A DNA stretch of 63,861 bases, counting the filler, from an uncultured Methanosarcinales archaeon (GTDB lineage: Archaea > Nanobdellota > Nanobdellia > Woesearchaeales > CAYSVS01), in the NCBI GenBank assembly GCA_964434475.1. It is 13 parts of 13 records of this genome, joined end to end, with 100 filler letters (N's around TTAATTAATTAA, not from the genome) between each part and the next. Parts side by side here need not be neighbours in the genome. Positions count along the whole stretch, not along the records: positions 22,279 to 27,282 come from CAYSVS010000076.1; 12 more parts are not named here. The stretch is one strand, 5' to 3'. Shown here piece by piece: positions 1-63,861 of this stretch. A model generated the notes under the pieces. It was not told the DNA's origin. It worked only from the letters and a program-made list of their open reading frames with translations, and searched no databases. Position 1 is the first letter of the stretch, and each line of letters opens with the position of its first letter. The position numbers and the translations under genes are program-made.

Positions 1-53
1 AATATCAAGTAGATATATAGAGTTTACGTTTTTGCTAATTTTGCAAAGTTCCC
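1..53 (-). mobile_element. IS terminal stub, IS5-family-like (GGGAACTTTGCAAAATT)
   Basis: Identical to 32420-32471 with a different flank; terminus resembles IS5-family GAGACCTTTGCAAAA-type IRs; partner end at 27233. Confidence 0.7.
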
Positions 54-605
54 TGTACTCTTTTTTGTACCTTCCATAATAGTTAAAGGAGGAATATTGC
101 GTATGTTGAAATTGGTTTTTGTGTGAAAATATTTGTTAAGATATTTTTTCATTAACGATGATGTTTGATATAAAATGAATTTGCCTTTATCTTTAAGCGC
201 ATCATAAGATTCCAGGGTTATATTACTTTTATCTTTATCTGGAATCATAGAGAAAGGTATTCCTGATATAATATAATCAGCTTTACTAATATTGTATCTT
301 TTCATTATATGCTTGATATGTTTAGCATCGTCTTTTACAACGATTAATCTGTCGTCTTTTATCTTAGTCAGATGCCTGATGAAATTATTGTTTTGTTCTA
401 TGAGTATAAGTTTGGATTCCAGACTTAGGTTGTTGAGCAATTCTTTTGATATTACACCTGAGCCTGGACCATATTCTATTATTATATTGTCTTTGTTGAA
501 ATCTATCTTTTTGCATATCGCTTTGGTCGTATATCTGGAACTAGGTGTAATGGATGCAACACTTTTATCTTTCAAGAAATTCTTAATATAGCTTATAGTG
601 GTCAT
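24..605 (-). CDS. Class I SAM methyltransferase (PmtA-like phospholipid N-methyltransferase family); last residues come from the IS end
   Basis: SITPSS, IIEYGPGSG (motif I), IISGIPF motifs; ORF runs into the stub at 1-53. Confidence 0.75.
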   Translation of the reverse strand: MTTISYIKNFLKDKSVASITPSSRYTTKAICKKIDFNKDNIIIEYGPGSGVISKELLNNLSLESKLILIEQNNNFIRHLTKIKDDRLIVVKDDAKHIKHIMKRYNISKADYIISGIPFSMIPDKDKSNITLESYDALKDKGKFILYQTSSLMKKYLNKYFHTKTNFNIRNIPPLTIMEGTKKSTGNFAKLAKT

Positions 606-897
606 ATATTATATATTTTAGCGATGATTTTAATATTTTTCGAAAAATTACCATATTCCTGTTATCTTGTTTTCTATTTTATGTTCTTTTGGTATGTCTT
701 TGTCTTGCTGCTGATTTGTATAGGTGTGGTCTGCAATATAAGTTGTTATAATGTTTGTAGTTTGCATATTCTTATAATTGTCATGTTCAATAAAATGATC
801 TATGCTTAGATTAAGGATGGTTACTATAATCGTTAAAAACAATACTATTTTGAATATTTTTTTCATATCGTCTGTAAATGAAGAAAATATATAAAAC

Positions 898-1086
898 TTA
901 TCTCTTATTGCTTGCAAAATATCCTAAAAATATTCCCATCAAAGCCATAAAACCGACTATCCAAGGTATGACATAGCTTTGCATTTCTGCGAACAATACG
1001 ACAAATAATACCATAATCAATGAAGTTATTCCTACTGCAGCAGCAATTCCAACAAATTGGTCATGCTCAGGTTTTTGATTTTTCAC
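898..1086 (-). CDS. Small membrane protein with two TM segments
   Basis: Two hydrophobic segments; GAG/GTG start immediately after the upstream stop. Confidence 0.55.
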   Translation of the reverse strand: MKNQKPEHDQFVGIAAAVGITSLIMVLFVVLFAEMQSYVIPWIVGFMALMGIFLGYFASNKR

Positions 1087-1087
1087 C

Positions 1088-1765
1088 TCATAAACTTAAT
1101 ATTAATATTACGAATAAAATCATCCCTAAAATGAAATATTTTGGATCGCCTTCTTTTTCTTCTGGTAGGATGTCTTTTATGATTATGTAGAACAATCCGC
1201 CCACAACAACCCCTAAAAGACTGAACATAATGGTTAAAGGAACATTGAAAAAAAAGAAAAATAATGCACCCAAAAGGCTTGAGCTTGATACAAGTATTCT
1301 CCATAGCAGGTTTTCTTTTATCTCAGCATGTATCTCTCTTGTTGAAGCTGAGCTTATTGTTGAATGGAATAATATAGGAAAAAACAAAAGTGTTCCTTCT
1401 ACAAGATTTTGGTTTGTCACATAAAACAGAACTATGCCTACTATGAAATAATATATGAAAAAGCCTATACTATGCACTTCTTTCAGCTCTTTGATCCTTT
1501 TTTCTGCTTCTCTGTGTTGATATATGTATTTTTCAATAAGATGGAAAAATGTAAATCCTGCTAATATGGAAACGTAGCTGAGATCTCTGAGATATTTGAC
1601 TGATTCATGGATAAAAGGAAGAAGATGCAGAAAGAGGTATGTTATCGAAACACCTGCTGCAAAACTCAAGATCTTTTCCCTGTATCTTTTAAGTTTTAAA
1701 CTGATGTAGTCACTTAATATGTGCATCAAGCTGATCAATCCTGCGTATAATAGTCCTATTTGCAT
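1088..1765 (-). CDS. ZIP-like metal transporter / membrane protein
   Basis: LSFAAGVSITYLFLHLLP, FHLIEKYI, HS motifs; many TM segments. Confidence 0.65.
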   Translation of the reverse strand: MQIGLLYAGLISLMHILSDYISLKLKRYREKILSFAAGVSITYLFLHLLPFIHESVKYLRDLSYVSILAGFTFFHLIEKYIYQHREAEKRIKELKEVHSIGFFIYYFIVGIVLFYVTNQNLVEGTLLFFPILFHSTISSASTREIHAEIKENLLWRILVSSSSLLGALFFFFFNVPLTIMFSLLGVVVGGLFYIIIKDILPEEKEGDPKYFILGMILFVILILSL

Positions 1766-1766
1766 T

Positions 1767-2417
1767 TTATTTTATCTCTTTAAATTTGCTTCCTTCTATG
1801 CTTGCGTTGTTGTTATAGCCTCTTTGCTCCCAGTATCCCCTGTGATGAGGATTATCGTGGAGTTCGATCTTTTTTATCCATTTTACCCATTTATAACCCC
1901 ATTTATCCTCTGCTACAAGCTGGAATGGATAGCCTTTTTCTGGGGGAAGAACAATATCGTTCATCTTGTATGCTATCATTATGTCATTCTTGATTATGTA
2001 ATCCAATGGTAAGGAGGATGTGTAGCCGTCTTCTGCATAGAATATAACTGTATTTGCTTCTGGTTTAATTTTTGTATCATTGAAAATATCCTTGAGAAGG
2101 ATACCTTCCCATAATATTGTCACATCCCAGCCTTCAACACAATATATTGTCGTGACTTTATTGTATTTGGGTTTTGTTAAAACTTCTTGATATGTATATT
2201 CTGTTTGATTTTCGACTAATCCTGTAATATTAAGTTTATATTTTGAGATATTTATATATTGAGGACCAGATATAGAATTTTCCCTGAAATCAGTTATTGA
2301 GCCTAATTTTTCTCCTTGGTATTCCTTGATTTCAACTTTTTTAAGCTTTTTAATCTCAGGAGATGTGCATCCTATAAGTAAAATAAGTATTGCTAATGAT
2401 ATGATCTTTTTTTTCAT
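1767..2417 (-). CDS. Molybdopterin-dependent oxidoreductase (sulfite oxidase/MsrP family), predicted lipoprotein
   Basis: CVEGW, GYPFQLV, GYKWVKWI, GYWEQRGY; lipobox LIGC. Confidence 0.85.
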   Translation of the reverse strand: MKKKIISLAILILLIGCTSPEIKKLKKVEIKEYQGEKLGSITDFRENSISGPQYINISKYKLNITGLVENQTEYTYQEVLTKPKYNKVTTIYCVEGWDVTILWEGILLKDIFNDTKIKPEANTVIFYAEDGYTSSLPLDYIIKNDIMIAYKMNDIVLPPEKGYPFQLVAEDKWGYKWVKWIKKIELHDNPHHRGYWEQRGYNNNASIEGSKFKEIK

Positions 2418-2564
2418 TACTTGTTATAATATTAAATGATATAAAAACTTTTCTTACAATCGGAAAATATATGCGTAGATGAAATTCACTACTTTTTTAC
2501 AAAGACTATTGTATTAAAACCTAAAAAATATGCTGAATAAATAAAATAGAAATAATAAGGTAAT

Positions 2565-3149
2565 CTATCTTGTTCTTTTTACAACTTCTTTTATGGCCCT
2601 TATGTCAAATGTTCTCATAGGGGCTATTTTAGATAGTTTATATTTTATATCTTTTTGTATCTTATTTCCGAGAATTTCAAATATCAGGTTTTCATAGTTT
2701 GTTTTGCTTGCTTTATCTTTTAGTAGTTCTAGATATTTTCTTCTTATGTCTGTTGCTACTGAATTGCTTACTTTATTATGTGTAATAGCTAAAGGCTTTA
2801 TCCGGAATTCTATATCATCTTTTGATTTCATAATGATGCTGCTTTCTATCTTGTTTTTTTTTCTTCTTATCATTCTTTTAAGTGCAGCAGGAATCATCCT
2901 ATAGCCTATCATCTTGGTAAAAGCTTTATTTTCTTTTATATCCTTTATTATAAAAACAGCATTAATATTCTGTTTTTTTATGTCTCTTGTAAGTGTCATA
3001 AGATTAACCTTAACTTGTCTGTTGATCAAGTTTGTAGCTTCCTGTACATATGATTCACCTATAATCTGTTTATTATAAAAAATAGGTGCAACTATCTCGA
3101 TCCATTTCTTTTTCTTAGCTTTTGTGAAATCTTTTTTCTTTTTTGCCAT
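2565..3149 (-). CDS. rps3ae: Archaeal ribosomal protein eS1 (S3Ae)
   Basis: KKKWIEIVAP, LINRQVKVNLMTLT, RMIRR, KIAPMR; start reassigned to MAKKKK at 3149. Confidence 0.88.
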   Translation of the reverse strand: MAKKKKDFTKAKKKKWIEIVAPIFYNKQIIGESYVQEATNLINRQVKVNLMTLTRDIKKQNINAVFIIKDIKENKAFTKMIGYRMIPAALKRMIRRKKNKIESSIIMKSKDDIEFRIKPLAITHNKVSNSVATDIRRKYLELLKDKASKTNYENLIFEILGNKIQKDIKYKLSKIAPMRTFDIRAIKEVVKRTR

Positions 3150-3235
3150 ACTGAACACCAGAAAATTTATGCACTTTATAAAAGTTATGGTTTGAAAAAC
3201 CATAAATTAGGGATGTTGGTGACTCTATTTATTTT

Positions 3236-5137
<1,902 letters not shown>

Positions 5138-5200
5138 TTAATATATTATAGATTATTTATGTATAATCTCTGTTTATTATATAATTAAAGAAAAGAGACG

Positions 5201-5217
5201 TATTTAAATAGTTTTCG
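5201..5217 (-). promoter_or_regulatory. Archaeal BRE-TATA promoter for gyrB
   Basis: Minus strand reads CGAAAAC-TATTTAAATA. Confidence 0.5.
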
Positions 5218-5251
5218 ACATTACTTAAATAATATAATAACAAAACAAAAA

Positions 5252-5404
5252 TTAACTGGCTTCTTCATATCCTTTCATAAAGCCTTCTTCTTCAGCAGAA
5301 ATTTCTCCATCTTCTAAAAGTTCCTGTCTAAAATCTTCTGCATATATACCTTCTTCAGATTTTTTTTTCCAATCGTCGATAAGCTTAAACCTTGTATCTT
5401 TCAT
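5252..5404 (-). CDS. 50-aa acidic microprotein, not in the ORF track
   Basis: MKDTRFKLIDDWKKKSEEGIYAEDFRQELLEDGEISAEEEGFMKGYEEAS; GGGGGTG RBS; paralogue adjacent. Confidence 0.75.
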   Translation of the reverse strand: MKDTRFKLIDDWKKKSEEGIYAEDFRQELLEDGEISAEEEGFMKGYEEAS

Positions 5405-5497
5405 ATGATACACCCCCGCTAGAGAAATAGATGTAGTTCTTGTTATATATAATTACTCTATATGGTATATATGATATATATATTTACTACTAGAGTA

Positions 5498-5632
5498 TTA
5501 AAATTTTGATTCTTCAGCTTCCTTATATCCTCTCATAAACGCAGCTTCGATTGGATCTATCTCATCATCTTCAAGAAGTTCTTCGCATTCATTTTTTTCT
5601 ATTATCTCTTCTTCTATTTTATCTTTTATCAT
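5498..5632 (-). CDS. 44-aa acidic microprotein, paralogue of 5252-5404
   Basis: MIKDKIEEEIIEKNECEELLEDDEIDPIEAAFMRGYKEAEESKF; GAGG RBS; shared ELLEDxEIxxxExxFMxGYxEA motif. Confidence 0.75.
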   Translation of the reverse strand: MIKDKIEEEIIEKNECEELLEDDEIDPIEAAFMRGYKEAEESKF

Positions 5633-5673
5633 TGTATATGCCTCTTTATTTTTGTTTAATTATATTTTAAAAC

Positions 5674-5726
5674 TGTGAAATTCGATAATTCTGCAAAATT
5701 TATTTGATCAAGTTGGTTTATAAATT
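5674..5726 (+). mobile_element. IS end A (TGTGAAATTCGATAATTCTGCAA), IS481-like TGT terminus
   Basis: Identical to 11371-11424 with a different flank; imperfect IR partner of end B. Confidence 0.7.
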
Positions 5727-5826
5727 NNNNNNNNNNNNNNNNNNNNNNNNNNNNNNNNNNNNNNNNNNNNTTAATTAATTAANNNNNNNNNNNNNNNNNN
5801 NNNNNNNNNNNNNNNNNNNNNNNNNN
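5727..5826. other. Artificial contig linker; also at 11425-11524, 16968-17067, 22179-22278, 27283-27382, 32320-32419, 37033-37132, 41724-41823, 46386-46485, 50981-51080, 55481-55580, 59886-59985
   Basis: N-run, TTAATTAATTAA (stops in all six frames), N-run; 100 nt each. Confidence 0.98.
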
Positions 5827-5875
5827 ATTGCAAAATTAATAAATATAGAAATTGCAAGAATTTTCAAATCGTACA
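5827..5875 (-). mobile_element. IS end B (TGTACGATTTGAAAATTCTTGCAA)
   Basis: Reverse complement is identical to the stubs at 46335 and 50927. Confidence 0.7.
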
Positions 5876-5927
5876 GTTTTTTTTAAAAAGCAAAAACCTT
5901 TTAAATGCTAGATTTAAGTTTATCTTT

Positions 5928-6488
5928 ATGATAGGAAAAGTAAAAAAAGATATATTGGCTGTGTTTGACGGTGTAATAGATATTCTTGAGGTAAGGGAAG
6001 AGCAGGATATTGCTGAATTAAGTGAACTTAGTAACCATGTCATACATAATGCAAGCATCTACCAAGATCAGGATTCCATATCTATAGCTATCTTGATGTA
6101 TTCTATATATAAGGTAATTCAAAGAGTGCCTTATTTAAAACAGTCAGAATACAGCAAAATATTTACTCATCTCAAGAATGCAAGAACATATCTGCAGAAG
6201 GATGTTCTCGGCAAATATAATTCTGAGATTGAATCTCTTTTTAATGTGATAAATAAGCTGGATAACCGACTGAAGAACTTCATAGAAGAAGTGGTGACAA
6301 AAGCAAAGATAAACAAAGGTACAAAATTAGTGGAGCACGGGTTGACCATAAGAAGAGCAGCAAGTCTTATGGGTATTTCACAATGGGAACTTATGAGTTA
6401 TTTTGGTAAGACTGAAATAGTAGATGCTCAGCCATTTATATACGATATTAAAAAAAGGATGAAATTTGCAAGAGGATTATTCAAATGA
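5928..6488 (+). CDS. Hypothetical protein with C-terminal HTH (UPF0175-like), candidate partner of the PIN protein
   Basis: GLTIRRAASLMGISQWELM; ATGA overlap with the PIN gene. Confidence 0.6.
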   Translation: MIGKVKKDILAVFDGVIDILEVREEQDIAELSELSNHVIHNASIYQDQDSISIAILMYSIYKVIQRVPYLKQSEYSKIFTHLKNARTYLQKDVLGKYNSEIESLFNVINKLDNRLKNFIEEVVTKAKINKGTKLVEHGLTIRRAASLMGISQWELMSYFGKTEIVDAQPFIYDIKKRMKFARGLFK

Positions 6489-7192
6489 GATCTATAATTT
6501 TTGATTCAGGACCAGTGATAAGTTTGACGGTGAATAATCTATTGTGGATATTGGAAGCACTTAAAGATAGATATAATGGCGAGTATATAATACCTACATC
6601 AGTAAAGAAAGAACTTATAGATGTGCCTTTAGCTACAAAAAAGTTTAAGTTTGAGTCCTTACAAGTTCTGGATACTATAAGAAGAGATATTGTGATAGTG
6701 CATGAAGATAATAATCAATTGAAAAATCTGACAGAAGAACTTTTGAAAATAGCTAATTCTTGCTATTACACTGGAAAAGAGAAATTGAAGATTATTCATT
6801 ACGCAGAGATGGAAGTCATAGCTCTTGCATTATTGCAGGGAGCTGATGCCATTGTTGTAGATGAAAGGATGACAAGAGCTATAATAGAGAATCCTGATTC
6901 AATACCTGATATTTTGTCAAGAAAATATCATACTAAAGTGAATATTGATAAGAATAAGATAAAAGAATTAAAGAATAGGGTAGGAGATATTAAATTCATA
7001 CGTTCCTGTGAACTGGCCATGGTAGCTTATGAAAATGGGTTGTTTGAAAAATATCTTCCTAAAAAGACAAAGATTGTAAAAAAACCCCGAAAAATTCTGC
7101 TTCAAGCAGTATTATGGGCATTGAAACTGCACGGATGCGCAGTAAGTCATGAAGAGATTGATCAATTGGTTAAAATTGAATTAAAGTTATAA
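6485..7192 (+). CDS. PIN-domain protein
   Basis: IIFDSGPVI, SVKKEL, AEMEVIALA, VVDER acidic-residue pattern. Confidence 0.75.
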   Translation: MRSIIFDSGPVISLTVNNLLWILEALKDRYNGEYIIPTSVKKELIDVPLATKKFKFESLQVLDTIRRDIVIVHEDNNQLKNLTEELLKIANSCYYTGKEKLKIIHYAEMEVIALALLQGADAIVVDERMTRAIIENPDSIPDILSRKYHTKVNIDKNKIKELKNRVGDIKFIRSCELAMVAYENGLFEKYLPKKTKIVKKPRKILLQAVLWALKLHGCAVSHEEIDQLVKIELKL

Positions 7193-7576
7193 GCCTTTTC
7201 TATACCTTAGTTGGTCTAATGTTGGTGCGTTTTTAGTTTCTGGAGTTTTTTCATGTTTTTTTTGCTCTTGTTTTGTTTCGGGATTATAATCCTGTTTTTT
7301 TTCTTTTATGCCTTGGATGACTTCTTTTACTTCCTGCTTAGGCTTATACTGAAGATGTGTTTGATCCTGTTTTTTTCCTATTTGTACGAATCTCTTGTTT
7401 TCTAAGATATCTTTAAACAATTGCACCAATGTTGGGTTTGATTTTGCATTTTCCATCTCTTGCTTAAGCAACAGCTCTACTTTTGCGCTTAATTTCAATG
7501 CATTAAGTTTACAATAGTTCCTGAAGTTATCCAGGACTTCTGAATCTATATGCACTGTCAGTGTCTTTTTTGCCAT
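7187..7576 (-). CDS. Ribbon-helix-helix DNA-binding protein with low-complexity tail
   Basis: MAKKTLTVHIDSEVLDNFRNYC...LSAKVELLL; start reassigned to 7576. Confidence 0.65.
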   Translation of the reverse strand: MAKKTLTVHIDSEVLDNFRNYCKLNALKLSAKVELLLKQEMENAKSNPTLVQLFKDILENKRFVQIGKKQDQTHLQYKPKQEVKEVIQGIKEKKQDYNPETKQEQKKHEKTPETKNAPTLDQLRYRKGL

Positions 7577-7706
7577 ATTATCCTGCTTAAATTTTTGGTT
7601 TATAATTATTTCGAAAATCAACAAGCTTTATTTGTCTATGGTTAGTGGTTAAATTTATTTTTTTTCAATCCAAATCTTTAAATATCTTTTATCTAACTTT
7701 GTTCTT

Positions 7707-9245
7707 ATGGTAAAGGGACTGGTGATAAGCGGCAAATTTGGAGAAATTTGTGTACGTCAAAAATCAGATGAAAAGATTGAGTTAGGAGAACTCCTTGTTG
7801 CTGATATTCAAGGTGGAAAGGTTATTCTGCAAGTATATGATCTTCTTTATGGCAGCCAGATTTCACAGCAGAATCTTGAGTTGATATCTGGCATGAATCT
7901 AGAGGAAAATGATGATAATGAGTTTTATGATGCTAATCTGCGTAACTATAGTCTTGCTTATCTTAAACCTATGATAACTATTGCAGATAATAATGCGAAA
8001 CTATGCAAACAATTGCCTAACTTTTTTTCTCATGTAAGATCTATAGTTAAGGATGATCTTAAGTTTTTGACAAAACCTGATGATTCTATATTTATTGGTA
8101 ACTTGCGTTCAGGAACAAAAATCTTAGAGGATGTGCCTATCTATTTATCTGGAAAGGATGTTTTTTCGCATCATATCTTGATTCCAGCGACAACAGGGAG
8201 AGGTAAAAGCAATCTAATTAGTGTTATGCTATGGGATATTGTTGACAAGGATTATTGCGGTGTGCTTGTACTTGATCCGCATGACGAGTATTTTGGAAGG
8301 AACAAGCAAGGATTAAAAGATCATCATCAAAAGGATAATGTTATCTATTATACTCCTAACAATCCTCCTGCAGGCACAAGAAGTTTGAAGATAAATATAA
8401 AGAACATAAAGCCGTATCATTTTAACGGATGTGTTAACTTTTCTGATCCTCAAGTACAGGCTTTGCAGGCTTATTATAGGGATTATGGTAACGGCTGGAT
8501 AGAAGCGTTGTTGATGGATAAGCCTTTATCAAAAGTAAATAATTTTTTTGAGGGCACTATAGCTGTGATAAAAAGGGTTGTTGCTTCTGTATTAGGTCTT
8601 GATGTAACTCATACTGGTGTTTTTGGAAAGAGTATATTTGAGACTGCATCTGGAGAAACCACGATAAAAGATATATGTAGTGAACTTGAACAAGGCAATA
8701 CTGTAATAATAGACACTTCATCTTTTGGAGGAAGTGTGGAGATATTGGTTGGCAGTTTGGTTACTGCTGAAATTTTTGCAAGATATAAAAGATATAAGAT
8801 GGAGGGTACATTGAACCAGAAGCCAGTCATAAATGTTGTATTAGAAGAAGCACCGCGTGTTCTTGGCAAGGATGTACTTGAAAAAGGAAGCAATATATTT
8901 TCTACTATCGCTCGCGAAGGAAGAAAGTTTAAGGTTGGATTAACAGCTATTACACAATTGCCTTCATTGATCCCCAGACAGATATTGGCTAACATGAACA
9001 CGAAGATTATCTTGGGAATTGAGATGCAGCCTGAAAGGCAGGCGATAATAGAATCTGCTTCGCAAGATTTAAGCACAGATAATCGTAATATAGCTTCATT
9101 GGATAAAGGTGAAGCGATAATAACAAGCAATTTTACTAAGTTTGCTATGCCTATAAAAATACCTTTGTTCAAGAATTTTGCACAAAAGGATAGTAAACAA
9201 GATTTAAATATCAGCAATGAATATGGCGGAATAGATTTAAAATGA
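7707..9245 (+). CDS. herA: HerA helicase/ATPase
   Basis: N-terminal HAS-barrel-like region, Walker [33 protein letters not shown]. Confidence 0.9.
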
Positions 9246-9430
9246 TATTGGAAATTATTATTGGTTTGATTGTTTTGTTGATTGTTTTTTTTATTCTTAA
9301 TAAATGGTTGAATTTCATAGATATAAAGATATCAGAAGAAGATAGACGCGATAAAAAGGAAAAAGATAATGTTTTTAAGGGGATACTTCATAGCAAGAAC
9401 GAGTTTGAAGGTAAAGACAGCAGCGATTGA
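9242..9430 (+). CDS. Small single-TM protein
   Basis: N-terminal hydrophobic helix; overlaps the herA stop. Confidence 0.55.
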
Positions 9431-9487
9431 TGTTACTACTATGTTCTACAGGTTAAATATATAAATATTGATTAGTTTTTGATGTTT

Positions 9488-10699
9488 ATGAAATTCGCAC
9501 ATATGGCTGATGTACATATAGGCTCATGGAGAGATCCTAAATTAAGCGAGCTTAGTGTCAAGGCATTTAAGAAAGCTGTTGATATGTGTATTGATAAACG
9601 GGTTGATTTTGTGCTTATCGCTGGAGATCTGTTCAATACCAGTTTACCTAGTGTAGATAGGTTAAAGTTGGTTGTCTCTTATTTGAGAAAGCTTAAGGAT
9701 AATGAGATCAACGTATACATAATCGCTGGAAGTCATGATTTTTCTCCGTCTGGAAAGACAATGCTTGATGTTCTTGAAGAAGCAAGGTTGATAATCAATG
9801 TTGTCAAAGGAAAAGTTGTTGATGAGAAATTGATGCTTAACTTTACTATGGATGGAAAGACAGGTGCTAAGATTACAGGTATGCTGGGCAAGAAAGGGAT
9901 GCTTGAGAAGAAATATTATGAGAATCTTATAAAGTCCAATCTTGAACAGGAAGAAGGTTACAAGATATTCATGTTTCATTCTGCATTACAGGAGTTTAAG
10001 CCAAAGGAATTGGAAAATATGGATGCACATCCTTTAAGCTTGCTGCCAAAAGGATTTGATTATTATGCAGGAGGACATGTACATTATATATTTGATAAAT
10101 ACGAAGATGGTTATGGTTTGATAACTTATCCTGGCGCATTGTTTCCAAATAATTTTGCAGAACTGGAAAAATATGGTAAAGGAGGATTTTATATAATTGA
10201 CGAAGGCGTATTAGAATGGCATGCTGTTGAGATACATCCTCATCATGGAATAAAGATAGATGTAAAACATAATTCTCCTATTGAAGTTGAAAACATACTT
10301 ATGAAAGAGGTTGATAATAACTTTGAAAATTATATAATAACCATAAGGCTTAAAGGAATATTAGAAAAAGGCAGGATAAGTGATATAGATTTTAACAGAG
10401 TATTTGAAAGGTTGTATGATAAAGGAGCATATTTTGTGATGAAAAATACGTCTGCATTAAAGACTGCAGAATTTGAGGAGATTAAGGTAGATGTTGCAGA
10501 TTCTAAAGATGTCGAGCAAAGATTGGTAAAGGAGCATGTTAGTCAGATAAAAATAAAGGATATGGATCCTGAACAGGAAGAAAAGATGACTCATCTGCTT
10601 ATGAATATGCTTGCGGCAGACAAAAAGGAAGGTGAAAGAAAAGTTGATTTTGAAAAAAGGATAGTTGATGATTTTAAGAGGCTGTTGAGGTTAGAATGA
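9488..10699 (+). CDS. mre11: Mre11/SbcD DNA repair nuclease
   Basis: AHMADVHIG, AGDLF, GSHD, MFH, GGHVH, YPG phosphoesterase motifs. Confidence 0.92.
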   Translation: MKFAHMADVHIGSWRDPKLSELSVKAFKKAVDMCIDKRVDFVLIAGDLFNTSLPSVDRLKLVVSYLRKLKDNEINVYIIAGSHDFSPSGKTMLDVLEEARLIINVVKGKVVDEKLMLNFTMDGKTGAKITGMLGKKGMLEKKYYENLIKSNLEQEEGYKIFMFHSALQEFKPKELENMDAHPLSLLPKGFDYYAGGHVHYIFDKYEDGYGLITYPGALFPNNFAELEKYGKGGFYIIDEGVLEWHAVEIHPHHGIKIDVKHNSPIEVENILMKEVDNNFENYIITIRLKGILEKGRISDIDFNRVFERLYDKGAYFVMKNTSALKTAEFEEIKVDVADSKDVEQRLVKEHVSQIKIKDMDPEQEEKMTHLLMNMLAADKKEGERKVDFEKRIVDDFKRLLRLE

Positions 10700-11385
10700 A
10701 CAAAATTAAACTTATATATGATGAATTGCTGGAACTTTATGGTCATCAAGGCTGGTGGCCATTAGTTGGATATGCTGGATGCAATCCTACTAAGACAGGA
10801 TGCGTCAATGGCTATCATCCTGGAGATTATTCTTTTCCTCGAAATGAAAAAGAAAAGTTTGAGATAGTTGTTGGAGCTGTATTGACGCAAAATACAGGGT
10901 GGATTTCTGTAGAAAAAGCATTGAGTAATCTGAATAAAGCTAATGCGTTGACTCCAAAAGGTATGCAAAAACTGAGCGATGCAAAGTTAAAAGAATTGAT
11001 AAAACCTGCTGGTTATTATAACCAAAAGGCAAAATATTTGAGAAACATCACTTCATTATTTTTGAATTTAGCTGGTAAAACACCAACAAGAGATGATGTT
11101 CTTGATGTCAAAGGGATAGGGAATGAAACTTGTGACAGTATATTGTTATATGCATACAAACAACCAGAATTTGTTGTTGATGCATATACTAAAAGAATAT
11201 TTGTAAATCTTGGGTTGATCAAAAATGATGCAGGATATATGGAAATAAAGCACTTTTTTGAGTCTGATCTAAAAAAAGATTATATATTATTCCAAGAATA
11301 CCATGCGTTGATAGTTGAGCATGCAAAAAGATATTATTCAAAAAAACCTTATGGGATAGATGATCCTTTGTGTGAAATTCGATAA
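10696..11385 (+). CDS. HhH-GPD / endonuclease III-like glycosylase; C-terminus supplied by the IS end
   Basis: GWWP, GAVLTQNT, KGIGNETCDSILLYA, VVDAYTKR, HALIVEH. Confidence 0.85.
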   Translation: MNKIKLIYDELLELYGHQGWWPLVGYAGCNPTKTGCVNGYHPGDYSFPRNEKEKFEIVVGAVLTQNTGWISVEKALSNLNKANALTPKGMQKLSDAKLKELIKPAGYYNQKAKYLRNITSLFLNLAGKTPTRDDVLDVKGIGNETCDSILLYAYKQPEFVVDAYTKRIFVNLGLIKNDAGYMEIKHFFESDLKKDYILFQEYHALIVEHAKRYYSKKPYGIDDPLCEIR

Positions 11386-11424
11386 TTCTGCAAAATTTAT
11401 TTGATCAAGTTGGTTTATAAATTT
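11371..11424 (+). mobile_element. IS end A, second copy
   Basis: Identical to 5674-5726. Confidence 0.7.
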
Positions 11425-11524
11425 NNNNNNNNNNNNNNNNNNNNNNNNNNNNNNNNNNNNNNNNNNNNTTAATTAATTAANNNNNNNNNNNNNNNNNNNN
11501 NNNNNNNNNNNNNNNNNNNNNNNN

Positions 11525-11935
11525 AACCATAGCAGCAGTATGTTCGTATATGATTTTATAGAAGGAGAATTTATAGAACAACACATAAGAATATCAAAAA
11601 AAAAAGAGATAAAAAAAATTCTAAAGAATATATTCAAACAATGCTATACACTTGACACTATGCAAATCAACAAAGAAGAAATGCACCACCCCTATAAACA
11701 TATAATTATAGAAAACAAGACAAAAAAGCCTATTATGCTGGACTTTGAAAGAGCCAATTATACAGAAAAACCAAAGAATATAACCCAATTTTGCCAATAC
11801 ATATGCAGACTAAAGCAGCTGCTTGAAAGCAAAGGATTCAGGATATATAAAAAAGAGTTAAGAGAATTAGCAAAGGTTTATAAAAACAAAAGCACAAAAA
11901 ATAATTTAAACAAGATAATCAAAAAGATAGAGTGA
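11525..11935 (+). CDS. C-terminal part of an atypical Ser/Thr kinase-like protein (5' partial)
   Basis: FIEGE, MLDFERA, KNITQF. Confidence 0.6.
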   Translation, partial: NHSSSMFVYDFIEGEFIEQHIRISKKKEIKKILKNIFKQCYTLDTMQINKEEMHHPYKHIIIENKTKKPIMLDFERANYTEKPKNITQFCQYICRLKQLLESKGFRIYKKELRELAKVYKNKSTKNNLNKIIKKIE

Positions 11936-11940
11936 AATAT

Positions 11941-12189
11941 ATGTCAAAGATAAAGATATACACAACCCCTTTATCGCTTGAATCAAGAAGATTAAAGCAA
12001 TTTTTAGAGGGCAAAAAAGCAGACTATGAAGATATAGATGTAGATATAGACGAAGCAGCAAAAGAAAAAGCAATACAAAAGACAGGACAGTTGAGATTCC
12101 CAGTAATAGAGATTAACAACAGGTTCATAGCAGGATTTGAAGTATCAAAAATAAAAAAAGAAATGAAAAAATGGCATTCTGGAAAATAA
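11941..12189 (+). CDS. Glutaredoxin/NrdH-fold protein lacking CxxC
   Basis: IKIYTTP, TGQLRFPVIEIN, IAGF; no Cys. Confidence 0.7.
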   Translation: MSKIKIYTTPLSLESRRLKQFLEGKKADYEDIDVDIDEAAKEKAIQKTGQLRFPVIEINNRFIAGFEVSKIKKEMKKWHSGK

Positions 12190-12914
12190 TCAATAGAGTA
12201 ATAGATGAATCAAACATACTTATAGAGGTTCTTGATGCCAGGTTTCCTGAGCTTACAAGAAATAAAGAGATAGAAGACAAGATAGTAAAAAAAGACAAGA
12301 AACTTCTTTTTGTCATAAACAAATGCGATCTTGTAGATAAAGAGATATTAGAAGATCAGAAAAAAGAACTGAAAAAAACAGCTCCCTGTGTCTTCATATC
12401 CTCTAAAGGACATCTGGGCACCAATTATCTGAGAGAAGCGATAATGAAATTAAGTAAAGGCAAAGAAGTAAAGGTAGGTGTATTAGGATATCCTAACACA
12501 GGCAAAAGCTCTTTGATAAATGCTCTAAAAGGCAGACAAGCAGCTAAGACAAGCTCAATGTCAGGCTATACTAAAGCTAAACAATTGATAAGAGTATCAG
12601 GAAAGATACAGTTTCTCGACACTCCCGGCGTATACAGCTACAAGGAAAAAGACATAGATACTTTAGCAATATTCAGCGCAGTAGACTATACAAAGATAAA
12701 AGATCCAGACATAGCAGCATATAAGATTATAGAAATGTTCAAAGAAAAGATATGCAAACATTATGATATTAAATTTGACAAATCTCCTGAAATTATTCTA
12801 GAAAATCTTGCAAAAAAAAAGAATAAGCTAAAGAAAGGAAATGAACTAGATATGATAGCAACTTCCAAAGAATTGCTTAAGGATTGGCAAAAAGGCAAGA
12901 TAAGCTTAAGATGA
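12171..12914 (+). CDS. Circularly permuted GTPase, YlqF/RbgA-Nug family
   Basis: EVLDARFP, NKCD, GYPNTGKSS, DTPG in permuted order. Confidence 0.92.
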   Translation: MAFWKIINRVIDESNILIEVLDARFPELTRNKEIEDKIVKKDKKLLFVINKCDLVDKEILEDQKKELKKTAPCVFISSKGHLGTNYLREAIMKLSKGKEVKVGVLGYPNTGKSSLINALKGRQAAKTSSMSGYTKAKQLIRVSGKIQFLDTPGVYSYKEKDIDTLAIFSAVDYTKIKDPDIAAYKIIEMFKEKICKHYDIKFDKSPEIILENLAKKKNKLKKGNELDMIATSKELLKDWQKGKISLR

Positions 12915-13408
12915 TTGAATACGATCCAAGATGGAACCTGGATAAAGGATCATTAGATCTTCTTTCAAGGATCATCAAAAGATACAAGCCAAAAAAAATA
13001 CTTGAGATAGGAACATATAACGGCTATACTACTGAAAAAATTTCTGGAATCATAGATAAAGACGCAGAGATAATTACCATAGAGAAAGACCAGCTAATGT
13101 TTAAAAAATCAGAGCAAAATCTAAAGGATAAGAAGAACACAAAGGTAATAAATGGAGACGCCAAAGAAGTGCTCAAGGATATCAACACAAAATTTGATCT
13201 AATCTTCATAGACGCTGTCAAAAGAGAATATATAGAATATATAAAGATTATAGAACAAAACAATCTCCTGAAAAAGAATGCAATAATCATCGCAGACAAT
13301 GTTATAAGCCACAAAGAAAAGGTAAAAGAATACTTATATCATGTGAAAAACAGATATGATTCAGAAACAATAGATATAGGAAAAGGATTAGAAATAACAA
13401 AAGTTTAG
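12911..13408 (+). CDS. O-methyltransferase (caffeoyl-CoA OMT-like)
   Basis: ILEIGTYNGY, GDA, FIDAVKREY, IIADNV. Confidence 0.85.
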   Translation: MIEYDPRWNLDKGSLDLLSRIIKRYKPKKILEIGTYNGYTTEKISGIIDKDAEIITIEKDQLMFKKSEQNLKDKKNTKVINGDAKEVLKDINTKFDLIFIDAVKREYIEYIKIIEQNNLLKKNAIIIADNVISHKEKVKEYLYHVKNRYDSETIDIGKGLEITKV

Positions 13409-13416
13409 CCAATAAG

Positions 13417-13688
13417 ATGAAAAGTAAAAAGAACAATAAAAAAATAAGACCAAAAATAAAATATTCTGCAAAAATACTTTTCAAAAGCAAGTTCTAGAAT
13501 TATGTAGGCAGATACCAAAAGGCAAGGTAACAACATACAAAGAGATTGCCAAAGCTATGAATACTAAAGCATATAGAACAATAAGAACTGCATTGAAGAA
13601 CAATCCTGCACAGATAATCATACCTTGCCATAGGGTAATTAAAAGTGATGGCAGATTAGGCGGATACAAAGAAAAAAACACAACATAG
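13417..13688 (+). pseudogene. ogt: Frameshifted/truncated methylated-DNA-protein cysteine methyltransferase (MGMT)
   Basis: Frame from about 13440 reads TFQKQVLELCRQIPKGKVTTYKEIA...NNP...IPCHRVIKSDGRLGGY; ATG at 13417 is out of frame across an A-run; early TAG. Confidence 0.8.
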
Positions 13689-13788
13689 AAAAGAAAAAAT
13701 AATCATCAAAAACAACAGAGTAAATCTTAAGAACAATTTATTCATATTTTAGAAAAAGAAAAAAAAAGAAAAAAATAAGGTTTTAACC

Positions 13789-16284
13789 TTATGCTTCTGG
13801 TTCTGCTGGAGCAGCAGCTTCAACTTTGGAAACAGTTATGTCGTTCATGCTATTTCCGCTAACATCAACTTCCATGCCTGATAAACTATCAGCATGAGAA
13901 TCATAGTTAGCTATAACTTTTGATGCTCTTTTTGTATCTTCAGCACCAAAGCCTGCAACCAACATTGCTACGTTTCCATCGTTCTCGTAAAGCTTAATCT
14001 TAGCTTCACCAGCTTCTAGACCCATACCGCACTTGTCAGCACCGTATTGTGGTTGTCCGTTAACGAATGGCCATCCAGTGATAACACCAGCAGCTTCGTT
14101 GATACATGGACCACCTACTAAGATCAAGTTCTGCGCTTTTTCTTGACCTCTTACAGCACTTGCTAACTGAGCAGCTCCAACCTGTATCCTTGTTAATTCA
14201 ACTGTATCAATCATTCCTTCTTCAGCGCTTTCGCTTTCTGAAACTGTTGTAACACCTGAACTCAAGTATACTTTAGCTACAGCTTCTTTGCTTGGAAGCA
14301 TAACTTCCAAAGAATCTTGGTTGTCTGTATCCTGCTTGATCAAAGTACCGAACTCAGTCATATACTCAATATAGTTATCTTTTGAGTCATATGATTTAGC
14401 TCCACTCCAATCTGTATCATCAGCATTGCTGTATGTTGGAGTCTGTGCTTCAATCTTGCCACTGCTTAAAGCAAAGTCAAATTTCAAAGTTCCAGCTGTA
14501 GTTACTGCATCATCCCTTGTCAAATCAGGTGCTTCTGCAATCTCAAGCCTTGATGTGTTGTCAGCAAGACCTAATTGAGCTAAAGTAGAATTACCGTACA
14601 AGGTCAACCTATGCTCATTAGCAGTCCATAGTCTTGCAATTCCGTTTGCATCATCAGTTATATCTGTCAATGCTATGGAATCAGTTACGTATGTTGGTGT
14701 AAACTGGTACTTATTACCATCTAGGTAAAATTCCTTAGGTGCAGCGTTTGCTGCTGTAACTTCGAATGTGTCTCCTGATCCAATATTCTTGAACTTAACT
14801 TTAGTGTTAGTTGCATCAATATTGCTAACTTCTAACAAGTGTGAATACTTGTTCATATCAGCAACAAAGTACATGTTCTCTAAAACATCAGCAGTTCCTT
14901 CAAGAATGTGTAGGTCTTTGCCTTTTTCTTTACCAGTCTGGATTATATTTGAAGTGTTCAAATAGAACATAGCCTCTGAAATTGTTCCGCCTGTTTTAGT
15001 AGGAACTTTCAGTTTATATTTGCTGTTTCCACTTGACTTGATTTCCACTTCTTCTACTTCACCATAATCAACACCAGCAAACTGATAATCGATGTTTTCA
15101 AGGAACAATTTCTCCTTTTCATCATCTGGTAGCCTGTCTGATAACTTGCCATTTTCTGCTACATAATAGTCGTCATCTGCAGTCCAGTTCAGCTCAATCT
15201 TACTGATTGATGCGTCTCCTGAAGAGAAAGTACCAACAATCTGACCTTCTACGTTATCAATGGTATCTGAACCAACAGATACAGTCATACCACCTACTGA
15301 AGTCCAGTCTGCGTCCTCAAATACAACTTTCTGAGCACCAAGGTAGAATTCTACCAAATCACCTGTAACATCTCCAGCTTCGTTGTTCAAGATTGTTTTT
15401 ACACCGATCTCAACATCGTCTGCTAGCTTATATGTTTCAGTTTCAGCCATCTTTTCTGTAACTTCGCCGTTGATCTTTAGCTGGGTATACAAAGGTGAAC
15501 CTGAATCAGTTACGATGATGTTCTCAACTTCATACTCCTTACCATTAAGAGTATAAGTTTTTGTTTCACCTTCTGAAATTGTATCAGTAACAGCTCCACC
15601 CATCAATTCCAGAGTTCCTGTAGCGTTGTCTGTGTCTATAAAAGTATATTCTTTACCCAGCATAACTAGTTTTTTGTTATCCAGATCATCCAAGTCCATC
15701 GATGAATCGATATCTGACTTAACAGCTGTTGGGAAAGTCATCTTATATGTGTAGACTAAACTATCATCTGGGAATTTCAGATATAGTGCAGGATCTTCGC
15801 TTTGTTCACTGTCCTCAACAAACCTGAGTTCAGCATCCTTAGCTAGATCGATATACTGATCATAGTCAAAATCTCCTTTTTCATTTGAGATTTCACCGCT
15901 AGCTAAAGCCTTAATATCTGAGCTGTCTGCTGCTGCTTTAACTTCATCACCCATTTCTTCGTATAGGTTGAAATCATCTCCTGAATCACTGATCAGGAAT
16001 GTGTCTCCTTCAACTACTGTTGAAGCGCTTGAGCCACTAACAGCAACTTTTTTTGTTGTCTTTAAGCTGTACTGCAAACTTGTTGCAATGTCAACTGAAC
16101 CGATTACATCTTGAGCTGCTGCGTTGTCGCCTACAACGATTACTGCATCAAGCTTACCATCCTTTACAAACATACTCGGATAGTTTGATAGATCTGCAGC
16201 CATTGCACCCATGATTGTTGCACCAACCATTGTTGCGCCAGCACCCAGAGCAATCACTTTTTTTATTGCTTTTTTTACATCCAT
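13789..16284 (-). CDS. S-layer protein
   Basis: MDVKKAIKKVIALGAGATMVGAT, ADLSNYP, VVGDNAAAQDV, NLILVGGPCIN, LVAG...DT; acidic. Confidence 0.9.
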   Translation of the reverse strand: MDVKKAIKKVIALGAGATMVGATIMGAMAADLSNYPSMFVKDGKLDAVIVVGDNAAAQDVIGSVDIATSLQYSLKTTKKVAVSGSSASTVVEGDTFLISDSGDDFNLYEEMGDEVKAAADSSDIKALASGEISNEKGDFDYDQYIDLAKDAELRFVEDSEQSEDPALYLKFPDDSLVYTYKMTFPTAVKSDIDSSMDLDDLDNKKLVMLGKEYTFIDTDNATGTLELMGGAVTDTISEGETKTYTLNGKEYEVENIIVTDSGSPLYTQLKINGEVTEKMAETETYKLADDVEIGVKTILNNEAGDVTGDLVEFYLGAQKVVFEDADWTSVGGMTVSVGSDTIDNVEGQIVGTFSSGDASISKIELNWTADDDYYVAENGKLSDRLPDDEKEKLFLENIDYQFAGVDYGEVEEVEIKSSGNSKYKLKVPTKTGGTISEAMFYLNTSNIIQTGKEKGKDLHILEGTADVLENMYFVADMNKYSHLLEVSNIDATNTKVKFKNIGSGDTFEVTAANAAPKEFYLDGNKYQFTPTYVTDSIALTDITDDANGIARLWTANEHRLTLYGNSTLAQLGLADNTSRLEIAEAPDLTRDDAVTTAGTLKFDFALSSGKIEAQTPTYSNADDTDWSGAKSYDSKDNYIEYMTEFGTLIKQDTDNQDSLEVMLPSKEAVAKVYLSSGVTTVSESESAEEGMIDTVELTRIQVGAAQLASAVRGQEKAQNLILVGGPCINEAAGVITGWPFVNGQPQYGADKCGMGLEAGEAKIKLYENDGNVAMLVAGFGAEDTKRASKVIANYDSHADSLSGMEVDVSGNSMNDITVSKVEAAAPAEPEA

Positions 16285-16396
16285 TCTTTAAACACCTCGT
16301 GTTTACTTTTTTTTTCGGGCTAATATTTATTTTGTGTTAGGCAAAATAGTCATCTCTGTTATGATTTGTCTATTATACTTATGGTTTAATTTTCTC

Positions 16397-16411
16397 TTTA
16401 AATACTTTTCG
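16397..16411 (-). promoter_or_regulatory. BRE-TATA promoter of the S-layer gene
   Basis: CGAAAAG-TATTTAAA on the minus strand; GAGGTG RBS before the ATG. Confidence 0.5.
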
Positions 16412-16649
16412 CAATTTCACATTGTTTGTATCGTCGACAAATAGAAAAAAGACAATACAAGGCTTGAAAGACCACAATTTGGCAGTCAGTACTTTACAAT
16501 GGTGATTTAAAAAAAACATAAAAAGTATACTAATATATGTTAAAATATTCTAATTTAGTGTTTTTATGTCAAAATAAATAATTTATTTAGCATATAAAGA
16601 TAAAAAGACATATAAGAGAAATATCAATAAAGTATTCTTAAGAATAAAC

Positions 16650-16913
16650 ATTCTCACCAGCTTTTTAAGAAAAACCTGGGAAAAACAAGTGCGTTTCGCA
16701 AGCTCAACAACACAAAATAAGTAAGAAATGTGGGAATGAGTGATTCTCACCAGCTTTTTAAGAAAAACCTGGGAAAAACAAGTGCGTTTCGCAAGCTNNN
16801 NNNNNNNNNNNNNNNNNNNNNNNNNNNNNNNNNNNNNNNNNNNNNNNNNNNNNNNNNNNNNNNNNNNNNNNNNNNNNNNNNNNNNNNNNNNNNNNNNCAA
16901 CAACACAAAATAA
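16650..16913. repeat. 71-bp hairpin-containing direct repeat, 93-bp period, with an unresolved gap
   Basis: Copy 1 at 16650-16720; copy 2 at 16743-16797 plus 16898-16913; hairpins CCAGCTTTTT-AAG-AAAAACCTGG and TGCG-TTT-CGCA. Confidence 0.85.
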
Positions 16914-17067
16914 TTAACTGGAGTTGTGCAGATTTTTCTAAAAACCGAAAAAATTAGGTAGTTGAACNNNNNNNNNNNNNNNNNNNNNNNNNNNNNNNNN
17001 NNNNNNNNNNNTTAATTAATTAANNNNNNNNNNNNNNNNNNNNNNNNNNNNNNNNNNNNNNNNNNNN

Positions 17068-17121
17068 GAGAGGCAAACAAGTTTGGCCTAAAAAGTTGTC
17101 CAGCCCAATGGGTCCACCTCA
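17068..17121 (-). mobile_element. IS3-family-like end
   Basis: Minus strand TGAGGTGGACCCATTGGGCTGGACA; 54-nt contig-end stub that interrupts a CDS. Confidence 0.55.
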
Positions 17122-17557
17122 CCGGCTGCTTAGGATTAAATTCATAGCCCAAAGCAGCAAAGGGAAATATATAAGGAGGAAATATACCAATAGCTCCAAT
17201 TCCCCAATAAAAAAAATTATTTTTCTTATAAAAAGGATAATTTAAATAAAATATTTTAAAAAATGGTATCACTAAACCAAAAGGAAAAGCATTAATAGAA
17301 AAATCAAACCCATGTTGCTTTTTGTGAGTACGATATCCTATACCAGCTGTAGGAAAAAAACCCTTATATCTCCAATGGCGGCTCCAAAACCCAAAAGTTG
17401 AAGCTTGAATATATAACATGCTATATCTTGTCTCGGCCTCAACCTTATCAGGGCTTAAAAGATCGATTTCTTGAACTTCTTCTATTATTTGTTGTTGATT
17501 TTCCTGAGAAAAAAGCAAAGCAATGGGAATAAATAAAATTAAAATCTTTTTAAACAT
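17122..17557 (-). CDS. Secreted/outer-membrane beta-rich protein, truncated by the IS end
   Basis: Signal peptide; AGIGYR..HGFDFS, FYWGIG, ALGYEF amphipathic strands. Confidence 0.55.
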
Positions 17558-17752
17558 GCAAATGTTTTGTGAATTATTTTTTAAAAAATTTAATTAAATA
17601 AACATTATACATTATAAGAAAAATAAAACAAATAAATCTATTAAATCTTATGATTTACAGAAAAACATTTAATTATTTTTTAATTAACTAACATATTTTT
17701 ATTTCAATATAAATTAAACAAGATATGTTTTACTAAAAAAAACAATTTTACA

Positions 17753-19081
17753 TTACGCTTTAATTACATTAAAAAGTATTAACATTTCATCAATTTCTTT
17801 TTGTAAATCTAATACTGGTTCTAATTTTTCTACTCTTAAAATATAATTCGATAACGGAGAAGTTCCATATTCTCTTACCCATTGAATAATTGCTCTGGCT
17901 TCATAAATATTACCCGATATTGGATCTCTTAAAGGATGTCTAATAGGACTCAAAGTAATAGGACAAATATATTGTGCAAAAAAATCATCATCGTCTAATT
18001 CTTCTGGGATGAAATCTATGCATTGTTTTATTTCACAAGAAGCAGACTCAGTTTGTATCAGTTTATGCCTTGGATGTTCTTGCCTATATTTTTTACAAAA
18101 CCCAGCATACCGATCATATAACTCTTCTTTCGGAAACTCAATTCCGACTTTTTTACAAAAAAGTTGTATTTTTAAACGTAAAAGACCTGTTTGAATAATT
18201 TGTTGAAAAAATCTATTTTCCTGATAGATTTCTGTCTGTTCCTTAAAATTATTTCGTGCAAGCATATTTAATATAGCTTTTTTCTCATAAATATATTCAC
18301 TACCGATTTCTTGATAAGGTTCTTGAATAAGCTGATTTGTAATAGGACAAAAATATTGACCAAGAACAGCATCTTCACGCGCACAATTAGGCACTTTATT
18401 TTGAGTTAATAGCTGATACAAATCATCTTCTTTTAATTGTGGACATCTTTGAGCTATTACAAATATAATTTGTTGAAGATTTTGTTCAAAATCAAGAAAA
18501 TCTTCCTCAAATGTTTTTTTATAATTAAACAGTTTTTGATAAAACAATTGCCAAATATCATTCACAGACATATCAGGATCTAAAAAAGGCAAAATTCTTA
18601 CTGACAAATTAAAAGAAGGAGAGAGACAACTAAATTCTGATAATTGCAATCTTATCGAATGAAACGATAAACAAAAGACAGGAATACTCATGCTAACCAT
18701 TAAAATTCCAAGCCACCCATCTATAATTGTCTTTAAACATACTTGCCATAAAAAGCAAACCGTCGCTGTAGAAAGCCAAAGATTGTTTGGTATCACTACT
18801 GTAAATAAATGATACAAAGGGGGAAAGAAAAGCATTTGGTCGATTATGCGTCTAAAAAACAGCCCTGATAATGCTGTTATTTTAACAACCTGCTCTAATA
18901 ATCCTTCTATTGGCATAGGATCTTGTATTTCAGAAGGATTTTTTAATCGATATGAGATTAAAAATTTCTGAACTTTTCTTTCTACATCCTCTTTTTCTAT
19001 ACCCGAAGGATAAAAGCTGTTAAAAACCTTCGGTACAGCATATGACGCTCCTATAATGGCTAAAGGATATATAAAGCTCAT
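17753..19081 (-). CDS. Protein with two U-box domains, putative E3 ligase effector
   Basis: YFCPITNQLIQEP..YIYEKKAIL and YICPITLSPIRHP..GNIYEARAIIQWV..GTSPLS; hydrophobic N-terminal region. Confidence 0.85.
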   Translation of the reverse strand: MSFIYPLAIIGASYAVPKVFNSFYPSGIEKEDVERKVQKFLISYRLKNPSEIQDPMPIEGLLEQVVKITALSGLFFRRIIDQMLFFPPLYHLFTVVIPNNLWLSTATVCFLWQVCLKTIIDGWLGILMVSMSIPVFCLSFHSIRLQLSEFSCLSPSFNLSVRILPFLDPDMSVNDIWQLFYQKLFNYKKTFEEDFLDFEQNLQQIIFVIAQRCPQLKEDDLYQLLTQNKVPNCAREDAVLGQYFCPITNQLIQEPYQEIGSEYIYEKKAILNMLARNNFKEQTEIYQENRFFQQIIQTGLLRLKIQLFCKKVGIEFPKEELYDRYAGFCKKYRQEHPRHKLIQTESASCEIKQCIDFIPEELDDDDFFAQYICPITLSPIRHPLRDPISGNIYEARAIIQWVREYGTSPLSNYILRVEKLEPVLDLQKEIDEMLILFNVIKA

Positions 19082-19092
19082 GTTTCACCTCT

Positions 19093-20965
19093 TTAAAGAA
19101 CAGGAAACATTATATTTCTAAACATTTTTTTAATTACTAGAAAATACTGCTTTTTAAAGGCATTCAATTGAATGCTTTCGCTTGAATCTTTTTCAAAAGT
19201 GATTAAGACAAAATTTTTTCTTAAAAATTGTTGTTCTCTAATATTAATCGCATGTAAATCATTCGCAGCTAAGTGAGCTTGTATTAAACATTCGCTACTA
19301 ATTAAAAAACCAGGATTATCCTTGTCTTCTGAAAGATATTGCCAATAATGCCCAGTATCAATAATTTCAGTTTGGCAAAAAGCACATACATATCTTTGTC
19401 CTGGATGATTTGTTGCTAATAAATATTGAGCAGATTGATGCTTGAAAAAAACAGACCTTAACATACGTAACAAAATACCATTGATCCATCTTTTTTCATC
19501 CCCCGCTGGTAACTGTGTTTGAACTGCTTCATGAATTACTTCTTCATTTTGACGAACATATTCTTCTACTGTTTTAAAATCATTTAAAGATTGTCCGGAA
19601 GAGGCCATCGGCATTCTATGCACTGCTGTAGGTTCTATAGAACTTGAAGAAGAAGTTGTTCCAATATCATCAGCAACAGAAACTGCAGCTGGTAAAACTT
19701 CTTTTTTAATTAATTTTAAAAAATCAAAAAGAGCATAAAAATATTTTTTTCTAAAATCAGTTAATTTTTGAACTAATTCAGAATCTGTTTCCTTTGTAAT
19801 TAACACGAACTGTCCCTGATGTAATGCTGCCATATTTGTAGTACTAAGACTGTTGGCAAGACACTCGCTACTAATTAATTGGGCTTTTTCTTGAGCTTGC
19901 CATACATGATCAGGTTCAACGACTTCGTTTTGGCAAACTGAACAAACTAGTCTTTGATATTGATTATTAGTATTTAAAATTAATCTTGCTGCATAACTTT
20001 GAAATGCCGCATATCGGGTAACAGCATTTACTTCATCCCATTTTTTACCTTTTTCCTTTTGGCTTCTAAGCATTACCTCTAGATCTGCTACATGTTGAAA
20101 AACAAAATCTTTAATCTTACTAAAAAAAATGGCAAAAGCATCTTCTGTATTAATCGATTGCCCTTCCATTTCAGAAGGAGTTAGATCTTGTTGTGTACGG
20201 CTGTCTCTTAAAAAAGACATTCTATTATAGATTTGCCTTCCTACAACATTAACTAAATCACCTAATAGTTGTTGAACATCAACCAAACTTATTATCGATA
20301 AAGGCTCGTATGCACGTTGAATAAAAAGAGGCATTTTTTGAACAATTTCAGGAAGTATATTTAATTGTAATACAAATTCAGATATAATCAAATGAGCTAA
20401 TTCTACACACTGCTCTTCTGAAAAATCAATTGCAAAATCACTGATAAACCCAGGTACTTTAATTAAAAGAGAAGCTAATTGTTTAATTGTTTGATCGTTC
20501 CCAAAAGCGGCTGTCGCCCCTAAACCAGAAGCTACTACAAAAACAGAACCTCCTGTTAAAAGGAATCCAAAAGCAATAGATTTATTCGTAGGAATTTCAT
20601 CTTGATTAGCTTCAAGATATTCTTCACAAATTTGCTTTGTTTTTAATACTGTGAAAGCACCAGTACTAGCATAATTTAATCCTGTCAACAATTTATTCGC
20701 TGAATCCGCTGAACAAATTACTTTATTGCCTGAAGAAAATAAAGAGACAAATTTTCCTGCTAAAGAAACTGCAGGACCACTAATAGTCGTTACTCCCAAG
20801 AATATCTTGGCGCCCCCCCCCAATTCTATGTATAATAGAAAGATCTGGATTAGTACAAATTTGCCAACCATCTTGAATTGAATTATAACCTGTATAAACT
20901 TGATATATTTTAGTGCCTGTTATACATACAACTTTCGCTCCTGATAACAATGCAATAATCGCCAT
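19093..20965 (-). pseudogene. Putative effector with a duplicated CxxC..SSEC domain, frameshifted at a G9 tract
   Basis: ORFs 20780-20971 and 19093-20871 fuse if the C9 run at 20813-20821 is C8; ATG at 20965 with AAGG RBS. Confidence 0.7.
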
Positions 20966-20976
20966 AATCAACCTTT

Positions 20977-22029
20977 TTAATCCATACCATAAATCGTTAA
21001 CATCTCATCAATTTCAGCTTGTAATTCTGGCATTGGTTGTAAATCTGCTACACGTAACTGTCTACGAGATAATGGTGATGTACCATGAGTTCGGACCCAT
21101 TCTATAATTGCTCTAGCTTCATAAATAGTGTCTGTTAATGGGTCTCTTAAAGGATGCCTAATAGGAGATAATGTAATTGGACAAACATGCTGGTTGAAAA
21201 ATTCATCCTCATCTAATTCTTCGGGGATTGTATCTTCTAAATTTCCCAGCAAAACAAGTAATCTAGCTTCTTGTTCCGGTTGTCTTCTTTGTACTTCATC
21301 TGGTTCTTCAATAATAACAGCAAGGCGCCGCCTTGGACCACGATGAACACGTCTTCGTGCTTGATGTTCTCTTCTGTACTGCGCGCAAAAATCTTCATAC
21401 TGCTGATATAAACTTTTAGCTAGTGGTACACAAGCAACAAATTCTATACTTTTAACTGCAGTTATTGCTCGTTCATGAGGTAATGCTTCTTTTTTTTGAT
21501 GCATAATCTGTCTTTGTAACTCTACAGTCTGCATTGGTTCTCTATCGCATGAAGAATTATAAATAGATTGATGAGGACTGGACAATTTTTGTAATTCGTA
21601 TTGTAATTGTGCGATAGTAGTTTTATAAGGCTCGAGAACTTGAGCGTCATAAAAACTTTCAAACATAGCCAAAGAATGGCAAATAGCTGAACCAATTATA
21701 GATTTAGAATGTTCTGCATCACCTTGTTGGGGAGCTTCTTGCATCAAAGTTATATATTTAATTGCCGAAAAACCATGTGTAGAACCCTTTATAACTTTAA
21801 CAGCTCGTCTTATTTCACCATATTTAGCTGAATCTAGTGCGAGATCAAGGCCATAACAACAAGCTCTGATTGTAGTATTTACTGTATCCATTATTAACAT
21901 TACTTTTAGATCTGTTTTTTGTTGTCTTGTTAAATGGGCAGGTTCATCTTTAAAAGCTAAACCAGCTAAATCTACTAAATCTAATGTTAAAAGAGAAAAA
22001 TCTAAGATTTTATTAACGACAGCAACCAT
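20977..22029 (-). CDS. C-terminal U-box protein, putative E3 ligase effector
   Basis: IPEELDEDEFFNQHVCPITLSPIRHPLRDP..IYEARAIIEWVRTHGTSPLSRRQL. Confidence 0.85.
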   Translation of the reverse strand: MVAVVNKILDFSLLTLDLVDLAGLAFKDEPAHLTRQQKTDLKVMLIMDTVNTTIRACCYGLDLALDSAKYGEIRRAVKVIKGSTHGFSAIKYITLMQEAPQQGDAEHSKSIIGSAICHSLAMFESFYDAQVLEPYKTTIAQLQYELQKLSSPHQSIYNSSCDREPMQTVELQRQIMHQKKEALPHERAITAVKSIEFVACVPLAKSLYQQYEDFCAQYRREHQARRRVHRGPRRRLAVIIEEPDEVQRRQPEQEARLLVLLGNLEDTIPEELDEDEFFNQHVCPITLSPIRHPLRDPLTDTIYEARAIIEWVRTHGTSPLSRRQLRVADLQPMPELQAEIDEMLTIYGMD

Positions 22030-22126
22030 AAATAACCTCTGTAATAAAACTTTATTTAATTATTTATGAGTACATAGTTTAATAATCTTCGACATTTATT
22101 AAAAGAATAAAAATAAATATTTACTT

Positions 22127-22178
22127 TGTACTGGACAAAAATTAATTTTATGAAACATAAACCCCTAATTCTAAGTAA
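22127..22178 (+). mobile_element. Possible IS end (TGTACTGGACAAAA)
   Basis: TGT terminus 52 nt from the contig end; single copy only. Confidence 0.3.
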
Positions 22179-22280
22179 NNNNNNNNNNNNNNNNNNNNNN
22201 NNNNNNNNNNNNNNNNNNNNNNTTAATTAATTAANNNNNNNNNNNNNNNNNNNNNNNNNNNNNNNNNNNNNNNNNNNNAT

Positions 22281-22568
22281 AAAATATTCAACAAAGTAAA
22301 AGACAGCAAATTCGAATTAGATGCAGGCGAACTTACAAAAGCAGACATCATCAGCGCAGCGAACGACAACAAATTCAAGCTGCCGCCAGACATCCAATTC
22401 ATAGGAGATGTAATAATCATAACAGCACAAATTGACCAATCTTTCATATATGAATCAGTAAAAGAAGCTTACTACAATAACCGCAGATCAGGCATAAGGA
22501 TAACCTTAGACAAGAATAATACCAAATTCCTTACTTTCGATACATACGATAATATAATATTTAGATAA
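22281..22568 (+). CDS. 3' end of a surface-protein paralogue of 42988-43899 (5' partial, not in ORF track)
   Basis: KIFNKVKDSKFELDAGELTKADIISAANDNKFKLPPDIQFIGD..; first 35 bp identical to 43106-43140 on the minus strand. Confidence 0.75.
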   Translation, partial: KIFNKVKDSKFELDAGELTKADIISAANDNKFKLPPDIQFIGDVIIITAQIDQSFIYESVKEAYYNNRRSGIRITLDKNNTKFLTFDTYDNIIFR

Positions 22569-23169
22569 GAGTTCTTTTAACTGGGTTAATCCCTTCCTTA
22601 GATTTTATAATTTGTATCAATTCATACAAATCATTTATTTTTTTATCGATGTGAGTATATTTATAACCAAACTGTTCTATCTTATGTGCATCACTTGAAC
22701 CTATCAAAGGCTTATTTAATCTCTCCGCAGCTTCCTTTGCCATTTCTTCACTTTTCATAGAATTATAATTATCAAATGCTTCTATCGCATCAACATCCAA
22801 TTCATAAATCTTTTGACCTAAAGATGTGCCTATCTTGAAAGGATGAGCAGCAATAACTATTCCATTATTCTCATGAGTCTCTTCAATCAATCTATGAGCA
22901 TCATAACCATACTCAAATTTTTTATCATATCCAAAAACAATCAAATCTCCTAAATTAGTTCTTACTTCGTTCCCAGAAAAAACCAGTACTTTTGTCTTGT
23001 TTTGAAGATTATCGACCTCTTCTTTTGACCAATGATGATTATGTTCTGTGATTGCAATTGCATCTAAGTCCATTTCTTCTGCTTTTGTTACTAATTCTAC
23101 CGGATCGATTATCGAATCTCTTGAATATTTTTTGGTATGTATGTGAAAGTCTATATTCAACCAAAACAC
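22561..23169 (-). CDS. PHP-domain metal-dependent phosphoesterase
   Basis: IDFHIHT, AITEHN, GNEV, AAHP, GSSDAH. Confidence 0.9.
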   Translation of the reverse strand: MFWLNIDFHIHTKKYSRDSIIDPVELVTKAEEMDLDAIAITEHNHHWSKEEVDNLQNKTKVLVFSGNEVRTNLGDLIVFGYDKKFEYGYDAHRLIEETHENNGIVIAAHPFKIGTSLGQKIYELDVDAIEAFDNYNSMKSEEMAKEAAERLNKPLIGSSDAHKIEQFGYKYTHIDKKINDLYELIQIIKSKEGINPVKRTLI

Positions 23170-23170
23170 C

Positions 23171-23860
23171 TTAAGGATATTGAAAAATATTTCTAAGTTC
23201 TATTATATCCATCTCTCCTGTTAAGAAACTTACTGCTCTAGATTCAACCTTTTCAAGATAATCTTCAACATTTTTTTCAGGCATATGATTGATCATATCA
23301 TCCAAAAAAGAATATACTGCTGAAGAGTCTTGTCCTACAATAACATTTGCTGCATTAGTTATCACACCTACCTTTAAAGCTCGTTTTTTATCATACCCTA
23401 ATAAATCAATAAATCTTTCTTTCAATTCATGGGGATTATCTGAATGCTTAAGGAACATATCATATTGAGAGTCAAGATATTCAATCCTTTTTAATATAAC
23501 CTTCTCTATGGCATAGTAAGAATCTGACATTTCAAACTCCTTTTTGCACAAACCTATTTCACCATCATCTGCAAGTAATACACCTTCATGCCATCTTTCA
23601 AAAAAACAATCATACTTTTTTTCTTTTACAGAATGTCTAAGGGTTCTCTCCAATCCTTCTTTAACAACATTCAAATATTCATCAATATTTTTTTTGTTTT
23701 TTATAAGAAAAATATAGTTTATATATTCTTTTTGTATCTTATTTTTTATGTTTTCAAAAGCTTCATTAGCTTCAGCATTGAGTTCAAGATTAATAGATAG
23801 TATTGAATCTAAAGTATTTTTTGCTTTTGAAATATTTTGTATAGTATCTGATATCTCCAT
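23171..23860 (-). CDS. Hypothetical protein
   Basis: 229-aa ORF coupled to the PHP gene. Confidence 0.6.
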   Translation of the reverse strand: MEISDTIQNISKAKNTLDSILSINLELNAEANEAFENIKNKIQKEYINYIFLIKNKKNIDEYLNVVKEGLERTLRHSVKEKKYDCFFERWHEGVLLADDGEIGLCKKEFEMSDSYYAIEKVILKRIEYLDSQYDMFLKHSDNPHELKERFIDLLGYDKKRALKVGVITNAANVIVGQDSSAVYSFLDDMINHMPEKNVEDYLEKVESRAVSFLTGEMDIIELRNIFQYP

Positions 23861-24156
23861 AATAGTATATTAAATAAAGATTATTTATAAAATTAAGTGC
23901 TATATTAATTTATATTTATAACTTTTATCAATCTAGTAAAGTAGAATATGGGGATTGAAAATAAAATTAAAGAAGCAGATAAAGCTTTTGCGAGAAGCAT
24001 AATGAAACTATAAAAGTCTCGCATAGTAAGTTCACAAAAGATTATCGTAGACCTGCAAAAACCTTAGGATACGTTGTCGGCTTAGACATAGTAACCACTT
24101 GCATACTTGCTTATTCCCATGAGATACAGGGAGAACAAGTTGAATACTTACGAAAC

Positions 24157-24393
24157 ATGATGAAAGAGTATGGTGTTTTGAACGGACAAATCATCAAATA
24201 CGGAGTTATAATGCCTGGTATTCTCGGAGGCGGACTTGGTCTGAATATAATCGGAAAAGGCATAGGCTATGCGATGCACAAGATTGCACCAAAAACATTT
24301 AATAAAGACTTTAGCTTGAATTTTGGAAATGGAGGATTATACTTGATCAGCGCAACCATTGACTTACTCAATATCTATAACATAATAAAATAA
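24157..24393 (+). CDS. Small membrane protein, probably the 3' part of a degraded gene starting near 23948
   Basis: Frame is open upstream of the ATG; a short stopped ORF lies at 23948. Confidence 0.35.
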   Translation: MMKEYGVLNGQIIKYGVIMPGILGGGLGLNIIGKGIGYAMHKIAPKTFNKDFSLNFGNGGLYLISATIDLLNIYNIIK

Positions 24394-24476
24394 TCATTAT
24401 CAACCTTTCCTTATTCACTGTTTAAGAATTTAATAAAAAACATGACAAGTTTCAACAATCAAGATTATCTTTGAGA

Positions 24477-26234
24477 TCAAACATAATAATAACTATTAGC
24501 ATTCTTCTGCTCTCTGTCCTTTACACTTCCTGGCTTGTTAGCTCTTGCCATATTACTTTCTGGATCCCTTCTAAAAGTCAGTTCCAGATCACGTAAAAAC
24601 ATACTCATACCATCTTTCATATCAAACGGTCCTTTTGCTACACCAAAACTTGCAGGTTCACCTTCAAAAACCATAAGATGATCGCTCAAGAAATCAATAA
24701 ACAACAAGTCATGATCAACTATCAATGAAGACGTACCTTTATGATCCATAAAATCCTTTATAACTTTAGACACAGCCAATCTTTGCTCTACATCCAAATA
24801 AGCAGATGGCTCATCCATCAAATACAATTTAGCACTTTTCTGCAAGCAATCTGCAATTGCAATCCTTTGTAATTGCCCTCCAGATAATTCACATATCTTC
24901 TTTGTAAACAATGGTTTGATGTTTAACGGCCTTATTATCTGCGCATCATACTTTTGTATCGCATCCTTAAGAACATTCATCACCAATTCTTCAGATTCTG
25001 TGTTTATGTATTGAGGCTTATAGCTGACAGTTGTTTCATCACTAACTTCACCATTGTCAGGTTTATCCACTCCTGCTAATATCTTGACAAAACTTGTCTT
25101 ACCGATACCATTCTCACCTAATATTCCTATTACACTTTTCCTGTTTATTTTCCCTTCTTCTGCCTTAAGCTGAAATTTACCAAGCTTCTTACCTACTTCT
25201 TTCCAAGAAGTCAACAAATCATCTGAAGATGTCTTTTTCTCTCCTGAAGATTCAAACTTGATCGCCTTATCCCTAAATCTCATATTTTCTTCTTTCAAGA
25301 ATCCAGACAAATAAACATTCATTCCCACTCTTGTTGACTTAGGCATAGAAACAATACCGTAACAATCCTCTTTACCATACATTATATGCACCAGATCAGT
25401 CATATAATCCAATATTATCAGATCGTGTTCAATTACTAATATAGATGTATCTTCGTCAGCAAGATCTTTAATAAATTTGCTTACTTTAATCCTTTGCTTT
25501 ACATCTAAATAAGAAGTAGGCTCGTCAAATATATACAGATTAGCTTTTTTCAAAACAGTTGCAGCAATCGCAACCCTTTGCAGCTCACCACCACTTATTT
25601 TAGTTATATCATTATCCAATACATTTGTTAATGATAATTTCTCAGCAATCTCCAGCATATTGCCTTTTTCATCCACTTTATCTAATAATTGCCTGACGTT
25701 TCCACTTGCGTTTTTAGGTATTAAATCCACAGCCTGCGGCTTATATGCAACCTTAATTTCACCTTTCTTAATCTTTTCAAAAAATATCTGAGCTTCTGTG
25801 CCTTTGAAAAATTGTATAAGATCATCATAGCTTGCTTCTTGACCCAGCTTTCCAAAATTAGGCTTTAATACACCAGCCAAAACTTTTATCGCTGTTGATT
25901 TTCCTATCCCATTCTTACCTACAACACCAACAACCTTGCCAAAAATAGGTGTTGGCAAACTATACAAAGCAAAACTATTTTCACCATATCTATGGATAGG
26001 GTCCTGATTCAAAGCTTCGGGTAAATTAATAATGCTAATACACTCTACAGGACATTTGTTTGCACAGATATTACAACCTATACAAAGCTCTTCATTAATT
26101 ACTGGCTTGTTATCTTCACCTATAGTAATACATTCTTTTCCTGTCCTGTTTACAGGGCATGAATTACCGCAGATAAAATTACATCCATTTCCATTTACAC
26201 ATTTTTCCTTATCAATTACTGCAATCCTTGTCAT
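24477..26234 (-). CDS. rli: ABCE1/RLI ribosome recycling ATPase
   Basis: N-terminal Fe-S Cys motifs, two ABC NBDs (GKNGIGKS, ISGGELQR, DEP; GENGIGKT), RANKPGSVKDREQK. Confidence 0.97.
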   Translation of the reverse strand: MTRIAVIDKEKCVNGNGCNFICGNSCPVNRTGKECITIGEDNKPVINEELCIGCNICANKCPVECISIINLPEALNQDPIHRYGENSFALYSLPTPIFGKVVGVVGKNGIGKSTAIKVLAGVLKPNFGKLGQEASYDDLIQFFKGTEAQIFFEKIKKGEIKVAYKPQAVDLIPKNASGNVRQLLDKVDEKGNMLEIAEKLSLTNVLDNDITKISGGELQRVAIAATVLKKANLYIFDEPTSYLDVKQRIKVSKFIKDLADEDTSILVIEHDLIILDYMTDLVHIMYGKEDCYGIVSMPKSTRVGMNVYLSGFLKEENMRFRDKAIKFESSGEKKTSSDDLLTSWKEVGKKLGKFQLKAEEGKINRKSVIGILGENGIGKTSFVKILAGVDKPDNGEVSDETTVSYKPQYINTESEELVMNVLKDAIQKYDAQIIRPLNIKPLFTKKICELSGGQLQRIAIADCLQKSAKLYLMDEPSAYLDVEQRLAVSKVIKDFMDHKGTSSLIVDHDLLFIDFLSDHLMVFEGEPASFGVAKGPFDMKDGMSMFLRDLELTFRRDPESNMARANKPGSVKDREQKNANSYYYV

Positions 26235-26271
26235 AAGAAGTAAAATTTAAAGAGTATTTAAAAAGGTTTTG

Positions 26272-27231
26272 TTAATCTACAAAATCTTCAAGAATTTGTC
26301 TTGTATGTCTGAGTCTTCTTAGCTTTTCCAAAGCCAACTTTTCTATCTGTCTTATCCTTTCTCTTGTAACTCCCAACTTTTCACCTACCTTTTCCAAAGT
26401 TAAGGCATCATTACCATCTAAACCAAACCTATACTCAAGAACTTTTATCTGTCTGGTCGTAAGATTCTTAAACGCTTTATCTAATGTTTTTTTCAAAAAA
26501 TAATTTTCAGAGATTCTATCTGGATCAAAATGGGTTTTATCCTTACATTCAACCAATTCGTGCAGTTCCACATTATTTCCCGCTTGCTGATTTAAACTAG
26601 GTATTAAGTCATAATCCATAACATTCTTCAATAAGTTTACTTTATCAACAGACATTTTAGACTTCTCTGCAAGCTGCTTATTTGTTGGTTTTTCTATGCC
26701 GAATTCTCTTAATTGATGAGAAACCTTATTCAATGTCTTTATCTGTTCATTAATATGATTAGGCACCCTTATGTTTCCTTCATTTAAAGAAATATTTCTC
26801 ATTATAGACTGTCTAATCCAATATACTGCGTATGTTGACAATTTATAACCTAATCCTGGATCAAACTTATCAACAGCTTTCATCAACCCTATATTTCCAT
26901 AACCAAACAAGTCTTCTATCATTATACCTTTTTCTTCTGCTCTAACAAAATATTTTTTTGCAACACTTACAACAAGCCTAAGGTTTGCTGAAACAATCTT
27001 ATCCCTTATGCTTTTATCTTTTGTCCTTTTATACTCTGTACACAAATAAAGCTCTTCCTCTTTATTCATAGGAACACATTTTTCCAAACTTTTGAAATAG
27101 AGATTTGTTGCATTTAATGATCCTTTGCACCTATTTTTGTCAACTATATTTCTCTCAGGATTATCCTTAGATTTATAACAATAATTCATTTTAATCTTAT
27201 CTACAAGATCAGGATTTATTGTTTTGGCTAT
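26272..27231 (-). CDS. Sigma-70 family factor (RpoD/RpoS-like regions 1.2, 2, 3, 4); frame is open up to the IS end
   Basis: ANLRLVVSVAKKY, GNIGLMKAVDKFDP..YKLSTYAVYWIRQSI, IRVP, RFGL..TLEKVG..VTRERIRQIE; 14 more in-frame codons upstream of ATG 27189. Confidence 0.93.
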   Translation of the reverse strand: MAKTINPDLVDKIKMNYCYKSKDNPERNIVDKNRCKGSLNATNLYFKSLEKCVPMNKEEELYLCTEYKRTKDKSIRDKIVSANLRLVVSVAKKYFVRAEEKGIMIEDLFGYGNIGLMKAVDKFDPGLGYKLSTYAVYWIRQSIMRNISLNEGNIRVPNHINEQIKTLNKVSHQLREFGIEKPTNKQLAEKSKMSVDKVNLLKNVMDYDLIPSLNQQAGNNVELHELVECKDKTHFDPDRISENYFLKKTLDKAFKNLTTRQIKVLEYRFGLDGNDALTLEKVGEKLGVTRERIRQIEKLALEKLRRLRHTRQILEDFVD

Positions 27232-27232
27232 A

Positions 27233-27282
27233 GAGAACTTTGCATAATTGCTGTTTAGCTTAGCTTTTTAGATTAATTGCAC
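27233..27282 (+). mobile_element. IS5-like end (GAGAACTTTGCATAATT), partner of the 1-53 stub
   Basis: 15/17 match to GGGAACTTTGCAAAATT, then divergent. Confidence 0.65.
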
Positions 27283-27443
27283 NNNNNNNNNNNNNNNNNN
27301 NNNNNNNNNNNNNNNNNNNNNNNNNNTTAATTAATTAANNNNNNNNNNNNNNNNNNNNNNNNNNNNNNNNNNNNNNNNNNNNTTTGAAAAAGATTTTATT
27401 GAAACATGTCGTACATGTCGTTAAAATTACTATCCTTAAGGTG

Positions 27444-28427
27444 ATGAATATTAAAAGGAAAATTTTAAATGGTTCAATTATTGCAAACATTTTATTATCT
27501 AGCCTATATGGAATGAATAATAAGGAATATTTGATTGATCGTAGTTTTATTGAAAAAAACCAACAAGTTTTATTAAAAAATATGAAAAAAACTGAAACGA
27601 TAGAAGTAGTGTCATACAATCCACAGTGGCCTCAAATTTTTCAGAAAGAACAGGAGCCTATTAGACAAGCTTTAGGCGATAATTGCTTAGCTATTCATCA
27701 TTTTGGGTCGACTTCTATTCCCGGATGTTTTGCCAAGCCTAAAGTTGATATTCTTGTTGTTGTGCATAGTTTGTCAGCTATTAATTCTTCTGCTTTGGAG
27801 AAGATTGGATTTGAAGCGAGATGTGAAGTCATTCCTACCGGAAGATATTTTTCTAAAGAATTTCCTAGGGTACATGTTCATGTTTTTGAAGAAGGGAATC
27901 CTCTTATTGAAAAGAATTTAAAATTTAGAGATTGGTTGCGAGCACATAGAGAAGATAGAGATGAATATTCAGCCCTTAAAAAGAAATTAGCGGCGTTGCA
28001 TAATGATGGAATGAGTTATTGTTATGCTAAATCCGAGTTTGTAAACAAGGTCGTTGAAAAAATGGAAAAACGATTGAATCATGAATTACCCAAAGCAATA
28101 TCAAAGTGGGGATGGAAATTTCATCATCTAGGAATTCCTTATGATGAGCCTTGTGAAGGTGAAACTCATCATGAGCATTTGAAGGTTTATGTTATGGGGT
28201 TTGAAACTAGTCCTTATGGAGTTGAATGGATGAGATTTGAGCCTGATTGTCCTGTTCCTGATATTTTAAGAAAGGTACCACACATTGCATTTGTAGTTGA
28301 TGACTTGGATGAGGCTCTTAATGGTAAAGAGATTGTTCTACCCCCCGGCGAGCCATCTAACGGCATAAGGACTGCAATGATTATTGATGATGGTGCTCTT
28401 ATAGAGCTCATGGAGTTCAAAAAATAA
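27444..28427 (+). CDS. GrpB/UPF0157 nucleotidyltransferase-like domain fused to a VOC/glyoxalase-like domain
   Basis: YNPQWP, HFGSTSIPG..AKPKVDI, FRDWLR; C-terminal FHHLGIP..HIAFVVDDLD..IELME. Confidence 0.8.
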   Translation: MNIKRKILNGSIIANILLSSLYGMNNKEYLIDRSFIEKNQQVLLKNMKKTETIEVVSYNPQWPQIFQKEQEPIRQALGDNCLAIHHFGSTSIPGCFAKPKVDILVVVHSLSAINSSALEKIGFEARCEVIPTGRYFSKEFPRVHVHVFEEGNPLIEKNLKFRDWLRAHREDRDEYSALKKKLAALHNDGMSYCYAKSEFVNKVVEKMEKRLNHELPKAISKWGWKFHHLGIPYDEPCEGETHHEHLKVYVMGFETSPYGVEWMRFEPDCPVPDILRKVPHIAFVVDDLDEALNGKEIVLPPGEPSNGIRTAMIIDDGALIELMEFKK

Positions 28428-28442
28428 CAGGAAGATAAAGTT

Positions 28443-28931
28443 ATGAATATAATTATTCAAAAAGCAACCGAAGAAGATTTTCCTGCAATTTGGGAGATTT
28501 TTCAATTAATCGTTAAGCCGGGGGATACTGTTTCTTTTTCTCCTGAAACATCTTATGAGGAAGCAAAAGAAATTTGGATGGGTGATGGTCATTATGTTTA
28601 TAAGGCGATGTTGGATGATGTGGTTGTTGGTACCTATAATTTTAAACCGAATTTTTCAGGGCTTGGCTCTCATGTTGCAAATGGAAGCTATATGGTTCAT
28701 CCCGATTATCAGGGTAAGAAGATAGGATATCAGATGGTGATTCATTCCATGGAAGAAGCTAAATGTTTAGGATTTAAAGCTATGCAATATAATCTTGTGG
28801 TATCGACAAATATTCCGGCTATTAAATTATATCAAAAAACTGGCTTTAAGATAGTTGGAACGATACCTAAAGCATTTAATCACCTAAAACTTGGTTATGT
28901 AGATGGCTATATAATGTATCGATTTTTATAA
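28443..28931 (+). CDS. GNAT acetyltransferase
   Basis: HVANGSYMVHPDYQGKKIG, VVSTNIPAIKLYQKTGF. Confidence 0.9.
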   Translation: MNIIIQKATEEDFPAIWEIFQLIVKPGDTVSFSPETSYEEAKEIWMGDGHYVYKAMLDDVVVGTYNFKPNFSGLGSHVANGSYMVHPDYQGKKIGYQMVIHSMEEAKCLGFKAMQYNLVVSTNIPAIKLYQKTGFKIVGTIPKAFNHLKLGYVDGYIMYRFL

Positions 28932-29034
28932 AATTTTATGGCCGCCGGTGCGTCGGTCTAAAGCCTGGGGAGCTGCCGGGGTTGCTCGGAGCCACGAACC
29001 AGGAATCCTTCGCCTTTAGGCGAGGGAGGTTCAA
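28930..29034 (+). ncRNA. IS200/IS605 right end with TnpB omega-RNA (reRNA) scaffold remnant; no tnpB gene
   Basis: tnpB-like tail NFMAAGASV*, AAGCCTGGGGAG, GAACCAGGAA, hairpin TCCTTCGCC-TTTA-GGCGAGGGA, terminal TTCAA. Confidence 0.8.
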
Positions 29035-29225
29035 GTTGTTTGCTGTAGTGGTTATTGGGTTGGTTGTTATTGCATTACAAATCTTAGCTAATATAAGATT
29101 ATTGCCGGCCTTTTTTGAAACTTAAAAAATGGTTATGTATGAAAAAATTATCAATCTTTTTCTTGAATTTTTTTTTCATAATAACCTTTAGTTGCTGCAT
29201 TTTTGCCGATGTATAAACAAATTCA

Positions 29226-30428
29226 TTGAGTTTGCCTAATATCCATAAAATAGAAGAAAATAATTCCTCAATTAATGAGGATCAAAACACCATGCAAATT
29301 GATGAAACATTAGCCAGAGTAGGTTATTGGATGTACTATCCTGCGAGGATAGCAGGACATTCTATTGAAAGAGCTACAAGGCCATTTAAATACGGCGAGT
29401 ATGGATATGAAGATACTTTTGAGGCTGAAGTCTTAAAAAGGATTACTTCTTGTTTTGTAGCAATTATTGCTACCCCGGCTACTATCATTTCCTTTCCATT
29501 TGCAAGTTTCTGTCTAACAACTGCTCATTTGCTTCATTCAAACCGAATACAATTTGAAGAAGGAGAAAATGCTCCTAGCTGTAATGGTGATTTTTCCATT
29601 CTCTTTTTAAATGTTTGTTTGCAAGGAGGTCCTTTTTCTGCTCTTACAGGAGGGGTAAGTTCCCTTCATGAAGATTTTGATGAAACATATTCATCAAGGG
29701 TAAGTGCTCTGGTTGATTTTGTTGCAAGTATAGAAGAAGGCCCTGATATTTTATGCTTTTCAGAAGTGCATGATCTGGCTGCAACAGATGAGTTAAAATT
29801 GAAGCTTAAAGAAAAAGGATATTCCTATTTCATTACCGATATTCCTACTCATCCTATTTGTAATAATTCTGGGCTCTTTGTTGCTGCGAAAATGAAAATT
29901 AGTACCCCTCGCTTTGAGCCCTATCCATTAAAAGATCGTTCGAATGTTCACCTAGGAGCTCAACAAGGATGCATTCTCTTTGAAGTAGAAGATACTTTTA
30001 CTGATAAAGTCATCACATTAGCCACAACGCATTTGAATTTTGGAGGAAGAGAAATCGATCACGAATCAAGAACAAGACAACTTAGAGATCATATTTTTGT
30101 AAATCTGCCGCAAGAGAGTGTTTCTTTGCTTGGAGGAGATCTGAATTATAAATATATGCATCGTCTAGATGAGTTGCAAATGCTAACACCAGAAAGAGCA
30201 GTTGTATCTTTACTGGATGAAGAAATTGTCACTACTACAAGGGAATCTTTTGAAACAGGATCGCATATAAGAGGACAAAAGAAATCAAAAGAGGTGATAG
30301 ATGCGGCATTACTTATTAACAATGATGATCAATATGAGTGGAAAGCAGATGTTATTCAGCCTTCCTTAAAGGGGAAGTTTGTTACTGATCATTATGGCAT
30401 ATTGGTTACTGTTAAAAGTAAGCAGTAA
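29226..30428 (+). CDS. EEP-family phosphodiesterase (sphingomyelinase-like) with N-terminal TM segment
   Basis: FLNV, PDILCFSEV, NSGL, TTHL, GGDLN, ID, TDHYGI. Confidence 0.8.
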   Translation: MSLPNIHKIEENNSSINEDQNTMQIDETLARVGYWMYYPARIAGHSIERATRPFKYGEYGYEDTFEAEVLKRITSCFVAIIATPATIISFPFASFCLTTAHLLHSNRIQFEEGENAPSCNGDFSILFLNVCLQGGPFSALTGGVSSLHEDFDETYSSRVSALVDFVASIEEGPDILCFSEVHDLAATDELKLKLKEKGYSYFITDIPTHPICNNSGLFVAAKMKISTPRFEPYPLKDRSNVHLGAQQGCILFEVEDTFTDKVITLATTHLNFGGREIDHESRTRQLRDHIFVNLPQESVSLLGGDLNYKYMHRLDELQMLTPERAVVSLLDEEIVTTTRESFETGSHIRGQKKSKEVIDAALLINNDDQYEWKADVIQPSLKGKFVTDHYGILVTVKSKQ

Positions 30429-30433
30429 GATCG

Positions 30434-31079
30434 TTATCTCCTATTCATCTCTGAATAGTCTAAGTAATTATTTTTGTTTATAAGAAAATAAAAAGTATTA
30501 TTTAGTTCGTAACTTGATGAAACAAACATTTTACCTTCTGATATTTTTTCTTTGTTGTGTTCGAAAGAAAGCATAAGAGTGCTTAAAGATCCTACTGCGG
30601 GGATAAAATAGTATTTATTGTTAAACATTTCTAAATCAGGCATGAAGATATCAGGATTTTGCTCAGGAATTTCAGGCCAAGGGGGCTGAGGCTCTTTATA
30701 ATAAATTGTATAGGGCGTAGTTCCTCATTTAGAACTTGCATAGTAAACACTCCAAAATTCAGTGGTACTATCAATTCCATATGTGCTAGTAGAAAATGTC
30801 TGTCCATTGAGATTTTTTGATCCTTGAATGTTATTTTGAAAGCGTTTTGCTGTATATAATTTCAATGTTCCACCTCCTATACTACTAAGAGAAGAAGCAG
30901 AATCCATATTCAGACGTCCTGGACCAATACTTAAAGGGTGGGGGAATCTATTATCTACAATTAGCGCTACAAGTCCCTTTTGGAGATTTCTTACCCTAGA
31001 AAAACGCAAATTTATATCTGTTCCAGCAAATAATAATAATTCTGATAGGCCAGTTCTCTTAACGGGGGGCAGTATAAAT
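30434..31079 (-). pseudogene. Fragmented gene of unknown function
   Basis: Two collinear ORF pieces separated by a stop and a frameshift. Confidence 0.35.
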
Positions 31080-31131
31080 ACTGTTCTTGATTACGATATT
31101 TTGGTAAATTTTTGTAGACAGAGGCAGTTAA

Positions 31132-32266
31132 ATGAAGCATTTTTTGGTTGTTGTTAGATGCTTTTTTTCGGTCTATGTAATTATTACATGTATCTTTGCT
31201 ATGCTTGCCATTCCTCTTTTTTGTTCTGATCTGGAATCCAAGAATAGCAAAAACGTAAATATATCACGTTACGATAAGGATAAGGAGTTTAAGAAAATGC
31301 TTCCATTAATTTTATTAGAGACTTCTGATGTCGCGGCACAACCATCCGGAGATGCTGTTCGAGCTTTGGGATTTGACCCAGTTTTTCTTTATACCAGTTC
31401 CTGGTATCAAGGAGATACGAAACAACAGATAGAGTCTTTTACTCATTATGCTCTTAAAGAAAACAATATTTCAGCAATCAAGAAGCAGCTTGTTAGAAAT
31501 GGCATACATAAGGTGTCAGGTGTTATATCTACACTGAATGAGGTCTGCTTGGAAAATGCTTATGGTGTAGCTAAAGAGTTGAGAGGTGCAATGATTGATC
31601 CTGCATTAATGGAGATTAATGATAAAGCAAAGTTGTATGAACTTATTCCGGACCACTCACCAGACTCCATTATTTTTAGTGGAAGGTCTTTGCATTTTAA
31701 AGAATTGTTGGAATTTCTCAAACAGCATAAAACTATCATCATTAAACCTGCAATGGGGTTTGCTTCTGAGGGGGTGAGGATTATTGATTCAAAGGATGAT
31801 TTATCGAAAATGAAAAAAGAGTTGGTGCAACTTGCAGAGAGTGGTAAAGATGGAAAATTTATTGCTCAAAAATTTGAGCATGGCAAACTTCTTTTGCTTG
31901 ACGGTTTTGTTAAAGACCAGCAGATAACATTTCTTGGGTTTGCTGCTGAGAACATGATAGGAAAGACTGAAACAGTTTTTGAATTCCCTGTGGATGATCA
32001 AATTCCTGAATTTCACAAAAAAAAGGCGTATGAGGCTACAACAGCAATTATTGAAAGATCTAATTTTCAAAATGGTTATTTTCATGTTCAATTTATAGCT
32101 ACTGCCGATTCTATGAATGTTATCGATCCCAATTTTGGACGTATTGGAGGAGGAGGGTTTGGTCATTTAATATCTATTGCTTATGGCATATCACCTGTTG
32201 AGCTGTATAAGCATATTATTGACTTATCTTTATTCAAAGGAAAATATTGTGTTGAACATCCCTATA
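31132..32266 (+). CDS. ATP-grasp domain protein, 3' truncated
   Basis: NDKAKL, IIKPAMGFASEGV, FIAQKF, GYFHVQF, IDPNFGRIGGG. Confidence 0.8.
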
Positions 32267-32319
32267 GGGCTTGTAGAAACCCCATTTTTTTGATGATTTC
32301 GCAGCTTAAAAATCTATTT
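32267..32319 (+). mobile_element. Probable IS end (GGGCTTGTAGAAACCCC)
   Basis: 53-nt contig-end stub that interrupts a CDS. Confidence 0.4.
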
Positions 32320-32419
32320 NNNNNNNNNNNNNNNNNNNNNNNNNNNNNNNNNNNNNNNNNNNNTTAATTAATTAANNNNNNNNNNNNNNNNNNNNNNNNN
32401 NNNNNNNNNNNNNNNNNNN

Positions 32420-32471
32420 ATATCAAGTAGATATATAGAGTTTACGTTTTTGCTAATTTTGCAAAGTTCCC
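32420..32471 (-). mobile_element. IS5-like end, identical to 2-53
   Basis: Exact repeat; interrupts a Cys-rich CDS. Confidence 0.7.
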
Positions 32472-32472
32472 T

Positions 32473-33201
32473 AAGCTAAAAACGTGCTCTCAGCTTAGCG
32501 GAACAATCTGTCAATCTAATGAAGATTGCGATGGAACAGGAATGCCCTCAAGTGATGTAGATATATGCTGTTTAGGAAGCTGTGTTGATATTGACCCTTG
32601 CGCAGATATTACTTGTTCTGATAGCTATTATTGTGTCGATGGATCTTGCCAAAAGAAAACATGTGATCAGATGCAGGGAATAATATGCAGTGGAGATACT
32701 GTTTGTTCTGAAGATACAAAAAGTTCTTCAGATACTTCAAACTGTTGTTTAGCAGAATGCATAACAGAGGAGGAAACTTGTCAAACTGATTCTGACTGTG
32801 ATGATGGAGATAGCTCTACTATTGATGTTTGTTATGATGAATTTTCTGGAGATGATTTGTGTGTATCTGTAGACCAATCAGTTCCCTTTGATGAATCTCT
32901 TGCTTTTCAAAATCTTAAGGAATTAAGTAACCTTGCTGATATATGTCCAATAGAAGAAATTACAGAAGCATCTCCTTTTGTATATATGGAAATCACCTAT
33001 GATCAGGCTAAAATCGATAGTTTCAATGAAGATAATCCATATGTTACTGAAATCCCACATGGTTATGCGATGGCAAAAGCATGGATAATTGAATGCACTG
33101 TTGGTTCAGATAGAAAAGCAGAACAGACAAGAATATACCAGACGCCAGGAACAAATTCATATAGGATAAGCTATAGTGGAACTGTCTGGGATGTTACCTG
33201 A
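32473..33201 (+). CDS. Cys-rich repeat surface protein, 5' cut by the IS
   Basis: Frame open from 32473 (KLKTCSQLSGTIC..); repeats TCxQxxGxIC..SSD..CC; CDDGD..TID. Confidence 0.7.
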   Translation, partial: KLKTCSQLSGTICQSNEDCDGTGMPSSDVDICCLGSCVDIDPCADITCSDSYYCVDGSCQKKTCDQMQGIICSGDTVCSEDTKSSSDTSNCCLAECITEEETCQTDSDCDDGDSSTIDVCYDEFSGDDLCVSVDQSVPFDESLAFQNLKELSNLADICPIEEITEASPFVYMEITYDQAKIDSFNEDNPYVTEIPHGYAMAKAWIIECTVGSDRKAEQTRIYQTPGTNSYRISYSGTVWDVT

Positions 33202-33314
33202 TTTTGTTTTAAATCGAATTTATCGCAAAATTAATGTCTATTATAATGAATTTATAAGTAGCATAAAGGTCAAAACAAAAAATTTATTAATTTAAGCATT
33301 AAATTACTTATAAA

Positions 33315-35474
33315 ATGACTTTGATAAAAAATCTAAAATTATTTACTATTTTTTTGAGTGCAATGATTTTAATTTCATTTGTCTATGCTGAAGAATGCAC
33401 AGATGATGATGGGGGAATAAATTTCTATGAGAAAGGTGAAACATGTAGTGATTATGAATTTGGAGAGATGACATGTGCTGTTGACGAATGTCATGATGAT
33501 ACTCGTTTATTTGAGCAAAGATGTTTGGACGGCAAATATCTTAGAACTCTTAATACTGATTGTGAATTTGGTTGTCAGGATGGTGCTTGTATTGAAGCTC
33601 CAGTACCATCGTGTGAAGATAGTGATGGTGGTATCAATTATGAAGTTAAGGGACAGGTCATGTATGAAACACATCCTTATTATGATGTTTGCCGCGATTT
33701 TCAAGGCAAGATATTGATTAAGGAATGGTATTGTGATGATGAAAACATGCTAAAATTCAAAGAGATTGAATGCACAGGTACTTGCGAAGATGGGGCGTGT
33801 TTATCAAAACCTACATACACTTGTACTGAAACAGATAATGGGTATGACATTTATAATGCAGGAGTTACTACTGGAGTATTTGCTCATGATACTTCGGGAA
33901 ACATAAAGGATTATACAGATTATTGTGTTTCTAGTAAACTACTAAGCGAGTCATATTGTCAGGACGGCAGGGTGGAATTTAAACAGGTTGAATGCGAAAA
34001 AGGTTGTACTGGAAGCAATACGCAAGGCAGATGTAATGAAGAAGAAGAGAAAGAATTTGAAGACGAACCTTTTGATGATGATGCAGATTTTCTTTATTTC
34101 TATGCTGAAACTGATTGTAGCCATTGTGTAAGGGCTGAAGATGCAGTTGATAGACTTGAAAAAGAAATTGATTTAAAAAAAATAAGCATTGGTAAGCTAA
34201 CAGATAATAATGATGTCATAGGAGACTCTATAGCCGAAAAATGGAATGTTAAAACTGTGCCAACATTAGTTCATACTTCAACAAAATCCATAAAGTCAGG
34301 TTATATTAGTTATGAAGATTGGAAATCCTGGGTAAATCAGCAGACAAAAACACCTAACTACGATAAAAAAGAAGGTCCGAAGATAAGAGATTTCATGAAC
34401 GTTAATAATGAATACATCTTCAAGACAGATTATATCTATAAAGAGGTATACATAGATGGGAATAAAGTTAATGCGAAAATAAGTCATGCGGGAGGATCTG
34501 TAGGTACAAAATATGTTGTTCAATGCAAGAAAGGTAATACGCTTGAATTACGTTATGAATATCCAGATAATTCTGGAATTGTATTTACAACGTATGATAT
34601 TTCAAAAGCTGGATGTAACTCAAAATCTAAAGAAAATACAGAAAATATAAATGAAAAACTCTTGGCAGATTATTTCTTTTTAAAAGAAGATTCTACTTAT
34701 AATTTTTATTTAAGTCCAACTTTTCAAGGAGTTGATCCTAAACAGATTGGCATTATGGTTTCCTTTTCAGGACATAGATTTGTTTCATCTGAAGGAGAGA
34801 CAAAAAAACAGGAAGTTTTTAGTCAAATTAGCAACGAGCCACATTCTGGAAATAAATGGATAATTAATAAACAATTACATTATGATTCACTTCTCGGAGC
34901 TTATAAAATAAGAGAGTTAACTGAGGATGAATTTAATAATATCTTTGAAGATATTACCATCATACTAAAATATAAAACAGAACAAAATAAAATAGCAAAG
35001 AATATCAAGGATATATTTGTTAAAGAACTAATTAATCCGTCTACTGATGAACCTCTTAATATAAATTCTGAAAAAGATATATGTAAGGGGTGTACTCATG
35101 ATGATGTGTGTTACTCTTTAGGTTATAGAAAAGAAGGTACATTCTGTACTGATAAGCTACATTTTGAATCACAAAAAGATGATAATAATAATTGTTCTAA
35201 TGCATTCGAATGTAAATCAAATATTTGTGAAAAAAATCAATGTGGAAGATACTGCGATGGATGTAAAGATTCAAATAAAAACTGCCATCCATTTGGAATA
35301 AGGGTAGATAATAAATTCTGTAACTTGAATAAAGAATTTGCCGCTCAAAAATCAAATGAAGGTTCTTGTAGTAATAACTATGAATGTATTAGCAATCTAT
35401 GTATCAATAGCAAATGTATTGAACCAAGTTTTCTACAAAAGATTTTAGATTGGTTTAAAAATATATTCGGATAA
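33315..35474 (+). CDS. Secreted Cys-rich repeat protein with an internal thioredoxin-like domain
   Basis: Signal peptide; three CxD(S/T)D(G/N)G-like repeats; YFYAETDCSHC..VKTVPTL; C-terminal CxNxxECxSNxC repeats. Confidence 0.8.
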   Translation: MTLIKNLKLFTIFLSAMILISFVYAEECTDDDGGINFYEKGETCSDYEFGEMTCAVDECHDDTRLFEQRCLDGKYLRTLNTDCEFGCQDGACIEAPVPSCEDSDGGINYEVKGQVMYETHPYYDVCRDFQGKILIKEWYCDDENMLKFKEIECTGTCEDGACLSKPTYTCTETDNGYDIYNAGVTTGVFAHDTSGNIKDYTDYCVSSKLLSESYCQDGRVEFKQVECEKGCTGSNTQGRCNEEEEKEFEDEPFDDDADFLYFYAETDCSHCVRAEDAVDRLEKEIDLKKISIGKLTDNNDVIGDSIAEKWNVKTVPTLVHTSTKSIKSGYISYEDWKSWVNQQTKTPNYDKKEGPKIRDFMNVNNEYIFKTDYIYKEVYIDGNKVNAKISHAGGSVGTKYVVQCKKGNTLELRYEYPDNSGIVFTTYDISKAGCNSKSKENTENINEKLLADYFFLKEDSTYNFYLSPTFQGVDPKQIGIMVSFSGHRFVSSEGETKKQEVFSQISNEPHSGNKWIINKQLHYDSLLGAYKIRELTEDEFNNIFEDITIILKYKTEQNKIAKNIKDIFVKELINPSTDEPLNINSEKDICKGCTHDDVCYSLGYRKEGTFCTDKLHFESQKDDNNNCSNAFECKSNICEKNQCGRYCDGCKDSNKNCHPFGIRVDNKFCNLNKEFAAQKSNEGSCSNNYECISNLCINSKCIEPSFLQKILDWFKNIFG

Positions 35475-35698
35475 TATTTTTCTTTTTTTGTATTTGTCCA
35501 AACCTTAATGTATTTCTAAAACGCTCTTCGAGCTGAATAAAAAACGCCCCTAGACGTACTTGCTAGATGGGGCTTCGCCCTTGAAAAAGGAAACCCCCTA
35601 AACTATAGTCTTGCTTCGCAAGAATTGATTGAAAAGTAAGAATTTTACTCTGCGGACGCAGGTTTTCCGGACTCCGCTTCGCTCGTAACGGAAAACGT

Positions 35699-35816
35699 AT
35701 TTAACAGGGCTTAAAGGGTTCGAAACGACCGCCTTCGGCTATTTTGCCAAGCAAAATTCGTTTCTCTCCCAAATTTTTTCCTGCGGAAAAAACTTCCCTT
35801 AAGCCCGATGTTATAT
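35699..35816 (+). mobile_element. attC-like integron recombination site
   Basis: R'' ATTTAAC, R' GTTATAT, GGGCTTAAAGGG/CCCTTAAGCCC with an unpaired base, nested internal hairpins. Confidence 0.7.
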
Positions 35817-35878
35817 TCAATATTTTTCTGGGGGCTAGAAGAGTAACATTTATATTAACGAATCATTTAATTTAAAAT

Positions 35879-36586
35879 ATGATAAAACCAATTTCAACTT
35901 TATTTATGTTAATGTCTGTTGATGGAAAAATTTCAACAGGCAATACTGATAATTTAGATGTCGATAAAGATTTTCCTAAAATAAAAGGAATCAAAGAAGG
36001 CTTACAACAATATTATGATATAGAGCAAACAACTGATTTGTATTCTTTGAATTCTGGAAAAGTCCAAGCAAAAGTCGGAGCAAATAAGCCTCAAAAAAAT
36101 ATTGTTAAATTACCAGTTAGTTTTCTGATTATTGATAATCAACCTCATTTAAACGAAATTGGTGTAGATAATTTCATTAGGAAAAGTAAAAAACTGTTTA
36201 TTATCACAACCAATAAAAATCACCCTGCTTTTGATAGACAAACTGAGGATAATCTTGAAATTATTTACTATGAAAATGAGATTGATTTTGTTGATTTGTT
36301 CAGAAAACTAAAAGAAGATTTTAAAATTAATAATTTAACAATTCAAACTGGTGCTACCTTAAATTCTCTTTTTTTGAGGCTGAAATTAATTGATAAAATT
36401 TCTATTGTTGTTGCTCCTGCTTTAATCGGAGGGAAAGAAACGCCTTCTTTGATAGACGGAAAATCTTTATCTTCTGTTGATATGTTGAAATATATTAAAG
36501 CGTTGAAATTGGTAGATGCAAAAAAACTAAATGATTCTTATTTACATTTAAAGTATGATGTAATTAATGAAACTATTATCGATTAA
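35879..36586 (+). CDS. RibD C-terminal / DHFR-like reductase, cassette-borne
   Basis: MSVDGKIST, IQTGATLN, IDKISIVVAPALIGG, LHLKY. Confidence 0.85.
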   Translation: MIKPISTLFMLMSVDGKISTGNTDNLDVDKDFPKIKGIKEGLQQYYDIEQTTDLYSLNSGKVQAKVGANKPQKNIVKLPVSFLIIDNQPHLNEIGVDNFIRKSKKLFIITTNKNHPAFDRQTEDNLEIIYYENEIDFVDLFRKLKEDFKINNLTIQTGATLNSLFLRLKLIDKISIVVAPALIGGKETPSLIDGKSLSSVDMLKYIKALKLVDAKKLNDSYLHLKYDVINETIID

Positions 36587-36650
36587 CGCCCCCAGAAAAA
36601 TACTCTGAAATTTCCCTTCGGGACGTTGCACTAAATTTCAGCCCTACGGG

Positions 36651-36678
36651 GAATATAACAAGGATCCTGATGTTATAC
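36651..36678 (+). mobile_element. Internally deleted mini attC
   Basis: GAATATAAC-AAGGATCCTGAT-GTTATAC; GAATATAAC is the exact complement of GTTATATTC at the cassette start. Confidence 0.6.
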
Positions 36679-36950
36679 GCAATTCAAAAAAATATTTTTC
36701 TAACGGAGAATAAAGAATGATAGGCTTTCAAAGGGGAATAAATTTGATTTTTTCTAAAAAAAGAGGGGGATAATATTTTGTTTTCTGCACTTTGTTCCGA
36801 AAACGATTTAAATTTTAAGAGAAATCTTTATAATTATAATATAGGTAAATTTTAATTTGGTTCTTCTGAGAATTCTGTGGGTAAGTGCGTAAAAACGGGG
36901 CAGTTGGGTTATGCTAGTAGCATATGTAAAACACCACCCTATAAAACCAT

Positions 36951-37032
36951 AGCTATCTTAATCACCACATAACCAATGCAGTTGCTGAAGGGTTAAACTC
37001 TAAAATTCAAACAATAAAAGCAAATGCTCGTG
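36951..37032 (+). pseudogene. ISL3-family transposase C-terminal fragment
   Basis: SYLNHHITNAVAEGLNSKIQTIKANAR. Confidence 0.8.
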
Positions 37033-37133
37033 NNNNNNNNNNNNNNNNNNNNNNNNNNNNNNNNNNNNNNNNNNNNTTAATTAATTAANNNNNNNNNNNN
37101 NNNNNNNNNNNNNNNNNNNNNNNNNNNNNNNNT

Positions 37134-38507
37134 ATGACTTTTCGTAAATTAGCAGATCATATTATTGACCGTACAACTAAAGCGTTTAATCCTGAAGTGG
37201 TGAAATTAGGAGATACTATTTTTTTAGCAGACTGGTTTATTCCCTGGTTTGTAGAAAATATACATCCTTTGATTAAACACACTTATATAATAATTAGTAG
37301 CGATACCGATGGTTGGAATCCTGATCCTTTTCAATCGGCTAGAACTTTATTGTTAGATCCTAAAGTAGGAGCTTGGTTTTCTAAAAATTTCATTTTTTCC
37401 AATCATCCTAAATGTTTTCAAATTCCAATTGGCCAATATATTATATATTGGGGTCAGAATTTTAATAAAGCAGTGGATATTTTAGATGTTAAAGATTGGT
37501 ATTGGGATAAAAAGGAATTATGCTATTACAATCTTCATTCAGAATCTAATCCTACTAGAGCTGAGTTAAAAAAACATTTAGAAAATCAGCCTTTTTGTCG
37601 AAGTCATGTAGATAAAGCTTATTTGAGACTGCGACAATATTATGAAAATATAGCTCAAGCCAAATTTGTACCTTGCCCTAGAGGATATGGCATAGATACA
37701 GTTAGATTTTGGGAAGTAGTTTTGCTCGGTAGCATACCTATTATAAAACATTCTCCATTAGATGGCATATATTCTAATTTTCCTGTTCTTTTTGTAAATG
37801 ATTGGACAGACATAACAGAAGATTTTTTAAATAAAAAATATAATGAATTATCTGGCAGACCTAAAAATACAGATAGAGCTTTAATTCCATTTTGGGAAAA
37901 TAAGATTAAACAAGTTCAAAAAAAAATTCGCAAAGGAAATTATCAAGATTCTTTATTAGAAACTGCTGCATTGTCTTTTGAAGATCAGCAGGAAATGGTT
38001 TCTATTTTTAAAAGATTAAAAACTTATAAAAATGAAGCTTTGATTATTTATGGCGGTTATATGGGTGTGCGTCCCGCCCAAATTGCTAATTTATTTTCTT
38101 CGATACAATTCTTTTTTGTTGCAGATTGGTGGGGAGCTCATCCAGGTGGAAATTATAAAAATTTTTTTAGTGGATATGTTAAAGATCCAGCTATTTTAGC
38201 AAGAGCAAATCGTATAACTCCTATAGATTCTCGTAATATTATTAAATATTTGAAATCTAGACGTTTTAAAAGAACTCATATTTTTTATGATTTAACTCAT
38301 AAACAAGATTCTATAGAGGAAGTATTTTATGATGCTGAAAGTTTTGAACAAAATTTAATTAAATTTATCACCAATTTAAAAAAAGAGTCTATAATTTTTG
38401 GAAATATGGCTGATCATTCCTATGTTAGAGAAGTTTTAGCAAGGACAAACAAGAATTATAACATTAATATTTATGTTAAAAATAAAATATGGTTTTTCTG
38501 CAAGTGA
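37134..38507 (+). CDS. Exostosin/GT47-like glycosyltransferase domain protein (5' partial)
   Basis: KFVPCPRGYGIDTVRFWEVVLLGSIPI..FPVLFVNDW. Confidence 0.7.
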   Translation: MTFRKLADHIIDRTTKAFNPEVVKLGDTIFLADWFIPWFVENIHPLIKHTYIIISSDTDGWNPDPFQSARTLLLDPKVGAWFSKNFIFSNHPKCFQIPIGQYIIYWGQNFNKAVDILDVKDWYWDKKELCYYNLHSESNPTRAELKKHLENQPFCRSHVDKAYLRLRQYYENIAQAKFVPCPRGYGIDTVRFWEVVLLGSIPIIKHSPLDGIYSNFPVLFVNDWTDITEDFLNKKYNELSGRPKNTDRALIPFWENKIKQVQKKIRKGNYQDSLLETAALSFEDQQEMVSIFKRLKTYKNEALIIYGGYMGVRPAQIANLFSSIQFFFVADWWGAHPGGNYKNFFSGYVKDPAILARANRITPIDSRNIIKYLKSRRFKRTHIFYDLTHKQDSIEEVFYDAESFEQNLIKFITNLKKESIIFGNMADHSYVREVLARTNKNYNINIYVKNKIWFFCK

Positions 38508-38535
38508 CTGTAAATTTCAACAAAAGGAAAAATAA

Positions 38536-39525
38536 ATGGCATTGCAATTTAGATGGCTTGTAATTTTTGCAGTTTGTTGTGTTTTTAAAGATCATAGCTT
38601 TATAAGCGCTGGTGAAACACAGTTATTAGGTCCTTATCCTATAGAATTTGCAGTATCTGAAACTAAATTGGTTAAAGAAATACCTAAAAAAGATCGAGAT
38701 TTTGCTTATCTAATTCCAGGTCATCATAAAACTTACAAATATTGGGATGAGCATAAGTATTACTATGATTATTCTCGTTCTTATTATGCTATTACATGTA
38801 GAAAAGCAGGATCTGATTGTTTAAGGCATTGGGAAATCTTAACTGCCGGTTGTATTCCCTATTTTACTGATTTGGATCTTGTTCATCAAAAATGCATGCC
38901 TTTTTTTCCTCGTGAGCTGATTAAAGAAGCCATGCATCTTAAAGGAGTTAATGGTAAAGATATGACCATTGATCATAGTTGTTTTGATGAGAAACGTTAT
39001 TATGAAATCTTACATGAATTGATGGAATATACTAAAAATTATCTTACAGCGGAAAAAATAGCTGAATATATATTAAAAACTTTGAATTATTCCGGTCATG
39101 GAAAAGTATTGTTTATTTCTGGTTCTACTAGTCCGGATTATTTGCGTTGTTGTACTTTGATTGGATTAAAAGAATTTTTACAGGATAAATGTGTAGATTA
39201 TCCTAAAATTCCTCATATATATAAAACCTTTCCTGTGGCAAATGCTCGAGGACAATATGGAAGAGGATTTTCTTACACTCGTATTGTTGAAGATATTCCT
39301 ATAGATAGATCTAATATTGAACAGAGAATAGCTAATAGAGAATTTGAATTGATTATTTATGGATCTGTTCATCGTGGAAGAAATTTTTTAGAATTGGTTA
39401 AAAAGTATTATCCTATTGAAAAAATAGCTTATTTATGTGGTGAAGACGGCCATTCTTGTGAATATAGTTATTGGCCGAATTTATTTATTCGTGAGTATCA
39501 GTGTTTAGACAAACGATTACGTTAA
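38536..39525 (+). CDS. Glycosyltransferase-like protein
   Basis: YAITCRKAGSDCLRHWEILTAGCIPYF, IIYGSVHR, CGED. Confidence 0.55.
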   Translation: MALQFRWLVIFAVCCVFKDHSFISAGETQLLGPYPIEFAVSETKLVKEIPKKDRDFAYLIPGHHKTYKYWDEHKYYYDYSRSYYAITCRKAGSDCLRHWEILTAGCIPYFTDLDLVHQKCMPFFPRELIKEAMHLKGVNGKDMTIDHSCFDEKRYYEILHELMEYTKNYLTAEKIAEYILKTLNYSGHGKVLFISGSTSPDYLRCCTLIGLKEFLQDKCVDYPKIPHIYKTFPVANARGQYGRGFSYTRIVEDIPIDRSNIEQRIANREFELIIYGSVHRGRNFLELVKKYYPIEKIAYLCGEDGHSCEYSYWPNLFIREYQCLDKRLR

Positions 39526-39572
39526 GTTTGATGATAGGAAAGATCTGTTCATGAACTTTAAAAGAGGTAATA

Positions 39573-40628
39573 ATGGGATTATTAATACGTTATTTATTGA
39601 TTAATATTTTAGTTTTATTTACGCCGTTGTTTTGTATTCAATACACAGAACAGTCTATTGAAAAGATTAAAGTATTTACTTATAACAATGTCCAAGACCA
39701 GATTCTATTTGAAGCTTTAGATTATTTTAATGTCCCATATCAAAAAATTGATAAAATAGAAAAGAATGACCAGCAATTGTATGTGATTTGTAATATTGAA
39801 AGTTTAACAGAAGAACAATTGCCAAAGTATTTTATTGTTTTTCAGACGCAAAATTTAGATCAAAGGGGTTTAACAGAACAAGATTTTCAAAAGTTATCTA
39901 AAGCAGTAGTTGTTTGGGATTATGATTTAAGTAATGTTAATAAGTATAGTTCTCGTATTATTCAACATATGCCTCCGTGGCATGAAGCAGCAAAAGCTGA
40001 TCCGGCTATTTTACCGCTTTTTTTACCTGTACAAGCATTAGATACTTATAGAGAAATATTAAAGTATAGCATTATACATGATTCTGATATTAACCAACAT
40101 CTGCCAACTATCTATTGTCATACTTTAATGAGTAATCCAAAATTAATTATGGAATTAGGAGTGAGAGGGGGGGAATCGACCAAAGCTTTATTTGGAGCTG
40201 CTAAAATAACTAATGGCAAGTTGATAGGATTGGATATAGATCTAAGTTGTATCGATATATATAAGCGATTGCATGCTCCTGATATGGTTCAATTTTTGTG
40301 TCAAAATGATATTGATTTTGGCATAAAAAACCGTGATTTTTATAATCAGCAAGTTGATGTGCTTTTTATTGACACATCACATGAGTATATTCAGACTTTA
40401 AAAGAAATTACTATCTACCTTCCATTTCTAAATCAAAATGGAATTATGCTTTTTCATGATTCTAATTGGAATTCTAGATTATCTGGCGTAACACGTGCTT
40501 TAAAAAGGCATTTTGGAGATTTTGATGAAACTCAATATATTTTCAAAGTCTTTAATTATAAAGGGCATAAGTGGAAAATGATACATTATCCGAATAAAAA
40601 TGGATTGATGGTATTAAAAAAACTTTAA
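39573..40628 (+). CDS. Class I methyltransferase (Methyltransf_24-like) with N-terminal extension
   Basis: MELGVRGGEST, LFIDTSHEY, GIMLFHDS. Confidence 0.8.
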   Translation: MGLLIRYLLINILVLFTPLFCIQYTEQSIEKIKVFTYNNVQDQILFEALDYFNVPYQKIDKIEKNDQQLYVICNIESLTEEQLPKYFIVFQTQNLDQRGLTEQDFQKLSKAVVVWDYDLSNVNKYSSRIIQHMPPWHEAAKADPAILPLFLPVQALDTYREILKYSIIHDSDINQHLPTIYCHTLMSNPKLIMELGVRGGESTKALFGAAKITNGKLIGLDIDLSCIDIYKRLHAPDMVQFLCQNDIDFGIKNRDFYNQQVDVLFIDTSHEYIQTLKEITIYLPFLNQNGIMLFHDSNWNSRLSGVTRALKRHFGDFDETQYIFKVFNYKGHKWKMIHYPNKNGLMVLKKL

Positions 40629-40649
40629 TTAAATAATTAGGATGCTTTT

Positions 40650-41615
40650 ATGTCTAAAAAAATATGGCTGTGTTTGATTTTGGCTATATTAATGTTTGCT
40701 AATTTATCTGCTAAAATTAGAGTGCTTACTTTTTACTATAACAAACCAGAATTTATTGAATTGCAGATACGTTGTTTAGATAAGTTTTTAACAGAGGATT
40801 ATGAATTTATTGTTTTTAATGATGCCAGAGAGCCTAAAAATATAGAAGATATCCAAAAAACATGTGAAAAATACCAAGTTAAATGTATTAGATATGAACA
40901 AGATTGGCATGAACAGGATCCTTTAAATGATTATTTGCTGCCTTTGATTAGATCAAAAAATGTTTATTCCCATTTATCTCATTTACAAGCAGCACATGTA
41001 GTATCTTTAGAAGCTTGTAAACATCTAATAGCTCAGCAGCCAAGTATACGGCATGCGCATGTAATGCAATATGCTTTAGATCATTATGGGTATGACCACA
41101 ATGATATTGTTATTATTATGGATGGAGATGCTTTTTTGATTAGACAATTTAATCTAAGAGCTATGATGAAGAAAGCCGATATTGTTGGAATAAAGAGAAT
41201 TACCGAGGTGGAAAAATGTGAATATGTATGGGTTCCTTTTTTGGCTTTAAATATGCCTATTTTACCTAACAAACAGGATTTGAGATTTCATGCTGATGTG
41301 ATTAATAATAAATTAGAAGATACAGGTTCTCACAGTTTTTTTTATTTTAAAAGAAATCCTAAATTGCGAGTTGTTAAATTGGCTGCTGAAGCTTCTCAAG
41401 GCTTGAATCATTGGCATATTTCTCAAATTTGGAAATATGGTTTTACTAGGCATGAAGCTAATTTTATTAAAAGTATGGAAAATGATTTAAACGCAGAATT
41501 TTGTATTAATAGACATGTTTTACATTTTGGCAATGTTTCTTTTATACTTGAACATGATAAAAGAAAACAAGTTCATATGGAAAAATTTTTAAGAACCATT
41601 CTTAATGCTAAATAA
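40650..41615 (+). CDS. GT-A-fold-like glycosyltransferase with signal peptide
   Basis: PEFIELQ, FIVFNDA, IMDGDAFL (DxD), DTG. Confidence 0.55.
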   Translation: MSKKIWLCLILAILMFANLSAKIRVLTFYYNKPEFIELQIRCLDKFLTEDYEFIVFNDAREPKNIEDIQKTCEKYQVKCIRYEQDWHEQDPLNDYLLPLIRSKNVYSHLSHLQAAHVVSLEACKHLIAQQPSIRHAHVMQYALDHYGYDHNDIVIIMDGDAFLIRQFNLRAMMKKADIVGIKRITEVEKCEYVWVPFLALNMPILPNKQDLRFHADVINNKLEDTGSHSFFYFKRNPKLRVVKLAAEASQGLNHWHISQIWKYGFTRHEANFIKSMENDLNAEFCINRHVLHFGNVSFILEHDKRKQVHMEKFLRTILNAK

Positions 41616-41668
41616 TAAGTTTAGTTGTATTTTTTTTGAATACTCTTATTGTCAGGTTCGGAACGAGC

Positions 41669-41723
41669 GTAAGCGGCAATTCTACCCATCTTTTTTAAAA
41701 TTCACTTTAACCGGCATTCTTTT
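41669..41723 (+). mobile_element. IS66-family-like end
   Basis: GTAAGCG terminus exactly 55 nt from the contig end. Confidence 0.5.
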
Positions 41724-41879
41724 NNNNNNNNNNNNNNNNNNNNNNNNNNNNNNNNNNNNNNNNNNNNTTAATTAATTAANNNNNNNNNNNNNNNNNNNNN
41801 NNNNNNNNNNNNNNNNNNNNNNNTTTTGATTTCTTGAAATAGATGTTTGCAGGATCATTATGCAATTAATAATCAAATG

Positions 41880-41941
41880 TCTAGAACCTCTTTTTATTAT
41901 ATATTTTAAAGTCTTTATATTTATAAAATTTACTGAGAAAA
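41880..41941 (-). repeat. Duplicated promoter/RBS leader; second copy at 44986-45048
   Basis: TTTTCTCAGTAAA.TTTATAA...AAAATATATAAT..AGAGGTTCTAGA in both copies. Confidence 0.75.
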
Positions 41942-41946
41942 TTAGT

Positions 41947-42390
41947 TTATATGACCTTGTTTTTTAGTTTGGGATAAATCCTATTCGAAAATTCAATAAC
42001 TTTTTCTGCATATTCTTTGTCTAGTCTTTTTCCATAATACAAGATTCCATTTCTAAAATATCTTAATTGATCTAAAAATAATATTTCTTTTTCAGTTATT
42101 CCTAGAAATCTTGTGTATGCAATTTCTGATTCATGGGCTCCTTGACCACTGGAATTATATCCGTCTAAATACATTTTTGCTCTTATCAAAAGCATTATTG
42201 TATCGTAACAGTATTCAACATAATCATTTGCATTTTCTTCCTTTATTCCTATTTTATTTATGTTCTCTTTTAGTGATTTAGTCTTTCTTTCTGATTCTGA
42301 TATTAGACTTTTTGCCCTTTCGCTATCTTTTTTAATCTTCTTAACTACGCCTTCTTCCATATATTCATTAAATTGTTTCAAGTATCTCAT
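41947..42390 (-). CDS. HEPN-domain protein
   Basis: YCYD, GAHE, LRYFRNGILYYG; ATGA overlap with the MNT gene. Confidence 0.75.
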   Translation of the reverse strand: MRYLKQFNEYMEEGVVKKIKKDSERAKSLISESERKTKSLKENINKIGIKEENANDYVEYCYDTIMLLIRAKMYLDGYNSSGQGAHESEIAYTRFLGITEKEILFLDQLRYFRNGILYYGKRLDKEYAEKVIEFSNRIYPKLKNKVI

Positions 42391-42926
42391 AATTCAACTC
42401 CACCATGCAAAATGATTCCATTTAATATGTTATTCTTTAAGTTCTTGTGTATATCTTTCCAGGTTTCATAAAAATTAATGTTTATTCTCCTATTCATTGT
42501 TTTTTCAAAATGTTCAATTTTGAATAATTTGTCTTTTCGTTCTATGATTGCTATATCTATATCTGAATTTTTTGTATCTTCTCCTCTTGAATAACTTCCA
42601 AAGATGATTATTGTTCCTCCTGGAAATGTGTCCTCAAGAAAATCAGATAATCCTGATTTATATATGTTTTTTATGTTTTCAATTCTTTTCAATTCAATCG
42701 CTTTTTTTTCATCCCTGTTGAAAGATATGAAATTTATGGTTTTAGTCTTTTCAAGTTTTATTAGATTTTCTTGTTTTAATTTTTCTAAAGAATTTCCAAC
42801 TGCAGTAGGTGATACTTTTAATATTTTTGCAATTTCTCTTTGACTTAGTCTTTCTCCTGCTTTAAGACAAAGTAATAAAAAGATCTCTTGTTCAAGCACT
42901 GTACAGTTTAGTTTATACATTTCCAT
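42387..42926 (-). CDS. wHTH plus minimal nucleotidyltransferase (MNT antitoxin-like)
   Basis: LSQREIAKILKVSPTAV; FGSYSRGEDTKNSDIDIAI. Confidence 0.88.
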   Translation of the reverse strand: MEMYKLNCTVLEQEIFLLLCLKAGERLSQREIAKILKVSPTAVGNSLEKLKQENLIKLEKTKTINFISFNRDEKKAIELKRIENIKNIYKSGLSDFLEDTFPGGTIIIFGSYSRGEDTKNSDIDIAIIERKDKLFKIEHFEKTMNRRININFYETWKDIHKNLKNNILNGIILHGGVEL

Positions 42927-42987
42927 TTTACTTCATATGTGTCAACTTAAGTTTATATATCTTTCGGTTATTTGTGTTAAAAGAAGT

Positions 42988-43899
42988 TTAATTGACTTTT
43001 ATTGTCATGTAATCGCCTGTAAATATGATGTCGCTTGGCAGCTTGAAGAGGTTATTGTCTTTTGCTGAAGTAATTTCTGCTCTTGTAAGTTTGCCTGCAT
43101 CAAGCTCGAATTTGCTGTCTTTTACTTTGTTGAATATTTTGTTGCCTATTATGACTTGGTCAGCTTTTGCGACATAGAATTGGTTCTTTAGTTGTGTGTT
43201 GAAATTCTCGCTTCCGACAATATTTGCTTGTTCATATTCTGTTGAATCAGCTGAGCTTGCGCTTATGCCTTGGCTTGATGATTTTACGTTTACGCCGTTG
43301 ATTATGTTTATTGTCTCGCCTTGTTTTGTTGTTGCTGTGAATCTCTCAACTTCTCCAAAGGTTTCTTCATCAGCTGTCTTTTTGTAATTGGTTACGCCTT
43401 TGGCTTGTGTTTGGACTATGCTGTCTTGTTCAGGCGTGGAGGGTTGTTCGGCTGATTAGGGGTAGTCATTTAGTGTTTCTTCTGCTTCGTCAAATGTTAT
43501 CTCGCCGTTTTCTTGTTTTACGTTCTTTACGTTTTTCTGAACTTTTCCGTCTATTGTTATTTCTTCTGCTTCAGCTATCTGTCCGTTTACTATCTTTGCG
43601 CCTTTGACATTAACATATTTGTCGAAACCCACTGGCTTGGCTGATCCTTCAATACCTCCGTCGCTTAGTACAATCAGAGGACCTTGACCAAATTCAACTC
43701 CATTTACAGTTACATGCTGTCCTTCTGGGATGTTCCATGTGCCTGCTTGTTGATTGTTAAGTGCGTTTTGGATCTCTTGTTGGGTTTGCGCACCATCAAA
43801 TTCTGTATCTCCTCCGCCAGTGTCTGGTGGCAGTCCATTTATAATAGGTACAACTAATAAAATTAATATGAGAACTATTGAAATACCTCTTTTTTGCAT
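42988..43899 (-). pseudogene. Secreted surface protein with an in-frame TAA at 43456-43458
   Basis: Signal peptide MQKRGISIVL..; frame continues 155 codons past the stop to ..FTGDYMTIKVN*; paralogue at 22281. Confidence 0.75.
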
Positions 43900-43918
43900 T
43901 TTTAATTTCTCTTTTATA

Positions 43919-44986
43919 TTAAAATTTATATTTAAAATTTCCAATATGTTGATAATTATCTGTATTATTAAATCTATATAGTTTACCATCCTTATCTGGT
44001 GTAGGTTTATCAAAAATATTAGGGTTTAACCACCATTTTGGAAATTGATTTGACCACTCTTTAATTTGTTTAAAATTCTTAGGTCCTCCAAAAAAAACAT
44101 CGATTAATTTTATTTTTCCATCATTATTATCTTTAGTTTCTCCTAATAGTATCTCATGTCTTGAATATAACGCAAATGAAGGCGGTCCTCTTATAGGGGG
44201 TAGTCTTTCCTGTTTTCTAATATTGACATCGTCAAAAATACCCATCGTATCTTTCACTGTTATTCTGCTTTCTTTACACATTATATCATATAATCCTTTG
44301 TTATATTGGCTACCTGGTATTTTAATGGCAACAAATTCTATCTGATTATTAAACGAGTCGTATAATTCTTTTAAAAAAATAGCTGATCTTTTATCCAGTT
44401 CATCTTTTTCGTCATTATAAAAAAAAACTAAGACATTATCAAGGTTCGTTTTTTTAAAGATTCTGCAAATATATTTTTTTTTTAAATCATTAGTTTTGTC
44501 AATATTGCCACTAAATTCAAGATAATCCATCTTTTTACATTTTTTTATTATTTCGTTTACTGTTTGATTTTTCATCAATGTCTCTATCTCAGAAGTTGTC
44601 AGCTCTTTGTATTTTTGTACTATCCCTGGCTTTGAACTTGCTGTGTATGTATTATTGTTCTGCGCTGCTGCCTGCTTTCCTAATCCTAACAACGCGCCTA
44701 TCAGCATTACTTTAGCAGCTGCTCTCTTTACTCTTGTTCCCAAAGTAGGCTTTTGTTTTTGCTGCTTCCTTTGCTCAGCTGCATTTCTCCAGAATTCTGG
44801 ATCTTTAGTATCATATTCAGTTGCTGTATGCACTATATCAATAAGATTATGATGGAATTGTTCAAAACCTTGAGAAGTAGGATTATCTATAAAATTATAT
44901 GCAGAATCAATCTTTCCATATATTTCTTTTCCGTATCCTTGATTTTTAATTATGTTTTCAATCACTTCAATTCCTCTTAATAACAT
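43919..44986 (-). CDS. Hypothetical protein with an internal signal anchor and a Cys-less thioredoxin-like region
   Basis: RVKRAAAKVMLIGALLGLG; NVLVFFY..IEFVAIKI..IRGPPSFALY. Confidence 0.55.
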   Translation of the reverse strand: MLLRGIEVIENIIKNQGYGKEIYGKIDSAYNFIDNPTSQGFEQFHHNLIDIVHTATEYDTKDPEFWRNAAEQRKQQKQKPTLGTRVKRAAAKVMLIGALLGLGKQAAAQNNNTYTASSKPGIVQKYKELTTSEIETLMKNQTVNEIIKKCKKMDYLEFSGNIDKTNDLKKKYICRIFKKTNLDNVLVFFYNDEKDELDKRSAIFLKELYDSFNNQIEFVAIKIPGSQYNKGLYDIMCKESRITVKDTMGIFDDVNIRKQERLPPIRGPPSFALYSRHEILLGETKDNNDGKIKLIDVFFGGPKNFKQIKEWSNQFPKWWLNPNIFDKPTPDKDGKLYRFNNTDNYQHIGNFKYKF

Positions 44987-45052
44987 CTAGAACCTCTCTT
45001 TAATTATATATTTTAGGTGATTAATACTTATAAAGTTTACTGAGAAAAAGCA

Positions 45053-46249
45053 TTATTCTTTTTCTAAGCTTTTTATGAATTCCCAGATATATTTGCCTTT
45101 TTTCTTACCTTCCATAGCAATCACTATCTTTTTTGAACCATATTTTTCTGCAAAAAAATCAAGTGTTTTCATATTGGCTTTCTGAAAATTTAGTTTCGCT
45201 TCAATCGCATAATTTTTTATTATAAAATCAATCTCTTGTTTATTTGTAGTTCTCCAAAAATTAATATCTTGTTTGTTTTTCATAAGCTCCAAAAAGACAA
45301 ATGTTTCAAAAACACTGCCGAACACTATTTTTGGAAATTCCTTTAACCAAAGCAGATGCATCATTCCTGTGTCTAAGAAATAAATTTTTGGGTTTTTAGA
45401 TAACTCGCTTCTTAAATTCTTATGGAAAGGAGTTATTGTTTTGATTATGAAAGTGTTTTCAAGCAGATCTATATATTCATTAATGGTTTCACGATTCATG
45501 CCGAGTGTGTTAGAAAGTTCAGAAACATTCACTAATTGTCCAGATTGAGATGCCAATACTCTTACTAATTTGTTAAAACCAGAAATGTTTCTTATGTTAC
45601 CTATGTCTCTTATGTCTTTTTTTATGTATGTGTTTATTATCTGATATAACATGACTTGTTTCTTCTCTTCTGATTCTTCAAGCACAATTTTAGGGTATGC
45701 TCCATATTTTATGTATTCTTTACCCAATAAGATTAGTTCTTTATTGGTCGCGTCAGTATTATTCTCTGTTAGCTTGTATCTTTTATCTTTAAACACTAAA
45801 AATTCTTCAAAACTTAATGGATACATTTCAAAACATACGATTCTTCCAACAAGACTATCCTTAAACTTTTTCTTAATCTCAAAAGTTGAAGAGCCTGAAA
45901 CGATCAATTTTATGTTTGGATAATGATCATGCATGATCTTGATAAAATTAGCAGGATTATCTATATATTGTATCTCATCAATCAATAGATATATCTTTTT
46001 TTTGTCATCCGCCCCTTTTTCTAACAGATATTTGTAAACTGCTTCAGCACCTTGATTACACAATTCTAAAAGGTTCAAAAGTTCAAGATCAAAATAAAAA
46101 ACATTATTTTTTAGATTATGTTCAATCAAATATTTTAACAAAGTTGTTTTGCCAACTTGTCTTGCACCATATATTACAATAGTTTCTTTTGAATCTAAGT
46201 ATTTTTCAATATCTTTTAGTATTTTTCGCGAATATATCTTTTCAGTCAT
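45053..46249 (-). CDS. AAA_14 / DUF4143 ATPase
   Basis: GARQVGKT, IDEIQ, VSGSS, GAYP, PKIYFLDTG, QEIDF..AIEAK. Confidence 0.9.
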   Translation of the reverse strand: MTEKIYSRKILKDIEKYLDSKETIVIYGARQVGKTTLLKYLIEHNLKNNVFYFDLELLNLLELCNQGAEAVYKYLLEKGADDKKKIYLLIDEIQYIDNPANFIKIMHDHYPNIKLIVSGSSTFEIKKKFKDSLVGRIVCFEMYPLSFEEFLVFKDKRYKLTENNTDATNKELILLGKEYIKYGAYPKIVLEESEEKKQVMLYQIINTYIKKDIRDIGNIRNISGFNKLVRVLASQSGQLVNVSELSNTLGMNRETINEYIDLLENTFIIKTITPFHKNLRSELSKNPKIYFLDTGMMHLLWLKEFPKIVFGSVFETFVFLELMKNKQDINFWRTTNKQEIDFIIKNYAIEAKLNFQKANMKTLDFFAEKYGSKKIVIAMEGKKKGKYIWEFIKSLEKE

Positions 46250-46334
46250 TTTAATACCTAACACTACAAATAATTATGTTATTTGTATGATAAAAGAACC
46301 ACATTATATAAACTTTTTGGTGTTTTTGCGTTAT

Positions 46335-46385
46335 TGTACGATTTGAAAATTCTTGCAATTTCTATATTTATTAATTTTGCAATAT
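46335..46385 (+). mobile_element. IS end B
   Basis: Identical to the 50927 stub and to the reverse complement of 5827-5875. Confidence 0.7.
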
Positions 46386-46538
46386 NNNNNNNNNNNNNNN
46401 NNNNNNNNNNNNNNNNNNNNNNNNNNNNNTTAATTAATTAANNNNNNNNNNNNNNNNNNNNNNNNNNNNNNNNNNNNNNNNNNNNGGACAAAACCCATTT
46501 TATTCTTTAAAAGCTCTAATCTAAGCTATGCACATACG

Positions 46539-47099
46539 TTAAATTATATCCTTGAAAGGATTTTGCCCCCTTTTCCTAAAAACTTTTATATCTTCATCAT
46601 AAGTTATCTTCCTGCCCCATAAAGATATTATTACAGGATCTTTTGCAACATCGTCTATTATCTGAGTAAATGTTAAGCCTATATCTGAGCAATGATTCAT
46701 CTTAGCGAACCTTTTGCATTTTATAATGTTCTTATACGCTTCAAAATATTTATAATCCATCCAAGCAGAAGGCTCATTTCCCTTTTGCTGAAGATATACT
46801 AATTTATCATCATCATCTATCAACACTTTTTTATCAGAATAAACATCACATCCTATTTTTCTATCCCTGTGCAAATAGCTAAAAATCAAAGTCAGATGTT
46901 TAAGATATTCTCTAAATATATAAAACTTAGACTTGCGGTTTTGATGCTGAAAATTCAGATTTTGTTCATATTCAGGATGAGTCTTTAGCTGGTTATTCAA
47001 AAAAGAAAAGTATATATCTGATTGGTCTATCTGCTGTTTATAATGAGATTCATAATTTTTCAATATATTATCTATAACAATTGTTAAATTTTTTTTCAT
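46539..47099 (-). CDS. Hypothetical protein
   Basis: 186-aa ORF with AAGG RBS. Confidence 0.55.
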   Translation of the reverse strand: MKKNLTIVIDNILKNYESHYKQQIDQSDIYFSFLNNQLKTHPEYEQNLNFQHQNRKSKFYIFREYLKHLTLIFSYLHRDRKIGCDVYSDKKVLIDDDDKLVYLQQKGNEPSAWMDYKYFEAYKNIIKCKRFAKMNHCSDIGLTFTQIIDDVAKDPVIISLWGRKITYDEDIKVFRKRGQNPFKDII

Positions 47100-47219
47100 C
47101 TTAATACCTTAAATAAGTTATAAAAGCAAGTTTAAAAGTATTATTGTTATAATATGATATTTTACATTTCGCAAATTTTATATATACATAAACAATGAAC
47201 ATATCAAAAAAGAGGTAAA

Positions 47220-48239
47220 ATGAAATTAAAGAATATATTGTTATGGGGTATTTTTTCACTAGCAATATTATTCTTATTATTCTCTAAAATATTTAGTTTT
47301 CATATCAGCACAATATTCAAATTAATTATTATTCTCATAATCAGTGCATTTATAGTCATAAAATCTGCGAATTTCCTGATAGAAGCTATATCTGATTACG
47401 GCAAAAAAACAGGATTTTCTGAATATCTTATTGGATTGTTCGTGCTTGCTATAGGAACAACGCTTCCTGATTTATCTACTGGAGTGATTGCATCTTTAAC
47501 AAACAACGGCAATCTGATCTTAGGCGATGTTATCGGTGCAAACATACTTGACATGACCATAGTATTAGGATGCATAATATTCTTCTCAAAAAAACTGAAG
47601 ATAAAAGACAAATCAATAAAAAAAACCACTATATGGATTCCTTTTGCAGTTACATTACCTTTGATGCTTGCAGTTGACGGAACATTCTCTAGATTAGACG
47701 GATTCTTGCTCATATTGTCATTTATCGCATACTTATTCTATTCCTTTGAGGAATCTCCAGATATCAAGTTGATAAAAAAGAATGTAAAATTTAAAAATAT
47801 CTGGAAAGACATGATCATTTTTCTATTAGCACTGGCTGCATTGTTATTGGGCACAAGATGGCTTGTGTTTTCAGCAGTATACCTATCAAAAATATTCAGT
47901 ATTCCTTTATACATAGTTGGTCTTTTGCTTATCGCTATCGGCACAACAATGCCTGAGTTATTGGTCGCTATAGAATCATCATTAAAAAAGGAATCAGGAT
48001 TGGCGATAGGAGACATTCTAGGGGCTATGGCAATAAATTCATCATTAGTCATAGGCATATCCTGTTTGATAAGTCCCATAATGATAGAAAATAAGACCAA
48101 TTTCCTACAGACAGGAATGTTCATGGTTTTTACTACACTTATAGGTATGTTCCTCCTAAGAAGAAAAGAAGTTAGAAGAGAAATTGCTTTTATACTGTTA
48201 TTGTTGTATATTATATTCGTAGTTATACAGATATTATGA
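47220..48239 (+). CDS. Na+/Ca2+ exchanger (CaCA/YrbG-like)
   Basis: Two alpha repeats: AIGTTLPDL..GDVIGAN and AIGTTMPEL..GDILGA. Confidence 0.9.
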   Translation: MKLKNILLWGIFSLAILFLLFSKIFSFHISTIFKLIIILIISAFIVIKSANFLIEAISDYGKKTGFSEYLIGLFVLAIGTTLPDLSTGVIASLTNNGNLILGDVIGANILDMTIVLGCIIFFSKKLKIKDKSIKKTTIWIPFAVTLPLMLAVDGTFSRLDGFLLILSFIAYLFYSFEESPDIKLIKKNVKFKNIWKDMIIFLLALAALLLGTRWLVFSAVYLSKIFSIPLYIVGLLLIAIGTTMPELLVAIESSLKKESGLAIGDILGAMAINSSLVIGISCLISPIMIENKTNFLQTGMFMVFTTLIGMFLLRRKEVRREIAFILLLLYIIFVVIQIL

Positions 48240-48259
48240 ATTAAAAAAGTAAATTCATA

Positions 48260-48841
48260 TCAAATCTTATCCTTTAATTTTAGCTCTAAAATAAGATTCT
48301 CTATCTTTTTCAAGTCATACTTAATAGAATCATACTTTCTTCGCATCTCATTATCTCTAAAATCAAACTTACTAAGTTCAAAGTGAAGCTCTTCTATAGC
48401 ATCCCTAATCTCTTTAACAGATTCATAGTTTTCTTTTGTAGAATCCAAAATTGCTTTTCTCATCAGTTCACCAGTAAGATCAGCCACACCAAGAAGATAA
48501 TAATCAGTCTCGACACCAAGCTCTTCTCGCGTATATAGTTTCTTATCCTTAACAAAACCATAAAAAAGCATTGCTTCAACATATTCCTGCACTGCAACCT
48601 TATAAGCGCCTTGATAATAAAGTTTGTTATGCTTTGAAATATATTCTTCAAGTTTCTCCACTTCACATTTCATCTTTTCAATAAATTCATCGGCTTGACC
48701 TATCTCATTCCTATGAATCGAATATATTGTCTGTTTTGAAAGCTTTAGAACATCCCTTGACTTTTTTATGAGAAGATCCCTTTGTGAATCATACTGTGCA
48801 TTTTCATCCAGCATCTCCTTAAAATCATTCTTATCTATCAT
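48260..48841 (-). CDS. Translin/TRAX (C3PO) family protein
   Basis: SRD..SKQTIYSIH, QEYVEA, YLLGVADLTGELMR, MRRKYD. Confidence 0.88.
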   Translation of the reverse strand: MIDKNDFKEMLDENAQYDSQRDLLIKKSRDVLKLSKQTIYSIHRNEIGQADEFIEKMKCEVEKLEEYISKHNKLYYQGAYKVAVQEYVEAMLFYGFVKDKKLYTREELGVETDYYLLGVADLTGELMRKAILDSTKENYESVKEIRDAIEELHFELSKFDFRDNEMRRKYDSIKYDLKKIENLILELKLKDKI

Positions 48842-48915
48842 TTTAATATTGATAAAAAGAGATAATATATAAAGTTAATTAGAACAAAAGTAAAAATAAT
48901 AAAAACAAGATATAA

Positions 48916-49509
48916 TTATCTGCTCGCATCTGCTTGTCTTTCAAGCTCATTCTTTTTAGCTATTGCCTGAGAAGTCATCTGTCTATTATAAGCACCTATT
49001 ATCTCATCTGCAAGAGCAGACTCTATCCTTTTCTTAGTATTAAATGCTCTCTGATAAGCAGACTGGGTAAAATTTCTTAAAACAAGATCTATCCTTCTTT
49101 GCGGCGCACATTCAACAGCTTTAGGATATCTTGCTCCGCCATATTCGATTGCTATAACCTCTTCTCTTGGAGCTGCTATTTCAAGCGCTTTTACAAATAC
49201 CTTTATAGGATTCTCTTTTGTCTTATTTTCTATTATCTTAAAAGCTTCAAAAACTATCTTATAAGCGGTATTTGCTTTTCCGGTTATATGATGGCTGGTC
49301 TTAAAATGTTTCTTAGACTTATGTCCAGGAATCATAACCTTATTGATAAGCCTTTCAACAATAAACACTTTTGATTTGTGGAACCTGTTACCTGCATATC
49401 TTGCACCTGTTCTAGGCACTATAGTAGGCTCTAAAGCAATATATTCCTTTACACCAGGGTCCTCTACTTCTATTCCTTCTACATCCCATTTACCAAATAC
49501 TTTTATCAT
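48916..49509 (-). CDS. rps7: Archaeal ribosomal protein uS7
   Basis: IVERLINK, NPIKV, APREE, PQRRID, LADEII, ERQADASR. Confidence 0.95.
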   Translation of the reverse strand: MIKVFGKWDVEGIEVEDPGVKEYIALEPTIVPRTGARYAGNRFHKSKVFIVERLINKVMIPGHKSKKHFKTSHHITGKANTAYKIVFEAFKIIENKTKENPIKVFVKALEIAAPREEVIAIEYGGARYPKAVECAPQRRIDLVLRNFTQSAYQRAFNTKKRIESALADEIIGAYNRQMTSQAIAKKNELERQADASR

Positions 49510-49513
49510 TTTT

Positions 49514-49954
49514 TTACTTCCTTGCTTTCTCTAGTTTACCTTTTCTAAGAGCATCTAAAGATTGATCATTAACCTTGATAACCTGCCATCTTATACCAGA
49601 CAGATCACCTTTACTTTTACCGTGATTCTTGCCTCCTATACATTCGACAACAACTTCATCATGCTCATCAATAAGCTTCTGAGCACCATCACCAGGCATA
49701 AACGCAGTTATTTGTCTGCCGTTCTTTATCAGTTGTACTCTGCAACACTTTCTCATAGCTGAGTTCGGCTGCTTTGCTTCTACTTGCAATTTTTCAAGTA
49801 CAATACCTTTTGCTTGTGAAGCTCCACCCAACGGGTCAGCTTTCTTTCTGAGGTTAAGAGCTTTTCTAACATATAATTTACTTAACCATCTAGCTTCTGT
49901 TCTTCTTTTCTTTAGTTTGCTTCCAGCACCTAATCCTTTTGATTTTTTAGCCAT
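49514..49954 (-). CDS. rps12: Archaeal ribosomal protein uS12
   Basis: [28 protein letters not shown]. Confidence 0.96.
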
Positions 49955-50076
49955 ATTCTTAATCACGGTTGAAAAAAAGGGGCTTGTTTATAAATCTTTT
50001 CGTTTTATTCTAAACAATAATTCAATATATTTATATAGTAATTAATCAAATAATAACCAGATACAAAATCAAAGAG

Positions 50077-50583
50077 GTGCTAATATTGAAAAAAATAATT
50101 ATCATAATTATGATGCTGATTCTTATAGTAGGATGTACTCAAAAGATTAAAGAAAACAAAACAGAAGAAATCCAGGAACCTATAAAAGATCCTGAACCAC
50201 AAGAGCCAACACAATCAACCGAACCAACTAGAGAACAAGAACCTGTTTCTGAACCAAAAAAACAAGAGCCTGTTGAAATTAAAGAAGATGAAGAACAAGA
50301 CATAGAATATGAAGAATACATAGACATATCATTAGAGGAAGGAAACATAAACAGAGGAATAATGAGTCCAGATTATATAACTATTCAAAAAGGTCAAAAA
50401 GTAAGGTGGACCAACAGGAACATAAGACCTCATCTTGTTGCATGCTATCTCGAAAGTAAAAGGATTTTTGCAGGAGAAAAGATAACTCCAGAAGAATACA
50501 GCGAACATACTTTTGAACAAACAGGAGAGTACATCTGCAAAGACGCAATTTATGGTTCAAGAGGAACTATTATTGTTGAATAG
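50077..50583 (+). CDS. Lipoprotein with P/E/Q linker and cupredoxin-like domain
   Basis: IVGC lipobox; ITIQKGQKVRWTN..PH, HTFEQTGEY.C, GTIIVE. Confidence 0.75.
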   Translation: MLILKKIIIIIMMLILIVGCTQKIKENKTEEIQEPIKDPEPQEPTQSTEPTREQEPVSEPKKQEPVEIKEDEEQDIEYEEYIDISLEEGNINRGIMSPDYITIQKGQKVRWTNRNIRPHLVACYLESKRIFAGEKITPEEYSEHTFEQTGEYICKDAIYGSRGTIIVE

Positions 50584-50768
50584 ATCAAAGTTCTTATTTC
50601 TTTTTTATTATTAATCTTATTCTTTAAATTGCTAATAATATATGTGCACAAGATATTTAAAATAGATATCACTTTTTCAGGCATCAAGAACAATATTCAT
50701 ATCCACAATTAAAATAGATATAAATGATGAAAAACAAGTTATTTTAGAAAAAACACATATTAATAAGA

Positions 50769-50872
50769 TAGCGGGGAGTGGATTTGAACCACCGACCTGA
50801 GGGTTATGAGCCCTCCGGGCACTCCTGATTGGACATCTATGGCAGGAGCCATAAATTCTGCCCTACCCCGCT
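50769..50872 (-). tRNA. Archaeal initiator tRNA-Met(CAT) with a 29-nt intron (50829-50857) at position 15/16
   Basis: AGCGGGG/CCCCGCT acceptor with A1-U72, GAGGG-CTCATAA-CCCTC anticodon arm, TTCAAAT T-loop; removing the insert restores D-loop AGTCAGGAGT. Confidence 0.92.
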
Positions 50873-50926
50873 ATAGTATACGAGAAAAATACGCCATTTA
50901 TAAATCTTACTATAAATAACTGGAGT

Positions 50927-50980
50927 TGTACGATTTGAAAATTCTTGCAATTTCTATATTTATTAATTTTGCAATATTTT
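50927..50980 (+). mobile_element. IS end B
   Basis: Third identical copy. Confidence 0.7.
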
Positions 50981-51159
50981 NNNNNNNNNNNNNNNNNNNN
51001 NNNNNNNNNNNNNNNNNNNNNNNNTTAATTAATTAANNNNNNNNNNNNNNNNNNNNNNNNNNNNNNNNNNNNNNNNNNNNAAGATGGGAGAAAAAGCAAA
51101 GAAAATAATAGTCGCAGAGTATAATGAAAAAAAAATGTTAAAACAATACATGGAGATAT

Positions 51160-52425
51160 ATGATAAATATGAATAATATATTTTTTAAAAATATTTTTAA
51201 TAAAGAAAATATTAGATATGTACACTTGAAAAGCAATGATTTTTTATTAGAACATAATAATTACTACAAATCAATAAATATTCTCATCAACAAGGGATTC
51301 ATACCATATATGACAGAAAAAACTGAAAAATATAAAACCATGCTTTCTAAATTTGTGGATGGAAAAATTTACTCAATTCATCTTCACAGAGAAATTGCTT
51401 GGCATGGTATATTAGTTCTTGATAAAAAATGGGTTATAAAAAGATCCACAAATAATAAACCTTCAAAAGAAGATTTATTACTTATCGAATCAGGTCATTT
51501 TCTATTTGAGAATTTTAAATTTAATAAAAAACAGTTTGATCTACTTAAATCTATCACTAATTTTGATCATGAATATGTATCGATGCAATTAAAAAAAAAC
51601 GGATGGAAAAAAGAGTTTGAACAATTACATTCAAAAATACATAAGGAGAATAGACCGTTTAAGTTAAGTAAAAAAAACATATTGAAAATAAACATATCTA
51701 AGATTATTAAAAAAAGATTAATTCTTAATTCATGGAATGTTTCAGGTGAAATAGTAAGACATATAATGCGAAAATTAAGGATAAGAAAAAAGGGCTATCT
51801 TGTCGCACTCATCGGAGTAAACGGTGCCGGTAAAAGCACAACAAGTAAAGAATTAACAAAAATGTCAAAAGAATTCAAGCGACTGGGAATATCACAATCT
51901 AAATACTATTTTGGATGGAAACCTTTTTTACCCACCACTAAAATTTTATCAAAACTATTTCAAAAAAAGGGTAAAAACACATATGATGATCTAAACAAAA
52001 AAATTAAAAGATTTGATATTAAAAACGAACTAATATTTCTATACACTTATTTTGAATATCTAGCAAGATATATATTCCACATTTACCCTAAATTAAGAAA
52101 AAAACATATAATAATATCTGACAGATACTTTTATGATATGTTCGGCCAATACAAATACAGTAAAAATAGTCTCATACTACCTCTCTTGCTTAAATTTTAC
52201 CCTAAACCAGATATAACAATATTTTTAGATGCAAATTATAATACCATAAAAAAGAGAAGAAAAAATGTTCCAGATCATATGATCAAATCACAAAAAGAGA
52301 GATTTAAACAGATAGCAAAGAATATTGATGCTAAGATATTTCTAACAGATAAGGATTTTAAAGATACTGTTAAAAACATATTCAATACTTTTTCAAATGC
52401 ATGTATAAAAAAGTTATCAAAATAA
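51160..52425 (+). CDS. Thymidylate-kinase-like P-loop protein with an N-terminal NTase-like region
   Basis: IGVNGAGKST, IISDRYFYD, PKPDITIFLD; N-terminal SIHLH. Confidence 0.7.
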   Translation: MINMNNIFFKNIFNKENIRYVHLKSNDFLLEHNNYYKSINILINKGFIPYMTEKTEKYKTMLSKFVDGKIYSIHLHREIAWHGILVLDKKWVIKRSTNNKPSKEDLLLIESGHFLFENFKFNKKQFDLLKSITNFDHEYVSMQLKKNGWKKEFEQLHSKIHKENRPFKLSKKNILKINISKIIKKRLILNSWNVSGEIVRHIMRKLRIRKKGYLVALIGVNGAGKSTTSKELTKMSKEFKRLGISQSKYYFGWKPFLPTTKILSKLFQKKGKNTYDDLNKKIKRFDIKNELIFLYTYFEYLARYIFHIYPKLRKKHIIISDRYFYDMFGQYKYSKNSLILPLLLKFYPKPDITIFLDANYNTIKKRRKNVPDHMIKSQKERFKQIAKNIDAKIFLTDKDFKDTVKNIFNTFSNACIKKLSK

Positions 52426-52464
52426 CGAAAATGTTTTAAAGTATCTATCTTTTTTGTGTAAATA

Positions 52465-53853
52465 ATGAAAAATGTTGTATTGATTGATCCAAAAGGTATT
52501 CTAAAAGGTCTAAATTCAGGACTTGGCTATATTGCGGCAAACATTAAAGCAAATACAACAATAATTGATATGAATAATACTCAAGCGAAATTAATTAAAT
52601 ATACTGATAAAATTAAAAATGCAGACTTTGTAGGTATATCTATCAAGACCAGCACATATTCAGAATCATTAAAGATAATTAAAAAAATTAGACAGATAAA
52701 TCCAAATACCACAATTGTGGTTGGCGGACCGCACCCTACAATAGACGGGTATGATATGATTAAAAATAATGCTGAAATTGATATTTGCATATTAGGCGAA
52801 GGCGAAGAAATAGTAAATGAACTAATAACTAAACCTATTTCAAAAATTAAGGGCACCATATACAAGAAAAATAATAAAATATATGTTAATCCAGGATTTA
52901 ATGTAGTTAATGATCTAGACAAGTTAAACATCCCTGATTTTAAACAATTCAAAACTAAAATAGAATTTTATCCTTTAGTCACCAGCAGAGGGTGCCCATA
53001 CCAATGCACTTATTGTTCTGTTGGACAAGTATCAACAAGAAGATGGCGAAAGCGTAGCCCAGAATCAGTTATTGCTGAACTAAAAAATGCAAAAATAAAG
53101 TATAGATGCAATAAATTTGAGATTATCGATGATAACTTCACGCTTGATATGAACAGGGCAAAAAAAATATGCAAACTTTTAATTTCTGAAAATATTAATA
53201 TGGAATGGATTTGTCCTAATGGTATTCGAGCAGACAGACTAGATGACGAACTGGTTGGATTGATGAAGGAATCCGGGTGCTCATTGATTAATATTGGTGT
53301 TGAATCAGGTGTAGAAAAAATATTTGATTCAATTAAAAAAGGAGAAAAACTATCAGATGTTATAAGAGCAATAAAGCTAATTGCAAAGCATAATATAACA
53401 GTAAATGGATTTTTTATAATAGGTCTAAGTAATAGCAATTACGATAACGATATGAAATCATTGAAATTCTCAAAGAATCTACCACTAAATTCTGCTATTT
53501 GGAATCTTTTTGTACCCTACCCAAAAACCGAGATGTTTGATGCCCTAAAAAAGGATAAAAAAGCGAGATGGTTAAGAGACTGGAAAGAAGGGTTTCATTT
53601 TGGTGATAATATAAAAGTTGTTTTTGATAAGAAAAGCTATCCTGCAAAAAAGAAAATCAAAATGTATTATCTTGCAAATTTAAGATCAAATAATTACGGT
53701 ATGCTTGCAACACAAGGAAGTTTTATCAAAAGATTCTTAACCCTATCAAAAATAATCATAAAGTACGATATTACTAGAGCACCTTTGCACATAATAAAAG
53801 CCATAATACTATTTGTTAAATACAGAATAGTGAACAACATTAGAAAAAACTAA
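52465..53853 (+). CDS. B12-binding radical SAM protein
   Basis: GGPHPT, GEGE, TSRGCPYQCTYC, DDNF, GVESG, FFIIG. Confidence 0.93.
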   Translation: MKNVVLIDPKGILKGLNSGLGYIAANIKANTTIIDMNNTQAKLIKYTDKIKNADFVGISIKTSTYSESLKIIKKIRQINPNTTIVVGGPHPTIDGYDMIKNNAEIDICILGEGEEIVNELITKPISKIKGTIYKKNNKIYVNPGFNVVNDLDKLNIPDFKQFKTKIEFYPLVTSRGCPYQCTYCSVGQVSTRRWRKRSPESVIAELKNAKIKYRCNKFEIIDDNFTLDMNRAKKICKLLISENINMEWICPNGIRADRLDDELVGLMKESGCSLINIGVESGVEKIFDSIKKGEKLSDVIRAIKLIAKHNITVNGFFIIGLSNSNYDNDMKSLKFSKNLPLNSAIWNLFVPYPKTEMFDALKKDKKARWLRDWKEGFHFGDNIKVVFDKKSYPAKKKIKMYYLANLRSNNYGMLATQGSFIKRFLTLSKIIIKYDITRAPLHIIKAIILFVKYRIVNNIRKN

Positions 53854-53963
53854 AATATATAACATATAAATAAATAAAAAAATTATAGGTCCAATAATTA
53901 ATTCTATATTCAAAATAATACCAAAATCAAGAATGTATCAAATAATAATCTGTAAGAAATAAG

Positions 53964-55480
53964 TTATTTTATCATTTCATTAATGATTTTTGCAACCCTT
54001 TCTGAAGCTTTTCCATCCTGTTTGTATGCATGATTAAAAATATATTCTTCTCTTTTTTCAGTCAACTTTTTTCTAAATGCATCATCTGTTAAAATCTTAT
54101 TTAAGGCAAATACCAATTCATCTTTACTTTTAGCGCCTAATGCAACACCATCATTAACATAATTTTGATAGTAGGGCAAAGAAGTCATATTAACATCAAT
54201 TACTGGTTTATTTAATAAAAGAGCCTCAAGCCCTACAGTAGAACCACATACTATAACACATTCAGAAATAGAAATCAAAGGATGCAACATATTAAGATCA
54301 TCTATAATAATTGCATCATAGTTTAATCTCTTCAAAAGTTTCTTATACAAATCAGGCTTCTCCTCAGGATGCAACTTTATAACCAATTTATAATCAGGAT
54401 ATTTTTTCATAGATTCTATTACTGCATAAGCAACTCTGTCCCTTATATCGTGCGGATAATGTATTGTAGCATAAGTTATTATCTTTTTACCTCTTAGATT
54501 ATATTTATCCAATAGTTCACTCTTTAAATTATTAGCCACAGCCAAATCATCCCATGCAGGATTACCAGTAACATAAATTCTTTTTTCATCAGCACCTAAA
54601 TTTAAGAATATCTGTTTATAAAATTCTCCAAACATCGCAAACCTATCACTCTGTGGTTTCCAATAAAGCATATTCTCTCCAAATGTTCCATGCATAACAA
54701 ATAATGTCTTAACATTATATTTTTTCGCATACATAAGTGCCACCTTAAAATTTCGTTTAGCTTCTGCCATAATTATCATCAATTTAGGTTTATAATCTGA
54801 AAAATATTTATCAAGTACCTCAATATAAAATGCAGACTTCAAATAAGCATAATATTTTAAATAATCAAATAAATCAATTAAACTTTCTCCAATATTAACG
54901 TTTTTATATTCTGTTCCCTTTCCAAGCTTAATGTGTTTTATCTTTTCAGAAAATGTTCTTATATCTTGAACCATCTCCTTATCTAATAGCTCTTTCACAG
55001 ATGTAGAATCAAAAGAATAATCCATTTCAAAATCATTAATTTTTAATATCTTCAATCTATCCTTAAATTTATCCAAAAAACCTATTGAATATTTAAAACC
55101 TCTTTCTTTTCCAAAAAACACAATATCTTTTTTTGTAATAACGGATTCTACAGGTTTTAAAGAATTAACAAATCTCTTTCCCAATCTTTTTAAAATAAAT
55201 GGAACAAGTATTCTAAAAACAAATGCCTTACTTTTTGATAAAATTCCTGATCTATCTGTAACTCTAGGATCATCAAAATTATTCAAAAGCTTACCAAATT
55301 CAGTCGACCTATCAAATATTATTATTTTATCACAAGCTTTTTCTTTCAATATCTTATGCAATGATTCAATCTTATATATTTGAGGTTTTAAAAAAGAATA
55401 AAATATGTCTAATTCTTCAGTATGCCACAATAATTGATCCTTGTATTTAATCGCAAGCGATTTATTATTTAAAGGCAAAT
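53964..55480 (-). CDS. GT-B-fold surface-glycan protein (CDP-glycerol transferase/capsule biosynthesis-like), 5' partial
   Basis: MHG, VTGNP, IKLHPEE, STVGLEALLLNKPVI, DGKASER. Confidence 0.7.
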
Positions 55481-55859
55481 NNNNNNNNNNNNNNNNNNNN
55501 NNNNNNNNNNNNNNNNNNNNNNNNTTAATTAATTAANNNNNNNNNNNNNNNNNNNNNNNNNNNNNNNNNNNNNNNNNNNNCTCTTGTAGGAAAAAGAGGG
55601 ATAAAGTCAAAGGGTAGTTTTGGTTGTTAGGTGAGGGGCTTGAGGTGAATGCAAGATGTTGAATTTTCAGTCTTTTTAAGCCTTTGCATGTCTTTAACTT
55701 TTCTTTGCAAAACACCAGAGGCTTGAAATTTAATCTTTTTTCTAAATATCTTAAAACCACCTGTTAAAATAAAAATTTTACACTTATCATCTTCTATCCT
55801 TGTTAAGAAATTATAAATTATTTTATAATAATAGCTCGGTTTTTAACAGGAGGTGGGTT

Positions 55860-56471
55860 ATGGCAAGTTTAGTAACTTTTGACGGTACTGCCGTCAAGGT
55901 CAACAATCAGATTGAAGGCGATGTTCATTTAGTTCATTTTGATAGAAGGGTAGCTGCCATAAGAGACAATGTCATTGGAGAAGGGGCTCAGGTAACTATT
56001 ATTCAACAAGCGCCGGAATCTCGCTCTGTTAGAAAAGCTAGGGAAAGAGCTGAAAGAGAGCAGGCTGTTTTAGATAGGGCTTATGAGCTCTTACTTATGA
56101 TAAGAGATCCTGATATGCCGGTAGACGGGAAGAATTTTCGTGCAAAAGAAGAAGAGCTTGGAGCTTTAGTCTACCGTATTCAAAAGGATACGCCTAAGGA
56201 ATATTATACAACATCGAATGAAGGGATATTAGAAGGTAGCGCTTTAACGCCAATCGAATTTGTAAAACGACTTGATAAAGAATTTTTTACCCAATCTGAA
56301 CGTAGCTACATATATTATGAGGATGCGGGCTATGAGACCGAATTAGCCCAGGTTAAATTTAATGCCGGAGCAGTGCCTAGATTGTTATATTTTGCTTTGC
56401 ATTTATATTTGGACAAACATGATTTAATGCCAGGACGTTATTATAAGCCAAAACATTGTATGATTTTATAA
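55860..56471 (+). CDS. Hypothetical protein
   Basis: AGGAGG RBS before ATG 55860. Confidence 0.6.
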   Translation: MASLVTFDGTAVKVNNQIEGDVHLVHFDRRVAAIRDNVIGEGAQVTIIQQAPESRSVRKARERAEREQAVLDRAYELLLMIRDPDMPVDGKNFRAKEEELGALVYRIQKDTPKEYYTTSNEGILEGSALTPIEFVKRLDKEFFTQSERSYIYYEDAGYETELAQVKFNAGAVPRLLYFALHLYLDKHDLMPGRYYKPKHCMIL

Positions 56472-56480
56472 TAAAGACCT

Positions 56481-57224
56481 TTATTTTTTTCTTTTTGTCA
56501 ATGTAATAGATTCAAGAGTGTTCAAAAGATCAGGTTTTTCTTGTGTTAGTTTTGTCCGAAGTTCATATTCAATTAATTCTTTAAGTTTATCAGTTGTTGT
56601 AAATCCCTTTAAAAACCCATTATCACCCGCCTGTTGCGGGGTAAGATGATTATTTTTATCCTTAGCGAATTGATTTAATGTTTTATAAAATTCTGTACGT
56701 TTCTGTTCTTCATTAAGCTTTGTATTTGCTAAAACCTGTTGCAAACTATTCATAATTCCGCCTTCTTTTGTTAACTCCTTCCTTTTGTCTTGTTCTGTAG
56801 GCGTTGGAGTTAAAGACATTGTTCTAGGATTAGGAGAAGATCCTGGCCTTAGAGCATGCCCATAAAATTGTATATAGGTCTGCATTGATTGAAATAGACT
56901 ATTTGCTTGATCGGCGGCTTCTTGAACCGGAACCGGTATTTCTACAGATTCATTTTGACTGTTTAGGACTGTAATTTTATCTGCGTCGAGCTTTGCAGTT
57001 ATGGTCCCGGTAATCTCACCTTTTGTGTGTGTGTATTGTCTTATAATATGTTCTGCTAATGCTGCAATAGCAGTTTTAATGTTATCTTCCGCACCACCGT
57101 CTTTAGGCTTTTCTACAGAAAATGTATAAATTTTGTCACCAATTTTTAATTGCCCTGTGATTCTATTATCAGAAGGAGGCTGTTGCGGAGGTCCCCCAGG
57201 AGGAGTGCTTTCAATTCCCGACAT
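56481..57224 (-). CDS. Hypothetical protein with Ser/Pro-rich N-terminus (type III effector-like)
   Basis: MSGIESTPPGGPPQQPPS; AAGGA RBS. Confidence 0.55.
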   Translation of the reverse strand: MSGIESTPPGGPPQQPPSDNRITGQLKIGDKIYTFSVEKPKDGGAEDNIKTAIAALAEHIIRQYTHTKGEITGTITAKLDADKITVLNSQNESVEIPVPVQEAADQANSLFQSMQTYIQFYGHALRPGSSPNPRTMSLTPTPTEQDKRKELTKEGGIMNSLQQVLANTKLNEEQKRTEFYKTLNQFAKDKNNHLTPQQAGDNGFLKGFTTTDKLKELIEYELRTKLTQEKPDLLNTLESITLTKRKK

Positions 57225-57357
57225 AATTGAATCCTTATTATTGTCCCTAAAATTTACTCTTATCGGAAAATGATTTTTTTTGAAACGAAAATTTTTAGAA
57301 CAAAAATTGGGAAGAGTAACTGTTCTAGATTATTGCGATTTAAACATTTGAGTCTGT

Positions 57358-58053
57358 TTATACTAAAGGCGGATGTTGTATTTTGATCATTACTTGGCTT
57401 AGAACAATTTTGATTCGTTTTTGAGGCGGATGACCAACTTCTGCAAGTTTTTTGTCTGCTTCTTTTGGATCTTCTGTTTCATACAGTTTTTTTCGAACTT
57501 CATTTAAAATTAGTTCTTTGAGCTTTTCTTCATTGAAAAAAGCTTCTAAAAACAATTCGTGATCCTCAAATGTTGGCAATTCTTCTATTTTTAAATCTTC
57601 AGAATCCAAAAGCTTAGCTAGTTGATGATAAGACCCTTCTTTTTTAGTGAATTCTAAATGCAGGTCGTCTGGCAAATTTTTTAACTTTTCCCTCCAAAAT
57701 AATCCATCTGCTATCTCTTCAAAAAAAGTAAAAGGTTCTTCTGTATCGGTTTTGACTTGTACGGTTTTGTGTAAATGCGAATAAGAATATTTTGAGCGTC
57801 CTACAATTTCAATTTTAACTTCTGATAGGTCATGCCAGCTAATTAAAGCAGTTAACACCCAAGGAGGTTGAGATAAAGAAACTTTATTGAGAATCTCATC
57901 GCAGATGATTTTAAGTAAAATGTCAGGAGCTTTGGTAAAGTGAGTAGCTACCCATTCATTTTTGGCATCATCTTCGATTAAGATGTTCTTTTCACCAGAA
58001 TTTGATTTTTTCGCTTTTCTTTGATTTATAAGTTCATTTACATCTACATTCAT
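57358..58053 (-). CDS. Hypothetical protein
   Basis: 231-aa ORF. Confidence 0.6.
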   Translation of the reverse strand: MNVDVNELINQRKAKKSNSGEKNILIEDDAKNEWVATHFTKAPDILLKIICDEILNKVSLSQPPWVLTALISWHDLSEVKIEIVGRSKYSYSHLHKTVQVKTDTEEPFTFFEEIADGLFWREKLKNLPDDLHLEFTKKEGSYHQLAKLLDSEDLKIEELPTFEDHELFLEAFFNEEKLKELILNEVRKKLYETEDPKEADKKLAEVGHPPQKRIKIVLSQVMIKIQHPPLV

Positions 58054-58258
58054 GAGTAACTCGCCTTTTAGTAAGGCTCCCCATAAATTTTACTTTATTT
58101 ACGGATGAAATATTTTTGTAAAGAAAATATTATTGTGAGGTGACTTCTTAAATCATTAAAATCGTTAAATGTTTTATAGAGTGTGCCATATGTGTGCCAT
58201 CTCAATATTGTTATTTTCTTATCTGTTTAACAATTAGAACTATTACCTATCAACTTCA

Positions 58259-58314
58259 AGGGATTGTAAATCCCTCGACTTCGGTCTACGTTGGTTCGAG
58301 TCCAACCGCCCCCA
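58259..58314 (+). pseudogene. 3' fragment of tRNA-Tyr(GTA), att-site remnant
   Basis: AGGGA-TTGTAAA-TCCCT, long variable arm GAC-TTCG-GTC, GTTGG-TTCGAGT-CCAAC, CGCCCCCA; no 5' acceptor strand or D arm. Confidence 0.85.
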
Positions 58315-58492
58315 AATCTTTAATTCTAAAACTTTTAATCACATAAGAAAGAAAGGACAGAGTTGATTAAAATCTTTAAATTACGCAAAAATTACGCACT
58401 TGGCTGGATGAAAATGGATTAAACTGGACTAAATCTATTTGAACTAAAAAATTGTAAATTTTTATTATCTGTAATAAAGGGAGTACTAAATA

Positions 58493-59578
58493 TTGGCTTC
58501 ATCTTTTCATCCAATTAGAGATTCATTAGAAGGGATAAAAGCTCATATTCCACATCTTAATCTTGAAGATCAACTTATCGATTTTGCAATATATTTGCCG
58601 GAAAATTTATCTTTTCCTTTTTCTGGTGTAATTGCTTTTCAAGTTGGTGATAGCCCTGTTGTACAAGCTTGTTATTGTCCTGGACAAGTTGAATTTACAG
58701 ATGATCAGCCTTTTAACGTTCTTTCAGTTGGAAAATTGTTCACCGCGACTGCTATCATGCAATTAATTGAAGAAGAAAAACTTTCGTTAACAACTACTTT
58801 AAGTGAGTTGCTTACAGATAAAGAGCTTGATGTACCACTAAGCCCTCCTTATTCAGAAGAGAATCCAAGTCCACCTGTTCTTAGAAAAGATGTTGGAGAA
58901 ATTACAATTGAACAGCTTTTAACGCATAGATCTGGTTTAGGGCGTATGGAAAAGACAGATCCCAGAGAAAGTTTTAATTCGAACCAAATTGGAAAAGTTA
59001 ATTATTCTAACTTTGGTTATCAGCTAATGGCTAGCATTATAGGTAAATATTCAGATGACGGAGATGCTTTAGATTATGAGAAAGGTTTTCGTAGTCATAT
59101 TGAAAGAAGAATTTTTAAACCCGCTGATATGGAGGGAGCTATTCGAGAAATTCATTCTCCTCAAAGACAACTTGAATGTTTTGAAGTAATAGAAAAAGAA
59201 AATCCAGTAAAAATTATAGATTCAGAAAATCCAGCTCCGTACCCGCATGGTAATGGTTGTTGGACTATGACAGCTAGCGATCTTTTAGCCTTTGAAAGGG
59301 CAATACGCCAGCATGATGTACTTATTAAATCAGAAACGTTGCAAGTTATGAAACAACATGAACCTAAACCTTTAGGTTTTATGCGTGATTTAAAAAATGA
59401 GTCCATAATTGGATATGGTCATTCAGGTATTGGTGAAGGTATGTCTTCTGTTCTTTGGACTTGGGAAACCGATCCTCCTATTACAGCTGCTGTATTATCT
59501 AATTATCACAATAAGGTTAAGGATCTCAAAGACTATAAAGATGTAAAAACTGAACTTGATAGATTCCTGCAAGTATAA
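58493..59578 (+). CDS. Serine hydrolase, beta-lactamase class C-like fold
   Basis: SVGK, LLTHRSGL, YSNFGY, GHSG. Confidence 0.88.
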   Translation: MASSFHPIRDSLEGIKAHIPHLNLEDQLIDFAIYLPENLSFPFSGVIAFQVGDSPVVQACYCPGQVEFTDDQPFNVLSVGKLFTATAIMQLIEEEKLSLTTTLSELLTDKELDVPLSPPYSEENPSPPVLRKDVGEITIEQLLTHRSGLGRMEKTDPRESFNSNQIGKVNYSNFGYQLMASIIGKYSDDGDALDYEKGFRSHIERRIFKPADMEGAIREIHSPQRQLECFEVIEKENPVKIIDSENPAPYPHGNGCWTMTASDLLAFERAIRQHDVLIKSETLQVMKQHEPKPLGFMRDLKNESIIGYGHSGIGEGMSSVLWTWETDPPITAAVLSNYHNKVKDLKDYKDVKTELDRFLQV

Positions 59579-59587
59579 TTTGTTATT

Positions 59588-59837
59588 AATGGAAGTTATA
59601 TGGTTCATCCCGATTATCAGGGTAAGAAGATAGTATATCAGATGGTGATTCATTCCATGGAAGAAGCTAAATGTTTAGGATTTAAAGCTATGCAATATAA
59701 TCTTGTGGTATCGACAAATATTCCGGCTATTAAATTATATCAAAAAACTGGCTTTAAGATAGTTGGAACGATACCTAAAGCATTTAATCACCTAAAACTT
59801 GGTTATGTAGATGGCTATATAATGTATCGATTTTTAT
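59588..59837 (+). pseudogene. 5'-truncated duplicate of the GNAT gene at 28443-28931
   Basis: 250 bp matching 28680-28929 with two substitutions seen. Confidence 0.9.
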
Positions 59838-59885
59838 CAAAAAAAACACCAGCAAAACCTGCTCCTTTAGGGGCGGGATAAGCTG
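59838..59885 (+). mobile_element. IS200/IS605 left end after a TTTAT target
   Basis: TTTAT|CAAAAAAAAC..; hairpin CCTGCTCC-TTTA-GGGGCGGG resembling the right-end hairpin at 29006-29027. Confidence 0.75.
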
Positions 59886-59985
59886 NNNNNNNNNNNNNNN
59901 NNNNNNNNNNNNNNNNNNNNNNNNNNNNNTTAATTAATTAANNNNNNNNNNNNNNNNNNNNNNNNNNNNNNNNNNNNNNNNNNNN

Positions 59986-60535
59986 TGTCCTTTTGTTTTT
60001 GTTCCTCTAAATTTAATTCCTTTAAGGATGAGGGTTTCATTTGCTTATTATAGCTTGAATGAAGTTTTTCTGCATTCTGCCATTGAGTTGAAAACCCAGT
60101 TGTTGCTGATACCGGTACTTCAAGTATTTGTCTTGTATTTTCAGTCATTGAATAGTTTAAAGATACAGAGAATCTTTCCATGAAGGTAGTATCTAATCCA
60201 AGCTCTGTTTCTCCGGGAAGTGATGACTTCAGATTATCTTTACCCCTTGAGATTGGAGATTGTATCTCCCCATTGGATAAGCCATAACTGGCTATTGCAA
60301 GACCAATAGCATAGCCGGAGCCAGACATTCTAACAAATTGTTCTGCAGATATATTTGAAACAATAAAGGATGTCCCAATTGCCCACCAGTTTAATGCTTT
60401 ACTGGAAAGAAAATAATCGCTGGTATTTTTCTTATGGCCTTTCTTTTCTCTTGACATGTAAATGGCCACACCCAATACAAGGACAGCGTATAGTCCGAAA
60501 ACAATATAATCGATTGTAACAAATTGGTTGCCCAT
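59986..60535 (-). pseudogene. Sodium:solute symporter N-terminus fused to a SusC-like fragment
   Basis: DYFL..WWAIGTS..SNISAEQF..MSGSGY..GLAIASY then ETELGLD..QILEVPVSATTGFSTQWQNA. Confidence 0.7.
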
Positions 60536-60554
60536 AATCTTTTTGAATTTCAGA

Positions 60555-61727
60555 TTAAATATCTATTTTTCTTGCTCCATCTTTAATGTTTGTGATATAG
60601 AATTCTGGTTTTAACCCTGTTTTTTTCTCATAACTTTCACTCACTTGCGTAATGAATTTTTCAATTCTATCATTTTTGACTAGTGAAATTGTGCATCCTC
60701 CAAAGCCTGCTCCTGTCATCCTGGAACCCAGGACTCCATTAATTTTTAATGCTTCTTCAACTAAAGTATCAAGTTCAAATCCTGTTACTTCATAATCATC
60801 GCGTAATGATTTATGAGACTCATTCATTAATCTACCAAATGATACTGCATCTTCTGATTTTAGTGCCTTTGTGGCAGCTATAACACGTTTGTTTTCTGAA
60901 ACAACGTGATGAACCCTTTTGCGTAATACAGGATTTGGAATTCTATCTTGAATTTCCATATATTCTGCATAATCAATTTTACCCAGGTTTTTATATATTT
61001 TTCCATTTTGGTTCAGATATTGAAGGGCTAGTTCACACTCTCTGCGTCTCTCATTATACTTTGAATTGGTTAGTTTTCTTGTTTTATTTGTATTGGTTAT
61101 GATTAGTTTATAACCATCAAGGTGAACAGGTATAAGTTCATAATTTAAAGTTTCGGTGTTCAGAAATACTGCGTGATTTGCCTTTCCCATACCAACTGCA
61201 AACTGATCCATTATACCACAACTCACTCCAACAAATTCATTTTCAGCCTTTTGGCTCATTTTTATTAAATCGAGCACTGAGTGTCCTAATAGGTACATTT
61301 CATTCAGAGCAACAGCGGTCACCATTTCAATTGAAGCTGAAGATGAAAGCCCAACTCCTGGTGGTATACTGCCCGAATACATACATTCAAGCCCATTACG
61401 TGGTTTGTTTTCTTGCTGCCAGAGTTGGTTAATAACTCCTAAGGGATAGTTAACCCATTCGCCATCATGTTTTTCAGTTATTTTTTCTTTGGGTATTTTG
61501 GTTGCATAATCAAATTCTGTCGAAGTAAGTGATATGTTGTCTTCCCTTGTCTTACGGATTATAAGATAAGTTCCGTAGTCAAGAGAACATGGCAATACAT
61601 ACCCTCCATTATAATCCGTGTGTTCACCTATTAAATTTACACGTCCCGGAGCAAAAAAAACAGAAACGTCTTCATTGTTATTGCCGTATATTTCTTTAAA
61701 TTTTCTCATTAAAGCTTTAATGTCCAT
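60555..61727 (-). CDS. galK: Galactokinase
   Basis: PGRVNLIGEHTDYNGG, PPGVGLSSSAS, CGIMDQF, GSRMTGAGFGG. Confidence 0.97.
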   Translation of the reverse strand: MDIKALMRKFKEIYGNNNEDVSVFFAPGRVNLIGEHTDYNGGYVLPCSLDYGTYLIIRKTREDNISLTSTEFDYATKIPKEKITEKHDGEWVNYPLGVINQLWQQENKPRNGLECMYSGSIPPGVGLSSSASIEMVTAVALNEMYLLGHSVLDLIKMSQKAENEFVGVSCGIMDQFAVGMGKANHAVFLNTETLNYELIPVHLDGYKLIITNTNKTRKLTNSKYNERRRECELALQYLNQNGKIYKNLGKIDYAEYMEIQDRIPNPVLRKRVHHVVSENKRVIAATKALKSEDAVSFGRLMNESHKSLRDDYEVTGFELDTLVEEALKINGVLGSRMTGAGFGGCTISLVKNDRIEKFITQVSESYEKKTGLKPEFYITNIKDGARKIDI

Positions 61728-61796
61728 TTAACGTGAGATTTATTATATAATCGTTTCGATTTTATTTATTAGTTTTCTTACGTCCACCATTCGAAC

Positions 61797-62927
61797 TTAT
61801 TCCGTTAAAAATTTATAGATAGTGGTTTGTTTATATTTTTCTCCTGGCCTTAACACTGTTGAAGGAAATTCAGGTTGATTGGGAGAATCAGGAAAATGCT
61901 GTGCTTCAAGACAGAATGCAGTTCTGTGTTTATATTTGATGTCATTTCTTCCTTCTTCTTCTCCATCCAGAAAGTTTCCTGAGTAAAACTGTAATCCCGG
62001 TTCAGTTGTATAAACTACCATTATTCTTCCGGTTTCCAGCTCTTTTACTTTTGCCGCTAATGTCATTTTACCTTGTTCAGGTTTATTTAATACCCAGTTA
62101 TGATCATATCCTTTTCCCTTCTTTAACTGATCATAATCAGCATTAATATCTGCTCCTATTTTTTTTGGTTTTGTGAAGTCCATTGGTGTGTCTTTTACAC
62201 TTCTTATCTCTCCTGTTGGAATGAGCGAACTATCTACCGGGAGAAAATTGTCTGCATTTATGCTCATTTCATGTTCTGTAATTTTGCTTTTTCCGCCATC
62301 TTTTAGGTTGAAAAATGAATGGTGTGTTAGGTTTATTATGGTTTTTTTGTCTGTAGTTGCTGTATACTCAATTCGTAATTCATTATCATCAGTCCATGTA
62401 TAAACCATAGTAATCTCCATGTTCCCCGGGTATCCTTCTTCTCCGTCTTTACTAAGGTAAGACAGCTCTAGTGCTTCAGAATCGTTGTGCTTTATTTTCT
62501 TTGCTTCCCATATGACATTATTGAATCCACCAGGTCCTCCATGCAAGTGATTTTGATTATCATTCTTTGGTAATTCATACGTTTTATCATCCAGATCAAA
62601 CTTTCCCTCTGCAATTCTATTGGCATATCGGCCTATTGCGGCTCCAAAATAAGGGTCTCCATCAAGATATTCTTCAGCGGAATCATATCCCAGGACAACA
62701 TTATTTTTATTTCCTGTTTTATCAGGAACAATAATGGACATTATCTTAGCCCCGTAATTTGTGACTTTTATTTTGTTTCCCTTAGAATTTGTCAAAGTGA
62801 AAACTTTCAAATCATTCTTCATACTATTCTCGTTTTGTTGATTTCTCTTTTCATTGCAGCTTTTCAAAAACATTAATATTACTGCGGCGAACAGGATAAA
62901 TACTTGGTGTTTGTATTGATAAGTCAT
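61797..62927 (-). CDS. galM: Aldose 1-epimerase (galactose mutarotase), possible lipoprotein
   Basis: GRYANRI, HLHGG, NLTHHSFFNL, GYDHN, FCLEAQHFPDSPN. Confidence 0.95.
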   Translation of the reverse strand: MTYQYKHQVFILFAAVILMFLKSCNEKRNQQNENSMKNDLKVFTLTNSKGNKIKVTNYGAKIMSIIVPDKTGNKNNVVLGYDSAEEYLDGDPYFGAAIGRYANRIAEGKFDLDDKTYELPKNDNQNHLHGGPGGFNNVIWEAKKIKHNDSEALELSYLSKDGEEGYPGNMEITMVYTWTDDNELRIEYTATTDKKTIINLTHHSFFNLKDGGKSKITEHEMSINADNFLPVDSSLIPTGEIRSVKDTPMDFTKPKKIGADINADYDQLKKGKGYDHNWVLNKPEQGKMTLAAKVKELETGRIMVVYTTEPGLQFYSGNFLDGEEEGRNDIKYKHRTAFCLEAQHFPDSPNQPEFPSTVLRPGEKYKQTTIYKFLTE

Positions 62928-62963
62928 TTGAATCGCTGTGTTTTGGTTAATGATTGTTAGAAT

Positions 62964-63861: not shown

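Follow-up and report, generated by a model that had tools for sequence, protein, structure and literature searches.

Sigma factors on the one hand and TBP/TFB on the other are the textbook markers of bacterial and archaeal transcription initiation, respectively. Genes encoding sigma-70 proteins in DPANN archaea, mainly Woesearchaeota, have already been reported by Castelle et al. 2021 (Front Microbiol; family fam00359; PMC8204110, from the part of the article available), and the novelty implied in the initial annotation of the locus described here is thereby lost. In addition, two DPANN viral auxiliary genes resembling rpoS, of which one is located on a prophage, are described in the accessible part of a second article (Nat Commun 2025, PMC12647753). 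The gene that we have analysed is a further member of the bacterial-type sigma-70 genes scattered in the chromosomes of Woesearchaeota/Nanoarchaeota (DPANN), and a fast-evolving orphan. Like the genes in the available text of PMC8204110, it stands amongst archaeal genes in a genome of Woesearchaeota type, encodes a full sigma-70 protein and has no anti-sigma factor in its vicinity; the likeness to fam00359 is one to its published description and not to its cluster members. It differs from other DPANN sigma-70 genes by its shortness (305 aa, while many others are N-terminally extended to 430–1741 aa) and by its region 2.2, in which G and Y replace the Q and E of the family. It shares its contig with a taxonomically informative DPANN gene, ABCE1 (55–66% identity), across a bridged junction. 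The viral rpoS-like genes are, as far as the accessible text of PMC12647753 describes them, likewise divergent sigma homologues tied to DPANN archaea, but they occur on viral contigs or a prophage, whereas our gene lies beside ABCE1 on a contig devoid of viral genes; this comparison is one of setting, not of sequences.

The window, that is, the whole stretch of DNA analysed (63,861 nt), consists of short contigs, about 13 in number, with N44-TTAATTAATTAA-N44 linkers between them. The sigma and ABCE1 genes lie on the contig that occupies positions 22279–27282 (5004 bp), the features of which are collected in Table 1. Rfam gave no match on this contig, and the window lacks tRNA genes.

Table 1. 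Features of the contig that carries the sigma and ABCE1 genes. Positions refer to the window.
Feature	Position	Strand	Evidence and remarks
PHP-domain metallophosphoesterase, 202 aa	22561..23169	-	PF02811 and PF13263
Hypothetical protein, 229 aa	23171..23860	-	No Pfam/NCBIfam match at threshold; weak phrog_27360 match only
ABCE1/RLI, 585 aa, archaeal core gene	24477..26234	-	NF009945, 812 bits (cut-off 469); 55–66% identity to Woesearchaeota/Nanoarchaeota
Spacer of 37 bp, sigma stop to ABCE1 start	26235..26271	-	BRE-like AAAACC at 26265–26270; TATA-type TTTTTAAATA at 26255–26264, 30–21 nt before the ATG
Sigma gene of the sigma-70 family (primary-like, group 1/2 type; 305 aa; region 1.1 absent)	26272..27189	-	Pfam regions 2 and 4, NCBIfam, RpoD alignment, AlphaFold2 (AF2), Foldseek
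Sigma-4 domain, residues 239–291, helix-turn-helix T275-R-E-R-I-R-Q281	26317..26475	-	PF04545 (Sigma70_r4), 55.9 bits (cut-off 24.1)
Sigma-3 domain, residues about 144–192	26614..26760	-	PF04539 (Sigma70_r3), 20.7 bits, below cut-off 25.3; unbroken RpoD alignment; AF2 helices 144–192
Sigma-2 domain (regions 2.1–2.4), residues 66–133	26791..26994	-	PF04542 (Sigma70_r2), 54.1 bits (cut-off 24)
Region 1.2-like helices, residues about 27–56	27022..27111	-	Alignment to archaeal and bacterial homologues; AF2 helices 21–36 and 43–56; PF00140 not reached
Candidate TATA-like box (archaeal) for the sigma gene, AAAACAATAAAT	27214..27225	-	36–25 nt before the ATG; putative, position fits the TTTWWAW peak in 191 genes
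Terminus of a high-copy repeat, possibly an IS or a repeat of another kind; contig end	27233..27282	.	Depth 292 vs. about 9–10; loose ends

The sigma gene is real and intact, and the contig that bears it is that of a Woesearchaeote. ABCE1 of this contig is 55–66% identical to 12 Woesearchaeota/Nanoarchaeota MAG loci. The contig is present in one DNA run only, probably its source, and in no RNA run among those listed. In a second assembly of the same run (Logan), a contig of 1954 nt covers positions 25304–27257 with 0 differences, at a depth of 9.1 as compared to 10.1 over the remaining contig; the sigma/ABCE1 junction, at which a chimera would have spoken against the initial annotation, is thus bridged at even depth and the contig is non-chimeric. 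An artefact of assembly or binning, by which bacterial DNA was misjoined to archaeal ABCE1, is extremely improbable: the window does mix contigs, some of them of non-archaeal appearance (the U-box, beta-lactamase and galactose-gene contigs), and the contig comes from a single run, but a second assembler spans the junction without differences and at even depth, bacterial sigmas reach no more than 44% identity, and archaeal contigs as long as 1.47 Mb carry sigma homologues. The sigma gene and ABCE1 have a GC3 of 0.26 and 0.28, respectively, and sigma codon usage correlates with that of the archaeal marker genes of the window (RSCU correlation of 0.89), a weak test because window contigs of doubtful origin also correlate at 0.44–0.81. 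From codon usage and the best identity of 44%, we argue that the gene has probably resided in an archaeal genome for a long time.

Within the sigma-70 family, the gene falls in the primary-like branch and lacks region 1.1. Regions 1.2, 2.1–2.4, 3 and 4.2, recognised from the sequence alone in the initial annotation, are all present, the 305 aa spanning regions 1.2 to 4.2. Residues 370–612 of E. coli RpoD align without a break (E 1e-45; RpoD entries in PDB, E 1e-45 to 1e-47), the AlphaFold2 model has a mean pLDDT of 86, and all 50 Foldseek matches listed are entries with sigma factors, aligned over 250–330 columns. The sigma-3 domain is present between sigma-2 and sigma-4 despite a Pfam score below the cut-off, its helices (144–192) being modelled at pLDDT 83–98; it retains H145 and E148, equivalent to E. 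coli H455 and E458. As to region 1.1, PF03979 gave no match, and only about 25 residues, disordered in the AF2 model, precede region 1.2. Compared to bacterial group 1/2 sigmas (E. coli RpoD and RpoS; Bacillus/Staphylococcus SigA), the order of regions 1.2, 2.1–2.4, 3.0–3.2 and 4.1–4.2 is the same at 34–43% identity, and so are the residues that read the −10, the extended −10 and the −35 element, and the fold. In contrast, the window sigma lacks region 1.1 and falls far below every NCBIfam equivalog cut-off, while its gene stands behind putative archaeal-type promoter signals and related genomes yielded no bacterial core polymerase. Of the NCBIfam models, TIGR02937, at superfamily level, was the only one passed (106.6; cut-off 42.9). 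The RpoD/SigA equivalogs were missed (NF004208, 215 vs. 555; TIGR02393, 203 vs. 354; NF006666, 197 vs. 572), as were those for RpoS (TIGR02394, 195 vs. 378.7; NF004207, 186.7 vs. 394).

The best-scoring NCBIfam and PADLOC model is that of MzaA, from the MZA anti-phage system (NF041931; PDLC02203), matched over its C-terminal sigma part: model positions 472–715 of 726 gave 228.8 bits against a cut-off of 800, and the first 430–470 positions of the models were unmatched. We rejected this identity, with the score far under the cut-off and no PADLOC match on the contig to the partners MzaB–E or any other Mza component. The search of the contig for a defence-system or viral context returned only generic sigma and ATPase matches.

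The residues that we take, following the literature, to be key to −10 and −35 reading and DNA melting are kept at (E. coli numbering) Y430, W434, R436, Q437, R441, H455, E458, R584, E585, R586, R588 and Q589; N383, D403, N409, M413, R451, R554 and R562 are also retained. Within the protein itself, D93, N99, M103, Y120, W124, Q127 and R131, together with the unusual G96 and Y97, lie in the sigma-2 domain, and R276, E277, R278, R280 and Q281 correspond to E. coli R584, E585, R586, R588 and Q589. The same kept positions are held in 25–42 of 44 archaeal homologues, at an overall identity to the window sigma of about 33%, which argues for purifying selection on a sigma-like function. The departures from consensus are I405F, Q406G, E407Y, W433Y, T440M and R448G, with W433Y and T440M as the changed positions among the reading and melting set. 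Q406 and E407 are presumably, from the bacterial literature, important for core binding, and their replacement suggests that the contact with polymerase may be altered or lost.

A homologue (E ≤ 1e-5) occurs in 139 out of 400 sampled genomes of the phylum (136 out of 397 when three unpublished genomes are set aside). In 14 related loci, the neighbours of the sigma gene are proteasome/exosome/DHS, L21e/Rpo4, SecY/L34e/L19e, L15e, diphthamide synthase and Hel308/DNA ligase genes. The long sigmas of two genomes (G200 and G015) are preceded by ORFs of 765–784 aa. Identity to the archaeal homologues sampled is at most 41.5%, with a median of 33%. The closest protein of any kind is 44% identical, and the window sigma forms a singleton cluster (5.8 billion proteins searched); the best 80 loci in genome_contigs all bear bacterial titles, none being a closer relative, and no closer relative exists amongst phage records either (295 of 295 matches are less than 60% identical). 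Nesting among bacterial sigmas at high identity, which would have pointed to a recent transfer, is not what we see, the closest bacterial relative being only 44% identical and archaeal homologues being many. In the tree, the branch of the window sigma is very long (2.3 changes per column) and without a supported sister. The DPANN clade to be looked for by this means fared less clearly: the quick tree needs seven archaeal/bacterial label changes, at least three of them forced by starred branches, but by the AU test a single archaeal clade is not rejected either (delta lnL 30.9, p 0.215). Archaeal sigma pairs are saturated for dN/dS.

Upstream of the sigma gene, the end of a repeat begins 43 nt from the ATG, thus limiting the native upstream region to 43 nt. 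The last 50 nt of the contig fall in a Logan contig of high depth (Table 1), and several different loose ends occur at 27228–27229 in that assembly. An 18-of-21-nt stretch around TGCAAAGTTCYCT is common to the ends of the contigs at 1–5726 and 32420–37032, at the same offset (score reached in 0 of 2000 shuffles). What the initial annotation had called an IS end is upheld in a weaker form, as a repeat end and possible IS terminus, by its depth and the shared stretch; the outer 32 nt differ between the contig ends that bear the stretch, and no transposase was seen. The “paralogous gene” said to be shared with another archaeal contig comes down to 65 nt at 92% identity (22281–22345 and 43076–43140).

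The reading frame upstream of the ATG is indeed open for 14 codons up to the repeat boundary near 27232; it is open for 26 codons in all, to an in-frame TAA at 27268–27270. Short homologues of 276–297 aa begin 3–30 residues ahead of region 1.2, as does the window sigma; because they share its layout, N-terminal truncation is unlikely, contrary to the suggestion that an extension had been cut off.

The vicinity of the repeat bears on two other explanations. The gene could travel as cargo on a mobile element of the archaeon, such as a virus or provirus, akin to the DPANN viral “rpoS” genes, of which two are reported, one on a prophage (PMC12647753, as far as the accessible text goes). It abuts a high-copy repeat end, and its best PHROG is a phage sigma factor (phrog_351, 216 bits). 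We nevertheless deem such an origin quite improbable: the gene neighbours a core gene, ABCE1, searches of the contig brought up no virion, integrase or transposase family, sigma genes sit among housekeeping genes in the 14 related loci, and all 295 matched phage records remain below 60% identity. Alternatively, an old transferred sigma without a partner may be drifting as a decaying or functionless relic, its upstream region removed by the repeat insertion. The branch of the longest kind without a sister, the singleton cluster with at most 44% identity to anything, the changes Q406G, E407Y and W433Y, and the repeat boundary that lies 43 nt ahead of the ATG would all fit; yet the gene, in DNA with a G+C content of 31%, still has an uninterrupted frame of 305 codons, some 19 function-critical residues persist, the three domains are all modelled with confidence (AF2), codon usage is like that of the host, and a TATA-like box stands at the usual distance. 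Decay is therefore improbable in our judgement.

On its downstream side, the sigma stop codon (TAA, 26272–26274) is separated from the ABCE1 start codon (ATG, 26234–26232) by the 37 bp initially given. The BRE-like and TATA-type elements noted in this spacer are present, and a box similar to the latter lies at the same distance in 11 out of 11 related ABCE1 loci read. Moreover, TTTWWAW starting at −36 to −26 occurs in 51 of 191 genes, as against 21 in a control window; this positional peak and the conservation at all 11 loci indicate a TATA-type box beyond chance. A sigma gene lies within 5 kb of ABCE1 at one of 28 archaeal ABCE1 loci only (L091; tblastn), on the opposite strand, and neither the 229-aa protein nor the PHP protein has a tblastn match at the 28 loci. 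In one related genome (G196), a PHP gene occurs two genes from sigma, a linkage that we treat as chance because the PHP proteins are only 29% identical. The meaning read into the ABCE1 adjacency does not survive these observations: the spacer provides ABCE1 with a conserved archaeal promoter of its own, and the sigma gene beside it is an accident of gene order.

The lack of a cognate core enzyme that was initially supposed agrees with what was found in related genomes: bacterial beta' exceeds the TIGR02386 cut-off in 0 of 8, which have only the split archaeal Rpo1N/Rpo1C, while the same model was over its cut-off in 10 out of 10 bacterial controls. An archaeon living on or beside bacteria could, as the initial annotation proposed, pass the sigma to them as an effector and so redirect bacterial RNA polymerase, for which the −35/−10 reading and melting residues matching those of bacterial housekeeping sigmas and the bacterial polymerase not found in these eight genomes can be adduced. 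We give little credence to this scenario, as the N-terminus has no visible hydrophobic signal sequence (by eye), the contig has no transfer system, and both core-binding positions are changed in the window sigma; furthermore, the known hosts of cultured DPANN are archaea.

Our best guess, based on sequence, is that the sigma protein acts as a sequence-specific transcription regulator inside the archaeon, and we lean slightly towards the explanation as a whole, namely a DPANN sigma of a known kind that is made and works there as a regulator. The protein would be made from the putative archaeal promoter, and its sigma-4 and sigma-2 domains would bind −35/−10-like DNA. As the most plausible further step, though one less likely than not, the sigma-2 domain might then dock on Rpo1N of the same cell, at the clamp coiled-coil that is homologous to the clamp helices of bacterial beta'; with such docking, initiation would be steered or blocked at some of the promoters. 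An uncontrolled complex prediction of sigma residues 26–140 with residues 60–420 of Rpo1N from a related genome (G002), as a stand-in, scored 0.26 against a mark of 0.32, which weighs neither for nor against docking. Promoter-like sites of the sigma-70 type are not enriched on the contig (28, as compared to 24.6 ± 4.8 in shuffles).

A broader proposal, which we hold to be unlikely, is that Woesearchaeota sigmas dock via region 2 on the archaeal clamp coiled-coil and thereby provide a second, bacterial-style promoter recognition and melting beside TBP/TFB. It would explain the near-invariant melting and hexamer-reading residues in divergent archaeal copies without a bacterial polymerase and, if true, would amount to a hybrid initiation system within one cell.

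The window sigma adds little beyond what is in print: it is one more case, marked by unusual divergence and by changes at the core-binding positions, and its adjacency to ABCE1 is incidental. Its main use may be as one more natural variant for the biochemistry of what DPANN sigmas bind. There is a real puzzle in that about a third of the sampled genomes of the Woesearchaeota phylum keep sigma genes, with the promoter-reading and melting residues intact, and yet seem to be without a bacterial polymerase.

The window is made up of several molecules, about 13 contigs of 3.9–5.7 kb and one 70-nt piece, linked via N44-TTAATTAATTAA-N44; since it is a chain of short contigs, gene order across the linkers is meaningless, and our statements on the organism are based on contig 22279–27282, neighbouring contigs in the window and relatives. 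On this 5004-bp contig every sizeable gene lies on the minus strand (see table). One of them is a real, intact and chromosomal gene of the sigma-70 family, long resident there. The 616-nt gap between the gene for the 229-aa protein and the ABCE1 stop (23861–24476) holds a sole ORF on the opposite strand (24157–24393; 78 aa, glycine-rich); neither ORF nor stretch matched a protein family or Rfam.

Genes on the contig that carries the sigma gene
Feature	Coordinates	Strand
Sigma-70 family gene	26272-27189	-
ABCE1	24477-26234	-
229-aa protein, no family	23171-23860	-
PHP-domain protein	22561-23169	-

The initial annotation's bacterial-type sigma gene beside ABCE1 is confirmed. The 305-aa product exceeds the Pfam cut-offs for Sigma70_r2 (54.1 bits) and Sigma70_r4 (55.9 bits), while Sigma70_r3 stays below (20.7 vs. 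25.3 bits), and ABCE1 scores 812 bits with the RLI equivalog (cut-off 469). Amongst solved structures, the sigma protein gives an unbroken alignment with E. coli RpoD 370–612 (E 1e-45), and it also aligns with SigA, RpoS and further sigmas of the primary-like type. Its AlphaFold2 model (35 sequences; mean pLDDT 86) has confident sigma-2, sigma-3 and sigma-4 helices and a disordered stretch of the first ~20 residues; among the Foldseek matches listed from the PDB, 50 out of 50 are entries containing sigma factors. The only NCBIfam model passed is the superfamily model TIGR02937 (106.6 vs. 42.9), whereas RpoD, RpoS and MzaA models reach 187–229 bits, well under their cut-offs of 354–800. MzaA was ruled out because the match is confined to the sigma part and the partner genes are not present. 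In fold and predicted mode of working the protein resembles group 1/2 sigmas, but its scores miss the RpoD and RpoS equivalog cut-offs and region 1.1 is lacking, which is why we file it at family level only; the known group into which it falls is that of the “sigma-70 genes of DPANN archaea”.

The sampled words of the sigma contig were found (99%) in one public run, a microbial mat metagenome, which is probably its source. In the Logan assembly, which applies a different assembler to these reads and is not an independent sample, a contig of 1954 nt corresponds to 25304–27257 with 0 differences (depth 9.1) and thus bridges the ABCE1–sigma junction; a second one covers 22304–25296 (depth 10.1). 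No sign of the chimeric join against which the initial annotation had cautioned was seen in this assembly of one run, and an artefactual placement of the sigma gene on an archaeal contig is extremely improbable. ABCE1 shares 55–66% identity with its counterparts in 12 MAGs, the titles of which read Woesearchaeota, Nanoarchaeota or “archaeon”. Codon usage of the sigma gene fits its neighbours (GC3 0.26; RSCU correlation of 0.89 with archaeal marker genes of the window), a test of low power because doubtful contigs also reach 0.44–0.81.

Some of the window's contigs are peculiar in their own right. Contig 17068–22178 has a set of three large paralogues (ORFs of 442, 592 and 350 aa), of which one carries zf-Nse/MIZ and U-box (E3 ligase-like) domains, internal repeats (17850–18017 matched to 21068–21235) and a GC3 of 0.17–0.19, below archaeal marker genes: it may be another organism's DNA or a eukaryote-like effector family. 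Contigs 27383–32319, 55581–59885 and 59986–63861 carry GrpB, GNAT, endonuclease/exonuclease/phosphatase protein and beta-lactamase-family genes as well as galactokinase, aldose epimerase and GH127; no archaeal marker was found on these three, and the bin may be mixed. The 250-nt match (99.2%) between 28680–28929 and 59588–59837 on different contigs, a GNAT gene end and a beta-lactamase contig end, is either an overlap left unmerged by the assembler or a strain variant.

At the start of the sigma contig, the first 167-nt bin (22279–22445) has a depth of 32.8 vs. 10 elsewhere, and 22281–22345 is 92% identical to 43076–43140: what had been called a paralogous gene in common with another archaeal contig represents a piece, not the whole, of a multi-copy gene. 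The last 50 nt (27233–27282) fall within a Logan contig whose depth is 292, and at 27228–27229 several different sequences meet, which marks the border of a high-copy repeat. Around TGCAAAGTTCYCT, 18 of 21 nt are common to the ends of this contig, the eS1/gyrB contig (1–5726) and contig 32420–37032, at equal offset from the contig end in all three (score reached in 0 of 2000 shuffles). The sharing proposed earlier thus holds for a repeat edge, but “IS end” is at most a plausible label, because the outer 32 nt differ among these ends and no transposase was seen. Exact matches of 49–53 nt also link contig ends (2–54 = 32420–32472; 5674–5726 = 11371–11423; 46334–46385 = 50926–50977 = reverse of 5827–5875), each with a TTGCA(A/G)A(A/G)TT-like core; these are probably termini of at least one repeat family where assembly breaks. 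Upstream of the sigma ATG the frame is open, as first noted, for 14 codons to the repeat boundary; an in-frame stop (TAA, 27268–27270) is reached after 26 codons, with no alternative start codon in between. A cut-off N-terminus is unneeded to explain the gene, since short archaeal homologues (276–297 aa) start alike, 3–30 residues ahead of region 1.2 (25 in the sigma protein). The long sigma genes of related genomes G200 (L200, G200:C3 10025–13169) and G015 (L202, G015:C3 6380–8731) directly follow 765–784-aa ORFs without any Pfam family (G200 adds a 287-aa ORF), the matching position being removed by the repeat in the window. Locus L204 (G313:C5, 816–6038) is a 1741-aa ORF with a complete sigma module (regions 1.2–4) at the C-terminus, preceded by ~1450 residues without a Pfam match.

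The 37 bp from the sigma stop (TAA, 26272–26274) to the ABCE1 ATG (26234) read C-AAAACC-TTTTTAAATA-N20-ATG, and the archaeal-style BRE-TATA element first recognised there (AAAACC-TTTTTAAATA) has counterparts. At the 11 closest ABCE1 loci read (L081–L090 and L092; L091 left out), a T-rich TATA-type box (e.g., TTTAAAAA, TTTATAAA, TTTATTAA) starts ~30–33 nt upstream of the ATG, usually preceded by an A/C-rich stretch, and the upstream genes differ. In a pool of 191 genes, drawn from archaeal-looking contigs of the window plus 16 related loci, the start positions of TTTWWAW peak at −35 to −26 (66 in two 5-nt bins vs. 1–21 in other bins), with a start within −36 to −26 in 51 genes vs. 21 in the control window. 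Box and peak together argue that ABCE1 has its own archaeal promoter, spaced as expected for leaderless or short-leader mRNA; for the sigma gene, the weaker AAAACAATAAAT at −36 to −25 is a possible promoter box. ABCE1 is not a meaningful neighbour of the sigma gene: a homologue occurs within ≤5 kb at one of 28 archaeal ABCE1 loci (L091), downstream, on the opposite strand and 29% identical.

Amongst 5.8 billion proteins, the window sigma is a singleton whose best matches are bacterial RpoD-type (38–44% identity; top 201 bits); in genome_contigs, the 80 best loci have bacterial titles without exception (36–46%). Archaeal copies share no more than 41.5% identity (median 33%) with the window sigma, and the thinned bacterial set no more than 42.8% (median 41%). 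A quick maximum-likelihood tree comprised 71 rows, namely the window protein, 44 archaeal (from 45, thinned at 97% identity), 23 bacterial (from 191, at 72%; drawn from best hits and biased to Bacillota) and E. coli RpoD, RpoS and RpoH, leaving out FliA (coverage filter) and L151 (unpublished). The branch of the window sigma measures 2.3 changes per column, and no sister is supported; archaeal copies are scattered (seven label changes, at least three forced by starred branches), and a single archaeal clade is not rejected by the AU test (delta lnL 30.9, p 0.215). In a sample of 400 genomes of the phylum to which related MAG G002 belongs, 139 contain a homologue (E ≤ 1e-5) (136 of 397 leaving out unpublished G335, G245 and G246). 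With the best bacterial match at 44% and so many archaeal homologues, the high-identity nesting among bacterial sigmas by which the initial annotation would have recognised a recent transfer does not apply; the sigma gene is not a recent transfer from any sampled bacterium.

We placed the residues of the window sigma on E. coli sigma-70 numbering, at positions important in bacterial sigmas, and compared them with the 44 archaeal rows. Kept are N383; D403, N409 and M413 (region 2.2); Y430, W434, R436, Q437 and R441 (melting and −12/−11 reading); R451, H455 and E458 (extended −10); R554, R562, L573 and E574; and R584, E585, R586, R588 and Q589 (−35 reading). These are held in 25 to 42 archaeal rows (e.g., Y430 in 41, W434 in 38, Q437 in 39, E585 in 39, R588 in 40). 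Such conservation between proteins with just one-third of their residues in common favours selection on a sigma-like role, that is, DNA reading and melting, over selection on a bare helix-turn-helix; that the gene is a relic is unlikely. Changed are I405F, Q406G, E407Y, F427L, T432V, W433Y, T440M, R448G, K593L and R596E. Q406 and E407, which are among the residues contacting the beta' clamp helices, are present in 33 and 37 archaeal rows, respectively, and absent from the window copy.

Castelle et al. 2021 (PMC8204110) report sigma-70 genes (their fam00359) from DPANN, as “particularly prevalent in Woesearchaeota”; their account excludes mis-binning and reports no accompanying anti-sigma factors. 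In our Pfam scan of 14 loci, sigma genes lie among archaeal core genes, such as proteasome alpha, SBDS, exosome and deoxyhypusine synthase; L21e and Rpo4; SecY, L34e and L19e; L15e; diphthamide synthase; or Hel308 and ATP-dependent DNA ligase; no diagnostic neighbour is present at four of these loci. Many archaeal copies are found on contigs hundreds of kilobases long, and some copies form tandem arrays (four copies in G200, three in G156). A 2025 paper (PMC12647753) describes two rpoS-like genes on DPANN viral contigs, and all 295 phage records matched are <60% identical to the window sigma, for which viral or mobile cargo is quite unlikely.

All 10 bacterial controls gave a Pfam Sigma70_r2 match, and the four other genomes (archaea) gave none. 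Bacterial beta' (TIGR02386) exceeded its cut-off in 10 of 10 bacterial controls and in none of eight related genomes (five sigma-bearing ones plus G001, G002 and G005), i.e., “not found” and not “absent” because MAGs are incomplete; their polymerase genes are split archaeal Rpo1N/Rpo1C only. The initial annotation, which had offered a regulator or an effector on a bacterial host's polymerase, is partly supported: it keeps its real sigma on an archaeal contig, with no beta' found in those related genomes, and loses the tie to ABCE1 and the need for a lost N-terminus; the effector is improbable. We found no pointer to a regulon on the contig (28 sigma-70-type promoter-like sites vs. 24.6 ± 4.8 in shuffles), and no experimental test of a DPANN sigma in the open-access literature searched.

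Sigma-70 genes of DPANN archaea are already in print, as the account in PMC8204110 attests, and the window copy adds one more. Expressed from an archaeal promoter, its product would be a sequence-specific transcription regulator within the archaeon. It may, rather doubtfully, bind DNA without polymerase contact; with somewhat better odds for the family, but lower ones for the window copy, it might dock on the clamp coiled-coil of archaeal Rpo1N, which is homologous to the beta' clamp helices bound by sigma in bacteria.
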